DNA of 64,000 nucleotides from Laetmonice hystrix (Eukaryota), in the NCBI GenBank assembly GCA_965235115.1, contig OZ249447.1:26660001-26724000 (forward strand), in the 5' to 3' direction. Shown piece after piece: positions 1-64,000 of the stretch (the first letter of the stretch is position 1; each line of letters starts with the position of its first letter). Made by a program: the position numbers and the translations under genes. The notes beneath the pieces are model-generated. The model did not search any database. It saw nothing but the letters and a program-made list of their open reading frames with translations, and was not told the origin of the DNA.

Positions 1-310
1 CCGCCCCAATAACACTGTTTTGGCTTATATCTCGAAAACGGTGCAAGATACCGCAATAGTTACGATTAATGACAAACAGGAAGTCAAATATAACCTTTGG
101 TTTGGCGCCATTTGCAGTTAGAAACGAGAACTGCAAGAGGTTCCAACCGAGATACTCGCACCTGTGGTTGGTTGGTTGGTTGGTTGGTTGGTTGGTTGGT
201 TGGGGGAGAGAAAACTCGCGTGCCACCCCATCTACAGAATGGACATGACCGGCGGCGGCGCCGACTCGCTTGGAATGTTTGTTTGACCGGGGTGTTATCA
301 AAGTACGACT
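1..310. mobile_element. Probable interspersed-repeat fragment containing a (GGTT)n microsatellite (166-203)
   Basis: The motif tatctcgaaaacggtgcaagata..caggaagtcaaatat resembles non-autonomous repeats I recall from marine invertebrates. The family is unverified, and no termini or TSD are visible. Confidence 0.3.
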
Positions 311-2052
311 CCTGACACAACATCTCCGACTCTTTCCGTTGAAATCGTTGGCAGATGGTAGTTTAGACTTTGAAATACAACGGTTATGTTACAACTTGCT
401 TGCTTGCTATAGGGTTGGATTTTTCAGTAATTCTTAAGTCGACTCCCTCCATCCTGAAATCTTTTAGGGGGCGTTCAACGTGACAAGATTTCTCAAATAT
501 CATTCCATTTCAATTAATTCGTACGAAATAATTTAGCTGTGAATATAGACATCGGAAGATGACATTTGGGATAAATATTGAATGAGAATTGTAGCTGGTA
601 CCGAGTGGGGTCGGGTTGCATATAGCTGTCTAAAGGAGAGGGTTGCTGTCTGTATGCTGGAGCGTGGGGCATTATACTCTGCACAAAAAGTTTATCCCCA
701 CCCCCGTTGTCTTTTTGTATTGTAGCAAGAACACCCCAATTTATTTCTATTTGAGAACTTTATTTCTAAATTCCCTGTATCTGTAAAAGGAGGTATTGCC
801 GGCATTTGCCATTTTCTGATCCAACATTCACTGGGTGTCGCAAAGCACAATTTCAAAAAGGGGGGGGGGGTACTTTTTGTGCAGAGTATAGTGCAGAGTA
901 TAGCAGGTGATGTCACTTGTGCTGTGTAAACGTTAGAACTTCTGCGAGGTACAAATGACCAATCAGAGACTAATTTGACGGTCAATTGAACACATAAATT
1001 CTCGACGTCGGTACCTTAATGTGGCCATAAAGGGTGCTAGGAGGACAGCCGCGGAGCAATCACAATTAAACACACATCTAACCGGGTTTGACTGATGTGC
1101 TGAAGTCATGGAAATGGCGATTCAATAGCCCCCATTTCCCTCTGAGCAGGACACAACTGGTCGGTCGCCGTTTTTCATTTCCGGCAGGTTTGGTTGTCTT
1201 TAAGAATTAACCATCTGCTTTTGTGATGATATGCAAAGTGATCACTTGAGGTGACGACAGAACGCGTTTGTCGCAATTCATTACCGCTACAGAAAGGGCG
1301 GTTGGGTAAGGTGTACGGCGGCCACTGACTGCACCTCACACCATTGGGTCCGACCGCAGTATACGGGCACAACAGTACTAATGGCGCACAGGTGTGTCGC
1401 CTGGCTCTGAATACCCGGAGATGGGGGGGGGGGGGCAGCAGTTCAAGCAACGCTTCGCCTTGTAAGAAGTGTGTCTGATGGAATGTGTACAAAGGGAGAG
1501 GACCTTGCATGATACGGACACGTATAATGGTTCATACGTTGGATCTATTCGAATACATTTAACCATCATGACAATTAGCTTTGCAGCTGATTTTGAAATT
1601 CAAACTGTCGTATGCGTTTACCAATTTTCTTTAAGATGCTTACAGATGCGCCTACACTCTTCCTGTCGTCGTCTTAAATTGCGAGTGGTTGGCGTGAGTC
1701 TCATGGCTTTGACCCATCTTGGTATTTTCCACGGGCGCCAGCAAAGTTATGAACAGCGAACATGTTTGTGTTCTGAAGAGCTTATATATTCTCGCTGTAA
1801 TCTCTGGATCATGTCAGACTGTTCTACGTGGAGAGTAAATATTTCATATACCCCCCCCCCCCCCAAAAAAAAAAACAAAAAAAACAGCATACATGTACTT
1901 ATAAAAAGGCGCGCAAAGGTTTTCCCTTCTCTGCCAACATACCACACTCGCAGACATTTTTCCCATTCACATTCAATGATGGCGGTTTAAGTCATTGTCT
2001 AAATGTTACAGGCATGGTTCGAACCTGATTGGTGGGTTGTTTAGATCATGAA

Positions 2053-2437
2053 ACAGAATACAAGTTTATCATCTCAACCGTACAACAGGTGCGGGTCGTT
2101 ACTTAATACAGAATACAAGTTTATCATCTCAACCGTACAACAGGTGCGGGTGGTTACTGAATACAGAATACAAGTTTATCATCTCAACCGTACAACAGGT
2201 GCGGATGGTTACTGAATACAGAATACAAGTTTATCATCTCAACCGTACAACAGGTGCGGGTGGTTACTGAATACAGAATACAAGTTTATCATCTCAACCG
2301 TACAACAGGTGCGGGTGGTTACTGAATACAGAATACAAGTTTATCATCTCAACCGTACAACAGGTGCGGGTGGTTACTGAATACAGAATACAAGTTTATC
2401 ATCTCAACCGTACAACAGGTGCGAGTGGTTACTGAAT
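2053..2437. repeat. Minisatellite, 55-bp unit x7
   Basis: aatacagaatacaagtttatcatctcaaccgtacaacaggtgcgggtggttactg recurs at exact 55-nt spacing (caagttt at 2061, 2116 ... 2391). Confidence 0.97.
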
Positions 2438-3344
2438 GCAAGGGCACCCATACCCACCCTTGCCGTATTCAAACCCCTATTGCACAACTCTTTACCGACT
2501 GCGGGGTTCCGCTTGTAGCACGTTAAAAAACAAATTTGACTGAGGTCTGGTCACTCCTTGTCGAAGTATTTATTCACGATGGCCACAGGGTAGGGGCTTC
2601 AGGCGTACTTACATAAGATGAGGTAAGGAGTTAAACACATAGGGCTCCAACTGAATTAAGTCTAACTAATTGGTTGTTTCAAGCTGCGCCAGTGTAATTT
2701 CGTGTCATCCACACCAGGTTTTGTGTAGCTTTTGACTTTTTCTATTGTCCCGTTGATACCCGACGCGTAATCCTGTTAGGTGTATTCCCCACAGAGCACA
2801 CCGGGGAGGTATTACAGTATAAAACACTGATCTAACTGCCAACTCCGTGCCAAATCACGTGCTGTCTCCTCGCCACTGCCACAGGTATTCTCCTAACATT
2901 AAATGAAAGTTACACATTGAGAGGGCGGGGGATCATGAAAGGCATAGTCGTTTTAGATCTTTGTTTACATGTGGACCTATCCGTGAGACAATGCAGCCTA
3001 ACAGAACGTAAATAATGGGTGAAAGTTGCTTTAACATTGTCGATTGCGTTACATTGAAGTTTAAATGCATGTTACGTTGAGCCTTACATGGGACTGTCAA
3101 TGATTGTGTTGTTGTGTTTGCGCTTATATTTGGGAGAATATCGTTTGTTTGAATATATAAAAAAAACAACGAATTTACTACTAAAAATTGTTTAGAGCCC
3201 TTCCCATGGCGATACGACGTTATACCATTGGATGGAAGAAACAGGGCCCCTACTAGACCCGAACCTTCGTGTGAGTGAACCTCCTACCCAGCCTGTCCCA
3301 GCCTCTTTGGTACGACAGAGTGCGGCCTATTTCTGGCCCCCATT

Positions 3345-3408
3345 CCATCATCATCATCATCGCCATCATCCAACATCATTTCCATCATCATCCCATCATT
3401 ATCATTAA
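3345..3408. repeat. Imperfect (CAT)n microsatellite
   Basis: catcatcatcatcatcgccatcatccaacatcatttccatcatcatcccatcattatcatt. Confidence 0.8.
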
Positions 3409-6400
3409 CCCGTTAAAATGAATGTCTTGCCGATCTGGATGGTGTTCAAAAACCACTACTCCCTCATTCATCTGTCACTTTCCACGCCCCATCAATATTA
3501 TTTGCCCTTTGGGGTGATGTCCCATCTTGGTTACTAAATCCGAACGGACCAGGTGCTGGCCGGTTGGACACCATTCAAACGGAGCTCTAATTATTGTGGA
3601 CCCCTTCAAATAAATCCGTGCTTCTTGCAAGTCGCAGGTGTGAAGGGCTCGCTCAGCATAAAGCCGCAAAGCAAACGAACCTCTCTTCCTCGTGTCCTAG
3701 TCAATAACGGCTCCGTACCTGACAAAGCTTCACTAGATTGTCTCCATTCTGTGGAGATTCTCTGCCGAATCCTGCCCAAAAGAGTATGTATGTTGACCGA
3801 AGATTTGTATTTCTAAAGCCAAACCTAGCAGATAGAAAGTAAGTCCTTCCCCCAACGGCCGTTGGCAAATGAATCAGCCTTCTGCCATTCACTGCGGTCC
3901 TAGTGGACGTTACGTCACTGAGGTACTTGTGTAACTTGGAGTTAGAGGAGACCTTATAACAATTTGGGAGCGTCAACTGTATAGTATACTGGTGGTAATT
4001 ACTAGACGTAAGACTTTATCAGGATTAGATCAGTGTAGTCTCTATTCCGCTGATCGAGTCTACATTGTCCAGAATACATTGCTATAATCTAGCCTGAATA
4101 CCCAGAGGTATATCCACAAGATAATTAGGACATAGGGTTTGAAATTTGAGAACTGAACTGAGTACTTCTGGGTGTGAAGGGCTGCTGTGAAGCGCTGCAC
4201 TGTTTCCACATATTTTATAGTACGTCATTCTCGATCAGCGTGAGACCTAAAGTTATCGACACAATGCCAGTGAAAGTTTTTTGGCGATGTGACAGACAAC
4301 GAGCTAACCAGTGGTGAGGTTCTTGTTACCCTTGTAGCCAGCCAGCATTTGTTTACATCAATTGGCATGTACATGTACATTGTATATAAAGTAAGGCTTT
4401 ACATGAATACCAATGAGATTAACATTCAAAACTCTTCTAATGCCATATAATCTCCTACTATAGTAATATCCAACTGCAGTATTGAAAAATGGTACGCTGG
4501 CCGTATGTAATGTGTATGTAATGTGTATGTAATCCAGTGTTCTAGATTGCTGTCATATCAAGTACAATATACACTGTAGGAGGGAGTACAGTGTTTAGGG
4601 GTATGTGCGAGGAATGGTATAGGTGTGATTCACAGAGGGGAATGTTGTCCCTGTGCGTCCAGGGGAGGCGAGCACCCAATTTCTGGTACGGAGCGCCCTC
4701 TGTCGGCAGATGACCACCACCTGCCCAAACAGGTCGGAATTCAGATAATCCCTTCACACATCCCATTCCTTGGATACATCAAAGTAATCCAGCGTTATTG
4801 TTACAGGAGAGAGCCATATCGGATGTAAATATTGATTCACAAGATCAGAGAAATGTGTTTTAACTCAATAGAATTGCACCTTGTGTGCTTACACTCAGAG
4901 TATCGCTGTGCTGCGAGCACCTACTGTAATGCCTTCCCCTTTCGTTCTTCGTAATACACGTTCTTTTCAAAACAGGGTTTAATTTAAATTATTCTAAGAA
5001 AATACATTAAGACTGAAGGAAAGCTTCTAGTGTGCTCGGTCTTGTAAGTTTTTCTGTGTGTTTTCTAATTATAGAGGATGTATTGTGAAAACATGTACTG
5101 AAGGGCAAACTTATATTGTTATACCATTTTACAGTAGATTTTCCTGTTAAGGCATAATTTCCCTTCTGGATGAAGCAAGAAGGTATTTTGGCATGTGTAT
5201 TCATGCACAGTAGGAGTTAATTAGATTTTTTCGTAGCATTTACATGACTTTGTCGACATAAATAATTCATAACATGTGGTTAAAGATCACATTTTGCACA
5301 TAACCCGACGCTATTGTCGCCAGAATTACAACATATTTCCTAGTGCTAAGCGCTTGGTCCAGAATTACGAATTTATTCTGAGAGACCAATATTCGACTCA
5401 ATTTGATTTCTACAAGCGTGCATAAGTTGCATAGGTTGAGTGTCATGAGCGTGGGAGAACGCTTACGACTCTTGTCAATCTATGATATCGGGCACCACTA
5501 TCCCATGCCTTTAACGCACTGTGAATGGGAACAATGCCTCATGGGGCGTTTATTCAATTATAACAAATATTTGAGGTAGGCATCAAATATGAAAATATAT
5601 CAGGCCTCGCAAACAAGTGTCAAGTTGAGGAGTGTCGTTACTGAGTTCTTGAAGTGCGAGTGCAGGTTTTTTTTATGGAAGCATATAACACGCTTTGTGA
5701 AAGGGGTGACAGAAATGCATTTGCCGTTTTTTAATAGGAAAATGAATGGTCAACATCCTGTTGAAAACATAGCAGAGACATGCAGTGTAATTAGTTAGAA
5801 ATGATTACTTGATGTCGTAAAGGTTTGGGTATCCTTACCTGAATGCGCGATGGTATGGTCCTATTCACTTGTTAAACTGGAAATGACGTTTGCGATTGCA
5901 ATAGGTCAAAGTTTAGAATTGAAGGCGTGTATTGAAGGTTTTGAATTGAAGAGCGAAGAGATTGGTTCCTGACCCCCAGTGAGTTGGCAGGACTCATTCC
6001 GGGTCTACTTATAGATAACTTAACTATAACCTCACCGTCACATACATTACACTGTATTGTGCAAACGTTGTAAGTAACATTCTGTTTCAATTGTTTAACT
6101 GGCAGGAGTTTGCTTTTATAAATATAGACCTCCCTGTGTGATAATTGTTCTGTTGACATATATACTCACCTGAGATGGGAGAAAATTTGCTTTTAGTTCA
6201 AAGGTATGTTCGCTTCGGCTTCAGAGAACACAACGCACAGGTTAATGAGGTTTATCTCGGTAAAAACACTTGTGTCCGTGTCTTCCTGTATGACAGCCGT
6301 GAATGGATGGAAAGTTTAAGGAGGGACGCTTTTGTGTGAAAAAGCTCTTGAACTGCATGTCCTTGATAATCCATCTCAAATAATGTGTACCGCCTGAAGT

Positions 6401-8185
6401 AATAGACAGCTGCTTCATGCCATCTGGTAGTAAGTCTCAACAACGTCTGAGTCCAAGTCGGATCACCCATATCCTATTCATAAATCTATTGCATTTTACA
6501 GTTGAATATTCAGTGTGGCTTAAGTTCCTGTCGCACGTGAAATTAACACATTATGGCATTGATTGCCAGGTGGTATAAGGTAAATATTTGTTATAAATTA
6601 TCAATATCGACCCAAAGCTAATATTTGAAAAGAGCTTGTCGTGGAATCTGGAAAAGGGGGCGTTACTTCCTCTTGGTTTTGAGTGGGTGTTGGAAGAGCG
6701 TAAACTTGTAATGAGGAGGTGGGGTATATGGGGAACCTCATGAACCAGTGGTGAATGCCCGTTCTCTGGGATGTTTACTCTCTTATTGAGATTTACTAAG
6801 CTTTATATGTTCAACGTGATAATTTCACGTTTCCTTTGCAGCGTTGTAGCAACTGGCTGAAGATATAAGGATGAGTAAACATTTCAAGAGGTCACGCACT
6901 CGGAACATAAGGTGTTAGGTTCATGGCAATCTAAGGTAGAGGTGCTCACTTCAGACAGAAACAGATGAATTTTGGTAAAAGTCTTAAGAAATTCTGTTTC
7001 AGAAACGTTGAAATCGGAAATAGTATTAGATTTATCCTAAGGAAGAGACTTCAAATGTACATATCCCTCATGTGCGTGTTATGGTGCGTAATAAAACCGG
7101 TAACCATGCGCAGTAGTCTTAAATTTGTAGATATCCCAACTACCTCCACATACTAATAACGCTATTATTTTTAGTTTTCAATAGTTTTCGTTCTTTAATA
7201 TCAGAAGCACATCACCCCAAAAAACATTCAGTATACAGTTATCGTGTCTACGTGATGGCGTCTCTCTTCTCGTTTACGGCATCCCAAACTCTTCGACCAA
7301 AGACTGAAAACTCCAATTTGATGAGCATTGTTCAAAGTGCCAGCACAGAGGCTATACATGTTGTATTTATATACATGCACGTATTACATATAATTGGGTT
7401 TGACGAGGGATATAGTTGGCCCTGAGTATTGCCCTGCCAGGGCGCCAAGGATGGACGTCGTCTTTACCACTGTCCGCTTTACTGGTAGCTTTGTGGAGTT
7501 CACTATCGTATTCAAGTCATATCACGTTTCTGGACCCTGCCAAATGTACCCATGAGACGGGAGAAAGTATTATCTTGAACACAATTAGCATCAACCTGGT
7601 ACAAAGTTAGTTTCTTTCACGTGGAAATCTTGTCCGCATGTGCAAATATACACGGCTCTGGTAATATTTTCTGGGCAAACACAATTAACCGACTGCGGGT
7701 TCCACAGAAAGGGATTTCTTGAAGGTTGGTTACAGAGTGCTGAGTCATCGGAACTCTTCGCAATTTTTGTGATAGGTTTTCTACAATAGACAGCAATAGC
7801 ATACGATATGGCGTCCCTAAAGCTGAATAGTCACTGCGCATTACATGAGAAAGCAATCGCCGTGAAGTATTTTCCTGCGCCTTTCCACAGACAGCGTCTC
7901 CGGAATGGGTCGTCAGATTCGTTTGCCCTTTCACGTGAGACTTTGGTATTTCTATTCTCTGCAGATGCACTCTGTATGAACTTATGCTCTGGAGGGGTTA
8001 CTGGGAGTCTGAGACCGCTATGGTCATTAGAGACAGATGCGCTGGCAGCCAAACGGGATCTATTGAGGAACATTTTGTTTTGTCGTCAAACAATCGACGA
8101 TGGCCTTAGTCTATGGCACGGCCGTCACATGTGCTTCAAGTCGATTCACGTCAAATCAACTCAAGAGCTTTATTCCCTCCCCTCC

Positions 8186-8220
8186 CTTTCTCTCTTTCTC
8201 TCTCTCTCTCTCTCGCTCTC
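8186..8220. repeat. (CT)n microsatellite
   Basis: Read directly from the sequence. Confidence 0.8.
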
Positions 8221-8884
8221 CAGAAGAACTGTTCAACTTGGAACAACGGTACATGAAGGAAGCAAAATAAAAAGTTGATCAACCCATTAAACTTCAGACT
8301 GAGTGTCGTGCTGTTTACTTCTCCTTCACTGTAAGTGGGAACGCCCATTACGATATTCTCCCAAGTTTTACAGGGATTACTTCTAATCAACAATAAGTGG
8401 GTTTGTCCATAACCTCTTCCGTACAAATCACGTGCAAGAATCAGCGAGAGAAACTGCAATGAACTGCTGTTATTCCCGAATGTTCTAATCGACCATTATC
8501 CCGACTGTCATGAATTTAATCGGTGCAGAACCGTCAACACGACATTAAAGTCGAACAAAAGCACGCTTGATGGAGGGTGCCAAAAGCCCACCATTTTGGT
8601 GATCATGTTTGTGAATCCGTCTTGAACCAATGTGACAGTGATCGGTGGAGTTTTGGAAGCGCTTGTCTACTTCCCTGGGAGTACCTGACAGGGGGAGATT
8701 TTCCGAGTGCGAGAGAGAGTCAATCGATCACGTTGGTAGGGTGAGGAAAGGAATATTGGTTTCGGAAAGGATGATCGTTAGAGACGAGTATCAATCATAC
8801 AGAACAATGCTGGTCTAATATCTCCATGAGTCGGTCCTCATCCGTCAGTCGGAAGGCAGGCTAATACATCTTCGTGTAGCACTC

Positions 8885-9576
8885 GGTTTGGTGGGGTTTG
8901 GTGGGGTTGGTGGGGTTTGGTGGGGGCTGGTGGGGTTTGGTGGGGGCTGGTGGGGTTTGGTGGGGGTTGGTGGGGGTTGGTGGGGTTTGGTGGCGGTTGG
9001 TGGGGTTTGGTGGGGGTTGGTGGGGGGTTGGTGGGGTTTGGTGGGGGTTGGTGGCGTTTGGTGGGGGTTGGTGGGGCTTGGTCGAGTTGGGTGGGGGTTT
9101 GGGGGGGGGGGGGTTGGTGGGGTTTGGGGGTGGGGTTGGTAAGGTTTGGTAGGGTTTGGTGGGGGTTGGTGGCGTTTGGTGGGGGTTGGTGGCGTTTGGT
9201 GGGGGTTGGTGGGGTTCGGTGGGGGTTGGTAGGGGTTGGTGGGGTTTGGTGGGGTTGGTGGGGGTTGGTGGGGTTCGGTGGGGTTGGTGGGGTTTGGTAG
9301 GGGTTGGTGGGGGTTGGTGGGGTTTGGTGGGGTTGGTAGGGGTTGGTGGGGTTTGGTGAGGTTGGTGGGGTTTGGTGGGGGTTGGTGGGGGTTGGTGGGG
9401 TTTGGTGAGGGTTGGTGGGGTTGGGTGGGGTTGGGTGGGGTTGGTTGGGGTTTGGTGGGGTTGGTGGGGGTTGGTGGGGGTTGGTGGGGTTTGGTGGGGT
9501 TTGGTGGGGTTGGTGGGGTTTGGTGGGGTTTGGTGGGGTTTGGTAGGGGTTGGTGGGGGTTGGTGGGGTTTGGTGG
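8885..9576. repeat. G-rich simple repeat of 9-10 bp units (TTGGTGGGG/TTTGGTGGGG/TTGGTGGGGG)
   Basis: About 690 nt composed almost only of G and T on the + strand. Confidence 0.97.
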
Positions 9577-12261
9577 TATAGCTGTGCATCCACGTCACAC
9601 TAGGATTCGTGCAGGTATACATTAACAAGGAAGAACTCATGATTTAGAACGGGAGGGGTTACCGTTCCAAAAACTAATTTAAACAATGTATAATAAATGT
9701 AGGTGTTTTTTTTTATTAAAACGTACATTATTATATATTTAATGTTTACGCATACATGAAAGGTAAAGATAAGTGTGACCATATTCTGCGCCTGCTGTCT
9801 CTGCCATGCATGCCATGGCTCGTTGGAGCAGCTCGTCGTGCCTCGTAGAATCGTACCATGCGAGTGCGTCCCCTTAAAGTCATTACTATGATTACTATGA
9901 ATCACCATAAAGCTTTCCCTGTCGAGTCAACAGGACAATTATACACTGGCACGTGCCGGTTGACCCTCAGGGACGGACATATTGGATCGTTCCGAAGTGA
10001 TAAATGTCATACTGACCGAATATATATGCAGTAGTCTGTATAGCCCGCATTAGGTGGCAAACTTCAGTGAGTGGGTCTGGCCAGTCACTAATCACTGGTC
10101 CGAGTTATTTTGTGGCATTTCCAAAATCCTGGTCCGAAAGGCAGACCTTTATGGCCACCAAGTGGAGGCAGGGGCATGGCGTAGTTTCGGGCTGATATTA
10201 CCCGTGGGAGCTGGAAGGAGAAGGGCATCCATCAGGTCCAACGTGCGATGGTTGCGCTATTGCCCCCATCTGGAAACTGGTCGTTGCTGCCGGAGTCACA
10301 ATGAATGAGAGGCATATTGAGGGGGCGCTCTGCCCACCTGTTGTGTCTGAAACTAAGCATGTTTTACGGGAGCATCACTAACCCCGGCCACACCTTTGTG
10401 CTCAGTTCAAACAGGGGTAGACTATTAGTTATTTATATGCAATTTCAGTGTAGGTGAAAGAGAGGGCTCCAGTAGTAATTGTGCACAAAAATATCCTGCA
10501 TAATGTTAAGATAAGGTAATCTATCCCTGAGTCCTGCATAATCACTGACAGATAAATTGTTGTCATCAACGCGTACATACAAAGTGTTGCTGTTGTTTTG
10601 TCTTATTACAGAAATACGAAAATATGCAGGAATTCATAAAACATGGTAATGTTGGCATTCTAATTCAGAGACACACAGCGCCGCCTTCTGGAAAACATGT
10701 GAACTATTTATTGGCCCAGGCAGGTAGCGAGACGCCCTCCCAATTAACTCGATCCTCTAATCAAATCAGAAAGGGAGTCATTAGTTGATTAATTAGCCTT
10801 TCACACTCTTGTTCATTCCTCATCGGTCAGATTGCACGTTGTTGCCTTGAATATTAATTAATCAAGATGATAAAATATTTTGACATTTGTCTTCTGTAAA
10901 CGCCTTTCGAGAACCTGTGTGGAGTGCCGAAGTCTCAGCGCCAGACTACAGCACGCACGCGTTCTTTTTCTGAGAAAAGATTATAGCTGGACTCTCTATA
11001 ATGGTAAGATTGTTGTGTATATGAAAAACATACGATTTGATTATAATGTATCAAGTTATCAACACGAGAGCCTGTTCGCACGCAATCTGCCCGTTTTCGT
11101 GCATTCCAAGGAATGGAAGAAGCTTTTCAGTGACAAAAACATATACCTCCTGAAGGTGTGACCTGTCAGGACTTAAATACACGGAGGAATTTGTGTGATG
11201 TGCTGTCGATGTGTCTGCCTTTCTATTGATTGATTTCAACATGGCTGATAAGCCCTCCATTCAGTTCCAGACCCGTCTGGGCGTTGTTTTTCCAGTCCTG
11301 AAGTGAGTTTTGTCAAATATATGTTTTTTTGAATCCCCAGTGGCGGATTTAGGGGGCACAGGGTCCCCCATAAATTTATCGAAGCAGGGTCCCTCCATAC
11401 CGAAAATGAACGGAAGTAGGCTAAGTATTGAGTTGTACTCATCCACCCACACACTGAGCCCCCCACCTCCATTCTTAAACACGTTGCTATACCGCATCCC
11501 CCATGAATGGTTTACGTTTTGAATAACGTTTAGATTATTGTCCAGAAGAGTTGCGTGTTATAGTGAATACTTGCGACGTGTTAATCCTAATTCTCTATCC
11601 CGTGTACTAATCCAGACTGAGCATTATTACATATTGATTACACTAATATTCCTTTAGCCGTAACATAAACAACTTCTAAGTCGACGAAAATAAATTAATT
11701 TATATATCTGCTGTCTGTATGGCTGTCTGTGTGTATCCCCCCCCCCCCATCTCTCTCCCCCCTCTCTCTCAGCATCTATACATACATATAGGCCTACGTA
11801 CATACATGACTTTTGTGTAGACTAGAAGAACGCCCCAATTACGGGTATAGTGGCCCTTTAAGCGATTGTTGTTGCTGTTTTGCCAACTTATATATCAACG
11901 GGTTATTTGCAGGAGCTTTGTGATAATACAGAAAAATATATTGATCTCAAGATGAACATTTATAGTTCCAGCCGTGAGGCGGAGCAGACCGCATTCAGGC
12001 CCCACCCACTGGTCATTGGAGGAGAGCTGATATTCTCCAACATCGCGCCCCCTCGGGCGAACTCGGCAATCATCGTCTTTTTCCGGAAACCATCAGGGAA
12101 TAGTTGGCTCGAGCAAAATATCCCGCACGCGTTAAGGTTGTGAACGGGAGTAGTGCTTGTAATTTGTCGACAACATATTGGCGCGCTTTGTATCAAACTT
12201 TGGACATTGGTTGAAACCTGTTGGGATGAACGTTGTGAATATAGACTTAGACAGTTCAGAT

Positions 12262-12435
12262 CAGGGGCGGATCCAGGATTTTGTAACTGGGGGGCTACAT
12301 CCAGGATTTTGCAACTGGGGGGCTACATCAAGGATTTTGCAACTGGGGGGCATGATGTATATATAAACCCTCTTATATAGGTGCGCCGTAGACGCTGGAG
12401 TCAGCTGGGGGGGGCGGGGGGCTTAAGCCCCCAAT
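12262..12435. mobile_element. MITE-like fragment with CAGGGGCGGATCCAG end and an internal 28-bp x3 tandem (12271-12351)
   Basis: Left terminus is shared with the elements at 11338, 12694 and 14947; no right TIR found. Confidence 0.45.
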
Positions 12436-12693
12436 TTTACTTCCCATAAAGTTCCTCCAAGATCTCTGACCACTTAAACGACAACTCCCGTCGGTCTCTC
12501 AGGGATCCCTCGACCAACACCTTGTAGAGATCGAAAGGTAATACAAGCTGTGATCCAGAGTAAACATTGACATTTCAACTTCTACTTTATACAGTCCAGT
12601 GGCATCGAGGCTGTCTGTCACGACCCTTGCACACATCGCTACACATCACGTTGGGTTTTGTAGCTCAGTGTACCTGTAGGTCTTTACTGGCCT

Positions 12694-12870
12694 CAGGGGC
12701 GGATTCAGGATTTTGTTTGGGGGGGGGGGGTGGTCAAGGGTAGAATTTACTAAGGCGAGTAAGGGAGGGGAGTTCCATATGGTCACTTCAGAAAGTTCGA
12801 TGGGGGGGGGGTGGTGGTGGTTGCCAATTAAGGGGGTTCAACCCCCTGAATCCCCCCTTATCCGCCTATG
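12694..12870. mobile_element. Degenerate MITE with imperfect TIRs (CAGGGGCGGATT ... TATCCGCCTATG)
   Basis: 9/12 inverted match between the ends, G-tract/C-tract interior, no TSD seen; superfamily uncertain. Confidence 0.5.
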
Positions 12871-13004
12871 GTCCTAGTTCACCGAAGGACAGAATCATTG
12901 GGATAGGAGACGAACTTAATGTGAGACGAGACTGCAATGTGAACTTTGAAATGTGAAATGTGGTACTTTGAATTTTGGTGGAATCTATATATAGGATGGA
13001 TATA

Positions 13005-13082
13005 CAGTAAAACCTCCAAACAAGGAACGTCATATGAACTGACAAACAGCGTTCCCTATGTGGAGGTGTTTCTAACAGGAGG
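13005..13082. mobile_element. Possible Tc1/pogo-type MITE end
   Basis: TA|CAGTAAAACCTC start, and acctccaaacaaggaac is inverted about 40 nt later as gttccctatgtggaggt. Confidence 0.35.
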
Positions 13083-16000
13083 TCCTCTTCCCCTAGAAAC
13101 TCCGTGCCATTCTTATCACCGAATTCCACCATAAGTTTGAACAGAAGAAGAAACCAGACAGACTTGGCGTCTATGCTTTCTAAAATATTGAATGCCGTTT
13201 GCTTGGCTACCACTTAAGTTTGAATACAAGGATTGTCGGTTTCGCTTGACACGCTGCTTTCTATTGACTTTGATTTACACAAAGCGTAAGTCAGCGGCCT
13301 CTGAGAGATTATGCTTTGGGCGCCTGCTTCCATCGTTCCTTTTGGGTGCAGGTTCTTTGATGGCGGGAGAAACGTAAATAAACTGCATGGGTTCAAGAAC
13401 CTTGCGGAATTTCATAAAAAGTGACAAATGCTGCTCTCGCCCTTCCTGCTAATATGGTCACATAAGATGATAATAACTGGATCTGCCGAGACAGAGGTTC
13501 TGTAGTCACGTTATTCACTATAGTTTATGCAGCGGACTACCAGCGTGGCCAATATGGCAAACGTTTTCTTTCAGTTGTGTGCATACATGTTTGCACAAAC
13601 AATACATCAAAAGACCCAGCCAAGTGAGCCTAAAGTGAAAATATTGAAAATAGCCTATATTAGCCTGCATACATTGTCTTGCACAAATGGATGGATGCAT
13701 ATTTTTTTAAGCGATGTATGGGCATCTTCTGTGTAAAAGACACGAAATTATTAAATGTTGTACCCTGGTACATGTTTCCTATGATGACTTTCTGTCCCTT
13801 TCAAGCCCCCCCCCCCTTCTTTCTTCTGTTTCATCCTAAGTTTTTACAATGTTTGAAGAGACTCGCCCTATGACCCCCTTCGGAAGAAAGCTCAAGCATT
13901 CCATTTATCCTCCTCTCTGGTTTCTATGGAAACACCTCCCTCAAATGAGCTTTTGATGAGACTTTACGTCACAAGGATTTGGGGAAAGGACAAAGCTAGC
14001 CGAACAAATATCTGTTCGTACGAGAAGGACGACGGTCATTAGAATTGACCACACACCCACAAAATCGCTTGACACGCCCGACGCTGCTCGGGGTTTCTCA
14101 ATAAAAGATAGAAGAATGCGCATATTGCCGCTAAAAACTGTCAGAAAGATTTGGTTTTGTGTTGGACCACAAACGTTTAAAAAACTTGAAAATCGCTTTC
14201 ACTGGAAAGAAAATCCTCCACCAAAAGGTTAAACTGCCTTCATCACCTCCTAAAACAGAAAATCTGAAAAAAAAGTCGTTCGTTCTTCCGTTGTTGGTCA
14301 TAAAAACTTAAAAGGTTGAAATTTCTGCCAATGGGGAAAGATGGAGTGACCGCAGCCTGCAAACATTGCATGCTATCTCGCACAGAGCGTGGTATTCCAT
14401 GCTGAGACATGCTCTGTATGTCATATTGTACACCATGCACACACCCCATGTTTATTGTTACACCTCATACGTTTCGTTTTGTTCCCATGGACACAACGTC
14501 CTTCACGTCTAACGTATATGTTTCAGCACGTCGGGGTTGCTTTGTCGACTATACATAATAGAATCAGAATGCTTTAAGTGTGGCTTGTGACAATTTACGA
14601 CGACCTTAGTGTTTGTCCGTGGCGGGCCGTCCTTTTCTGCTCTCATGGGGATAGAGGCATGTTTTTGTTTCATGTTTCGTGTTATTGCTTATGACAAGGC
14701 CTCGGCATGTTGTTTCATAGTCATATCAACGTCGACGAAGTTATTCGGAGGTCAGCGAGGGCATCGAAAACGTCGGTGAAAATGGTGCTCCGTTCGCAAT
14801 GTTTCTGTTCTCTCTATGATGTCGGTCCGTGTGCCTTGGAAACAAGTGTGTAAACATGACCAGCACTGGCAAAATACAATCTAACGCTCCCAGCCATCGC
14901 CCAACTATTTGCTTTACAAAATAAAATGCCAGGCCTATGCCTTTTGCAGTCGCGGATCCAGGAGATGGTCGTGACCCCCCCTGCTCTCAGCCATTTTATA
15001 TAGGCCTATGACAGGTGGTCAATTTTATCAATTCAATTTTGACCAAAAGGTCGGCACCAAAAGCTGTTCAGTTGGATGCTGAGAAGCCCGGGGAAAAAAC
15101 GATTATGGCCTTTTATATTCCCAAAGAATTTCAGTCAGAGGGCTCCCCCTTTAGGGAGGCTAAATGAATTTCCTATTGCTGTATATTGTTAAGAGTTATA
15201 GGATGGATATACAGACCTATAAGACTGGTCACGGTGGAGCTCACCGCCCCATCTGCCCCAATGCGAGCTTGAAGAGTGTCAGTATGGTGTGAGTTTTATA
15301 CACCAGAGGGCGTGGCAGTTAGTCTGTGCAGGCAGTGGTTGCGCGGGGGAGAGCGGCGCAGAGATCGTCGAGAGCGCATGTTGACCAGGGCAGAATTGCA
15401 CCTATGCACCTGTATATATATGCGTATATAGTAAAGTTTTGTGGATTGGCTGGTCGACAAGCTTTTTCTAAATGTCATTTTGACGGTGTACCCCTTGACC
15501 TTGGGTCTACGCATGTGATAGCCTACGGTCCACAATGCCCAGAAGCTTTGCTAATCATAGACCCGGGGAATATAGGCTCAGTTATAGGCCAGAGATGGGC
15601 CTCTATATATGCAGCCATTATAAATCGGGTATAGGCCTATAGCCTTATAGGCAGAACTTGTCTATACCAGCCACTCCCTTGTTCTGCGTTTTGTAAGATT
15701 ATTAGGTCTGCGTTTTGGAAGATAATTTTGAGTTTTGTAAGATTATTACTCCTATAGGCCTGCACTGTTCCTCCGACAGCAATGCGGCCGGCAATGCCTA
15801 GGCCTATAGGCCTATATAGGCCTACTAACAGATCCTCATGGTCTTTTTGTAATGTGCACCTTATTTGCTGTATCTCACGTCTGATAGGGTATTGCAGACT
15901 GTAAGGAAAGCCCATTTACAAACAGTAAGAATTAATGTGAAGTTAAGATTGTATAGATCTAACATTGGCACCACGTAGGCCTATACAATCCCGTCTGGAA

Positions 16001-16699
16001 GACTTAGGTCGTAGAATATCCGCGCCGGGAACGGAAGAAATAATTCGCCCTAAGTTGCTGCTGTCCATTTCCATTACGAAGTCTAAACTTCTGAAAGAAA
16101 TCAAACGCACGCCCATCTATCACTGCAATAAACAATTCCAACCGTCCGCAGAAATAAAACGAACCACGGAGAGACTTTGAGGAAGAAAGACCCAGATGAC
16201 GGAGGGAGAGGAATGAATAATGAGTATCCAACTCCATAGAGGCCGATACCTCTTCGGCGCTTCGCCACCCAAAGCCTCTGAGGAGTCGATGTCACGGAGC
16301 TCAGGCGGAATTACGAGTCTGCAAATGCCACCCCAAATGATACATCTGGCGCGGCGTAATTTGTCACGAGGACTCCTCTACAAATGGTGGATGATATCGA
16401 CAACAAATACATAGACATTTTGTGCAGGGTGGGAATTTGCCGCAATTGAAATGCATTGGCTGAAGCCACATCAAATAAACTTTCCTCCCTGCTGACATTT
16501 CATTTCTCGTTGAAACAAAAATACCGAGACGTTCCTTAGCGTCTGCAATCACAAAGAAACAGTTGCTGGAGATCATTTGATTCGTGGGGCAAAATCCTAT
16601 GCCCAAAAGGTTTACGAATACGGACTTCAGAGTGACAGATCACTCAAATAATGGTGCAGCAATGCGATTGCTGGCCGCAAATCCCTGGGTGTTAATTTA

Positions 16700-16730
16700 T
16701 GGGCCACGTGACTACCGCGGGCCAATCAGC
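16700..16730 (+). promoter_or_regulatory. Candidate LRIG proximal promoter: E-box CACGTG (16705) next to CCAAT box (16722)
   Basis: Both motifs sit in a CpG-rich tract about 280 nt upstream of the ATG; the TSS is not determined. Confidence 0.45.
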
Positions 16731-16995
16731 GGCCTTCGCAGTGCTTTGAGGAATGTATTCACACTGAAAACGTGGGTGTCGTGGTGCACACTTGGGTGGT
16801 GGATACGGTCTCAGTTTACTCGTGATCGGACATACTCATGTAATGGATAGCGTACCGTAAGGTTGTGCGGGACATCCTGAAACTTCGGACAAGTATCTAC
16901 AATGATGAAGAGAGGATTATTTTGGCGGTGAAAGCCAAGCAGCGGCGAGTTAGCGGACGGTGCCCTGCGAGAGGGGCCTCCGGTCCCGAGCCAAC

Positions 16996-17180
16996 ATGGC
17001 TGCCGTGTTGTTGTATTTCTATGCAGCTTTTGTTGTGCTTGCCGGATTTCTGTTCACGACATCTCGATGTGCAAACTATCGGTGCCCTACACAGTGCTCA
17101 TGTTTAGGATCTATGGTCGACTGTAGCAAGCGGGGACTGTCGGAAATACCGGCAGACTTGCCCCATTGGGTCGAGATCTT
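16996..17180 (+). CDS. LRIG: LRIG exon 1: signal peptide + LRRNT ([62 protein letters not shown])
   Basis: ATG in ccaacATGG context; in-frame TAG upstream at 16951; hydrophobic leader; CPxxCxC..VDC cap; donor TT|GTAAGT. Confidence 0.95.
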
Positions 17181-20100
17181 GTAAGTACACATCCCTACTC
17201 GTAGACCTAGTCTTGACGGCAGGCCCCGCGAGGGAGCACCGCCTGAAACCGAGCTCCAGCGGCGAGCGACTTAGCCTAAAACTGGTGTCTATCTCGTATG
17301 GTTCCTGACAAGCAATATAGTCAAAACTGAGATTGTGGACAGTTACAACTGCTGTTAATGTATGACTACTTTTATTTTGTTAAAAGTCGGCATTGTTTCG
17401 ATGTAATCCTTGTGTCTGTAGTCTAGTGGCCATGAATAATTAATGCCCAGTGAGCGAGTGCTGCTGCCCAATTTCATTCGAAAACATGACCCAGAAAAAA
17501 GTCTACCCCAAGTTCCGAAGCCAGCACATTGATTTAGGGGCCTGATTTAGACTGGGGGGTTGCCCAGACCGGGGAAACGTTAAAGTTGGGCAGGGATGTG
17601 TTTGGGATTAGGGAGACAGAGTGAAGAATTAGTGGGAGCCGCCTCTGTCGTACAAGTTGGCAAGAAAGCTAGTGGGGGTCGGAGGAACGCGTGAAAAGGT
17701 CATGGACAGCCTGTGTATCCCGCGCCCTGTAAACACGCAGCAACTCTCCGCTTGCCAGTCGTCGACAAATATGCCAATTTGTGCAGCCGGCGAAGCATAG
17801 GCCGGCTCCCTTAAAAACCACGTTAGGAACTTTTGGTGTACCGTACTTTTATAAAGGGTCTACTCTAACGACACAATGTATCCTTTCATGCTACATTGAT
17901 GCAATGCTGTTGCGATTTTGAGCCGGTTGATCAAAGGGTTGTGATCAGAGTTATATTGTATTATTGAAATACAAATGTATGTCAAAATGTAACTTTTTGT
18001 AGCTTTGATTTACAGAAAGCTATTAAAAGGTCTTAAAGGTTTAATATTGCTGTATGATACTGCAAAATTATGAGAGTTGAAAAAGGCGGACAGCTGTGCT
18101 GGTGACCTTGTTTCTGGGGGTTGATTTGCGGTATTTGTGGCTTCTGGAACCCTGTAAAAATCGGCCAGATCTAGGGTAAAGATAAGGCCAAATTGGCAGT
18201 AATCGGTTTGTGATAGTAATTAGGAGAGGTGTTGGGTTCAGACAAGGAGCAAATGTCAAAACTGACAAAAGGCCTACATCTCGAGAACTGTGAGTAAGTT
18301 GTAGGGGAAGTTGGCAGCAAGTTGTGTGAAATGGGGGGGATGTGTGAAACTGTGAGTAAGTTGTATAGGAAGTTGGCAACAAGCTGTGTGAAATGGGGGG
18401 AATGTGTGAAACTGTGAGTAAGTTGTAGGGGAAGTTGGTAACTAGCTATGTCAAATGGAGGATGTGCGAAACTGTGAGCAACTCTGGATGCTGTGAGTAA
18501 CTTGGGGATGTCTTTGTCACAGGTCTGTGGCAGGTTTGCAACATGTTATGTAATTTTGACAGGGACACACACATATATTTTTTAAACAAACTAGTTTTTT
18601 TTTTGGCAGGGGGCCGTTATTAGTGCTTTATCTTCTAATTGAGAAGAAGGTAGTCTGATAGTGTCAATCTGATGCCTGTTTGGGGCTTGCCTATCATGGC
18701 TTCACAGAAAAAGGAAAATGAGGGATATCCTTATGGCAGGGATGCACCGTACTAAAGGGACAAGTGTATGGGAAGCCTGTGATTTTTTTTTGTCTTGGTG
18801 AAACCCACATTTCAGCCTGAGGATAAGAAGGGTGACAGACTATGGCACAACATCTCAGTCGTGGAGAGTTGTCTTAGCTGCAGGTTGGCCCCCAGTATGC
18901 TTACTTTGAGCAGGCTAGCTGGGGTCCACCCTAGCCCTGTGGCACATGGGCAGCACCTAAAGAAAACAGACTAGGAAAACAGGGTGTGAACAGAACCAGG
19001 AAGGGAATGGGAAGGTACATGTATAAATTGGGATGTGTAGTCATGATTCGAATTCGACATTTCATTCCACATTTCCTACCATGTACAAATTTGACAAGTG
19101 CTCTGAGCTTCAGAGTGTCTTGACATGTTTGAAGAATGTAATAAAACAGACTTTATATGTATAGAACCACTTGTTTGAAAATGCTGCTGATCAGCTGCTA
19201 ACCAGATGTATCCTGCTTTCCTCTGTTTCAGAGAACTACAGTCAAATGAGCTGAACACAATCCCAGATAATGCATTCGTAGGGCTGGATCAACTACAACA
19301 ACTGTAAGTTATCAACACATTATTATTCAAAATTTAATTTACAGTTATTGAAAAATATTTTTGCAGAAAACTATAACAAATGCCATTATTTTTGGCAGAC
19401 AAGCCCAGGGGAAGGAAAGAAAAAGTGAAAGTTGTTCACAGATAAGACAATCAATCTCTGGAATTGAGGTCAAAGTGGTTGTAAAGTACATGTATAAGAA
19501 GTTTGGTGTGTGACTTTTTATAATTGTTGTATTAAAACGATGAATGGTATGGGAAAATATTCAAATAATGTAGAATTTACTTTTGGTACATAGATGAATC
19601 TGATGCATCAATGTATAAAATCTCCCAGAACTGATGGCATATCATGAATATTGTAATGTGGCATAATATACCATATAAATGACAGTTTTGACAGAGATGT
19701 CAGGTTTTGCTTGCCTTGCCGAAAGTTCGTCATATATTGTAATTGATATTAACTCGAACTATTCTTGTATATATAGTGATTAATGTAAGTGATCATGCAA
19801 GGGTTCAGTCAGGTCCTTCTGAGGTACAATCAATCATTCTTAGCCATGAGCATTGCCACGGCAGTAGTAGAAGGTTGCAAATGTATGCAGCAGACAGATC
19901 TTTTCACGTGGCTGTGGGGTGCCGGGCCTGTGCTGGGAGAGGGACCGGCCTGTCTTGCTTACATTAGGGCCAGGAGGGGGCCCAGGAGAGACTCCAAGGG
20001 GGGCTAGGGGGCCGTGTTTTCATAGCTGAGTCGGATCCAACAATTGGAGGCTGGGTGCTGGCAGATCGATCCCGTATGTTGCTGGCTTGGCTTCAGTGTG

Positions 20101-23100
20101 CAGTCAGAGTCCGTGGCTTCTGAAGGCACCTCAGAATTAATACCTCCAGTGGGCAGTCTCTTCTGTAACGAGCATCTATCAGTTGGGCTGGACTGAAGAG
20201 CCTTTAGATCCTCAGTTTTTTTGATTGGAAGTTAAGCAGACTGCAAACATCTGGTTCATGTCTGAAGCTGAAACTGCAGCAGAGGGTAGAGATCAAGAGG
20301 AAAGAGCTACGCCCTTTGGTGCCAGAGGTGTCCTGGATGGAAGCTCTTGAGCTCTCTGCTACTTGACTACAGAGCTTTTCTTTAGACGTGAAGGCAGTGG
20401 AAGACCTACAGGGATGGATAGGCTGAACAGGCCACCCTGAGGCCTCTGCCCAGGAGCAGAAAATGGTGGTGAAATTAACGAGATGCTGTTGACAGTTAGC
20501 AAGTGAAAGCACTCTGTGGGCACATCCCTCATCGTTGGTGACATGAGCACTTAGCCTCGGCAAGATAAACAGTGCAGCTTCAACAGTCAGTTTGTAGGGA
20601 TGGAGCACACTGGAAGATACAAAAATAAGGACTTTGTATATTGGGTGAAGTTGGGGTGGTCGTAGGACATCTTCTGTAATGATTACACCACTTGACCCAC
20701 TGCATGTTCAACTAGAGAAATTTGAGGACACATTGAAGGTTGATCTGCTATGTAGCCCAGCAAAGAGGGCAGATTCATACGAATAACTATCATTTAGTGC
20801 CATTCCAAACAAACCTGAATATCTGACATTTTAATTACTTGCAGAAAACAATGTGGATATCGTAGAATTATCCAGACAATTATGGATATTATAATTGCTC
20901 TCGTGAAAATTCAGGCAATCTAAAGATATTTGTACTGCATGTACACGTATGGTTGTGTAATACTTAAAGGGCATGTTAAGAGTTTACGGGGAGTGTAGTG
21001 AGTAAGGTCTGAATGCCGGTTTCTGTCAAGTACGTTCAGTATACATGTGGTCTAGGTCCAATTAGGGATACATGAGGGGTTCCCACAGATAAAGGGGAGA
21101 CTCCCCAAATAATGTTCCCCACTCAGGTGAGGTATTTCTCCAGCCTTGGCACCTTCACGTTCCCATGTCTAAGAGCACTTTAAGGTCTTGAGCTTCATTA
21201 GCAGTTGTCAAGGTGACACTTCCCATGTGAAGTGGACCTTGTATTATCCAGCCACTTCCCTTCCAAAGACTTGTTGTGGGACACAACACGAGGCCCGGTC
21301 CCCCCTGCTGATGAGCTCGGCGTATCAGAGTGCACCCAGCTTTTACTCACTGCGAGCTCATTAAAAGGAACTGGACAAAAGCACTCTGGTACTTTAGAGT
21401 TTTCAACCACATCGACTGGCCAGTACAGTGTAGGAATTTGTCCGGAGGTGCTGCTTCACATGCACTTTGAACTCAAAATATCTTGAAAGCCTGTGAACGA
21501 CCCAACGGTTCTTTCTTGAAAGATACTTGGGAAAGGTCATTTCTGGTTTGAATGTACCGAATCTGTTGTCCATTCTGTAGCCTTAATCTATTCACATACC
21601 TGGACAGCTGGAATGATTTATAGCTCATACAAATTGACTTTACTGAAATTACACATGTCTAGGTAATGAGTCAACAGTTAAATTACCCAGGTACCTTATT
21701 CATTAAGTCTAATAATTTTTTATTTTTTTTAATTTTAGGAATGTTAGAATGTAAACCTTTTTTACGAGTGCAAAAATATGACAATTCCTGTCGAAAATAT
21801 GTCTCTCAGTCTCAGTTGGTGGTAGTATTAACTTAAGGTTACAGTTTTTAAATTTAGGAAACAGCAAAATTTAAAGACTGCAAAGTAAAAACTTTTAGAT
21901 CAGTCTTTGTGAATTGACGCACTATATTCCTATAAAAAGATATAAAAATTTCAAGGCGAATTGAACAATACATGCGGGCTTTGTGCCATACCAGCTAATG
22001 GGCCTCTGACATGAAGATCTTGACTGCAGCAGCTTAGCTTCCATGGGTTCAGTTTACCCAGGGACTTTGGTAGCCATGTGTCACTTTTCCCACTCGGACT
22101 CCACTGCTTCCATCCCCTAGTAGAAATACCCACTCCTGAAACTGGGAAAAGATCTGCCCTTGGCATTAATTTCGGTGGGACTTTTTGATAAGGCGTGGTT
22201 CAGGCTGAAACCCGGGTATTGTGGCATTGTGAAGTCTCTGAAGTCAGTGTTGTTGACAACGGACCAATAGCTGTCAATTGCAGGCCAAGTACAGGACCAA
22301 TCGCGGCCTTATCAGTGCAGTGTCTAGCACCTATCGAGACGACGGCCTGCGTTCAAGTACTGGCCTACTTGGGTCAGACTGGAAGCTACTGGTCGTCATA
22401 GTTTATAAGTGGATTGGTGGAATACAGATTAACCAAAACGTCAGTGTAGGATTATGGAGATTGGGCAGGCGCTACGGTATCAGGATTTTGAAGAGATAAC
22501 ATTGGAAGAAGATGACACTCATGTGTCATGGTTATTGTAGTGGCTGCATGTGTAGCGATTGGCGAGGGGAGCAGGCCATGGCCACATGTGCTCCCATACT
22601 GTGCTCTATGGAAGAGGGATCCACAAAATCTGTTTCAGATTCCAGATGCTAGTATGAGGTAGAGGACATCATGAACGAAAGAAATGAATCTAATTCTGCA
22701 TAGAACATAAACATGGAAGAAAAAGTCATGAAATCATGGTTTAACTATAAGTTTTTTGGTGGTTGGAAAGATTTGTTAATGGGTTGGTGGGTAAGGTCTT
22801 GATGAATTGCCTGCAGATTGCTAGTTTATGACCAGGTCGAGGGAGCTTGGAAACCAAATGGTTGCAATGGGACAAATACAAAAAGTACCACCGTCAGACT
22901 CCAGACAAATTAGACAGGGTTTTTTTTCGGGACAGGCAACAATTTATTTTTATATGGGTCACACTGTATAATTAGGTCAGAGGGTTCAGCGACAGACAGC
23001 ACTGAGGGAACATGCACTGGGTACAGCCTTGCAGTGACTGTATATGTTACTTAGACATGTAAGGCAGCCTGACGGATGTATGGAGTGTGTTAACAAAACC

Positions 23101-26100
23101 ATGTGTACTTCTAAATGTTAGTTTGCCCGTGTTGTGTAAGAAATGAAAGATCTGCGAGGTAGACTAGAAAAGAAACCCTCGTTGTAAACTTGAGAGGTTC
23201 CCGTTAAAAAGTTTGGAAAGGTAGATTATTGATGATGGTTAGCTAAGTGCACCGATTTGTTTGGAGTACAATTTGTCAACAGAATTGCGCTGTGGAGTGG
23301 CACTAGTTTAGGGGTTTCAGCAGACAGCAAGTGGCAAGGGCACGTTTGTTGTGAAGTGGGCCATGCTTCAAACTCGTGAGATGGTGTGAGTGGGACAAGA
23401 GGCATGCACCTAGTGCTGCAGCCCCTGGTTAGCCGACCCCCACAACACACTGGAACCTGTACAGTGGGGAAGCCACCAAATGGTAGCTGAGCCAGGGGTT
23501 CTCCAGTTAAAGACTTTTTCTGAACTCTGGCATTCCTTAATTTGGAAGTAGAGAAAGGGAAGGGAAATAAAACGACACAATTAAATGTAACTACCGGTAA
23601 ATATCTCTGCTGTTCGATTCCTTTTATCGTCTGTTTGGAGATTCTCTGCCAAATGAACTTTATGTCTTACCCAACATAAGATAGTAAAAAGATGGGTTTA
23701 GATTACCATCTTTGGATCTGAACCCAAGAAAGTCACTACTTAACAAGATGTAGAAATGACCTTTGTTGGGAGGAACTGTTCCATCCTCGTCCTCGTGGGG
23801 TGATACTGAAGCATGGCATGGTATTGTGGTCCAAGGGCTTTCACATAAATGGTACAACTGACGCATATAATAGGCACTTCATGGACAATTAATCAATCTC
23901 GAATGCTGCTAGTGGTTTTTTTTAAGTCAGCGTGTCTAGTGCAGTGCGTTAGTGTGATCGACAATCAAGATATAATTCTGAAAAAAGGGCTGGCGGTGTG
24001 GAAGTGCCATAATGGTTGATATGTTGCCAACTGGTAAATGGGTGAGCACAGACCGTCCTTCAAACGAGGGTGGAGTTCAAACAAGCCACTTTGTGTGGGG
24101 TTTATTAATCGTAGAGGTACAATGAGCTTGTTCAGTTGTTCAAAATAAAGTCAAGAAATCTTTGTAATGTTTTATGTGATTTTGTAGTAAATGGACTGAT
24201 GTCTTGTGATTGACAACTGTTTAAAACCAAAGCCGTGTCATTTTGACGTGGGAGTAGGCAAGCGTTGGCTGTAATTCTGATATATGGAGAACCTGAAAGA
24301 CCTGGAAATTCTCGTAATTTTTAATGTGTATTACTGGAATGTGGGGGGTGACCTGGTTGAGGGTGTGGTTTGGGGTTGCCCTTATCCCAGTATCTGGCAC
24401 GTATCTATATTATTCTTTGGAAGGAGTCCCATATTATCATTATGCACACACGCACAGATCGAGACACACTGGAAGAGTTGCTGAATGCAATGACTACATT
24501 TGTGGTTTCTATGGTAACGCAAGTGCTTGATGAGAATCTTGCATGTCAGAGAAGGGATGTTGGTGTGTTGGAACTAGAGTGGTGTTGTAGTGGGTCCAGT
24601 TTATCACGGCATGAAATATAGTGTTGGCTTGATGAACAGAACCAGCCTGACGCTTATGTAACTTCAGGCGCTAACATAAACCTTGATATCCCATCGCACG
24701 TTTCATAAATCGGGATCCTAATGATACAAACTGTGGTTAGCACCCATGGGCTGACTGCTAATTTATGGCCTGTCAGCAGAGGCAGCGACCTGAAGGCTAA
24801 CCCACAGGGAAACAAAGGGTTCCACAACGGCCTGCTGGATTCCCACAGTCAGCGGGGCCGCCAGCAGCAGCAGCAACCACAGGCTCAGGGAATGCTCCAA
24901 CATCCAGGGTGTCATGCAATCCGTAGGTTTACTACGATACCTCCCCTGTAGGTCCTTACATTCTAATTAGGTTCCGTCACAGGACTGAATTCAACCACAG
25001 GTGATGATGTGGTGCAGGGAGTTCCCCAAACTCAGAAGTCACCCCTGAGGTCAGAACATCTCATGTGTATAGTGAAAGGGACGTTGAGAAAAAGGCATGG
25101 AATGCAAGGAAACCCTACATAGTACCGTAGTGCTCAAGTCCTCAGTCTGCTGATACAAGCCTCGCTATGAGGTCTCAAGTAGAAATAACTTCCCTGATTT
25201 GCTGAGTACATTGAAGGCTAGAGCGAGGGCTTTGGCATGTTAAACGAGAGCAGCTCTTTATATGCTTCTCTGAAATGGTTGTGGAAATAGCAAGACACAA
25301 CGAATGAACGGGTCTGATTGATGGATAATAATTAACTGACCCCAGTACTCATATCCTCACTGTGTAAAGTGGGAACGATACTACAACATTGACAATGTTT
25401 GTGACATCAGGCTGAAACTGTGTTGATAACACAGACTTGGGATGTCTGTTATCGAAAGAACTCTGTCATGAAGTAGGATTGGTCATGTCGACAGAGCACA
25501 AACAGAATTGTGCCGTATGACAAGAAACAGGATCTGTAGCTGGAGTTGGATTGTGGAGCCGAACTCGGTTCTGGCCCACTGGACTTTTATAGAGCAGCCT
25601 CATGTCGGTTTGTTTTCACAGGTGCGAATTTCCCACTTAGATGGAAGCCAAACACAAACAGGCTAAGGTGAGGCTTTGCCCTCGTTTGCCTGTCTTTTCA
25701 CTCTCTTCATTGGTGTCTTGTTTGCCTTTTAGCGGAGGCTTTGCAGAGACCATGCCCCCTCCCTCCCATTTCTATCAGGGGTACACATAGACTGTGGTCG
25801 GAGCCCAGAAATTGGACAGCGGTTGGGGAGAGCTGATGTTCTGCTCAGTCACAGGAAGTGAAGTATTAAGGCAGGGATGAAATGAAGAAAGCTTCTCAAA
25901 GCCATGCTGTATAGTGTGCTGCAGAGTGTGTGCCGGGGGAAGTGTGAATTCCAAAACCCTGGCCTGGCTATGGGAACTGGTAACCGAAAACCAGTCCTAA
26001 TTTCAAATTAGGCCGCCACACGTTATTTTAAAAAAGGGAACTACTCTTCTAGGTATAACCTTCCAAAAAACAACCGTGCTAAACGAAGAATTGCTGTGGC

Positions 26101-29100
26101 GTGTCCTGAGGGGCAGGTCCAGGTTGACCTTGGTAGGGGGTGACATGTCAACCTCAGGTAGTCATGTCTCTTCATGTTATAATATATTGGTGCAGGACTG
26201 CCTCGACTGCCATGGCTATGTGTGCAGGACACACCTGCACACACTGGAGCATATCCTCTTGAGTAGGCCAACAAATAAATTAGAGGGCATGAAGCAAATT
26301 CTTGCTCAAGGCGCTCGCCATGCTCCTAAATTATAGGTCTGCCAACAATACCATCTCACAGGTGCCTCCCAGAAGAGCTAGCCGGGCCTTTCACTGCCGG
26401 CTTAAATCTCCGCCAACCGCCAGGTTTGGGACATTTCATAGAACGGAGACTCAAAAACGTGCTGTATGTGTGAGGCCGACAGCTGTGTAAGATTTTGCTG
26501 TCAAGAATTAATTAGTAAACACCCGACGGGACAGAAGCCATGCAGACGCTTGACCTGCTTCTTTATGGAGTTTGAATTTTTCTTGTTAAATTATGAGAAA
26601 AGTTGATGAGGAATGTCACAATGATTTATTGGGGGAAGGATTTCGATACCGGGGTCCTGTGGTAACATGGCATTAATCTCTCTTGTTGATTAAATTCATT
26701 TCATTATTTTTATATAGAAATAAAACCGATGTTGTACAAAATGTTCAATGATTTGCAAAGGGCATTAAGAAACCACACACAAAAAGAATAGTTTAAGTGG
26801 TCATGGCTGGGTAGGTTTGACAGTTGTCATGGTGATGAATGTGTCATTTATCAAGATGACAGGGAGACTAATGTTGCTAACAAGGATTGGGCTGAATGTT
26901 ATCTGAAAACCCCATCTTGTAACACTCAAGATATCTGGCTTTCAAAGATCTCTTGCCGTGTGATGGACTGGCCATCTCTAGTAGAGAGAGAGTGTATTCC
27001 AAGCGTGCAAAGTGTATTCGTGCAGTCGACTTGAACGATCTCCGTTACAGTAGTGCTAGCCATGGTAAACAATTATACACCTAACTAAAACAACTGTGAC
27101 TTGGTACCCGTTTCACCCAACCAACACCTAGAAATAGTCCTTTGTGTCTAGTTGTGAGGGAGAGTGGATGTTTTCCTATTTTCAAACGGATTTCCTTTTG
27201 ACCTGACAGGCAGGTTCTATGAAAACCACCTTTGTTGTGTGATTGATGCGCGTGTTACAGGTGTTGAAAACCTTGCGGTGTTTTCCTGTGTGGACCAGCT
27301 TGTGTGAGAAACTGACAACTATAGCAGAAGACAGTACCTCCAGAAAGGTTCACTTTTTGGGAGGACTTTGTTAGCTCCCATCACTCTGTCTTGGTTCAGA
27401 CAAATCTTCAATCTAGAACTACAGCTGGTTAAACATAGGTCAGTTACATTCTTGGACAGTTAAGGGTATAAAAAAAGGACCCCCCACCCCCTCCTCAAAA
27501 AAAGAAGAATAAGGTGCCCCAGCCCTTGTTGGGCAACACTGCTAGGACAGCTATATAAAGAGAATGGTATAAGAGGAACTGACAAGTAGTTGAGGTTAGT
27601 CGCTTTCAATTGGCTACTTTTGCGGCTGGCAGCACCAAGCAGAGAAATTACATATAATTCAACAAATTGGGAAATTGATAAAAACATGCAGATAATGATT
27701 TGAAATTGCTTCTTAATGTATACAGGTGTAGTTGGTGTGTGTGGTGAGAAACGGCTGTGAAATTCTGGGTAATTGTTCGAGCATGAAGATTGTTATAACT
27801 TGCTGGCCGGTCTACCCGTAACGAGTGAGTTTTACACCCATGATTGACAACAAGTGTTCTGCCTTTAAATGTAACCTTGTCATTTCTTGTCAGCATCAGG
27901 AAAGTTGACGCTGAAGGATAGCGACGTTCTGAATGATGTACGTATAGCGAAGTCATAATGAAGGGCCTCTAGTTATATTAATTATATTAATTAGGAGTCT
28001 GATTTAGGTGGGCAGAGAGCGGTTGTTGAAGCCTCATGGAAACAAACTGGTGTAGACTATTCCAGGGCGGGGGGGGGGGGGGGGGTAGATTATATGTGGT
28101 CCAGGTGTAGAGAGGGAGGGGGTGGATATAAATGGGACTTGGATTGAACAGCTTTGAGAGGTAGGGTTAGTGTTGGAGGTAGATGAATGTAGACCGTGAT
28201 GAATGTACGGTACTAGCTGCCTGGTCCCATTGCAGGTAGACTGGTAATGACATGCAGGTGTTCGGTCGGTCCTGTGTCGTGGTCCGGCCCTGGCACCCTC
28301 CACTACTCACAGGTGTTCTTATTGTTGTGGTGCTGTGACCAGAGACACACAGCATGTAACTGAGATCCTGGTTATCCCCCTCCCACCCCACACCACACAC
28401 ATGACCTCCACGGTACCTCGCAAACTTCGCTGATCTTTACCCGGTAAATAGGGGCACACAGTGAGCCTGAGCGGATCTAAAACTCACTGGAGTCATCATC
28501 ATGGCAACCTGAGGCACAGATACAGAAGTGTAGTTACCGGCCACCGTACAGGTCACCGACACGGCCACAGATACAGAAGTGTAGTTACCGTCCACCGTAC
28601 AGGTCACCGACACGGCCACAGATACAGAAGTGTAGTTACCGTCCACCGTACAGGTCACCGACACGGCCACAGATACAGAAGTGTAGTTACCGTCCACCGT
28701 ACAGGTCACCGACACGGCCACAGATACAGAAGTGTAGTTACCGTCCACTGTACAGGTCACCGACACGGCCACAGATACAGAAGTGTAGTTACCGTCCACC
28801 GTACAGGTCACCGACACGGCCACAGATACAGAAGTGTAGTTACCGTCCACCGTACAGGTCACCGACACGGCCACAGATACAGAAGTGTAGTTACCGTCCA
28901 CCGTACAGGTCACCGACACGGCCACAGATACAGAAGTGTAGTTACCGTCCACCGTACAGGTCACCGACACGGCCACAGATACAGAACTTCTGTAGTGTAG
29001 TTACCGTCCACCGTACAGGTCACCAGTACCTTCAGTGTTTCTGACACGCCCATACATAAGGCCTGGCTGATTTCTCACCTCACACAGCCGGACATTGAGA

Positions 29101-32100
29101 CACGATACGATTGACAGCGTCAGGTGTTGTAAACACAAAGAGCCCCCCTCCCAAGCGGTAATGATGCCTTTGAGATACGGAGCCTTTCCCCACATGGTTT
29201 AGTACAATTATCCTGTGCTTTAAAGACGTGGTTTTTCTGGTATACTTAGCAAAGATATGTTGAGAAACAATTGTTTAATTAGCAAGTGTGAGGTTCGAAT
29301 ATGAGTGAGGTGACAATAGATGAGAAAGTTTAGCTGTGATCGGGAACTGCCATGCTTTCATCATTAGTCCACGAGCCTGCCGACCACTGAAAGGAATCAT
29401 GTGAAAGTGTGATTTATGACGCGCTCATCTGCTTTCAAGTCTGTGCGTCAGTCCAGGCACAGCTGCCAATCGGTGCCCATCAACACCATGATCAAAGCAA
29501 GGACGGGGCCAGGGGCAGAAAATGACAGCAGAAACGGCTGGTCATTGAGGTTAGTGTTTCTATGAGACTGGGGGGGTCTGTGTGGTCTGGGCTGGTCGTG
29601 GGCCAGCTGGCGGGTCGCTTCAGGCTGTTGTAGGGACAGTCTGTGGCGCTTCCAGCTATAGAAGACGCTCGCTCGGCGCCCACGTGGTCAGGCAGACTAT
29701 TACAGCATGGTGGACACCACTGTACCTCACACTTAAGTCTTTCTCTTTTTGAGTTTCTGGACAATGTTTCCAGGAATGGTGCTTGATAATCGTAAAGTCT
29801 GAGATCAAAAGTAAGGAACTGTACGACCCTGGAAATACGCAGAAATTGTTTCTTAATCGAAAATATTCATATCTTATCTAAAGATTATCTTATCCATTAA
29901 CAACCTGCACCTTGAGATTGAGGCCTGGTTTCAATTTTCAAAACTACGTGACGTGCTGCGTTCATTTCTCGCAGAAAACGTTGATTAAAAACATGATGAA
30001 ATTGGAATTAGAATTTCATGAGCATTTTCCTACGACCGAAAAGTGCGTTATGACTGTATGATGCACGATATTAGTAGTTAGATTTGAGAAGGTTGCACGT
30101 AGGTATCCGCAATGCCGAGTTTGTTAAGTGCACTCATTTAAGGTGAGAACTTGGCCACCTCCTTCCGTGGCCACTGGCGGAGGAATGTAAGCCACTGAGG
30201 CGTGTCGGCGCTCTCAGCATGATGTTATTATCAAGACTCGGTGAGGGGCAGGCGTCGGGGAAATGAGGCATCCACTCGGGAGGGGACCACAGCAACGGCC
30301 AAGGGGCACCTCACCGGTCGGACAGTGTCTTTGGTGGGCAGTGAAGGGAAAGCCCTGTGGAAAGAAGGACCTCCCCCCTATGGCTACCAGGGACGCTGAA
30401 TAGAACCCCAACTGTGAGTCGTCTGGCAGGAGTTTGATGAAGACGCCGTTGATTTATAGGAATGGAGGTATGGGGGCTGATGTGGCGGGGACAATGAGTC
30501 ACAATGGGTGCACTGGTGACATGGCCCCCTGTGATCTGGCGAGGTCATTTGTCTCCTAGACTGGACAGTCTGCAGGTGAGCGCAGGTGGAGGCCATGGCC
30601 TCCTGGGATGCCATCACCTTCATATACCTTGACCAGCGCCACCATCCATTCATAAACTCCCAACCGTCGTCGGCGGAGGTGGGGGATCAAGAGAAAAGTA
30701 CGCCACCTAGCGGTCCACCTTGTCGTTTTGTCGTGTTTAGTCACGATCATCAGCCAGTTGTAACACAGAAATCATGGAAGAAGCCCAAGGCGATATAATA
30801 TGACCGTTTCTATACTTCATCAGTGCACGTTATCGCTCTTTCAAAACTTCAAAAAATCAGTAATTAATTGAATTAAACTGTGAAATAATGTATGATCTGT
30901 ACAAGGCTAACCCCCAACAGCTCAGGGTTTTTATAAAATGTTGTTTATGAAGTTCTCCAGATTATAGGTTGTGGCATCAGTGATGTGTTATATGACGACC
31001 ACATTGCAGACTGTTTGCCCTGTGGTACTCGTATACAGTGTGGTTCAACCATGCGGAAAAAACAAGGTGCTGGGATGTGGGGTCGTGCTGAACAGAGCAG
31101 TGACAGGGGTGGAGGGGTGGGGGTAGTTGCCCCCTCAAACTGTAGGTAGGAAGCACCGACGGTCTGTTGCCTTGTCCGGCCGGCGGGAGCTGGGCAACCA
31201 CCCCCCAGGGCAGGGAGCACGACCCCAAGATGGGGGTGACCCAACGGCCAAGGGTTCATCTTCAGACCCAGACAGAACTGTGTACATAACACCCCTCCAC
31301 TTTCTACACTACAGGCACGTCTGTCTACGTTCTGCACACTGAAAGTGCCACTCTAGCTACAGTTAAAACTGTGCCGTTGAGAAAAATTTAAAGTAGGCAT
31401 TAATTACTCTTTAATGGTTGGTATCATGTTGCGATCATTAGGTGTGTTAACTTGAGTAAGATCCCTGACACAATGTGTATAAACCACATCCTGGGTTGGT
31501 TCCGATTGGTGATGACTGATAGGGTACGTGATGTGACCAACACTGATATAAAACTAGGCCAGATACTAAGTTATGTAGCACTTAAACCCAGATCCACCTG
31601 TCCTTGGTATCAGCTGATGGTATCTTGTCACTTGTCAGACTAAAGGCTGTACATCTTCATTGTCTCCCCATACTCTGTTAGCTTCCCATCCCGATAAACC
31701 GTAAAGGTGTAAGACGTTTGTAGGCTGGTCGAGCCGTACAGGATGTCTAATCTGTAAGCAATCTGTCATTCCACGCTACTAAACAGGAGACCCTGAGATT
31801 TTTCCTTACTACTGGAAAGTGCCCAAAAGTTGTGTGCTCGCCTTCACTTTGGCTCGGTTGCCTGATGCCTCATAGCACAAGCTCCAGCACCTTATGTGAA
31901 TGGGCCAGCCGCACAAGTCAAGCGACAGGTAACGCCAGCACACCTTCAGTCATTGCCGCCTGCACCAGGTGTGCGTGATAATATCTATGGCAGTTCTACC
32001 AGATCCAATTTGGAGTGTGGTCACACTTGTGCACTTCTATGGTGCATTATAGATCTGAGCCGAGATATTGTCACTCCAATGGAGCACTAGGCGAAAACGC

Positions 32101-35100
32101 AGCCGTACTTGCTCTGTGTGGTTTATGGCGAGTAGGGGCGAACTCTCATTCCATCGGTGTACTCTTGTGGGGATGTCGCGATTATCTCTGCAAATCGTTT
32201 CTCTTAAGGAAGTCGAAGGAAAAAACTGCTTTGAAAAAGTGACAAAAATGTTTATTATTAGACAGGGTGTATTTTTTTTCATTTGTTCTGGTGTGCAGGT
32301 GTTTAAGGGGGAAAGGAGGAAACGTAAGTAAAGTAGAGACACGTGTCGGGGAAATCCTGTGGTCAGATTGCTGAATTATCTTATTGTGTAGATCCATGAT
32401 AAGTGAACTTTAAAGTCTCCCCCAATCCACAATTTGGTGATCAGATATGGGCCGGCGGAGCCGGTGCCGTATCACAATATGACAAGTGGATTTAGCGGGT
32501 GTTTCCAAAACAATGGGGAGAGTACTTCCAGCTGTGTTTATGTCTCTAGCCGCTAGTAACACTGGAAAAGAAATTTCTACTGACTTAAAAGTCTTTAGGC
32601 CTTGGCAGTGGAGAAATGTTCACGTTTTATGTGTAGACTCTTTTAGTAATTCAATCGTTCCATCTGGTTTGTATCATGTGAGAATGGTCTGAGGTGAATG
32701 TACGTGAGAGTGGGAATGGACTGGCGGTTGTGATGGTGATCAGATCCTATTAGAGGCAATAATCTTGTAAGAACTGGTTGGGCTGTCTGCATTGTGCTTG
32801 CCATCATTGCTCCACTAGACTGGCCATGCCAGTCAATTTCCTCCGGGTCTGGACACATCTCAGATGCCTTCAGTTGATGCAGAAAGCTGGTAACATCTCA
32901 GCCACGAGTGGACAGATGCATGGCCGAGCAAACATGCATGGACAGCACAAGTAAAACCTGTGCTCGGAAGGTGGCATATTTATTTGCTTGTACATGTGTA
33001 CAGACTTTATATCTTGCACTGGAGATTGGGTCGCTGTGGCGGCCGGCCGAGCGGGGGTTTGTTTTTCTTGCCAGCGCGCCCCGCAGCTGTACTGCTCGTC
33101 AGCACCAACACCTCGGCCAAATTGGCGCACCACGAGGTGTCGACTTTCGCTGCAAGGTGTGGTCACCATGGCAACCCGTGGAAATTAGGAAGAAAAGTTG
33201 TGCCATATGTGTTAGGGTGGTGTGGGGTGCAGGGCTAGGAGACTGACGGGGCCAGTCTGTGCGCTCTATCCCACATGGGACCGACCCCACCATCAACTTC
33301 CCGCAGACAGCCTGCTCTCCCCTTCTTCCTCACTCACTCTCTCTCTCTCTCTCCTCTCTCTGCTCCTCCACTCTCGTTCATCTTCCAGGCCAAAGTAAGA
33401 GCAAGTGACGGGATATTATCTTCTCTCACCGGCCATGTTGAGAGATGATCTTTCAACTCGCTGTAGTTCAGCTCGAAGAGATCCTCAACTGTTGGCAGCT
33501 AGGTGTCAAGAAATCTTTTCATTGACTGAGTCCACCAAAGTGGGATTGCTCTGGACGGAGGGGGACTGTCCTAGCTTCAGACATTGTCTTCCCTCTGCAC
33601 AGCCCTGCGACCTCTAGGGTCGGGGTCTCAGACTGTAGTGAACAAACCCTTGGCACGGATAGCCGGCCCTGGTGTGAAACTGCTGCAGCCATTCCACAGG
33701 CTCCCCTCTTTCCCCCCTACACTCGCAGCTGACCCAGTACGATAATTGAATCGCATGAGGGTCAAGCAGAAGTGACAGGGCACATGGCTGAGTGTGGGGT
33801 GTGAAGAGAGGTAACTTAGCACATATAGTACACTACAAATTGGGCTAGTCTAAAAAAAAACAACCCTCCCGGCCCTCTTGACTTGGGTACATGGGTGGAT
33901 CTGATAAAGCTATGGGTGATAAACCGTCACTCGTGAAGTACCCTGTCTATAGGCACTACTTCCTGATGGTTGGAGGGCTTCAAGAGACTTAGCAAATTAA
34001 TTTTGAGCACCTTTACGGGAGCGTCTGTCAAACGAGTATTGTTTTATGGGCTGTAGGGTTAAGTATAGACTTGAGATGAATGATAGTTTAAGTCATGCCT
34101 GAAGGAGCTAAAAGGTATTTTCACAGGGCCGACCGTTTTGTCTGATTTACACACGTGATTGGCGGGAGAGGATGTTCCCTTAAATCAAGTAATCAAACAA
34201 GAAGTTTTGGTGATGGGAATCGGGGAGTAGAAAGTTGACATTGGTCATGTCATTGGTAACGGTCCACCGTTAGGGAGCTGCTGTAGGCAGTCTTGCCTAT
34301 TGTTACACAGTAAACACAGGAGTCATGTTGTGACACACTTTATTACAAAATGTACACTCGTGACCCAGTGGGTGCGATTTGGAAGGACCTGAAAAACAAA
34401 ATCAGGGCTTATTTTCTCCTTCAGTAATAACCCAAGCCCCCGATTTTTGTGCGGTGTTCAAAATGTGTTGCGAAATTTAATGTGTGGAGTTCAGTTGTAG
34501 AAATGATGCCATTTACCCAAGCTGACACAGTGCCTGTGCTAACGTTTGCTGAGATTATGGGTTTGGGTATGGACCAAACGTTTCTTATTGACTGGTGTAG
34601 AATTAAACTGAACTCCCCTGGGTGGTGATGTAACAATGGTTGCTCATGACAATGGACCTGCAGTGACCAAAGTTCGGTGATGCCTCATCCCGAGAGATGC
34701 TCCTTAAAGTATCCATTTCGCAAGTGAGTGGTCAGATGGAAATGGTCGGGGAAGGCTGAATATTGATCCTTGATTGGAATTAATACTGGGTCAGCCGGCA
34801 ATGACCGTGATCATCGCCACCACCTTTGTAGTCGTGTGGACAGTCGATTGATGTCTTTGAGGTCAGAGAACGAGGCGTGGCAATGACTCAAGGCTGTAGA
34901 TTACTTTCTGTATGGACCAAAGAGCACACAGCGACAAGGCCAATGTAATGACAGGAGCTCAGAAGATTAAAAGCGCCAAGGCCAATCGCAGCCCACTGTC
35001 CCAGTTGAATTCAGATAGGACTGACTGACTGGGTTAGGTTCGCACTTGCTGCTTTGATGACAGCCGTAGTTTTTTTTAAAGGATGTTCATTAGAAAGCAT

Positions 35101-38100
35101 TGGGAATTGGCAGTTATCAGCAAGTGCGACGGAGTGATATGTTATCACAGGCATGAGCTAGATAAGAAACATGTCAGGGAGGTGATATAATGAAGGAGCG
35201 CTGTGTAGTACATGCCATGGGGCGTGTACAATGCCTGCCAGTCGATGCAACTGTATTTGATGGATCGGCCACTGGGGTGGGGATGGAGAGGGGGTAGTAG
35301 CCGATAGAAGAACCCCGGGGAAACGTAGGGGGGCTAGGAGAATAGGGGGAGGGTGGGAAGGGCGAGGGGTATTGTAATGAGTTTGGGAGAGGGTGGGCAA
35401 GCAGAGACAATGGATCATTACTTGCAGCTGGCCTCCCTGAGGATCCAAGTGTAATCACAATGCCATTAGATTTGTTCGGACCATCAAACCAAACTGCCGT
35501 CCATGTAGAGTTTGGGTGGGGGAAGTTTTCCTATTTCAGGAAACTCCGTCATGCCAGACTCTAGGGACTGTACTTTCAATCAGTCCACTTTCCCCCGTAC
35601 CTGCCAGAATGAAGTTGGTTTATGTCAGTCATGGATCCGACAAACTCAACATTATGAAATAGTGTTCCTTCTTACTTAGGCCCAACCGATCGATCAGTCG
35701 AAGAGGACAGTGATGTTATCAAAGGAATTACCTAGTAATTCCGAAGGAGAAAACAAGAACTTCTCTCGAACATTAACTTTGACAAAGTATTTGTCAGTAT
35801 TTTCCAACCACTCGTTCCAAGTAGCGGTCAGAATATCAGATATGAAAGATAATTGTGCCAAACTGTTAATTCGGATCAAGAGACTAACATACGGGGAGCT
35901 GAGTGTGGTATTTCTAAGTCTTCACCACTTGTACTTCTCCTCCTACAAGTAGGCAGATTTCAGCTAGGTTATTCCGTGATAAAATGACGACCCATGCCGG
36001 TGGCAGTTACAGCATGTGTCTATGAGTGATTACTGGAGCGTGTCAGTGTTTCAAGGCACTAATAACGATGTTCGGCAGATGACAAATCGCTACTGAGGTC
36101 GATGTAGGTTGAGCCCTGAAGCGACCTGTTATTCGGTGTCAGAAAAATGGTGGAATGAATTTTGATGATGCAAAGGTCGGCCACTATAGTGGTTGTTTCT
36201 AATGCTAAATATTTAATCGAATTTATAATTATACCTTCCCTGAAATAAGTGGATGAAGAGTATATATAAGGCTATGGTTAGTTACTTATAGTTTATGATA
36301 TACATGTACTTTGATACAGGTTTGTTACGTGGGAATATGTTGGTATAATTATCTGGCAGTGCAATTAGTGTGGGCCGTATAATATTCCAATCCCACAATA
36401 TCTTTGGAAAGGTATAAAAAAGTTGCGGTAATTATACATAAGTTACGCCATGTCCGTCAGGGTTTGGAGATTATAATGATGATTGCAGGTGCCATATTCT
36501 GCCCACCAAAATCATCCTGTCAGATATTATCAACCCAGGTGCTCAGTAATTACTTAGACTCAGATTTTTTTGCATCCTGTTGGGTCAAAGTTATTGTCCT
36601 CAGATGGGAACTTCAGAAGAGATTTTGTTTCACTTTCTAACCAGCAATTCTTCCCAACTGCCTGAGTCTTCTCAGTAGGAGTGGGGAAGGGGGAGTTAAT
36701 TGTTTCATTTGTAAGCTGGCAAAGGTTGTGTTAATTGGTGGAGTGGAGGAGGTGCTGGGGGGGGGGGGCGTTTTGTTGTTGAGTTGGAAAGCTCGGCCTC
36801 TGTGGCCCGCCTCACGATTGCACCCCCCTCGAGATGTGAACTCATCTGCGCCGCTTGACTGCCTCGGCGGCGAGAACCAATATGGCCATGTCGGGCCATA
36901 AATCGCGCCTCTATGCTCGCCACCGGAAGGGGGTAGATGCAGCTACTGTGGAAATAGGGTCACCCCAATGGTTACCCCACCGCCACTACCAGCCCTGGCT
37001 GACAATGAGAAAACAGGGCCAGTCGTGCCACGGAATTCTCGCCGGCCACGGCTAGTAGATAGCAACCTGGGGCCACTAGGGCATGTATAGCCAGGCATCG
37101 AGAGGGTTCCTCCTGGTTGTACGGTGGTCACAATTAATTTAGAAAAAAACGACTGTTGGGACATGATTTAGTGCCGGTTAAGAGGGCCGTGTCAGCCCTG
37201 AGGCCAACGTAGAGCTGATTGAATTAAATTGACAAAAAATACAGAAACTGTAGGTTTGTATAGATTGTGATCATAATCTGCCGCCCCTCTGAAGAAAGAG
37301 AAAGAAGGGCAGAGAGCAGGAGTGGGTCAGAAAGAATTGATGTCTGTTTATAAATTGTATCCATAACTAGGGATGTCCTACACCTGTAGCTCAGAGGGGG
37401 CACGGCCCGGACCGTGTGTGACAAGGATCATCATGATAAGTACAAACAAGAAGAGGAAGTTTCTTTTGTTAGAAGTGGGAGGATTCAATGTATCCTTACT
37501 TGAATCTGTACCGATCTTTTTATTCTACGGTACTCCATTTTTATCACAGCCATGATAAAGGAAGGGGTGGCCTCTTTGACCAGTAATGGTGTTGGCGGTA
37601 ATGTTGCAAAGGGTGCAGCACCATCAAGTTGGGTCACCTGTACTATCCTGTAGTACCTGGGACAGATACCTAGTGGATAGATCAGGTCGGGGTGACTGCG
37701 CGCCGGCCCATACCCCAAGGTTAGGCGGGGAGGGGGGGGGGGGCGGTAGGTGCTGGTCGGTAAATTAATGGCCAGCCATTTCACACGTGGCTGGCAGTCA
37801 GCAGTAGATTTTTGTAGTTGAGGCGGAACAACAATACTCAGCAATGACATGGCAAGATGGATATCTGAGGGCCATCATTTGTAGGCACACATGTCGGCAA
37901 GATACAAGCTTGATAACCCTGGATAAAAGGGAAACGTCTAAATCAGCTAGCCTTTGTTTGGCCTTTATAATGAGTCCCCTGTAGATTTTATGATGATAGG
38001 TAGATGGTAGGTATGATACCCTGTACAGGAAATGCTCATCGTATGTCAATCATAGCTTTCATATTTTGTATATCTTTGTATTTTTCAGAGATCTGAGTAA

Positions 38101-41100
38101 CAACAAATTTGTGACATTCAACGGAACAAGTCTAACTAGTCTGCCCCGGCTAACGGAACTGTAAGTAGCAGTAGAGACTTATCTGTGTAGTAATATGTAA
38201 GGGGCTATCTATGTCAAGTATGATTATTTCTTTTCGAAAAAAGGGAGAAAGGAAGTAAGAGGTGATCCTCCTGCGAACTCCTGAGTGTGAATTAAGGAGC
38301 AAAAGACATTTGAGTTTCTGACATGCCAGGATCTCGAAAGTAGAAGGTTTGTTTTAGAGGAGGTGTAGAGTTAACCAACAAGATTCGTTATGAATATCAA
38401 GAGGCAGTATCTAGAACTAAGTCGGCTGTACTGATTAAGTAAACACAATCAAACTATGCCCCTCCGGTCAGCTATATACGGGCCACATACTAGAATGTAA
38501 CTGTAGGCATCTGATCAAACAAACACGTGTACCTACCTTGGCAACAGTTAAATGTTTATGTATCCGTAACGGTAAAAACCGTCAATTTATGGCCACTTTT
38601 TGTTCCTGAAGATCTACTGAAATCGTGATGTGCATATTTTTGAAAATTACGTTTATCAGGACATTCTAAGGTGTTTAAAGTTATGTTTTCTTTTTAGAAA
38701 GTAAGAAGTGCGCTACTCAGGCATAAGAATAAATTTGATTAATAATATATGATTATCAAAGCTTTGACCAGCATTGAAAATAAATTTATGCTTGCTATGT
38801 CAGCTTGCTGCTCGACATCTGACGAAAACCATACCGGTATTTCATGTATTTTTCAGTGATTGTTTTTATGTTCCAGGAAACTAGCGTACAATGAACTGGT
38901 GGAGATTCCTGTATTACCCCGAGGCCTGAATATGACCCATCTTATCCTGTAAGTTACAACCTTCTCCTTGTATCATCAGCTGTGTGAATACGAAGGGGAT
39001 GACGTTTTCTCTGGGAAGTCGTAAATTTCTTTTGAATCATCTTTGATCAGGTTTTAAAAACAGTAGGTTGAAAAATCATAGAGAAGTAGGGACACATGGA
39101 GATTTGTTCAGGTAAATAATTTACAGTAACGTTGATACAGGTATCATATAGCTGCACCATCTACGTTCTAAACTTTTAAGTTTTGAGTTAATTATCAGTT
39201 TAGTAGAGAAGTGTGTGAATAAAATATTAAATTTGGTACTGATATTAAATGTTATACCACATACCTGGCTAAGTTGGCTGAAAGGCGACAGTGAACAGTT
39301 CAATGGGCACCCACACCACCTGGATGTTCCAAGTTCTCCCAGGTGAACTACCGCCAAAGGCCGAAGGCTATCATTTGCTAGACAAGTTTTTACTGACCAC
39401 CATTTTTGCTTGTGAACATATATCAACTGAGGATAGTGACATGTCTGGGTGGAGTATGCCAGTTCTGGTGGTAGTGGGACCCCCTAGGCCACCTCCTCTG
39501 GTGGTCTTAGGAGTTTCCTCCTATTATATGTTACTCTTTTTCCACCCCTGTCGAAGTTTCCGTAAGGCCTCAAGAGTGGGTGGATTCCTGAACAGTTACT
39601 GATTATCAAACAAAAACCAAGAGGGGGGCTGGTGGTAATGGTACTGTGCTTCCCCCTGGTGGGAGATTATGATATTTGTATGTCAAGGTAGAGGCGGAAA
39701 CACTCCTCAGAGCCAATGGCTGAGCTCCACTGTAACATGATAGGAGCATATGTAGATTGACATTGGGCTGACCTTGAGGGCAGGTTCCGTGAGCTGACAT
39801 CTTCTGATCACAGTGACCCATGTGTCCAGCTTTGACCCAGGCATTAAAAAAAATCCAAGGGACCGTTGGCCAAGGTCAGTACAGGTGACCCCGCCCTCCG
39901 CAGCCGCCCAGACCAGCAGCATTTGCTGACCCCTGACCCCTGAACTGTAGTCACGCTTGGACCACATCTGAGCCTGGCTGAGATGTCAAGCGCCAGCAGC
40001 ATGGCCCGGAATCTCAATGGGGGGAATTTGTAACGATCCGGAAGCAATCAGTAAGTAACGTGAAATGTCGGTACGGGTTACGGTAAAAATCTCCTGGTGT
40101 ATGGTATAAAACGGTCTGGTTGCGACAGGCCCGTTACTGGGGGGGGGGGGGGGGGGGGGCAGCCCTCGGCCAGCTATGGACGCCGACTCCCTCAGACCAG
40201 TTGTTACATTTCAGGCGCTGAGACGCCGGGTGGCGCTCCGATACGGACTGCTCAACAAACATAGCTATTTATTGCCAGTTTGTTTGGGAGACACTGACAT
40301 GTTTAAAGTTGCTGTCAAGTTGAGGCAGCACATTTGGCATTGAGAGCTGTTTCAAGATGAGAGTGAATTCTTTTACTAATCGATGACCACAGATAGATAG
40401 ATAGCCTTTGGAAGCGTAGCCCGCCAGAGCGGTGACGTCAAAAATGTGAGGTGTTCAAATTTCGGAGAAACTTCAGTATGTTTTGGTGTTGAAGTAGGAG
40501 GCTGAATGAAATGTCGATCAGCAAATTGCTCCAAGATTCTATATTAAAGGGCCGGGGACATGTCTGTAGTGTCGGGACAGAGGATTTGGTCAGCCGAACG
40601 CGTGTTATGTCGTTGATGTGTTTGATGTGTGCACTTTGTATTACGAGCTATAGGTGTGGTGTGCCAGTGTGTGTCTTGCGCGCTGAGAGTTGAGCTTTCT
40701 ATGCCTTCCCCTTGAGGCGGCCAAGGTGCCAGTGTTTGCTTGAAGATGTGTGCTCACTTGAGCCTGCTTGAAAAGCCCGACGGCTGGGCATGGCCTTGAT
40801 TCGCTGCTCCATTCACACTGTCATGTACAAAGCTACAGATTTATAAACTCCTGCGTATACCAGCAGCACGATGGGAACATGGGTAAATAGGCTCAGGGAG
40901 AGAGGGTTTAGTCCGGCAGGCACTCCTGCTCCTGCTTGGCCAACCCCTCCTGCTCCTCCACTTCCCCCTGGGTCTCCTCCTCCTGGGTGCTGTTCTCCCT
41001 AGAGGACGATCTTCTGGTGGCGATTCTCCCAAATCGAGGTGAGACAGGTGGTCTCTTTGCCGATGATTCATTGCTCTCGGGAATTATATTGTAGATAAAA

Positions 41101-44100
41101 CAGACAAACAAAAAATACACTGTGCTTAAATACTGTTGAAATGTTGATCACGTTCTTCAAGGACAAAAGAGTCATCAAGGACTCTGTGTCATATCAATAG
41201 AGAGTACACACCTGGACGATAAAAAAAAGGGCCTTCCCAGCGGCCCAGATCTTAAGTAGACATGTAGTGATCAGTGTCAAGATATAGATAGATGCCTTTT
41301 TATCATGCTACCTAGATAGTTTTCTGCCACAATCATGACAACGGAAGACTACTTAAAGTTGTGCGTTATCTTGTTGGTGTTGCCAGTTTAAATACATACA
41401 TGAAAAAGTCGGTTTCAAGAACTTTGAACAACATTGAAGTGTCCCTGGAATCGACACCACGGTACACACTGTCTCAGAAGATGAAGGGAAACGTGCAGTT
41501 GGACTCGCCTGTCTGGGGACTTTAGGATTTAATACAGAGTGAAAGGAAATACTAGAAACATTCAGGTCTTGTTTGTCCCAGGTTCTCGGATTTATATCAG
41601 CAAATCATGTCAACTGTCGCTGAAAGTGAAGGGGGCAGTATGATAGCATGGCCGTGTATATATACATGTGTTCAGCCGTTTTCATCGGAACCTGAACAAT
41701 GGGTTGGGATGCAGAACAGGAGGAATCAATGACATGAGGTCATGGAATCTTAATATGTTGATTATCAGTCACGTCCATGGGTGTTGTTAAGCTGGGCATT
41801 GCATTGTTCTTCAATTTTTGCAAGTGCGTTTCGACCGGAAAGTTATATTAATGGTAGAATTTCAACTTAATATTTGCATTCAGCCAACCTTGGCAGAATA
41901 AACGAACATTTTGATGAATACGTGCCCACGTGGTAATACGTGTGTGGTACAGATATAAAAATCTACTGACGACGTGTGCAGTCATGCTGTGAATAGGTTG
42001 GACGGCAGTCCGGTTCTCATCCACCAAGAGTTGTCTTTTATTAACAAGTCACTCCAAGTATAGTAACAATTTGGATTGATTGGGGCGAGGGGGGATGTGG
42101 TGTTGTTTAGGTAAACAACTGATAGGGTGCTGCAGCTCCTTTCGGAGTTTTGCCTGGAGACAAAATCGCGCAAAATATGGCGGGCGGTTGGGGAGCACAG
42201 GGAGTTTGGAGGGAGCCCCGCCCCCCATGTTCCTCCTCCCCCACCACCACCAACCCCAGCCCCCCCCCCCCCCCCGCATGCTTAGGCTGCATGTGGATCA
42301 GCAAGAAGAAAAAGTTGAAAAGAAAGAAAAAGTACTTTTGAAGAGAGGTATGTGTCTGGCGCAGTACATAAATGATGCTGCACAGTTGAGTGGTGTCATA
42401 ACCAGGTGGCGCCAGCGGTGCTGTGTGTTTAGTGGCGCCAGAGCAGAGATCGAGGCCGCGAGCAGCCTGACCTGCTCACAACCCCTGACCTCGAGGTGTG
42501 AAACCACCTGAAAATAGACTCGTCTTACACTATGCATGATTGTGAAAAAACGGCAGGACTTATGAGTGTACAAATTGTGGGGTTTATGAAAGCCAGGGAG
42601 AGGGACGGCAGGGCACAGTCATCCATGACTGGCGGCTCGGGAGGTAATTCGCATTTCGTCCGAGCTCATGGACGTGGAATCGTTGCTACCAGTGCCCATT
42701 ATCAAACTTGGCGTTGATATAAACATGGCAAACTGATTGTTAAATTTTCTCACCTTTTTCCGAGTTTATGAATTATTCATGGTAGAAAAGATACTCTGTC
42801 AGTGTCCGTATGGTAACAATGCTCCACCGAACCTAGCCAGCCGTCGCCTTCTCCCTTTGTCATGGGCAGGGCTCGGCCTTTAATTTGAGAACAGAAAAAA
42901 ATAGACTAATGGCTCAATAAATCCGCAGTGAAAGAACGGCTGTTGATTCCTAAACCTCTATTCATGTTCACATTAAATCAATAAGGCCACTCCTGTGTCT
43001 GCAGCTTTTATATATGTGCTTGACATGGCAAGCAAGTACAGGTTCATGTAGGTATACACCTATGGTATAATCTAGAAAACGTTTTACACTCTAGTTGTAG
43101 CTCATAGTCATACACCGCAAGGTTTATCTTCTTAACTAAATCAGTCAGAAAGTGGTGGAACTAAAGTTGATGGTGTTTGTGTTTTTGTGATTGTTACAGA
43201 AATCATAACCGGATCAGTTGGAACTAAAGTTGATGATGTTTGTGTTTTTGTGATTGTTACAGAAATCATAACCGGATCAGTTGGAACTAAAGTTGATGAT
43301 GTTTGTGTTTTTGTGATTGTTACAGAAATCATAACCGAATCAGTTGGAACTAAAGTTGATGGTGTTTGTGTTTTTGTGATTGTTACAGAAATCATAACCG
43401 GATCAGTTGGAACTAAAGTTGATGATGTTTGTGTTTTTGTGATTGTTACAGAAATCATAACCGGATCAGTTGGAACTAAAGTTGATGATGTTTGTGTTTT
43501 TGTGATTGTTACAGAAATCATAACCGGATCAGTTGGAACTAAAGTTGATGATGTTTGTGTTTTGTGATTGTTACAGAAATCATAACCAGATCAGTTGGAA
43601 CTAAAGTTGATGATGTTTTTGTGATTGTTAATAACCGGATCAGTTGGAACTAAAGTTGATGATGTTTGTGTTTTTGTGATTGTTACAGAAATCATAACCG
43701 GATCAGTTGGAACTAAAGTTGATGATGTTTGTGTTTTGTGATTGTTACAGAAATCATAACCGGATCAGTTGGAACTAAAGTTGATGGTGTTTGTGTTTTG
43801 TGATTGTTACAGAAATCATAACCGGATCAGTTGGAACTAAAGTTGATGATGTTTGTGTTTTTGTGATTGTTACAGAAATCATAACTGGATCAGTTGGAAC
43901 TAAAGTTGATGGTGTTTGTGTTTTGTGATTGTTACAGATATCATAACCGGATCAGTTGGAACTAAAGTTGATGGTGTTTGTGTTTTGTGATTGTTACAGA
44001 AATCATAACCGGATCAGTTGGAACTAAAGTTGATGATGTTTGTGTTTTGTGATTGTTACAGAAATCATAACCGGATCAGTTGGAACTAAAGTTGATGATG

Positions 44101-47100
44101 TTTGTGTTTTGTGATTGTTACAGAAATCATAACCGGATCAGTTGGAACTAAAGTTGATGATGTTTGTGTTTTTGTGATTGTTACAGAAATCATAAGTTGA
44201 TGATGTTTGTGTTTTGTGATTGTTACAGAAATCATAATAAAGTTGATGATGTTTGTGTTTTTGTGATTGTTACAGAAATCATAACCGGATCAGTGCTATC
44301 ATACCCGAAGCCGTGGAGAACCTGATGAAGTTACGAACTCTCGACTTGAACTACAATGATGTGACTGAGCTGACGACTGGCAGTTTCCCTCACCATCCCA
44401 ACCTTCACCAGCTGTAAGTAAAGAAACCACACAACCGTGGGAAAAGTTTCTAGGCAGCTTTTCAATCAGAGATCATTTATTCTAGTTAAACTTATAATCA
44501 GTCAAGCAATTATCGTCTCAGCTGCACTATGGACATGGTTTTTTATTAGAATAAGTACAGGAAGTAGCAAAGATTATTCGTGAGAGGAAGCAAAAACAAT
44601 TTAAACATCATTTATTTAGATAAACGACATATGTACCCTACAGTCTGACATGTTGTGCTCTTCAGCTTTGTAATGTTAATAGTGTTCACCCCTAAAAAGG
44701 TTGGATTTTAGTGATGATTTACGTCAGTGAAAGCCATCTCGATAAAAAGAGAAGGCAGTTTGTTCCCTATCCTACGTCAGTTTGATATATCGCATCATGC
44801 GATTCGCTTGTATGAATAATATAAAGGACTATTGATGTGGGCCCCTTACTCAATGCTCCATTGAGGCGCTAGGAGGATGAAATACATTTTTCCAGTTCCA
44901 TCAGGCAGGTGAGGTATAAGAAACAGCATGAGGGGGGTATTTACAATTAAAGGGTCCCCAGGGCCTGCATGCGACTTTGTGTGTCGACATGTATATGGCA
45001 AGACTGAATTAACCTCAGTGTTCGTCCCATAACTCCATCATGGTGATATGGGGCAGAATCTAAGCGGTATTGGTGTGGCTATGTGAAGTTGTGGTTTTAA
45101 TTCGGAGCCAGATGGCGCACGCATCCCAGATGGATAGCAATTGGTTCACACCTGTGATTACGAGGCCCCAGTGTGTAGTGGTCCCGACGACCAGAACCGC
45201 AGTGACAAATGGTCGTGCAGCAGCGCGGGTGACGATGGCGTCAATCTGAATTACAGATTTTATAATATCGCGGCCTTCCTGTGGTTAAGCCATGCATAAA
45301 TGCATGCATAACGGTTGGTGCTGCCCGTATATCACAGTTTTCATCAGTGGCCGTCGGGACGACTGGGGGGGAGGGGTGGGGGCAATGAAAGCGGCGCGCA
45401 TAAAAACCGCACCGATGTACCACCAGGGGGTCCTCTCTTGTCCTCTGGGCAACCTGTGCGCTAAACTGAGATGTGACAAGAACAATGAAGGGAATTTTTT
45501 CCCTCCAACTTCCCGCAACGGACCGTAGATAGTTTTTATAGTATAACAGGCCTTTAGGTGTGGTTTGACTGGGGACTGTACCTGAAATTACCATTGACCA
45601 TGCAGTGCCGTAGCCCCGGGAGTTTAGATCTTGGATATGACCTTTGGAGGGAACCTATAGTATTCTCCATGGATAGCCAGTCATTGTGTAAACAGACTCG
45701 GTTGTAGTTTTGTAACCTTGGGCCAGGTTGAGAAGCGAGATATTGTAGATGGTACATGAGCAGGGTGATAGCGTCCGTGTTCAATTTTTTGTCATGTCAG
45801 GCAGTTATGTGAGTGGCATGGGTGAAGAGGTGGAGTTTTTTGATTGTTTGCCGCCATCTCAGATGTGGACAGGAGACCCTCCTATTGCCGACTCATTCAC
45901 CATAAGTTGTCCACTACTGTCAGTGTGAGATAGGCAGCGGTCAGTCGCTGTACAAAGGGTCAGGGCCCTGCGCCCTAGTCCTGCATAGATAACCGCAACA
46001 ACTTTGATGTGGGATCACTCCGTCGGAATAAAACAATAATTTGTATGCGATTGAAGTCGGAATTGCCACGGAGATGAGAGCCCCGTGCCGGTCTCAGGAG
46101 CGCCCCTCGGAGTGCTGGTCAGCAAGATAGATGGCAGCTGGTCAAGCCGGCCTGACCCCGGCAAGACTTAGATCCGAGCCGTCCTGATCCTCGATTCATG
46201 ACCGGAATCTAAAAGAGGCTTGTGACTGGTGATGTTTGACAAGCAGTGCTGTGTTTCCGGCCCGATAACGAGTGGCGCTAAGATGGCTGTAATCTGTAGG
46301 CCATAGATCCTGACCGGCCCGACAGGTGGGCAGCCGCTGGGGCCGGGCGGGAACGGCCACTGGGGACCGGACCGGGACAGCCGCCGGTCCCACCAATCGT
46401 TTCATTGCCCCGTTATTGGGCAACCATCACTGGCTGGGCGCTGACGATAGCAGCGGTCAGTTGATGCATGGTCAGCTGGGGTCCAGCGGCTTGGACTGTC
46501 CGGCCGATAACAGCCCCTGATTTACCGAGGGAAACCACCGGGTTAGGCCGGACTTCACACCGACTTGTTTTAAAGGCCGGACGGGAGGCAATCGATGGGA
46601 TCCATGCTGTGTTAAACCATGGCTGACTGACTACAGACTACAAGCAGGCTGTATTTGTGAGACCACCCATTCACACAGATCAAACTGATCCTATTAAACT
46701 GAGACGATTCACAACACGGACTATACCGAGCACTGTAGTTATTGAAAAACACCCTGCATTGTAATACCGGTTAAAGGCCGGGGGTTTGGCAGATATATGA
46801 AATACCACTTGATAAATGCTAGGAAAAGTTCCATCAAAATGACGACAAAGTGTCTTTCCCGTTTCACGCAAAAAGAACTTTAAAAAGTTGCAAGAATATT
46901 CTGTATAGGTTTTGGGGATATTCTGCCAAGGGGATTACCTGGCGGCAGAATAGTGGCAAAGCCGCCATTACTTCCCACTTGTAAAGGCGCGAGTGTCGGC
47001 GTAGGGAATTCGGGGTTATTTGTTGCTGTCACATGTGTCGAAGTTGGCCATCACACAGACTGAAAGATGGAGTATTTTGATGGGTACCGACACCCTCATG

Positions 47101-50100
47101 GCAAGCCTAGCACTTCGGCAAGCAACAATCCGCTTTGGCTCTGTCACTCAAAACTGTTGCCATGACAACGCATCCGAGTTGAGGAGGATGGGGATTGGCT
47201 GGAGGCTGTGAAGATGAGGCGGGGTGGGGAGGAGGGGGTGTAGGGAAGGGGGTGTGAGGGAAGGGCAGGGGTCGGAGGGTGACTAGAGAGCCCCAGACAT
47301 ATGATATCTCTCAAGGAATTCATTTAGGCGGCTGAGAATAGCCCGCCGTAAGCGGTTTGAAGAGTTACAGCGACAGGAAAGACGTCCACATCATATCGCT
47401 GGAGATTTGCTGACTGGTAGCTTGACGTCAAACTGTAGACAGGGTCCTCATAGTGCGCAATCAAAGTGAAATCTGATTGATATCCTATAACGTGGATAAA
47501 GATCTTCTACTTCATAATCTGACAAGTTTATTGTGCTGTTCTGGTAGACGACCCCAGTCAACTTTGACCTTTCATGGTTTCAACCTCAAAGAAGATCTTG
47601 ATGGAATCAGTTTTGATTGTGATTTATAGAACTGATATCAAGTAACTGTTGAGTATGAGGTACGAGGCCGAGTCGTGTGAGCTCATGTTATCGGCCTACA
47701 CACGCCTTATTGCTGGATGGAGCCGTGTGGAGCTCGTTTAGTGCACAACATTGAATTCTTGGCCAGATTCCCAAAACAGATTGGTATCATCATAACAGCG
47801 GCTGGCTCGAGTGGTGCCTGCGGTATTGTTTGGGGTCAGTGTCCAGTGGGTTCTGTCAATGTAGGTGTGGGCGTGTGACAAGTTGGTTTGGGATTGTGGG
47901 ACCTGGCTGGGCAGCTGTATCATGACACACCTCTTGTGTCCTGGCCCTTTGTAATCCAAGGTCCAAGGGGCAGAGTTGAGACGAAGCACCTGTTGGTACC
48001 TTCTACAGAAGTCCTTATGATCGTAGCTAACATATTGTGGTTTGGAGGGAAAACTATGGAAACGAGATGTAGAGTTTGCAGTGCGGAGAGCGGTTTCTCG
48101 TTGGCGAGGTCCATTATAAATACTGGCCTATATTGTATCAGTATCCATCCGGCTAGGGGAAATGATGACCGTGTTGTGATCCTTAACCGTCAACACCCCA
48201 CATGGATAACTCATCTGTGACCCCCTGCAGAGCACACAGACCCCTCCCGGTCCACCGGTATCTGGGGAGCTCGCTAACTCAGTTACCGGTACATTGTAGC
48301 TGTGAAGAGACTTTGGTGCAATCAGGTGAAGTTCGATCCTAGGAAGATTTTCGAAGTGGTGAAGTTGTTATAATGTTCACACAGGATGTGTTGAAGTGGC
48401 TGGGAGATAGGGTATTCTCTGTCAACCCGGTCTGGTCCCACCCGCCTTCACCAGAACCTCGTGTCACTGTGCTCCTCGGGAGTCCATTACAGCAGAGATC
48501 GGGCGGCGAGATGCCAGGACACTTTGTCAGGTCTGCGTCTGACCGCGTGACCTTTGACCTGACGCTGACAACGAGGCTTGGGTGACAGGAAGATGGCTGG
48601 TCTCCACCGCCGGCCCCAGCCACCCAGCAACAGGTCAAGGGCCACTTCATGAAAACACACGGCCTTGTCTGCCGCCCGTCATCCCCTGTCAACCCAGGTG
48701 TCATCCGGTCTCCTCCAGCTCCCGCTAGTCCTCCTCCTCCAACACTTGAAGTTGACAAAAGTCATGTTTGGGGCTAGCCCCCCCTTCTCTCTATCAGCCC
48801 TCCCCCGGCCCACCCTTAGCATGTACCGGTATATGGAATAGAGAGATGGTTCTACATTAAAAGAAGTCGCTGCCTATCTATTGTCCAGTTTATAACTTAT
48901 TGTGAAAAGTGATCTTTGATTCAGCCTTATTCTGTTATTCATTATTTATTATTATGTATGAGTACAATGTATATTCTATAAGCTGATGTGCTCAGCCTCG
49001 GAAAGGACACTGGTTTGTCCGGTTGTGGAGGTTGGGAAAGGGCACTGGTTTGTCCGGTTGTGTGGGGGAAAGGGCACTGGTTTGTCCGGTTGTGGAGGTT
49101 GGGAAAGGGCACTGGTTTGTATAGTTGTGCAGGTTGGAAATTGACACTGGTTTGTCCGGTTGTGCAGGTTGGGAAATGGCACTGGTTTGTCCGGTTGTGT
49201 GGGGGAAAGGGCACTGGTTTGTCCAGTTGTGTGGGGGAAAGGGCACTGGTTTGTCCGGTTGTGTGGGGGAAAGGGCACTGGTTTGTCCGGTTGTGTGGGG
49301 GAAAGGGAACTGGGTTGCCCGGTTGTGTAGGTTGGGAAAGGGAACTGGGTTGCCCGGTTGTGTGGGTTGCGTCAGCAGCCTGACTGTGTTTGAGATAGCG
49401 TTTGGTTTGTCCATTAGTTGGTGTCCTCTAGGGGAGGTATCACTGGGCAGGTTGTGTACCATCTCTTATGCTAGCTTGCTATCTCAACCCAAGCCTCTTT
49501 TATAACTCGAGCTGTTTGGTGCTCCCGCTGAGACAGGGCTCAGAGAAGTGGTGAGTTGAGCTTGAGATGAAGGTGAACATGACATTGCGGGAGGCAGAAT
49601 GTCAACGAGAGCCCAGCAAAAACAGCGGGAATAATGATCTCATCCACACTTTGATACAAAATCCTTTATGGCATATTTAACTATGTATTTCACTGGAAAA
49701 GGGCGACGCGTCAGTTTTTTTGTGCCCTTGGACTCGACTCTTTTACAAAGTTTTGTACTATATTTCCTGCAAGAGAAAAAGGGGAGAAATAACTTGACAG
49801 CCATGTGAGTGGCTGGTCGGAGAAATTAGGATGTTGCCATATCAAGTCAACTCGGTCTCTACTCCTGACTTTTTTCCAAGTCCGTTGTTTATTAAACCAT
49901 TGGTGCCGACATTGTGTGCCATCATTTGTCTCTGACATGCTGCTGTGCCGTTTCCTAGACAAAAGCCACTGTGTGTTACTGAATGTAACCTGCATGGTGC
50001 CATATATTTTGTGGGAACCGACCAACAGACATGGCACATGATAAAGTAGTCTACACCATGTGAGAACTTCAGTGGGTCAGCTGCCTTTGACATGCCACGC

Positions 50101-53100
50101 CGTCAACCCCCAGCGACATATTTACGTAGCCGCCTGTAATTACGGATCACTTCATTGTACAGGGCCGAGTAATTTGAAACATTCACGAAAGTTGAACAGA
50201 AAAACAGAAAAAGGCCGAGACAATGCTAATCAGATAGAAAGGTGTTTGGGAGTTGTTGAGGTAGGAGAGATTGCATCAGTCCCTGGCACGGAGTGGTAAG
50301 ATAGTGACCCCGGTAACAGTGCCGTGTCCTTAGCATAGAGGACGCTCTGCCGTCGCTGATTAGCGAGTTGCGTGTTCAGCGGGCCCAGCGAGCCCCCAAA
50401 GTGGCCAGTAGTCTCCGCTTTGTGGGCAGCTGTGATCCAAAGGCTCAGTGTTGACGGGCGGTGCCAGGCGCGAGGTGCCACGGCGCCGGTTTTAGCGGGT
50501 CATTACAGAGGTGAGAGCTGGGAGAAAGTGGTCAGCTGGGAGAGGGGGGTAGAGGGTGTCACCCTGTTATGTGAGCAGGTTGTAATCAACTCCTCCCTCA
50601 CCCTACCAATGAACCACCTGCTGCCGGAGTTAGCCGTCCTGTCCCCGGCAGCGCGACAGTACCCACCGCTCCTTGCCTGTCACGCTCAGGGGGAACAGAC
50701 AAACTGGGCAAGTACACCTGGGGACCCAATAATGATGGAATCCATGACAGAATTAAAGACTAGTCTTTGAGTTTATCCGGCATTTGATTTCTTTTCGATC
50801 ATCGCATCATTCCGGGTCTAAATGAATGGCCAAGAGTATGATAATAACAGGTTTTAGAGCTCCAGGAACTCTTTGAACGAACAGCGACAGCTACTAAAGG
50901 TGGTTGACGTGATCTTCTCTTTGATGTCATGTGGGGTGGTTTACTCTTTCAGTTTGATGTGATACTTCAGTCGGAGATGACAACTCATGTGTCGGTATCT
51001 GTTCCTGTGTTTCAGGTTCCTGAACAACAACAAAATAAACGTGCTGGAAAAGGGTGCCCTAGACAACCTCACATCTATTGAGTGGATCAAGCTCAACAAG
51101 AACAAGCTGCATCAGTTTCCCAAGAACCTTTTTGCCCGGCTGGGCAATCTCAAGTACCTGTAAGTACAAATGCTTTGCAGATTTTCTCAGCTTAAGGGGG
51201 AGCAGGTGCTGGCAGGTCAGATTGCAGAGAGAAACAGTGGTGCCAGAGATTGTAGAGAGAAGCAGTGGTACCAGGGGTTGCAGAGAGAAACAGTGGTGCC
51301 TGAGATTGCAGAGAGAAACAGTGGTGCCAGGGATTGCAGAGAGAAACAGTGGTGCCAGAGATTGCAGAGAGAAACAGTGGTGCCAGAGATTGCAGAGAGA
51401 AACAGTGGTGCCAGAGATGGCAGAGAGAAACAGTGGTGCCAGAGATTGCAGAGAGAAACAGTGGTGCCAGAGATTGCAGAGAGAAACAGTGGTGCCTGAG
51501 ATTGCAGAGAGAAACAGTGGTGCCTGAGATTGCAGAGAGAAACAGTGGTGCCAGAGATTGCAGAGAGAAACAGTGGTGCCAGAGATTGCAGAGAGAAACA
51601 GTGGTGCCAGAGATTGCAGAGAGAAACAGTGGTGCCAGAGATGGCAGAGAGAAACAGTGGTGCCTGAGATTGCAGAGAGAAACAGTGGTGCCAAAGATTG
51701 CAGAGAGAAACAGTAGTGCCAGAGAGTTGTTCCCTGATGCAGGGATAACAATGGCTGGAGTAATGCCGTTGATGGTGATCAATGACAAGAAGTAAATGGT
51801 ACAGTTTATTGTTAACGGGTCTGGGAGGAGAGAGAGCGGGCAGGAACTGGAGTGTTTCTCTCCGGAAACCGCGAGATCTATGCAGCTCTAAACGGACGGC
51901 AGTGTCCAATTTGGGCCTGACGGGCAGCTGGAAGGATGGAGTACCGACTGGCGGTGGTCGAGGTGGCCAGGCCTCCTCCTCCTCCTCCTCCTCCTCCCGG
52001 CGGATGGGGAGATGGAGAGTGATGCGGCAGTGTCGGAGGTACCAATGACTCAGTACTCAGGTCAGGTAATGCTAATGACAGGCCACGCCGACAGCTATGA
52101 GTCACTCCTCATTTCGGCTTTGAACTGGAGACGCAATTTGGTGACGGAGGAAACAGAATGGCTGTTAGGGGACCTGTGCCGGACAGTCCAGTGGCCATTA
52201 TTACCATCGTATGGGTCAATTCTGACCAGGAGCAGGCTAAACGGCTTTAAAGGGATAGGTAAAATGGGAGGTTCCCGGTTTGAAATATGTAGGACGAATT
52301 AAGATGACAATTTGCATGGTAACAAGGTAGACAATGAAGAACCCCTTGAGTCTCCCTCCCGTCGACCATTCCGCTAAACAAGGTACTTGTGGTTCATGCA
52401 GGTGTAGGGGGAGGGGCTCATTAAAACGCTGAGTGTGTGGTAGGGCTTGGGTCGGGGTAGGGGGTGGACACTTAAAGGGTGGTCAGTTGTGGAGGTCATG
52501 AGGTCATAACCCTGCAAGCGGCGCTGACCCGCGGCCGTGTAACTGTGGCTGTCGCCCAACCTCCAATGTAACCCGAGAAACGATCTTTCTCCCCTTTACT
52601 GGAGCATGCAAGCGGTGCCCTGAATACTAAAACAGACCATTGGAAACCGGAGACGGCGCGGAAAACAATGCTTGCCTACACTGAGGCAAGCAACACTCAG
52701 CTTTCATCCAATGGGTTCTGACCCGAACACAGAATTACTGAGAACTCGCGAATTACATAACTTCACATAGCCAATACTGGGACACTGAGGGACACTAGTA
52801 ACTGGGACACTGAGGGACACTATAGTGTATCGTTTTGATAATTAATGGGGTTCATTCAAAGGCATTATAAAGGGCTTCGTTTTGGGTGTACTTGTTTGTG
52901 TCAGCAGACTTATAACCAGGTTAGGTGTGGTTTACTCGTTAGGGGAATCAAAAATGTCTAACAGAAGTTGAGCTCGTCATGAAGTCCAGGAGTGGCCGGA
53001 TGGGAACTGATGTCAACTCGTGGTACATGGGGTGCAATACTGGTGGCGATGGTCGCGGAATATTAAAACTATGTGAGCGGAGACAGAGGCGTGAAACCCA

Positions 53101-54273
53101 CACTTTCATTGTGGCCTGACTCCTGCTATAGTCGTGTCGCTATGTCTGGGGGCAATATTAACACAGAGTCCGGCAAATGCCGCCCGCTGTCCCCGCCACC
53201 GCTGGCAAAGAGGCCCTCGGGCGCTTGCCGACATGGCCAACACAAATTGGAGGACGCGATTGATGGCGATGTGCGAGAAGTTCAGTCAGGTCAGAGTGTG
53301 CTGAGGTCCAACAGGGGGCCGAGGTGGTAGCAACACTGCGACAGTCATCGGACTTGTGGCGGCGTCCGGCCCGCCCGGCCCCCCGCCCGGCCTCCGCCCG
53401 TGGCCAGCGGCAGAGCGCCCGGCTCCCTTTCCGACATGCCGACATGTGCCCCCAGCCTCGCGTCCGCAACTCTCCAGATTGATATCCATTCAGTTGTATG
53501 GTCATTTCCACTGCTGGCTACCGGCCATTTCCGAGCGCCACCTCACATGGCACTGTATAAGGGGGCAGAAGCTGACAGCCCGCAGTGACAAATGAATTCC
53601 AATTTGGCCACCGATTGTAATTGCTGTATTGCTATTAGTGCCACAAATGTGAGTGTTCATCCGGGCGGCAGAGGCCAATCTGACCCGGGTTCCTGACCCT
53701 GGTATCAATCACGTAGCATGGCATTGTGCTGTGACACACGGGGGCATCCACATTGTCAGGGAGTGGTCGGATTGGGGAGGGAGCAGGGGGGTGGACGGAC
53801 AACAGGAGACAAATAGCCGGTACTGGCCATCACACCCAGCGTCATTAGTGAATGCGAGCGGAGGAAATTAAAAGGCAGCCAAGTTGTGTTGCGATCCGAG
53901 CATATGACGTCTGTTTGGAAGGTTAATGGTCACCAAGCATGCAAGCTTGTCAGGTCGTTGGAAGTTATAGGAGCCAGTCAAGAATTGGTCAGGGTGATTG
54001 ACTGGCCAGGAAGGAGAATCTGTCGGGATGAGTGACTGGGAAGGGGACGCGATGACTGGCACTGCTGATGTCATCGGGTTTCATAAAGAAACTAAATACA
54101 ATCATGGTTGGTATTGTACTGATTTGTGACATGAATGTGGCACAAGGGAGGAGAGGAATGAGGTGGGGGGGGGGGGGACTTTGGTAACACCTCCTGGCCG
54201 TGGTGAGGCGAGGCGGTTAGGGCACATTGGTTACAGTGTTGACACCACTGTCATCGGCCATCTGCTGCTGTCA

Positions 54274-54304
<31 letters not shown>

Positions 54305-57300
54305 TTCTGCTGCTGCTGTCGCTGTCACTGCTGCTGTTGCTGCTCCCGGTCAGCTCCCACCAAAGGCAGCACAGCATCCAGCATAGAAGGAAAATAATTG
54401 GCTAATTTGGCAGCCTGCTCAAAAAAATAAGTTCACTTATCTCTTTTGACATTGTGATGTTCGTGACATGAGCAAGGCATTAACTTTATAAATGGTGGGA
54501 TCGGTTGGCAGCGGTCGGTTGTTTGTCTGAGTCAGAGCTAGGGGCGGGAGGGGACGGGGGGGGGGGTCCATCAAGATTGATTTAATGGCTTGCTCGTCCC
54601 TTGTGGAATTTGTAATAACTGCTTGAAATGACACACCTTGAGATGAATTGTTCATTTTGCATCTTGTTATATTTTTGACATTTAATGACTCATGCCTGGC
54701 ATGCCGGAGTTAGAATAGATGTAAATGTAGTCACCAGGCGCTATTCATGAGGAGTATCGTGTCAAACTTGTCAAATTACAACGGTTATCGATTAGAGTTC
54801 TTTTTATATTATTAAAAGCAAATGCACAAGAGCGATTTTCGGCATGGCTATCCTACAGTGTCAAAATCAGCTTCGCCAAGTATTAAAATTCGTAGTGTAA
54901 AGATTATCCTGTCATCTGATGTAAATTATGGGTTGAATTTAGTAGAATGGACTGATTTGATTTTGTTTTACCATTGTCTGTTGCAGGGAGTTGAATCGTA
55001 ATAAGTTCCGCAGTGTGGAGGGACTGGCCTTCCAGGGTTTGGAGAATTTAACCACTCTGAAACTCCGGCGGAACTCAATCACCGAGCTAATGGACGGCGC
55101 CTTCTGGGGACTACAGCACAACCTGCAAAACCTGTGAGTGGTCAACTCTTGAAATCAGGGAACTGTACATAATGAAATAGGCGCAGACTGTAGACGTCAG
55201 CGGCCGGTACAGGTCGATGTCAATGAGCGAGATGTCAGAATCAAACAAAGGGTTTCCGTAACGGGTTTTATTCCCGCTCAGTCAGCGGCAACGTCCGCGC
55301 TGATGAAATGAAAATAAACGCGCAATGAGTGTTCAAGTGGGGTTCACGGGGTTGAAGAGCAGTAAGTGTGTTTACACGTCATTGACATGGGTCTCACCGT
55401 TCACACCATGGGTACCGACCTTCACCACTACACCTGTCCCGGGCCAGGTATCGCCACCACTGGCCTGGCCAGTTTAATTGAAAGTGACAGTAAACCCTTG
55501 GTCTGGTATCGCATTACGCCATTACACGACTGGCCAGGTCGTTGGTCAGGGTGCCGTCGGTAGTGGGCGCGGCTGCTCACAGAGGGCGCTGCGGGCCGGC
55601 TGGGCACGTTTTGTTTGTCAGTCGGTCAGTTTCCACCTGTTTTCACAACTGCTTATAATGTCAAGACGACAAGATTGTTTAATTAGTAAACCACCTTGAG
55701 GGGTGAATGTTAGGTCATCAGCGGGGGAGATGCAGGGTTTGACACGTACCGGGTGGTGAACAGAGAGGTATGATTACCTTTGGGCTTAGAGAAAATCCGT
55801 TGACAATAATTGGGACCGCTTTCATCCGGAAATATCCCGGTTCAGCAGAATCCAGTCTAGTCTATGAGGATATATCTTTCACCGAAATGCCGGGGTAACG
55901 TGTAGTATTGTTGAATGAATGTCAAAATTATGTAATTTATTTTAACCGCTATCCCTTTTTATTTTTCAGCCAACTTGACCATAATAATATCACTTCAGTG
56001 ACCAAAGGCTGGCTGTACAAGCTGAGTTCTCTGCAACAGTTGTAAGTATCTACCTTCTCTAACATTAGGCTAACTGCTAACAGACTTGCATACTCTACGT
56101 TATGGTTACTAGGTTAGGGTACTAGGGTAAATATATATTTTTCCTGTCTCTGTAGTACTTGAGAAACGTTATAGTATTTTGAAGGTTTCACGAGCAGGGG
56201 GGGAGACGTTATTTTAGAGGTTGTATATGTATGCCATGACTATAGGATTTGGTGGAGTAGGGGAGATCGGTTAATGTCAGGGAGTGGATACTTGTGTCAT
56301 TACGTGCCGGAAGTACCTGCTCCTGGTGGTGGATCCCCGTACTACAGACAGGAGATGGTTCCCAGGGGTTCCTACCACCACGGAACCGCTACCACTATGA
56401 GTACCAGTATGGAACCGCTACCACTATAACCAGTATGGAACCGCTACCCCTATAGCCAGTATGGAACCGCTACCACTATAAGTACCAGTATGGAACCGCT
56501 ACCACTATAACCAGTATGGAACCGCTACCACTATAACCAGTATGGAACCGCTACCCCTATAGCCAGTATGGAACCGCTACCACTATAAGTACCAGTATGG
56601 AACCGCTACCCCTATAGCCAGTACCAGTATGGAACCGCTACCACTATAACCAGTATGGAACCACTATAACCAGTATGGAACCGCTACCACTATAACCAGT
56701 ATGGAACCACAATAACCAGTATGGAACCACTATAACCAGTAAGGAACCGATACCACTATAACCAGTAAGGAACCGATACCACTATAACCAGTAAGAAACC
56801 GATACCACTATAACCAGTAAGGAACCGCTACCACTATAACCAGTAAGGAACCGATACCACTATAACCAGTAAGGAACCGATACCACTATAACCAGTATGG
56901 AACCGCTACCACTATAACCAGTATGGAACCGCTACCACTATAACCAGTATGGAACCGCTACCACTATAACCAGTAAGGAACCGCTACCACTATAGCTAGT
57001 ATGGAACCGTTAGCACTATAACCAGTATGGAACCGCTACCACTATAGCCAGTATGGAACCGCTACCACTATAACCAGTATGGAACCGCTACCACTATAAC
57101 CAGTAAAGAACTGCTACCACTATAGCTAGTATGGAACCGTTAGCACTATAACCAGTATGGAACCGATACCACTATAACCAGTAAGGAACCGCTACCACTA
57201 TAACCAGTAAGGAACCGATACCACTATAACCAGTATGGAACCGCTACCACTATAACCAGTAAGGAACCGATACCACTATAACCAGTATGGAACCGCTACC

Positions 57301-60300
57301 ACTATAACCAGTATGGAACCGCTACCACTATAACCAGTATGGAACCGCTACCACTATAACCAGTAAGGAACCGCTACCACTATAGCTAGTATGGAACCGT
57401 TAGCACTATAACCAGTATGGAACCGCTACCACTATAGCCAGTATGGAACCGCTACCACTATAACCAGTATGGAACCGCTACCACTATAACCAGTAAAGAA
57501 CTGCTACCACTATAGCTAGTATGGAACCGTTAGCACTATAACCAGTATGGAACCGATACCACTATAACCAGTATGGAACCGCTACCACTATAACCAGTAA
57601 GGAACCGATACCACTATAACCAGTATGGAACCGCTACCACTATAACCAGTATGGAACCGCTACCACTATAACCAGTATGGAACCGCTACCACTATAACCA
57701 GTAAGGAACCGATACCACTATAACCAGTAAGGAACCGCTACCACTATAACCAGTAAGGAACCGATACCACTATAACCAGTAAGGAACCGATACCACTATA
57801 ACCAGTAAGGAACCGATACCACTATAACCAGTAAGGAACCGATACCACTATAACCAGTATGGAACCGCTACCACTATAACCAGTATGGAACCGCTACCAC
57901 TATAACCAGTATGGAACCGCTACCACTATAACCAGTATGGAACCGCTACCACTATAACCAGTAAGGAACCGCTACCACTATAGCTAGTATGGAACCGTTA
58001 GCACTATAACCAGTATGGAACCGCTACCACTATAGCCAGTATGGAACCGCTACCACTATAACCAGTGTGGAACCACTATAACCAGTAAGGAACCGCTTCC
58101 ACTATAACCAGTAAGGAACCACTATAACCAGTAAGGAACCGCTACCGCTATAACCCGTATGGAACCGCTACCACTATAACCAGTATGGAACCGCTCGCGC
58201 CTGTTCCTGCTCGTGTTGTCCGAAGCCTGAAGCCTTTAGCCTAGAAAAACTACGTCGGGGCGAGTTGAGCATCGAAGTATTATTGTAAAGACGGCAAGAT
58301 GCTGGAGAAGCTGGTTGATCATATGGGAACAATATATTAGGCCAAGGCAGGACGAATGGTTCGGGCGTGGGTAGGGTAGAGCAGGGATTGCTTGTTTTCA
58401 CAGACTGTCCACAGCCGAGCCGGGGGGTGCAGGGAGGTGGTGGCCTGGGTCCCGCCATATGCTGGCCAGCCCGGTTAATACTGGCCTGTTTGGTTGCTAA
58501 CTGCCCCCATCTAAATGTGTTCACCAGACATGGCCATCCCACGCTTGGATTAACCCATCAGGGTTTATCATAATCTTAACATTTGAAAGGTCCCGAATGT
58601 TACCAGCCAGTAGTACTTGTCGGCTTTACAGATAGATCAAAAGTAGGACCCCCCGCCCACCCTGCCCATCCTGTGAAATTTAAAATAGGATGAACGTAAA
58701 ATCAACTTGATTTAGATTTGATTCCAGTGGCGAACGTGTTGGTACCCAGTAGGCTAAACTAAAATAACGGGAAGCGTGTTTGTGGCAAGTGTTATACTAG
58801 TTACTATCAGGACTTCCATTTGACATGGCTGTGGCATTCAGATATGTTAAGTACTTTTCCTGTCAGGGAATGAAATTTTAGTTGGGTGAGGGGGAGATTT
58901 CAGATGGGATTTGGGTCTGGGCTCGGCGGGCCGTTCCCCTGACCCCCTGTTAGTCCACACAAACGTAGGTCGAGGCATCCCGGCGGCAGGTCAACTGGCC
59001 CCCTGGTGGTCACCAAGGGAATCATCAACCAGAAGGCACCATTTCATTATAGGGCGCTGAGGGGTGTAACGACTACCCCACTGGTGATTCCACCTTGAGA
59101 CACTAGGGGGCAGCAGGGGGTACGTGCAGCTGGTTTATGGCCGTCACAAAACACAAGTACCCCATCCCACACATCACCCCACCCCTTCTTGAGGAAGGAT
59201 TCTAAATCCCGGGTTAATATTAGACGCCCAGGAGCCGGCAATCAACGGTTGCTTAGAGGGGTCCAGTCCTCCATACCAACCCTGTGGTCTGCAAGATTTC
59301 ACCCCAGGGGCAAGATATATGTAACAATCTAAGAGCTTGCTTTACATGCGCCCCACCTGGGGGATATAGCCCACCCCCGTCCTCCTGTTAGAGATATGTT
59401 AAAATGACGGTGGTGTATCTGTAGAGATATGTTAAAATGGCGGTGGTGTATCTGTATGAGAAAGTATCGCCACATTGACCACACCACAGACCTTACTTTA
59501 TGTACCTGATGGTCGGACGAGAGAATAAATACAATCATATCTCACCCTGCTGTCATGGAGTCTGGGCTCCAGCGGCAACTTCTGAGTAGATCAGAGAAAT
59601 ACATTAGAGTTGCTTGACGACACATGATTGGGAGCATGACATATCAAAGGTACGGTAGAAATTATTGCTGCGCCAATAGCCGCCGTGTTTATTTTGAGCA
59701 GCTGGCTTGACAACGGTTGACGTAAAAAGTGGAGCCAAGTGGCTGTACGCTCGTCTTTTGGCAAGTTTCTTTTGTAGTAACGTGGCAAGAAAAATGCGTT
59801 TGGATATTTGAATGAGATTTGAGAGTATTGTGGGTGAGATTGGTGAGGAGGGGTGAAGAATGGTCGGGGTTCAGTAAATATGTGAGGCTTGGGAATTAAT
59901 AAGACTGCGGTGAGGGGGAGCTGGGTAACCGGCTGGGGAGAGGCGACAGTTCCAATCGGCGGGGAGAGGAGGGGGGGTAGGAGGGGGAGGGGGAGTAGAA
60001 GAGTCAGAGGGCCATGTTTGGCGAGGACCAACAGAAAATAATTGATGGTTTTCGGAGGTGCCGATGGTGTCGGGGTGAGTGTATGCACACACGTGGGCCC
60101 ATTGTGGCGGCCAGGCAGGGAGAGCTGCGTTCCTCCACGCCGGATCAGGACGGTTGGAGATGGGACATGACGAACACAATAGGACGACCGGCGTCCGGCG
60201 TCACACGCTGATGGCCGGCCCTCTCACACAACTATTGTAACATTCACCAACTGTGTACACCACCAACAAAAATGACCCGCAACTTTCTATAATCATGTGG

Positions 60301-63300
60301 TAGTCGAGTAAACGACCTGGACGACAAGTGGTGCTGTCTTTGTGTGGCAGGGAGCCGGGCGTGTTTGTCGACCAGGAGCGGTACAGTTCAAGGTGTAGCA
60401 ATCCAGCGAGGTGTTACCGTGTCGCTCTGTGTTGATTCAGTGGCCGTGAGATCGTCGCTGGGCCCCCTCCTGCATGCTGCAAACATAAAATGAAATCCAA
60501 TGGCCAGTTGCCTCTTTCTGTGCCTGTCTTAATTTGTCTGCCTCAATAATGTGGGCGCAGTGTGGGGAATTTATGGGGTTAGCCCCGGTCATGCCTTGCC
60601 CATGATACCTTGTATTTATCCAAGCACGCTCGCTTGTCACCGTCTGTGTCTTCGTATTGTGGTGGCTTTAAACGGCTAAGGGATGTTCTCACAACAGGTG
60701 TGCGCTGTTCACACAGGACCTGTCTGTTCCTCCCCGGGACCATCCTCTCACAGACCCCCGTATACCTCACCAGCTGCACACTCTCGTAAACAGCACCCGG
60801 CCACAGGCAGAATTAAACCGTGTTTATTTGGCAAGGCTTTTTCCTCATCTCGATCAAAATGTGCGTGTGATTAAACGGGGCCTGTGAATCATCGCTGCGA
60901 GTCTGCGAGACAGGATGAAAAATATTGTCCCAGGTGGGGAGGCGTTGGGCAATGTGGGGACAGCGGGGCGCACGTGTTTTCCTATGGTCCGGGATATGGG
61001 GGCCGTGTTGTCTTAGAAGGTTGCCATAAGGCCCGGGGAGGGGCTGCTTCCACTCCGGGCTACTCTAGGGCACGGTTTGGGGAGAAGGGAGGAGGCAGTG
61101 ATTGTCTCCCACCCCTGGGGGTTACCTCAATACGTCCAATCTCACCTTCTCCAGGGCATCGCGCCTGAAATCAAGGCGAATCCCAAGTTTGTGAAGCTAG
61201 ATATATGATCACAGCTTGGGGGATTATCCCTGAATGGTCTGATCGCCCCTGGTTTTAACATCACGTGGGATTAACTAAAAGACATGGTGCCAGCCTCCGG
61301 GCTGGTATTGATGGTGATGAGAGTGAAGAGTTATCTAAACACGGTAGTTGGGGATATCAAGGCTCTGGTTACGACCTGACCCTGGTTGACTTGGTGATGG
61401 TGTGAACACGGTTAGAAATGTGGGAGGAAGGATTCCACCGAAGTGTGTGGTCACCGTGATGGCGGGTGGTGGTTGGGATGTTGGTGGGTAGAGGGAGTGG
61501 CTGTCAGTGTTGTGATGGCCTCCTTTCTCCCATCCTCCCCACCTCCCCATCCCGGCCTCACCAGCCTCCCCATCCCCCGGCCTGTCCTCATGGCGTGTTT
61601 TCCTTGTATCCCTTCAGGTCACTGACGCACAACAAGATCAGTCGTATCGACTCCGACAGTTGGGATTTCTGCCAGCAACTCTGGGAACTGTAAGTTACCA
61701 CTAAACAGTTATATGTAACTTGATTGGTTCTTCTAAACAAAATCCGTGTAATTTGTACACCAAACTTTTTTCTCCGCCTTGTGTCTATTGTCAGATTACA
61801 TACAAAGCGTGGTTTTTAGTAAGAAAAAACCGAATCCCTGAGTGAAAGGCCTGATAATTACTGCTAACTCTACAAGCCCTTTGCGCCCTATCATCATGTA
61901 ATGATACCTTCAGATAAACTGCTTGCTGAGATTTTTTATGAGTAGTGGCAGAGATTATAGTTGTCGGTGTAAATGTGGCATATTGACAGATGTTGTTTCT
62001 TCTCCAGGGACCTGTCTCATAATAACGTGACGGCTATCTCTGAGGGCACCTTCTCCAAGCTGAAGGCACTCAAGGTGCTCCTCCTCAACAATAATCACAT
62101 CTCTTTCATCGGAGTCCATTCGTTCGCCGGCCTCTCATCACTACAAATACTGTAAGTAACATTGGCACGCCGTGAAAAAAGTACGCTATCACAGGTTATT
62201 TGTAAACCGCAAGTCGTTGACGGGCAAGGAATAAAGGGGTGGGGAATGCAGTACTGCCACCTAGCGGCGAGTGTGGATGTGCTGCCACCTAGTGTAGAAA
62301 TGTGGAGTTACATTGACATTGACTTTGTTGTAATTCCTGACGGGGTGTTGTTTTACAGGGAGATGAACAACAATGAAATATCGTGGACGATCGAAGACAT
62401 GAGTGGAGCGTTTGATGGACTTCAGGCCTTGAGTCGACTGGAGTTAGACAGCAACCGAATCAAATCCATCGGGAAGCGGGCGTTTTCAGGCCTGGAACAA
62501 TTACAGCATCTTCATCTCAATAATAATACAATCAACTCGATCCAGAGCAATGCTTTCTCACACATCCCAAGTCTGAGGGAACTGTAAGTAGATTTCTACT
62601 TACTGTTGGTGTCTTTACACAGCCATTTTCCTGATTTGTACCTTTGGTAACCTTAAATCGCAGAAAGCTTTAAAAAAAATAAAAACATTTTTGTTGTTTG
62701 TTTCAGACGGTTAAACTCGACGAACCTTCTGTGTGACTGTCAGTTGTCATGGTTACCAAAGTGGCTGAAGGATGCAGGTTTCCAGGAGACAGTGGATGGA
62801 CGCTGTGCTCATCCGGATTCATTAAAGGGTCGCAGTATCTTTGACATTGCTCACGAAGACTTCAAATGTAGTAAGTAATAACAGCAGGTCATGCCGTAAA
62901 ACATCTTTGAATTTTTATTTTTAAGCCCAAAATGATCCCTGGACCTTTCCAAAGAAAGATATTGTTAAGGTCATAAGCTCCCTTACCTCATAACCTAACA
63001 AACATAATGAGTTTTATTGCTAGTCTTTTAGCCAAAGAAAGATATTATATTAAAGCTACTCTGCCATCCGCTCTCCTCAGACTTCATTGTGAATTGTTGT
63101 GTGTTGCAGGTGATTTCCCACGCCCCATCATCATGACAGACCCACTGGAGCAGGTGGTACTCCGGGGTGAGAACGTCACCCTGCGGTGTCAGGCAGCCTC
63201 CAGCTCCGAGTCGCCCATGACAGCACAGTGGAAGAAAGACAATATTGTGAGTCAATGTACCATCATCTTTGGTAGTCTCAGTCGTTGTAAATAGATATCT

Positions 63301-64000
63301 GTTTGATATGAAGTGTTTTTTTGTAAACACAACTTGTCACATAATAGTATTTTAACAGTCGGAGAGCTGAGATACTAGATCTGAGAGCAGATCTGCCTCG
63401 AGGGGTTCTATAAACATTGTGGAGTATTATACGATTGAGTCACCAACAAAAGATGTGGAGACTTTGTCATTTCACAATAATGATGAGAGGTGGTTGTGTT
63501 TGTAGCTGCTCAAGGATGGTGAAGTAGAGAACTTTGCGACAACCAGTGATGGAGAGATTACCAAGTTTACATCACTCCTCCACATGCGTCACATCACGGA
63601 CGAGGCTGAAGGCACATATCAATGTGTTATTTCTAACAGTCTGGGCTCAACCTACTCCAAGAAAGCCTCCATTACTGTTCACGGTAAGCATGGAGAAATC
63701 AGATTGTAAAATAAACCTGTGGAAATTAAACATTAGCAGCCATTTCTAGATCCCAGTGGTGGTATAATAATATATAAACATAAAAGAAATGTCAAATATA
63801 TAAAAATAAAAAAAAATATTTATTTTATTTATTTATTTTTAATTTTTTTTTTAAATATATAAGCATGTGATTTTGTGTGTTTCAGTGTATCCGACGTTCA
63901 CCAAAGTCCCCAAGGACGTGACGGTACGGGCAGGGACGGCAGCCCGGTTGGAATGTGCAGCTCTGGGTCACCCACAGCCCGAGATCGCCTGGCAGAAGGA
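16996..64000 (+). CDS. LRIG: LRIG-family type I membrane protein (LRR + Ig domains), 3'-partial. join(16996..17180,19232..19303,38089..38160,38877..38948,44276..44413,51016..51159,54987..55133,55970..56041,61618..61689,62008..62151,62359..62583,62707..62870,63110..63246,63506..63683,63886..>64000)
   Basis: Manual splicing gives one open frame of 645 codons with GT-AG at all 14 introns. Family hallmarks: [89 protein letters not shown]. The paralogue number cannot be assigned. Confidence 0.96.
18283..18482. repeat. Degenerate minisatellite, 60-62 bp unit x~3.2, in LRIG intron 1
   Basis: actgtgag recurs at 18287, 18349, 18411, 18471. Confidence 0.9.
19232..19303 (+). CDS. LRIG: LRIG exon 2, single LRR ([24 protein letters not shown])
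   Basis: ttcctctgtttcAG acceptor, CT|GTAAGT donor, 72 nt, phase 2-2, canonical LRR spacing. Confidence 0.88.
28515..29024. repeat. Minisatellite, 51-bp unit x10, in LRIG intron 2
   Basis: cacagatacagaagtgtagttaccgtccaccgtacaggtcaccgacacggc; near-perfect copies, the last one interrupted. Confidence 0.97.
33336..33361. repeat. (CT)n microsatellite
   Basis: Read directly from the sequence. Confidence 0.75.
38089..38160 (+). CDS. LRIG: LRIG exon 3, LRR ([24 protein letters not shown])
   Basis: tttttcAG / CT|GTAAGT, 72 nt, phase 2-2. Confidence 0.93.
38877..38948 (+). CDS. LRIG: LRIG exon 4, LRR ([24 protein letters not shown])
   Basis: tatgttccAG / CT|GTAAGT, 72 nt, phase 2-2. Confidence 0.93.
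43156..44294 (+). repeat. Minisatellite, 62-63 bp unit x~19, made of 44 nt of intron 4 end plus the first 19 nt of exon 5
   Basis: Unit tggaactaaagttgatgatgtttgtgtttttgtgattgttacAG|aaatcataaccggatcagt; the last copy is the true exon start. Confidence 0.97.
44276..44413 (+). CDS. LRIG: LRIG exon 5, two LRRs ([46 protein letters not shown])
   Basis: Acceptor ttgttacAG is the last unit of the 63-bp array; donor CT|GTAAGT; 138 nt; completes the LIL|NHN repeat begun in exon 4. Confidence 0.93.
47156..47169. promoter_or_regulatory. RFX X-box-like motif GTTGCCATGACAAC
   Basis: Matches GTHNYY-AT-RRNAAC; similar sites at 13920, 24505 and 33162. Confidence 0.35.
48548..48560 (-). promoter_or_regulatory. 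Perfect nuclear-receptor DR1 element AGGTCA-A-AGGTCA
   Basis: TGACCTTTGACCT on the + strand. Confidence 0.35.
48999..49370. repeat. Minisatellite of mixed 32/35-bp units x11 in intron 5
   Basis: actgg core at 49009, 49044, 49076, 49111, 49146, 49181, 49213, 49245, 49277, 49309, 49344. Confidence 0.93.
51016..51159 (+). CDS. LRIG: LRIG exon 6, two LRRs ([48 protein letters not shown])
   Basis: gtgtttcAG / CT|GTAAGT, 144 nt. Confidence 0.94.
51219..51724. repeat. Minisatellite, 28-bp unit x18, at the start of intron 6
   Basis: agattgcagagagaaacagtggtgccag at exact 28-nt spacing. Confidence 0.97.
52776..52822. repeat. 25-bp tandem duplication containing GGGACACT x4
   Basis: actgggacactgagggacacta at 52776 and 52801. 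Confidence 0.85.
54262..54344. repeat. Imperfect (CTG)n trinucleotide repeat, intronic
   Basis: Read directly from the sequence. Confidence 0.88.
54987..55133 (+). CDS. LRIG: LRIG exon 7, two LRRs ([49 protein letters not shown])
   Basis: tctgttgcAG / CT|GTGAGT, 147 nt. Confidence 0.95.
55970..56041 (+). CDS. LRIG: LRIG exon 8, LRR ([24 protein letters not shown])
   Basis: atttttcAG / TT|GTAAGT, 72 nt. Confidence 0.95.
56382..58195. repeat. Satellite, 26-bp unit x~70 with higher-order structure, in intron 8
   Basis: ccagtatggaaccgctaccactataa plus variant monomers. Confidence 0.98.
59389..59456. repeat. 33-bp tandem duplication
   Basis: tagagatatgttaaaatg(a/g)cggtggtgtatctg at 59389 and 59422. 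Confidence 0.88.
61618..61689 (+). CDS. LRIG: LRIG exon 9, LRR ([24 protein letters not shown])
   Basis: cccttcAG / CT|GTAAGT, 72 nt. Confidence 0.95.
62008..62151 (+). CDS. LRIG: LRIG exon 10, two LRRs ([48 protein letters not shown])
   Basis: ttcttctccAG / CT|GTAAGT, 144 nt. Confidence 0.95.
62254..62297 (-). promoter_or_regulatory. Two tandem CTCF-like motifs in intron 10
   Basis: CGCCGCTAGGTGGCAG and CTACACTAGGTGGCAG on the minus strand, 28 nt apart. Confidence 0.4.
62359..62583 (+). CDS. LRIG: LRIG exon 11, three LRRs ([18 protein letters not shown]...HIPSLREL)
   Basis: gttttacAG / CT|GTAAGT, 225 nt. Confidence 0.95.
62707..62870 (+). CDS. LRIG: LRIG exon 12, LRRCT ([20 protein letters not shown]...[22 protein letters not shown])
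   Basis: gtttgtttcAG / A|GTAAGT, 164 nt, phase 2-1. Confidence 0.95.
63110..63246 (+). CDS. LRIG: LRIG exon 13, first half of Ig domain 1
   Basis: gtgttgcAG / ATT|GTGAGT, 137 nt, phase 1-0; [30 protein letters not shown]. Confidence 0.95.
63506..63683 (+). CDS. LRIG: LRIG exon 14, second half of Ig domain 1
   Basis: gtttgtAG / G|GTAAGC, 178 nt; [38 protein letters not shown]. Confidence 0.94.
63886..64000 (+). CDS. LRIG: LRIG exon 15 (partial), start of Ig domain 2
   Basis: gtgtttcAG; [37 protein letters not shown] runs off the window. Confidence 0.94.

Follow-up and report, generated by a model that had tools for sequence, protein, structure and literature searches.

How does splicing proceed when a tandem repeat has multiplied an intron-exon junction itself? 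This question is raised by a locus in the assembly of Laetmonice hystrix, within a window of 64,000 nucleotides (contig OZ249447.1; all coordinates below are positions in this window), in which the junction between intron 4 and exon 5 of an LRIG orthologue recurs in a ~1.1-kb array. A sequence-only reading had proposed that the array might attenuate splicing in a copy-number-dependent manner or, alternatively, that it is a neutral expansion ignored by exon definition. Repeats spanning splice junctions have already been described, and the LRIG array is one more example. With a probability of roughly 0.7, we regard it as a mirage minisatellite that is most likely a tolerated by-product and not an evolved expression dial.

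Results

The gene model built here places exons 1-11 of the LRIG orthologue on the forward strand at 16996-62583, with exons 1-4 at 16996-17180, 19232-19303, 38089-38160 and 38877-38948, exons 5-8 at 44276-44413, 51016-51159, 54987-55133 and 55970-56041, and exons 9-11 at 61618-61689, 62008-62151 and 62359-62583. Across these exons the reading frame stays open for 447 aa, and all introns have AG/GT boundaries. Exon 1 accounts for a signal peptide and a cap rich in Cys, the LRR exons best match LRIG1 (4u7l), and an Ig exon shortly past the 3′ end of the window also matches LRIG1 (4u7m, 72 bits) and is followed by a transmembrane segment. Of the relatives with a solved structure, LRIG1 was the best for LRRs and Ig domains alike. 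The predicted architecture (signal peptide, cap, LRRs, Ig domains and transmembrane segment) is that of the LRIG family, to which the host gene was assigned. When protein representatives were searched with a 75-aa LRR exon query, no LRIG relative was detected among matches dominated by giant, mostly bacterial LRR proteins.

The array (43156-44294, forward strand) was confirmed by sequence inspection, TRF and a script. Its 62/63-nt units extend from intron position -44 to exon position +19, that is, over the final ~44 nt of intron 4 (38949-44275, forward strand) and the initial 19 nt of exon 5. The unit includes the splice signal TTACAG/AAATCATAACCGGATCAGT and therefore spans the intron-exon boundary, and the conserved LRR residues NHNRIS are encoded by its exon-derived portion. 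These findings bear out the earlier description of the unit as the junction itself. Units are arranged head-to-tail, with the authentic junction as the terminal copy on the exon side; the real acceptor and its 19 exon bases are present as 17 additional copies. TRF reported 43156-44195 with a period of 63, 16.8 copies, 92% matches and a score of 1735, and further rows of 42/47 nt reached 44284. The array is made up of 15 full units preceding the last one, a unit of 49 nt lacking AG, another full unit (the 16th), and then shortened units of 42 and 47 nt. The 49-nt unit (43596-43644, forward strand) lost its acceptor AG by an internal deletion that removed CAGAAATC, resulting in a single 112-nt step between acceptors. 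The two shortened terminal units (44187-44275, forward strand) retain a branch-like TTGAT and the U/G tract.

The left edge of the array is sharp. Local alignment beyond it scored 18, compared to a shuffle mean of 16.9 and a maximum of 25, and the idea of older decayed units on this side was rejected because the score lies at the shuffle mean. Coding and RNA-gene readings of the array were also discarded: only trivial 126-aa ORFs run through six 63-nt units, 63 being a multiple of three, and they are broken where 62-nt units begin. No Rfam match was found within 38000-46000.

Copy number was checked in raw data from three DNA runs of one sample, which may be the assembly's own data. These runs, the only ones recovered when sequencing runs were searched for the locus, behave as DNA, with introns evenly covered and no splice joints. 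Depth of the repeat-unit unitig k-mers was 7.6-10.2 times that of the flanks, against a multiplicity of 8.7-9.95 for these 31-mers in the assembled array. K-mer depth agrees with the assembled copy number, for both haplotypes, within about 15%, and no contig spans the array. Because the depth ratio matches the 31-mer multiplicity, gross inflation of the array by the assembly is unlikely, as judged from three runs that possibly belong to the assembly itself. An assembly artefact in the wider sense, with inflated copy number or a mis-joined array, would fit the missing spanning contig and the probable origin of runs and assembly from one individual. However, apart from the depth agreement, the sequence on either side is cleanly joined, as far as 43080 on the left and from 44265 on the right, and the array has internal higher-order structure and distinctive deleted units, which makes such an artefact highly improbable.

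A query of four units had no match outside the LRIG locus in the 627-Mb genome. Since the unit is found nowhere else, the gene itself was its source; origin from a dispersed repeat or transposon was rejected. Array units are 97.5% identical, and 11 of the 15 full units fall into four types generated by two binary variants, as expected for a minisatellite that is young or has been homogenised. This genome is extremely rich in minisatellites. Counted at a period of at least 10, they make up 9.0% of the window and, in fifteen 10-kb samples (150 kb) drawn from 13 chromosomes, 12.2%. About 10% of bases in the LRIG gene span lie in arrays, and one of its 20 internal junctions is covered, versus about two expected under random placement. 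Given this density, chance placement is enough to explain an array on one LRIG junction.

A script identified 18 TTACAG acceptors in the array, spaced by 63/62 nt except for the 112-nt step and the final steps of 42 and 47 nt. All AG ends listed previously were recovered: 43199, 43262, 43325, 43388, 43451, 43514, 43576, 43688, 43750, 43812, 43875, 43937, 43999, 44061, 44123, 44186, 44228 and 44275. Their common partner is the donor of exon 4 (38877-38948, forward strand, 72 nt). The productive acceptor of exon 5 has its AG at 44274-44275 (forward strand), where HLIL/NHNRISAI aligns with ...HNKIRSV of human LRIG1. It is the only acceptor continuous with the body of exon 5 (44276-44413, forward strand), a phase 2 exon of 138 nt that encodes 46 aa of LRR3-4 and has its first 19 nt within the repeat unit.

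As had been claimed, the gene model gives an open frame only from AG 44275, and the other 17 acceptors lead to stops. The first 15 decoys (43198-44124, forward strand; first AG end 43199, last 44123) read ...HLIL-N/Y-H-N-x-I-S-W-N-TAA in the LRIG frame, for a predicted product of 142 aa; the first TAA is at 43225-43227. From the decoys of shortened units (44186 and 44228), a +1-shifted frame reaches a TGA in exon 5 (44323-44325, forward strand), 88 nt before the exon 5 donor, with predicted products of 179 and 165 aa. By the usual rule, nonsense-mediated decay (NMD) acts on stops that precede a later exon junction by more than 50-55 nt. Decoy stops lie 88 to 1186 nt upstream of the exon 5/6 junction, and every decoy would therefore yield a premature stop that fits this rule, in agreement with the previous reading. 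Transcripts of the two kinds are distinguishable: after exon 4 and ...GGATCAGT, GCTATC marks the productive site, and TGGAAC, AAATCATAAG or AAATCATAAT marks a decoy.

At the level of splice-site sequence, nine decoys are the same as the real site at 23 of 23 positions (-20 to +3), and six are identical to it across 38 nt upstream and 19 nt downstream. Decoy acceptors are located at graded distances (185-1214 nt) from the single exon 5 donor, and the three closest (44123, 44186 and 44228) would define exons of 185-290 nt. The earlier reading noted that the last AG is preceded by units that lost CTAAA. That this AG is the productive one was supported by the reading frame. As a reason why it would win, CTAAA loss is not compelling: TTGAT, a perfect match to yUnAy with the A at about -30, is present in every unit, both shortened ones included. 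Downstream of each decoy AG, an exon-derived stretch is followed by U/G-rich sequence. Unit sequences contained no PTB-type UCUU or CUCU motifs, and the array was on this ground rejected as an element of the caspase-2 In100 type, which has a PTB-binding pyrimidine region downstream.

Discussion

In the history that we consider most probable, tandem duplication of a 63-bp segment of an intact LRIG orthologue would have been followed by expansion and homogenisation through slippage or unequal exchange, in a genome of which roughly one-tenth is minisatellite. Whenever a duplication crosses an acceptor, one intact junction remains on the exon side, and the gene is therefore not broken. We infer, from sequence and precedents, that the spliceosome uses the exon-adjacent AG 44275, because no other site is contiguous with the body of the exon and none lies closer to the exon 5 donor, as expected under exon definition. 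The 17 upstream copies would be silent or rarely used, and any transcript spliced to a decoy would carry a premature stop and be removed by NMD. On this reading, the array is most likely a tolerated by-product. However, exon definition alone cannot exclude the decoys at 44123, 44186 and 44228.

Among the closest parallels to the LRIG array are the amphioxus mirages (Adh3, globin, TnC, PGBD5), in which splice sites are duplicated with no aberrant mRNA (PMC3087553, PMC3902484). Repeat units cross an intron-exon boundary there as here; in BflGb6, as in the LRIG array, they consist of the 3′ end of an intron together with the following exon's 5′ portion. Many copies retain AG/GT signals, the authentic junction lies at the edge of the array, and units are very similar via concerted evolution. 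The LRIG array differs in its occurrence in another animal lineage, its number of extra copies (17, compared to 3-6 in the globin genes BflGb6/BflGb9) and its unit length (63 nt, compared to 150-160). In addition, normal splicing was demonstrated by RT-PCR in amphioxus, whereas it is a prediction for the LRIG array.

Two human arrays are the best studied, and both are donor arrays; the evidence for acceptor arrays is the amphioxus RT-PCR, which low-level decoy use masked by NMD would escape. In F7 intron 7, the first element of a 37-bp VNTR spans the exon-intron boundary, and identical pseudo-donors, functional in principle, are silent while the exon-adjacent site is used (PMC1557585). That array has 5-8 copies, and the 5′-to-3′ scanning mechanism proposed for it is not simply transferable to 3′ splice sites. 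The 25-bp VNTR of ABCA7 intron 18 likewise begins at, and includes, the canonical splice site. Its next donor copy is used in about 2% of cases regardless of array length, giving a frameshifted NMD isoform, and both expression and skipping of the adjacent exon are correlated with the length of the array (PMC5954066). In contrast to ours, the ABCA7 unit has no exonic sequence beyond its GT, and a functional effect was measured in ABCA7, whereas one at LRIG is hypothetical. By analogy with these three systems, all of which splice at the exon-adjacent site with copies silent or nearly so, the neutral-expansion alternative of the previous reading is better supported than attenuation.

The attenuator proposal holds that decoys compete for the exon 4 donor and divert transcripts, in a copy-number-dependent manner, into NMD or into production of a secreted fragment of 142 aa, such that array length sets LRIG dosage. 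The splice-site identity of nine decoys at all positions from -20 to +3, the branch-like motif and U/G tract of each unit, the position of every decoy stop at least 88 nt ahead of the next junction, and transcription of decoys ahead of the true site are all compatible with it. However, in documented arrays copies are silent or used at about 2%, with use not scaling with length; repeat density alone explains the presence of the array; and the units are so similar that the array is too young or homogenised to show selection, including conservation of its AGs. Diversion of this kind is therefore unlikely, and we consider it improbable that the 17 decoys compete and that LRIG output falls as the array lengthens. 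The array may instead act with no joining to decoys, if non-productive U2AF/U2 complexes or recruited repressors on the 18 modules and UG-rich tracts slowed removal of intron 4 or, with growing array length, raised in-frame skipping of exon 5, whose length is a multiple of three. As the ABCA7 VNTR lengthens, skipping of exon 19 increases 3-4 fold (PMC5954066), exon choice in caspase-2 is shifted by one decoy 3′ splice site, In100 (PMC2082412), and decoy exons promote intron retention (PMC6097662). Like the LRIG copies, the latter two are intronic elements that resemble 3′ splice sites; they interact with the splicing machinery but are not joined, as would hold for the LRIG copies under this proposal. 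This argument is purely by analogy, however. In100 is single and conserved with an adjacent PTB-binding region, whereas the LRIG array is young, repetitive, not known to be conserved and devoid of PTB-type motifs, and losing two LRRs from the solenoid would probably be harmful and not regulatory. Action without joining thus appears improbable as well, and a tolerated mirage minisatellite is the reading that we favour.

If decoys did compete, the VNTR would be a heritable and mutable dosage allele of a growth-factor-receptor antagonist, and a natural experiment on how the spliceosome chooses among identical sites. The locus provides a clean natural test case, with 18 acceptors facing one donor and half of them decoys indistinguishable from the real site over the core acceptor region. 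With RNA, it could reveal the amount of unproductive splicing that is tolerated in a minisatellite-rich genome, and could weigh exon-body sequence and donor proximity against 3′ splice-site sequence in acceptor choice. As to exon-body sequence, positions +20 to +79 contain six GAR triplets at the real site versus three at a decoy, with T fractions of 0.22 and 0.38, respectively; this predicted difference in purine-rich enhancers is modest and suggestive only.

Host gene

Exons were located by LRR-motif scans, by tblastn with a short human LRIG1 stretch taken from a PDB search, and by a phase-aware exon scan. Eleven exons of the host gene were found on the + strand of the window: exon 1, encoding a signal peptide and Cys-rich cap (16996-17180), and exons 2 (19232-19303), 3 (38089-38160), 4 (38877-38948), 5 (44276-44413), 6 (51016-51159), 7 (54987-55133), 8 (55970-56041), 9 (61618-61689), 10 (62008-62151) and 11 (62359-62583). 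AG and GT flank all 11 exons, the introns are all in phase 2, and the joined exons form an open 447-aa LRR protein. Human LRIG1 (4u7l) was the best solved relative of exons 5 and 11, the match including the irregular EISxTIED repeat, and an Ig exon just past the window end matched LRIG1 4u7m (72 bits). Downstream of that exon come another Ig domain, a transmembrane segment and a tail. Because both the LRR exons and the downstream Ig exon match LRIG1, the gene is an LRIG orthologue, with intron 4 at 38949-44275; the sequence-only reading had named and numbered it correctly. Further downstream of the transmembrane exon, long open frames with His/Gln and Asp runs (L022, the stretch just beyond the window, 2272-2781 and 1268-1888) may represent low-complexity cytoplasmic-tail exons.

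Structure and origin of the array

The head-to-tail array at 43156-44294 was described by TRF as 16.8 copies of period 63 (92% matches, score 1735), with a 124-nt higher-order period and additional rows of 42- and 47-nt periods reaching 44284. A full unit consists of the final ~44 nt of intron 4 and the initial 19 nt of exon 5, so that each carries the splice junction, as first proposed. A TTACAG scan returned 18 acceptors, identical to those of the sequence-only reading, on the + strand with G at 43199, 43262, 43325, 43388, 43451, 43514, 43576, 43688, 43750, 43812, 43875, 43937, 43999, 44061, 44123, 44186, 44228 and 44275. The one unit reported to lack its AG is a 49-nt copy (43596-43644) with an internal deletion, and the two terminal units are indeed shortened, to 42 and 47 nt. 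Searches of the array detected no RNA families and no meaningful ORF.

The window contains no N. The three public sequencing runs that cover the locus share a single sample of origin and behave as DNA data; their contigs end at 43080 on the left and resume at 44265/44288 on the right. Repeat-unit unitigs had k-mer depths of 350-450 versus 30-65 for flanks, a ratio of 7.6-10.2 that agrees with how often those 31-mers occur in the array as assembled (8.7-9.95 times), bearing in mind that contig depth is not copy number and that the assembly may have been built from these runs. Gross inflation of copy number in the assembly is unlikely. Across 38700-42900, contigs of two of these runs (X2 and X3) depart from the assembly at ~30 SNPs; they also carry 19 extra nt after 39620 and lack 2 nt at 41221, which indicates a divergent second intron 4 haplotype in the same individual.

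In the 627-Mb genome, a four-unit query matched no locus but this one, ruling out a mobile-element origin; the unit was derived from the gene itself. No decayed units were found upstream of the array, and its left edge is sharp. The 15 full units show a mean identity of 97.5%, and 11 of them fall into four types defined by the combinations of two binary variants, an A/G site and T4/T5. Together with the higher-order period, this pattern is ordinary minisatellite turnover. All four singleton substitutions lie in the exon-derived portion (two are CpG transitions), and divergence among units is too low for any inference on selection for or against AGs.

Decoy products and acceptor choice

Nine decoys are identical to the real site over -20 to +3 (23/23 positions), and six throughout the stretch from 38 nt upstream to 19 nt downstream. 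In our gene model, joining any of decoys 1-15 to exon 4 would yield the 142-aa product anticipated earlier, ending in N/Y-H-N-x-I-S-W-N before TAA. The frame shift ascribed to the shortened units was also recovered: decoys 44186 and 44228 would give 179 and 165 aa, stopping at TGA 44323-44325. Every such stop lies at least 88 nt upstream of the exon 5/6 junction, so decoy transcripts fall under the usual NMD rule, in line with the premature stops having been described as NMD-type.

The exon-adjacent AG (44275) is probably the acceptor used, since no other AG leads into the exon body and none lies closer to the donor at 44414. Compared with the sequence following a decoy, the exon body is richer in GAR triplets and poorer in U. 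Decoys 1-13 would produce exons of 414-1214 nt and the three nearest 185-290 nt, these three being the likeliest leak sites. The last units have lost the branch-like CTAAA, as noted before; this loss is not decisive, because TTGAT, a full yUnAy match, is retained ~30 nt before the AG in all units.

The proposal that decoys lower LRIG output, diverting transcripts to NMD according to copy number, is unlikely; it is unsupported, and contrary to the precedent of known junction-spanning arrays. In amphioxus, the BflGb6 unit likewise comprises an intron 3′ end and the 5′ part of the following exon, exon 2, and Adh3 data and the authors' RT-PCR indicated that regular splicing was undisturbed (PMC3087553). 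Further cases are TnC, Adh and PGBD5 (PMC3902484). In human F7, a 37-bp VNTR crosses the exon 7 donor, and identical pseudo-sites are silent (PMC1557585). In human ABCA7, the exon 18 donor is the first element of a 25-bp VNTR; the next donor copy serves ~2% of transcripts regardless of array length, and longer arrays go with more skipping of the next exon (PMC5954066). Decoy 3′ sites and decoy exons can also act without themselves being spliced in (PMC2082412, PMC6097662). The LRIG array is a mirage minisatellite (its unit spanning an intron-exon boundary) on an acceptor, a kind already known.

Repeat background

The genome is unusually repeat-dense. About ten minisatellite arrays occupy 9.0% of the window. 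In fifteen 10-kb stretches picked arbitrarily across 13 chromosomes, minisatellites of period at least 10 occupy 12.2% of the sequence, at a density of ~three arrays per 10 kb. With ~10% of the LRIG gene span in arrays and 20 internal junctions, random placement would hit about two junctions, versus one seen. When an acceptor is duplicated in tandem, an intact junction remains at the exon edge, so the duplication need not be harmful.

Other arrays were observed in and near the gene. A 28-nt x 18 minisatellite (51219-51725) starts 60 nt past the exon 6 donor (51159), excluding the junction. Intron 1 holds a 62-nt x 3.1 array (18286-18478), for which no adjoining exon was found; its unit includes a strong donor-like motif, AACT/GTGAGTAAGT, similar to the ...AACT/GTAAGT donors of the LRR exons in this gene. 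Intron 8 contains a large 26-nt x 70 minisatellite of 1.8 kb (56382-58195), and a 10-nt x 70 G/T-rich array upstream of LRIG (8885-9576) is the source of the GC-skew spike in that bin.
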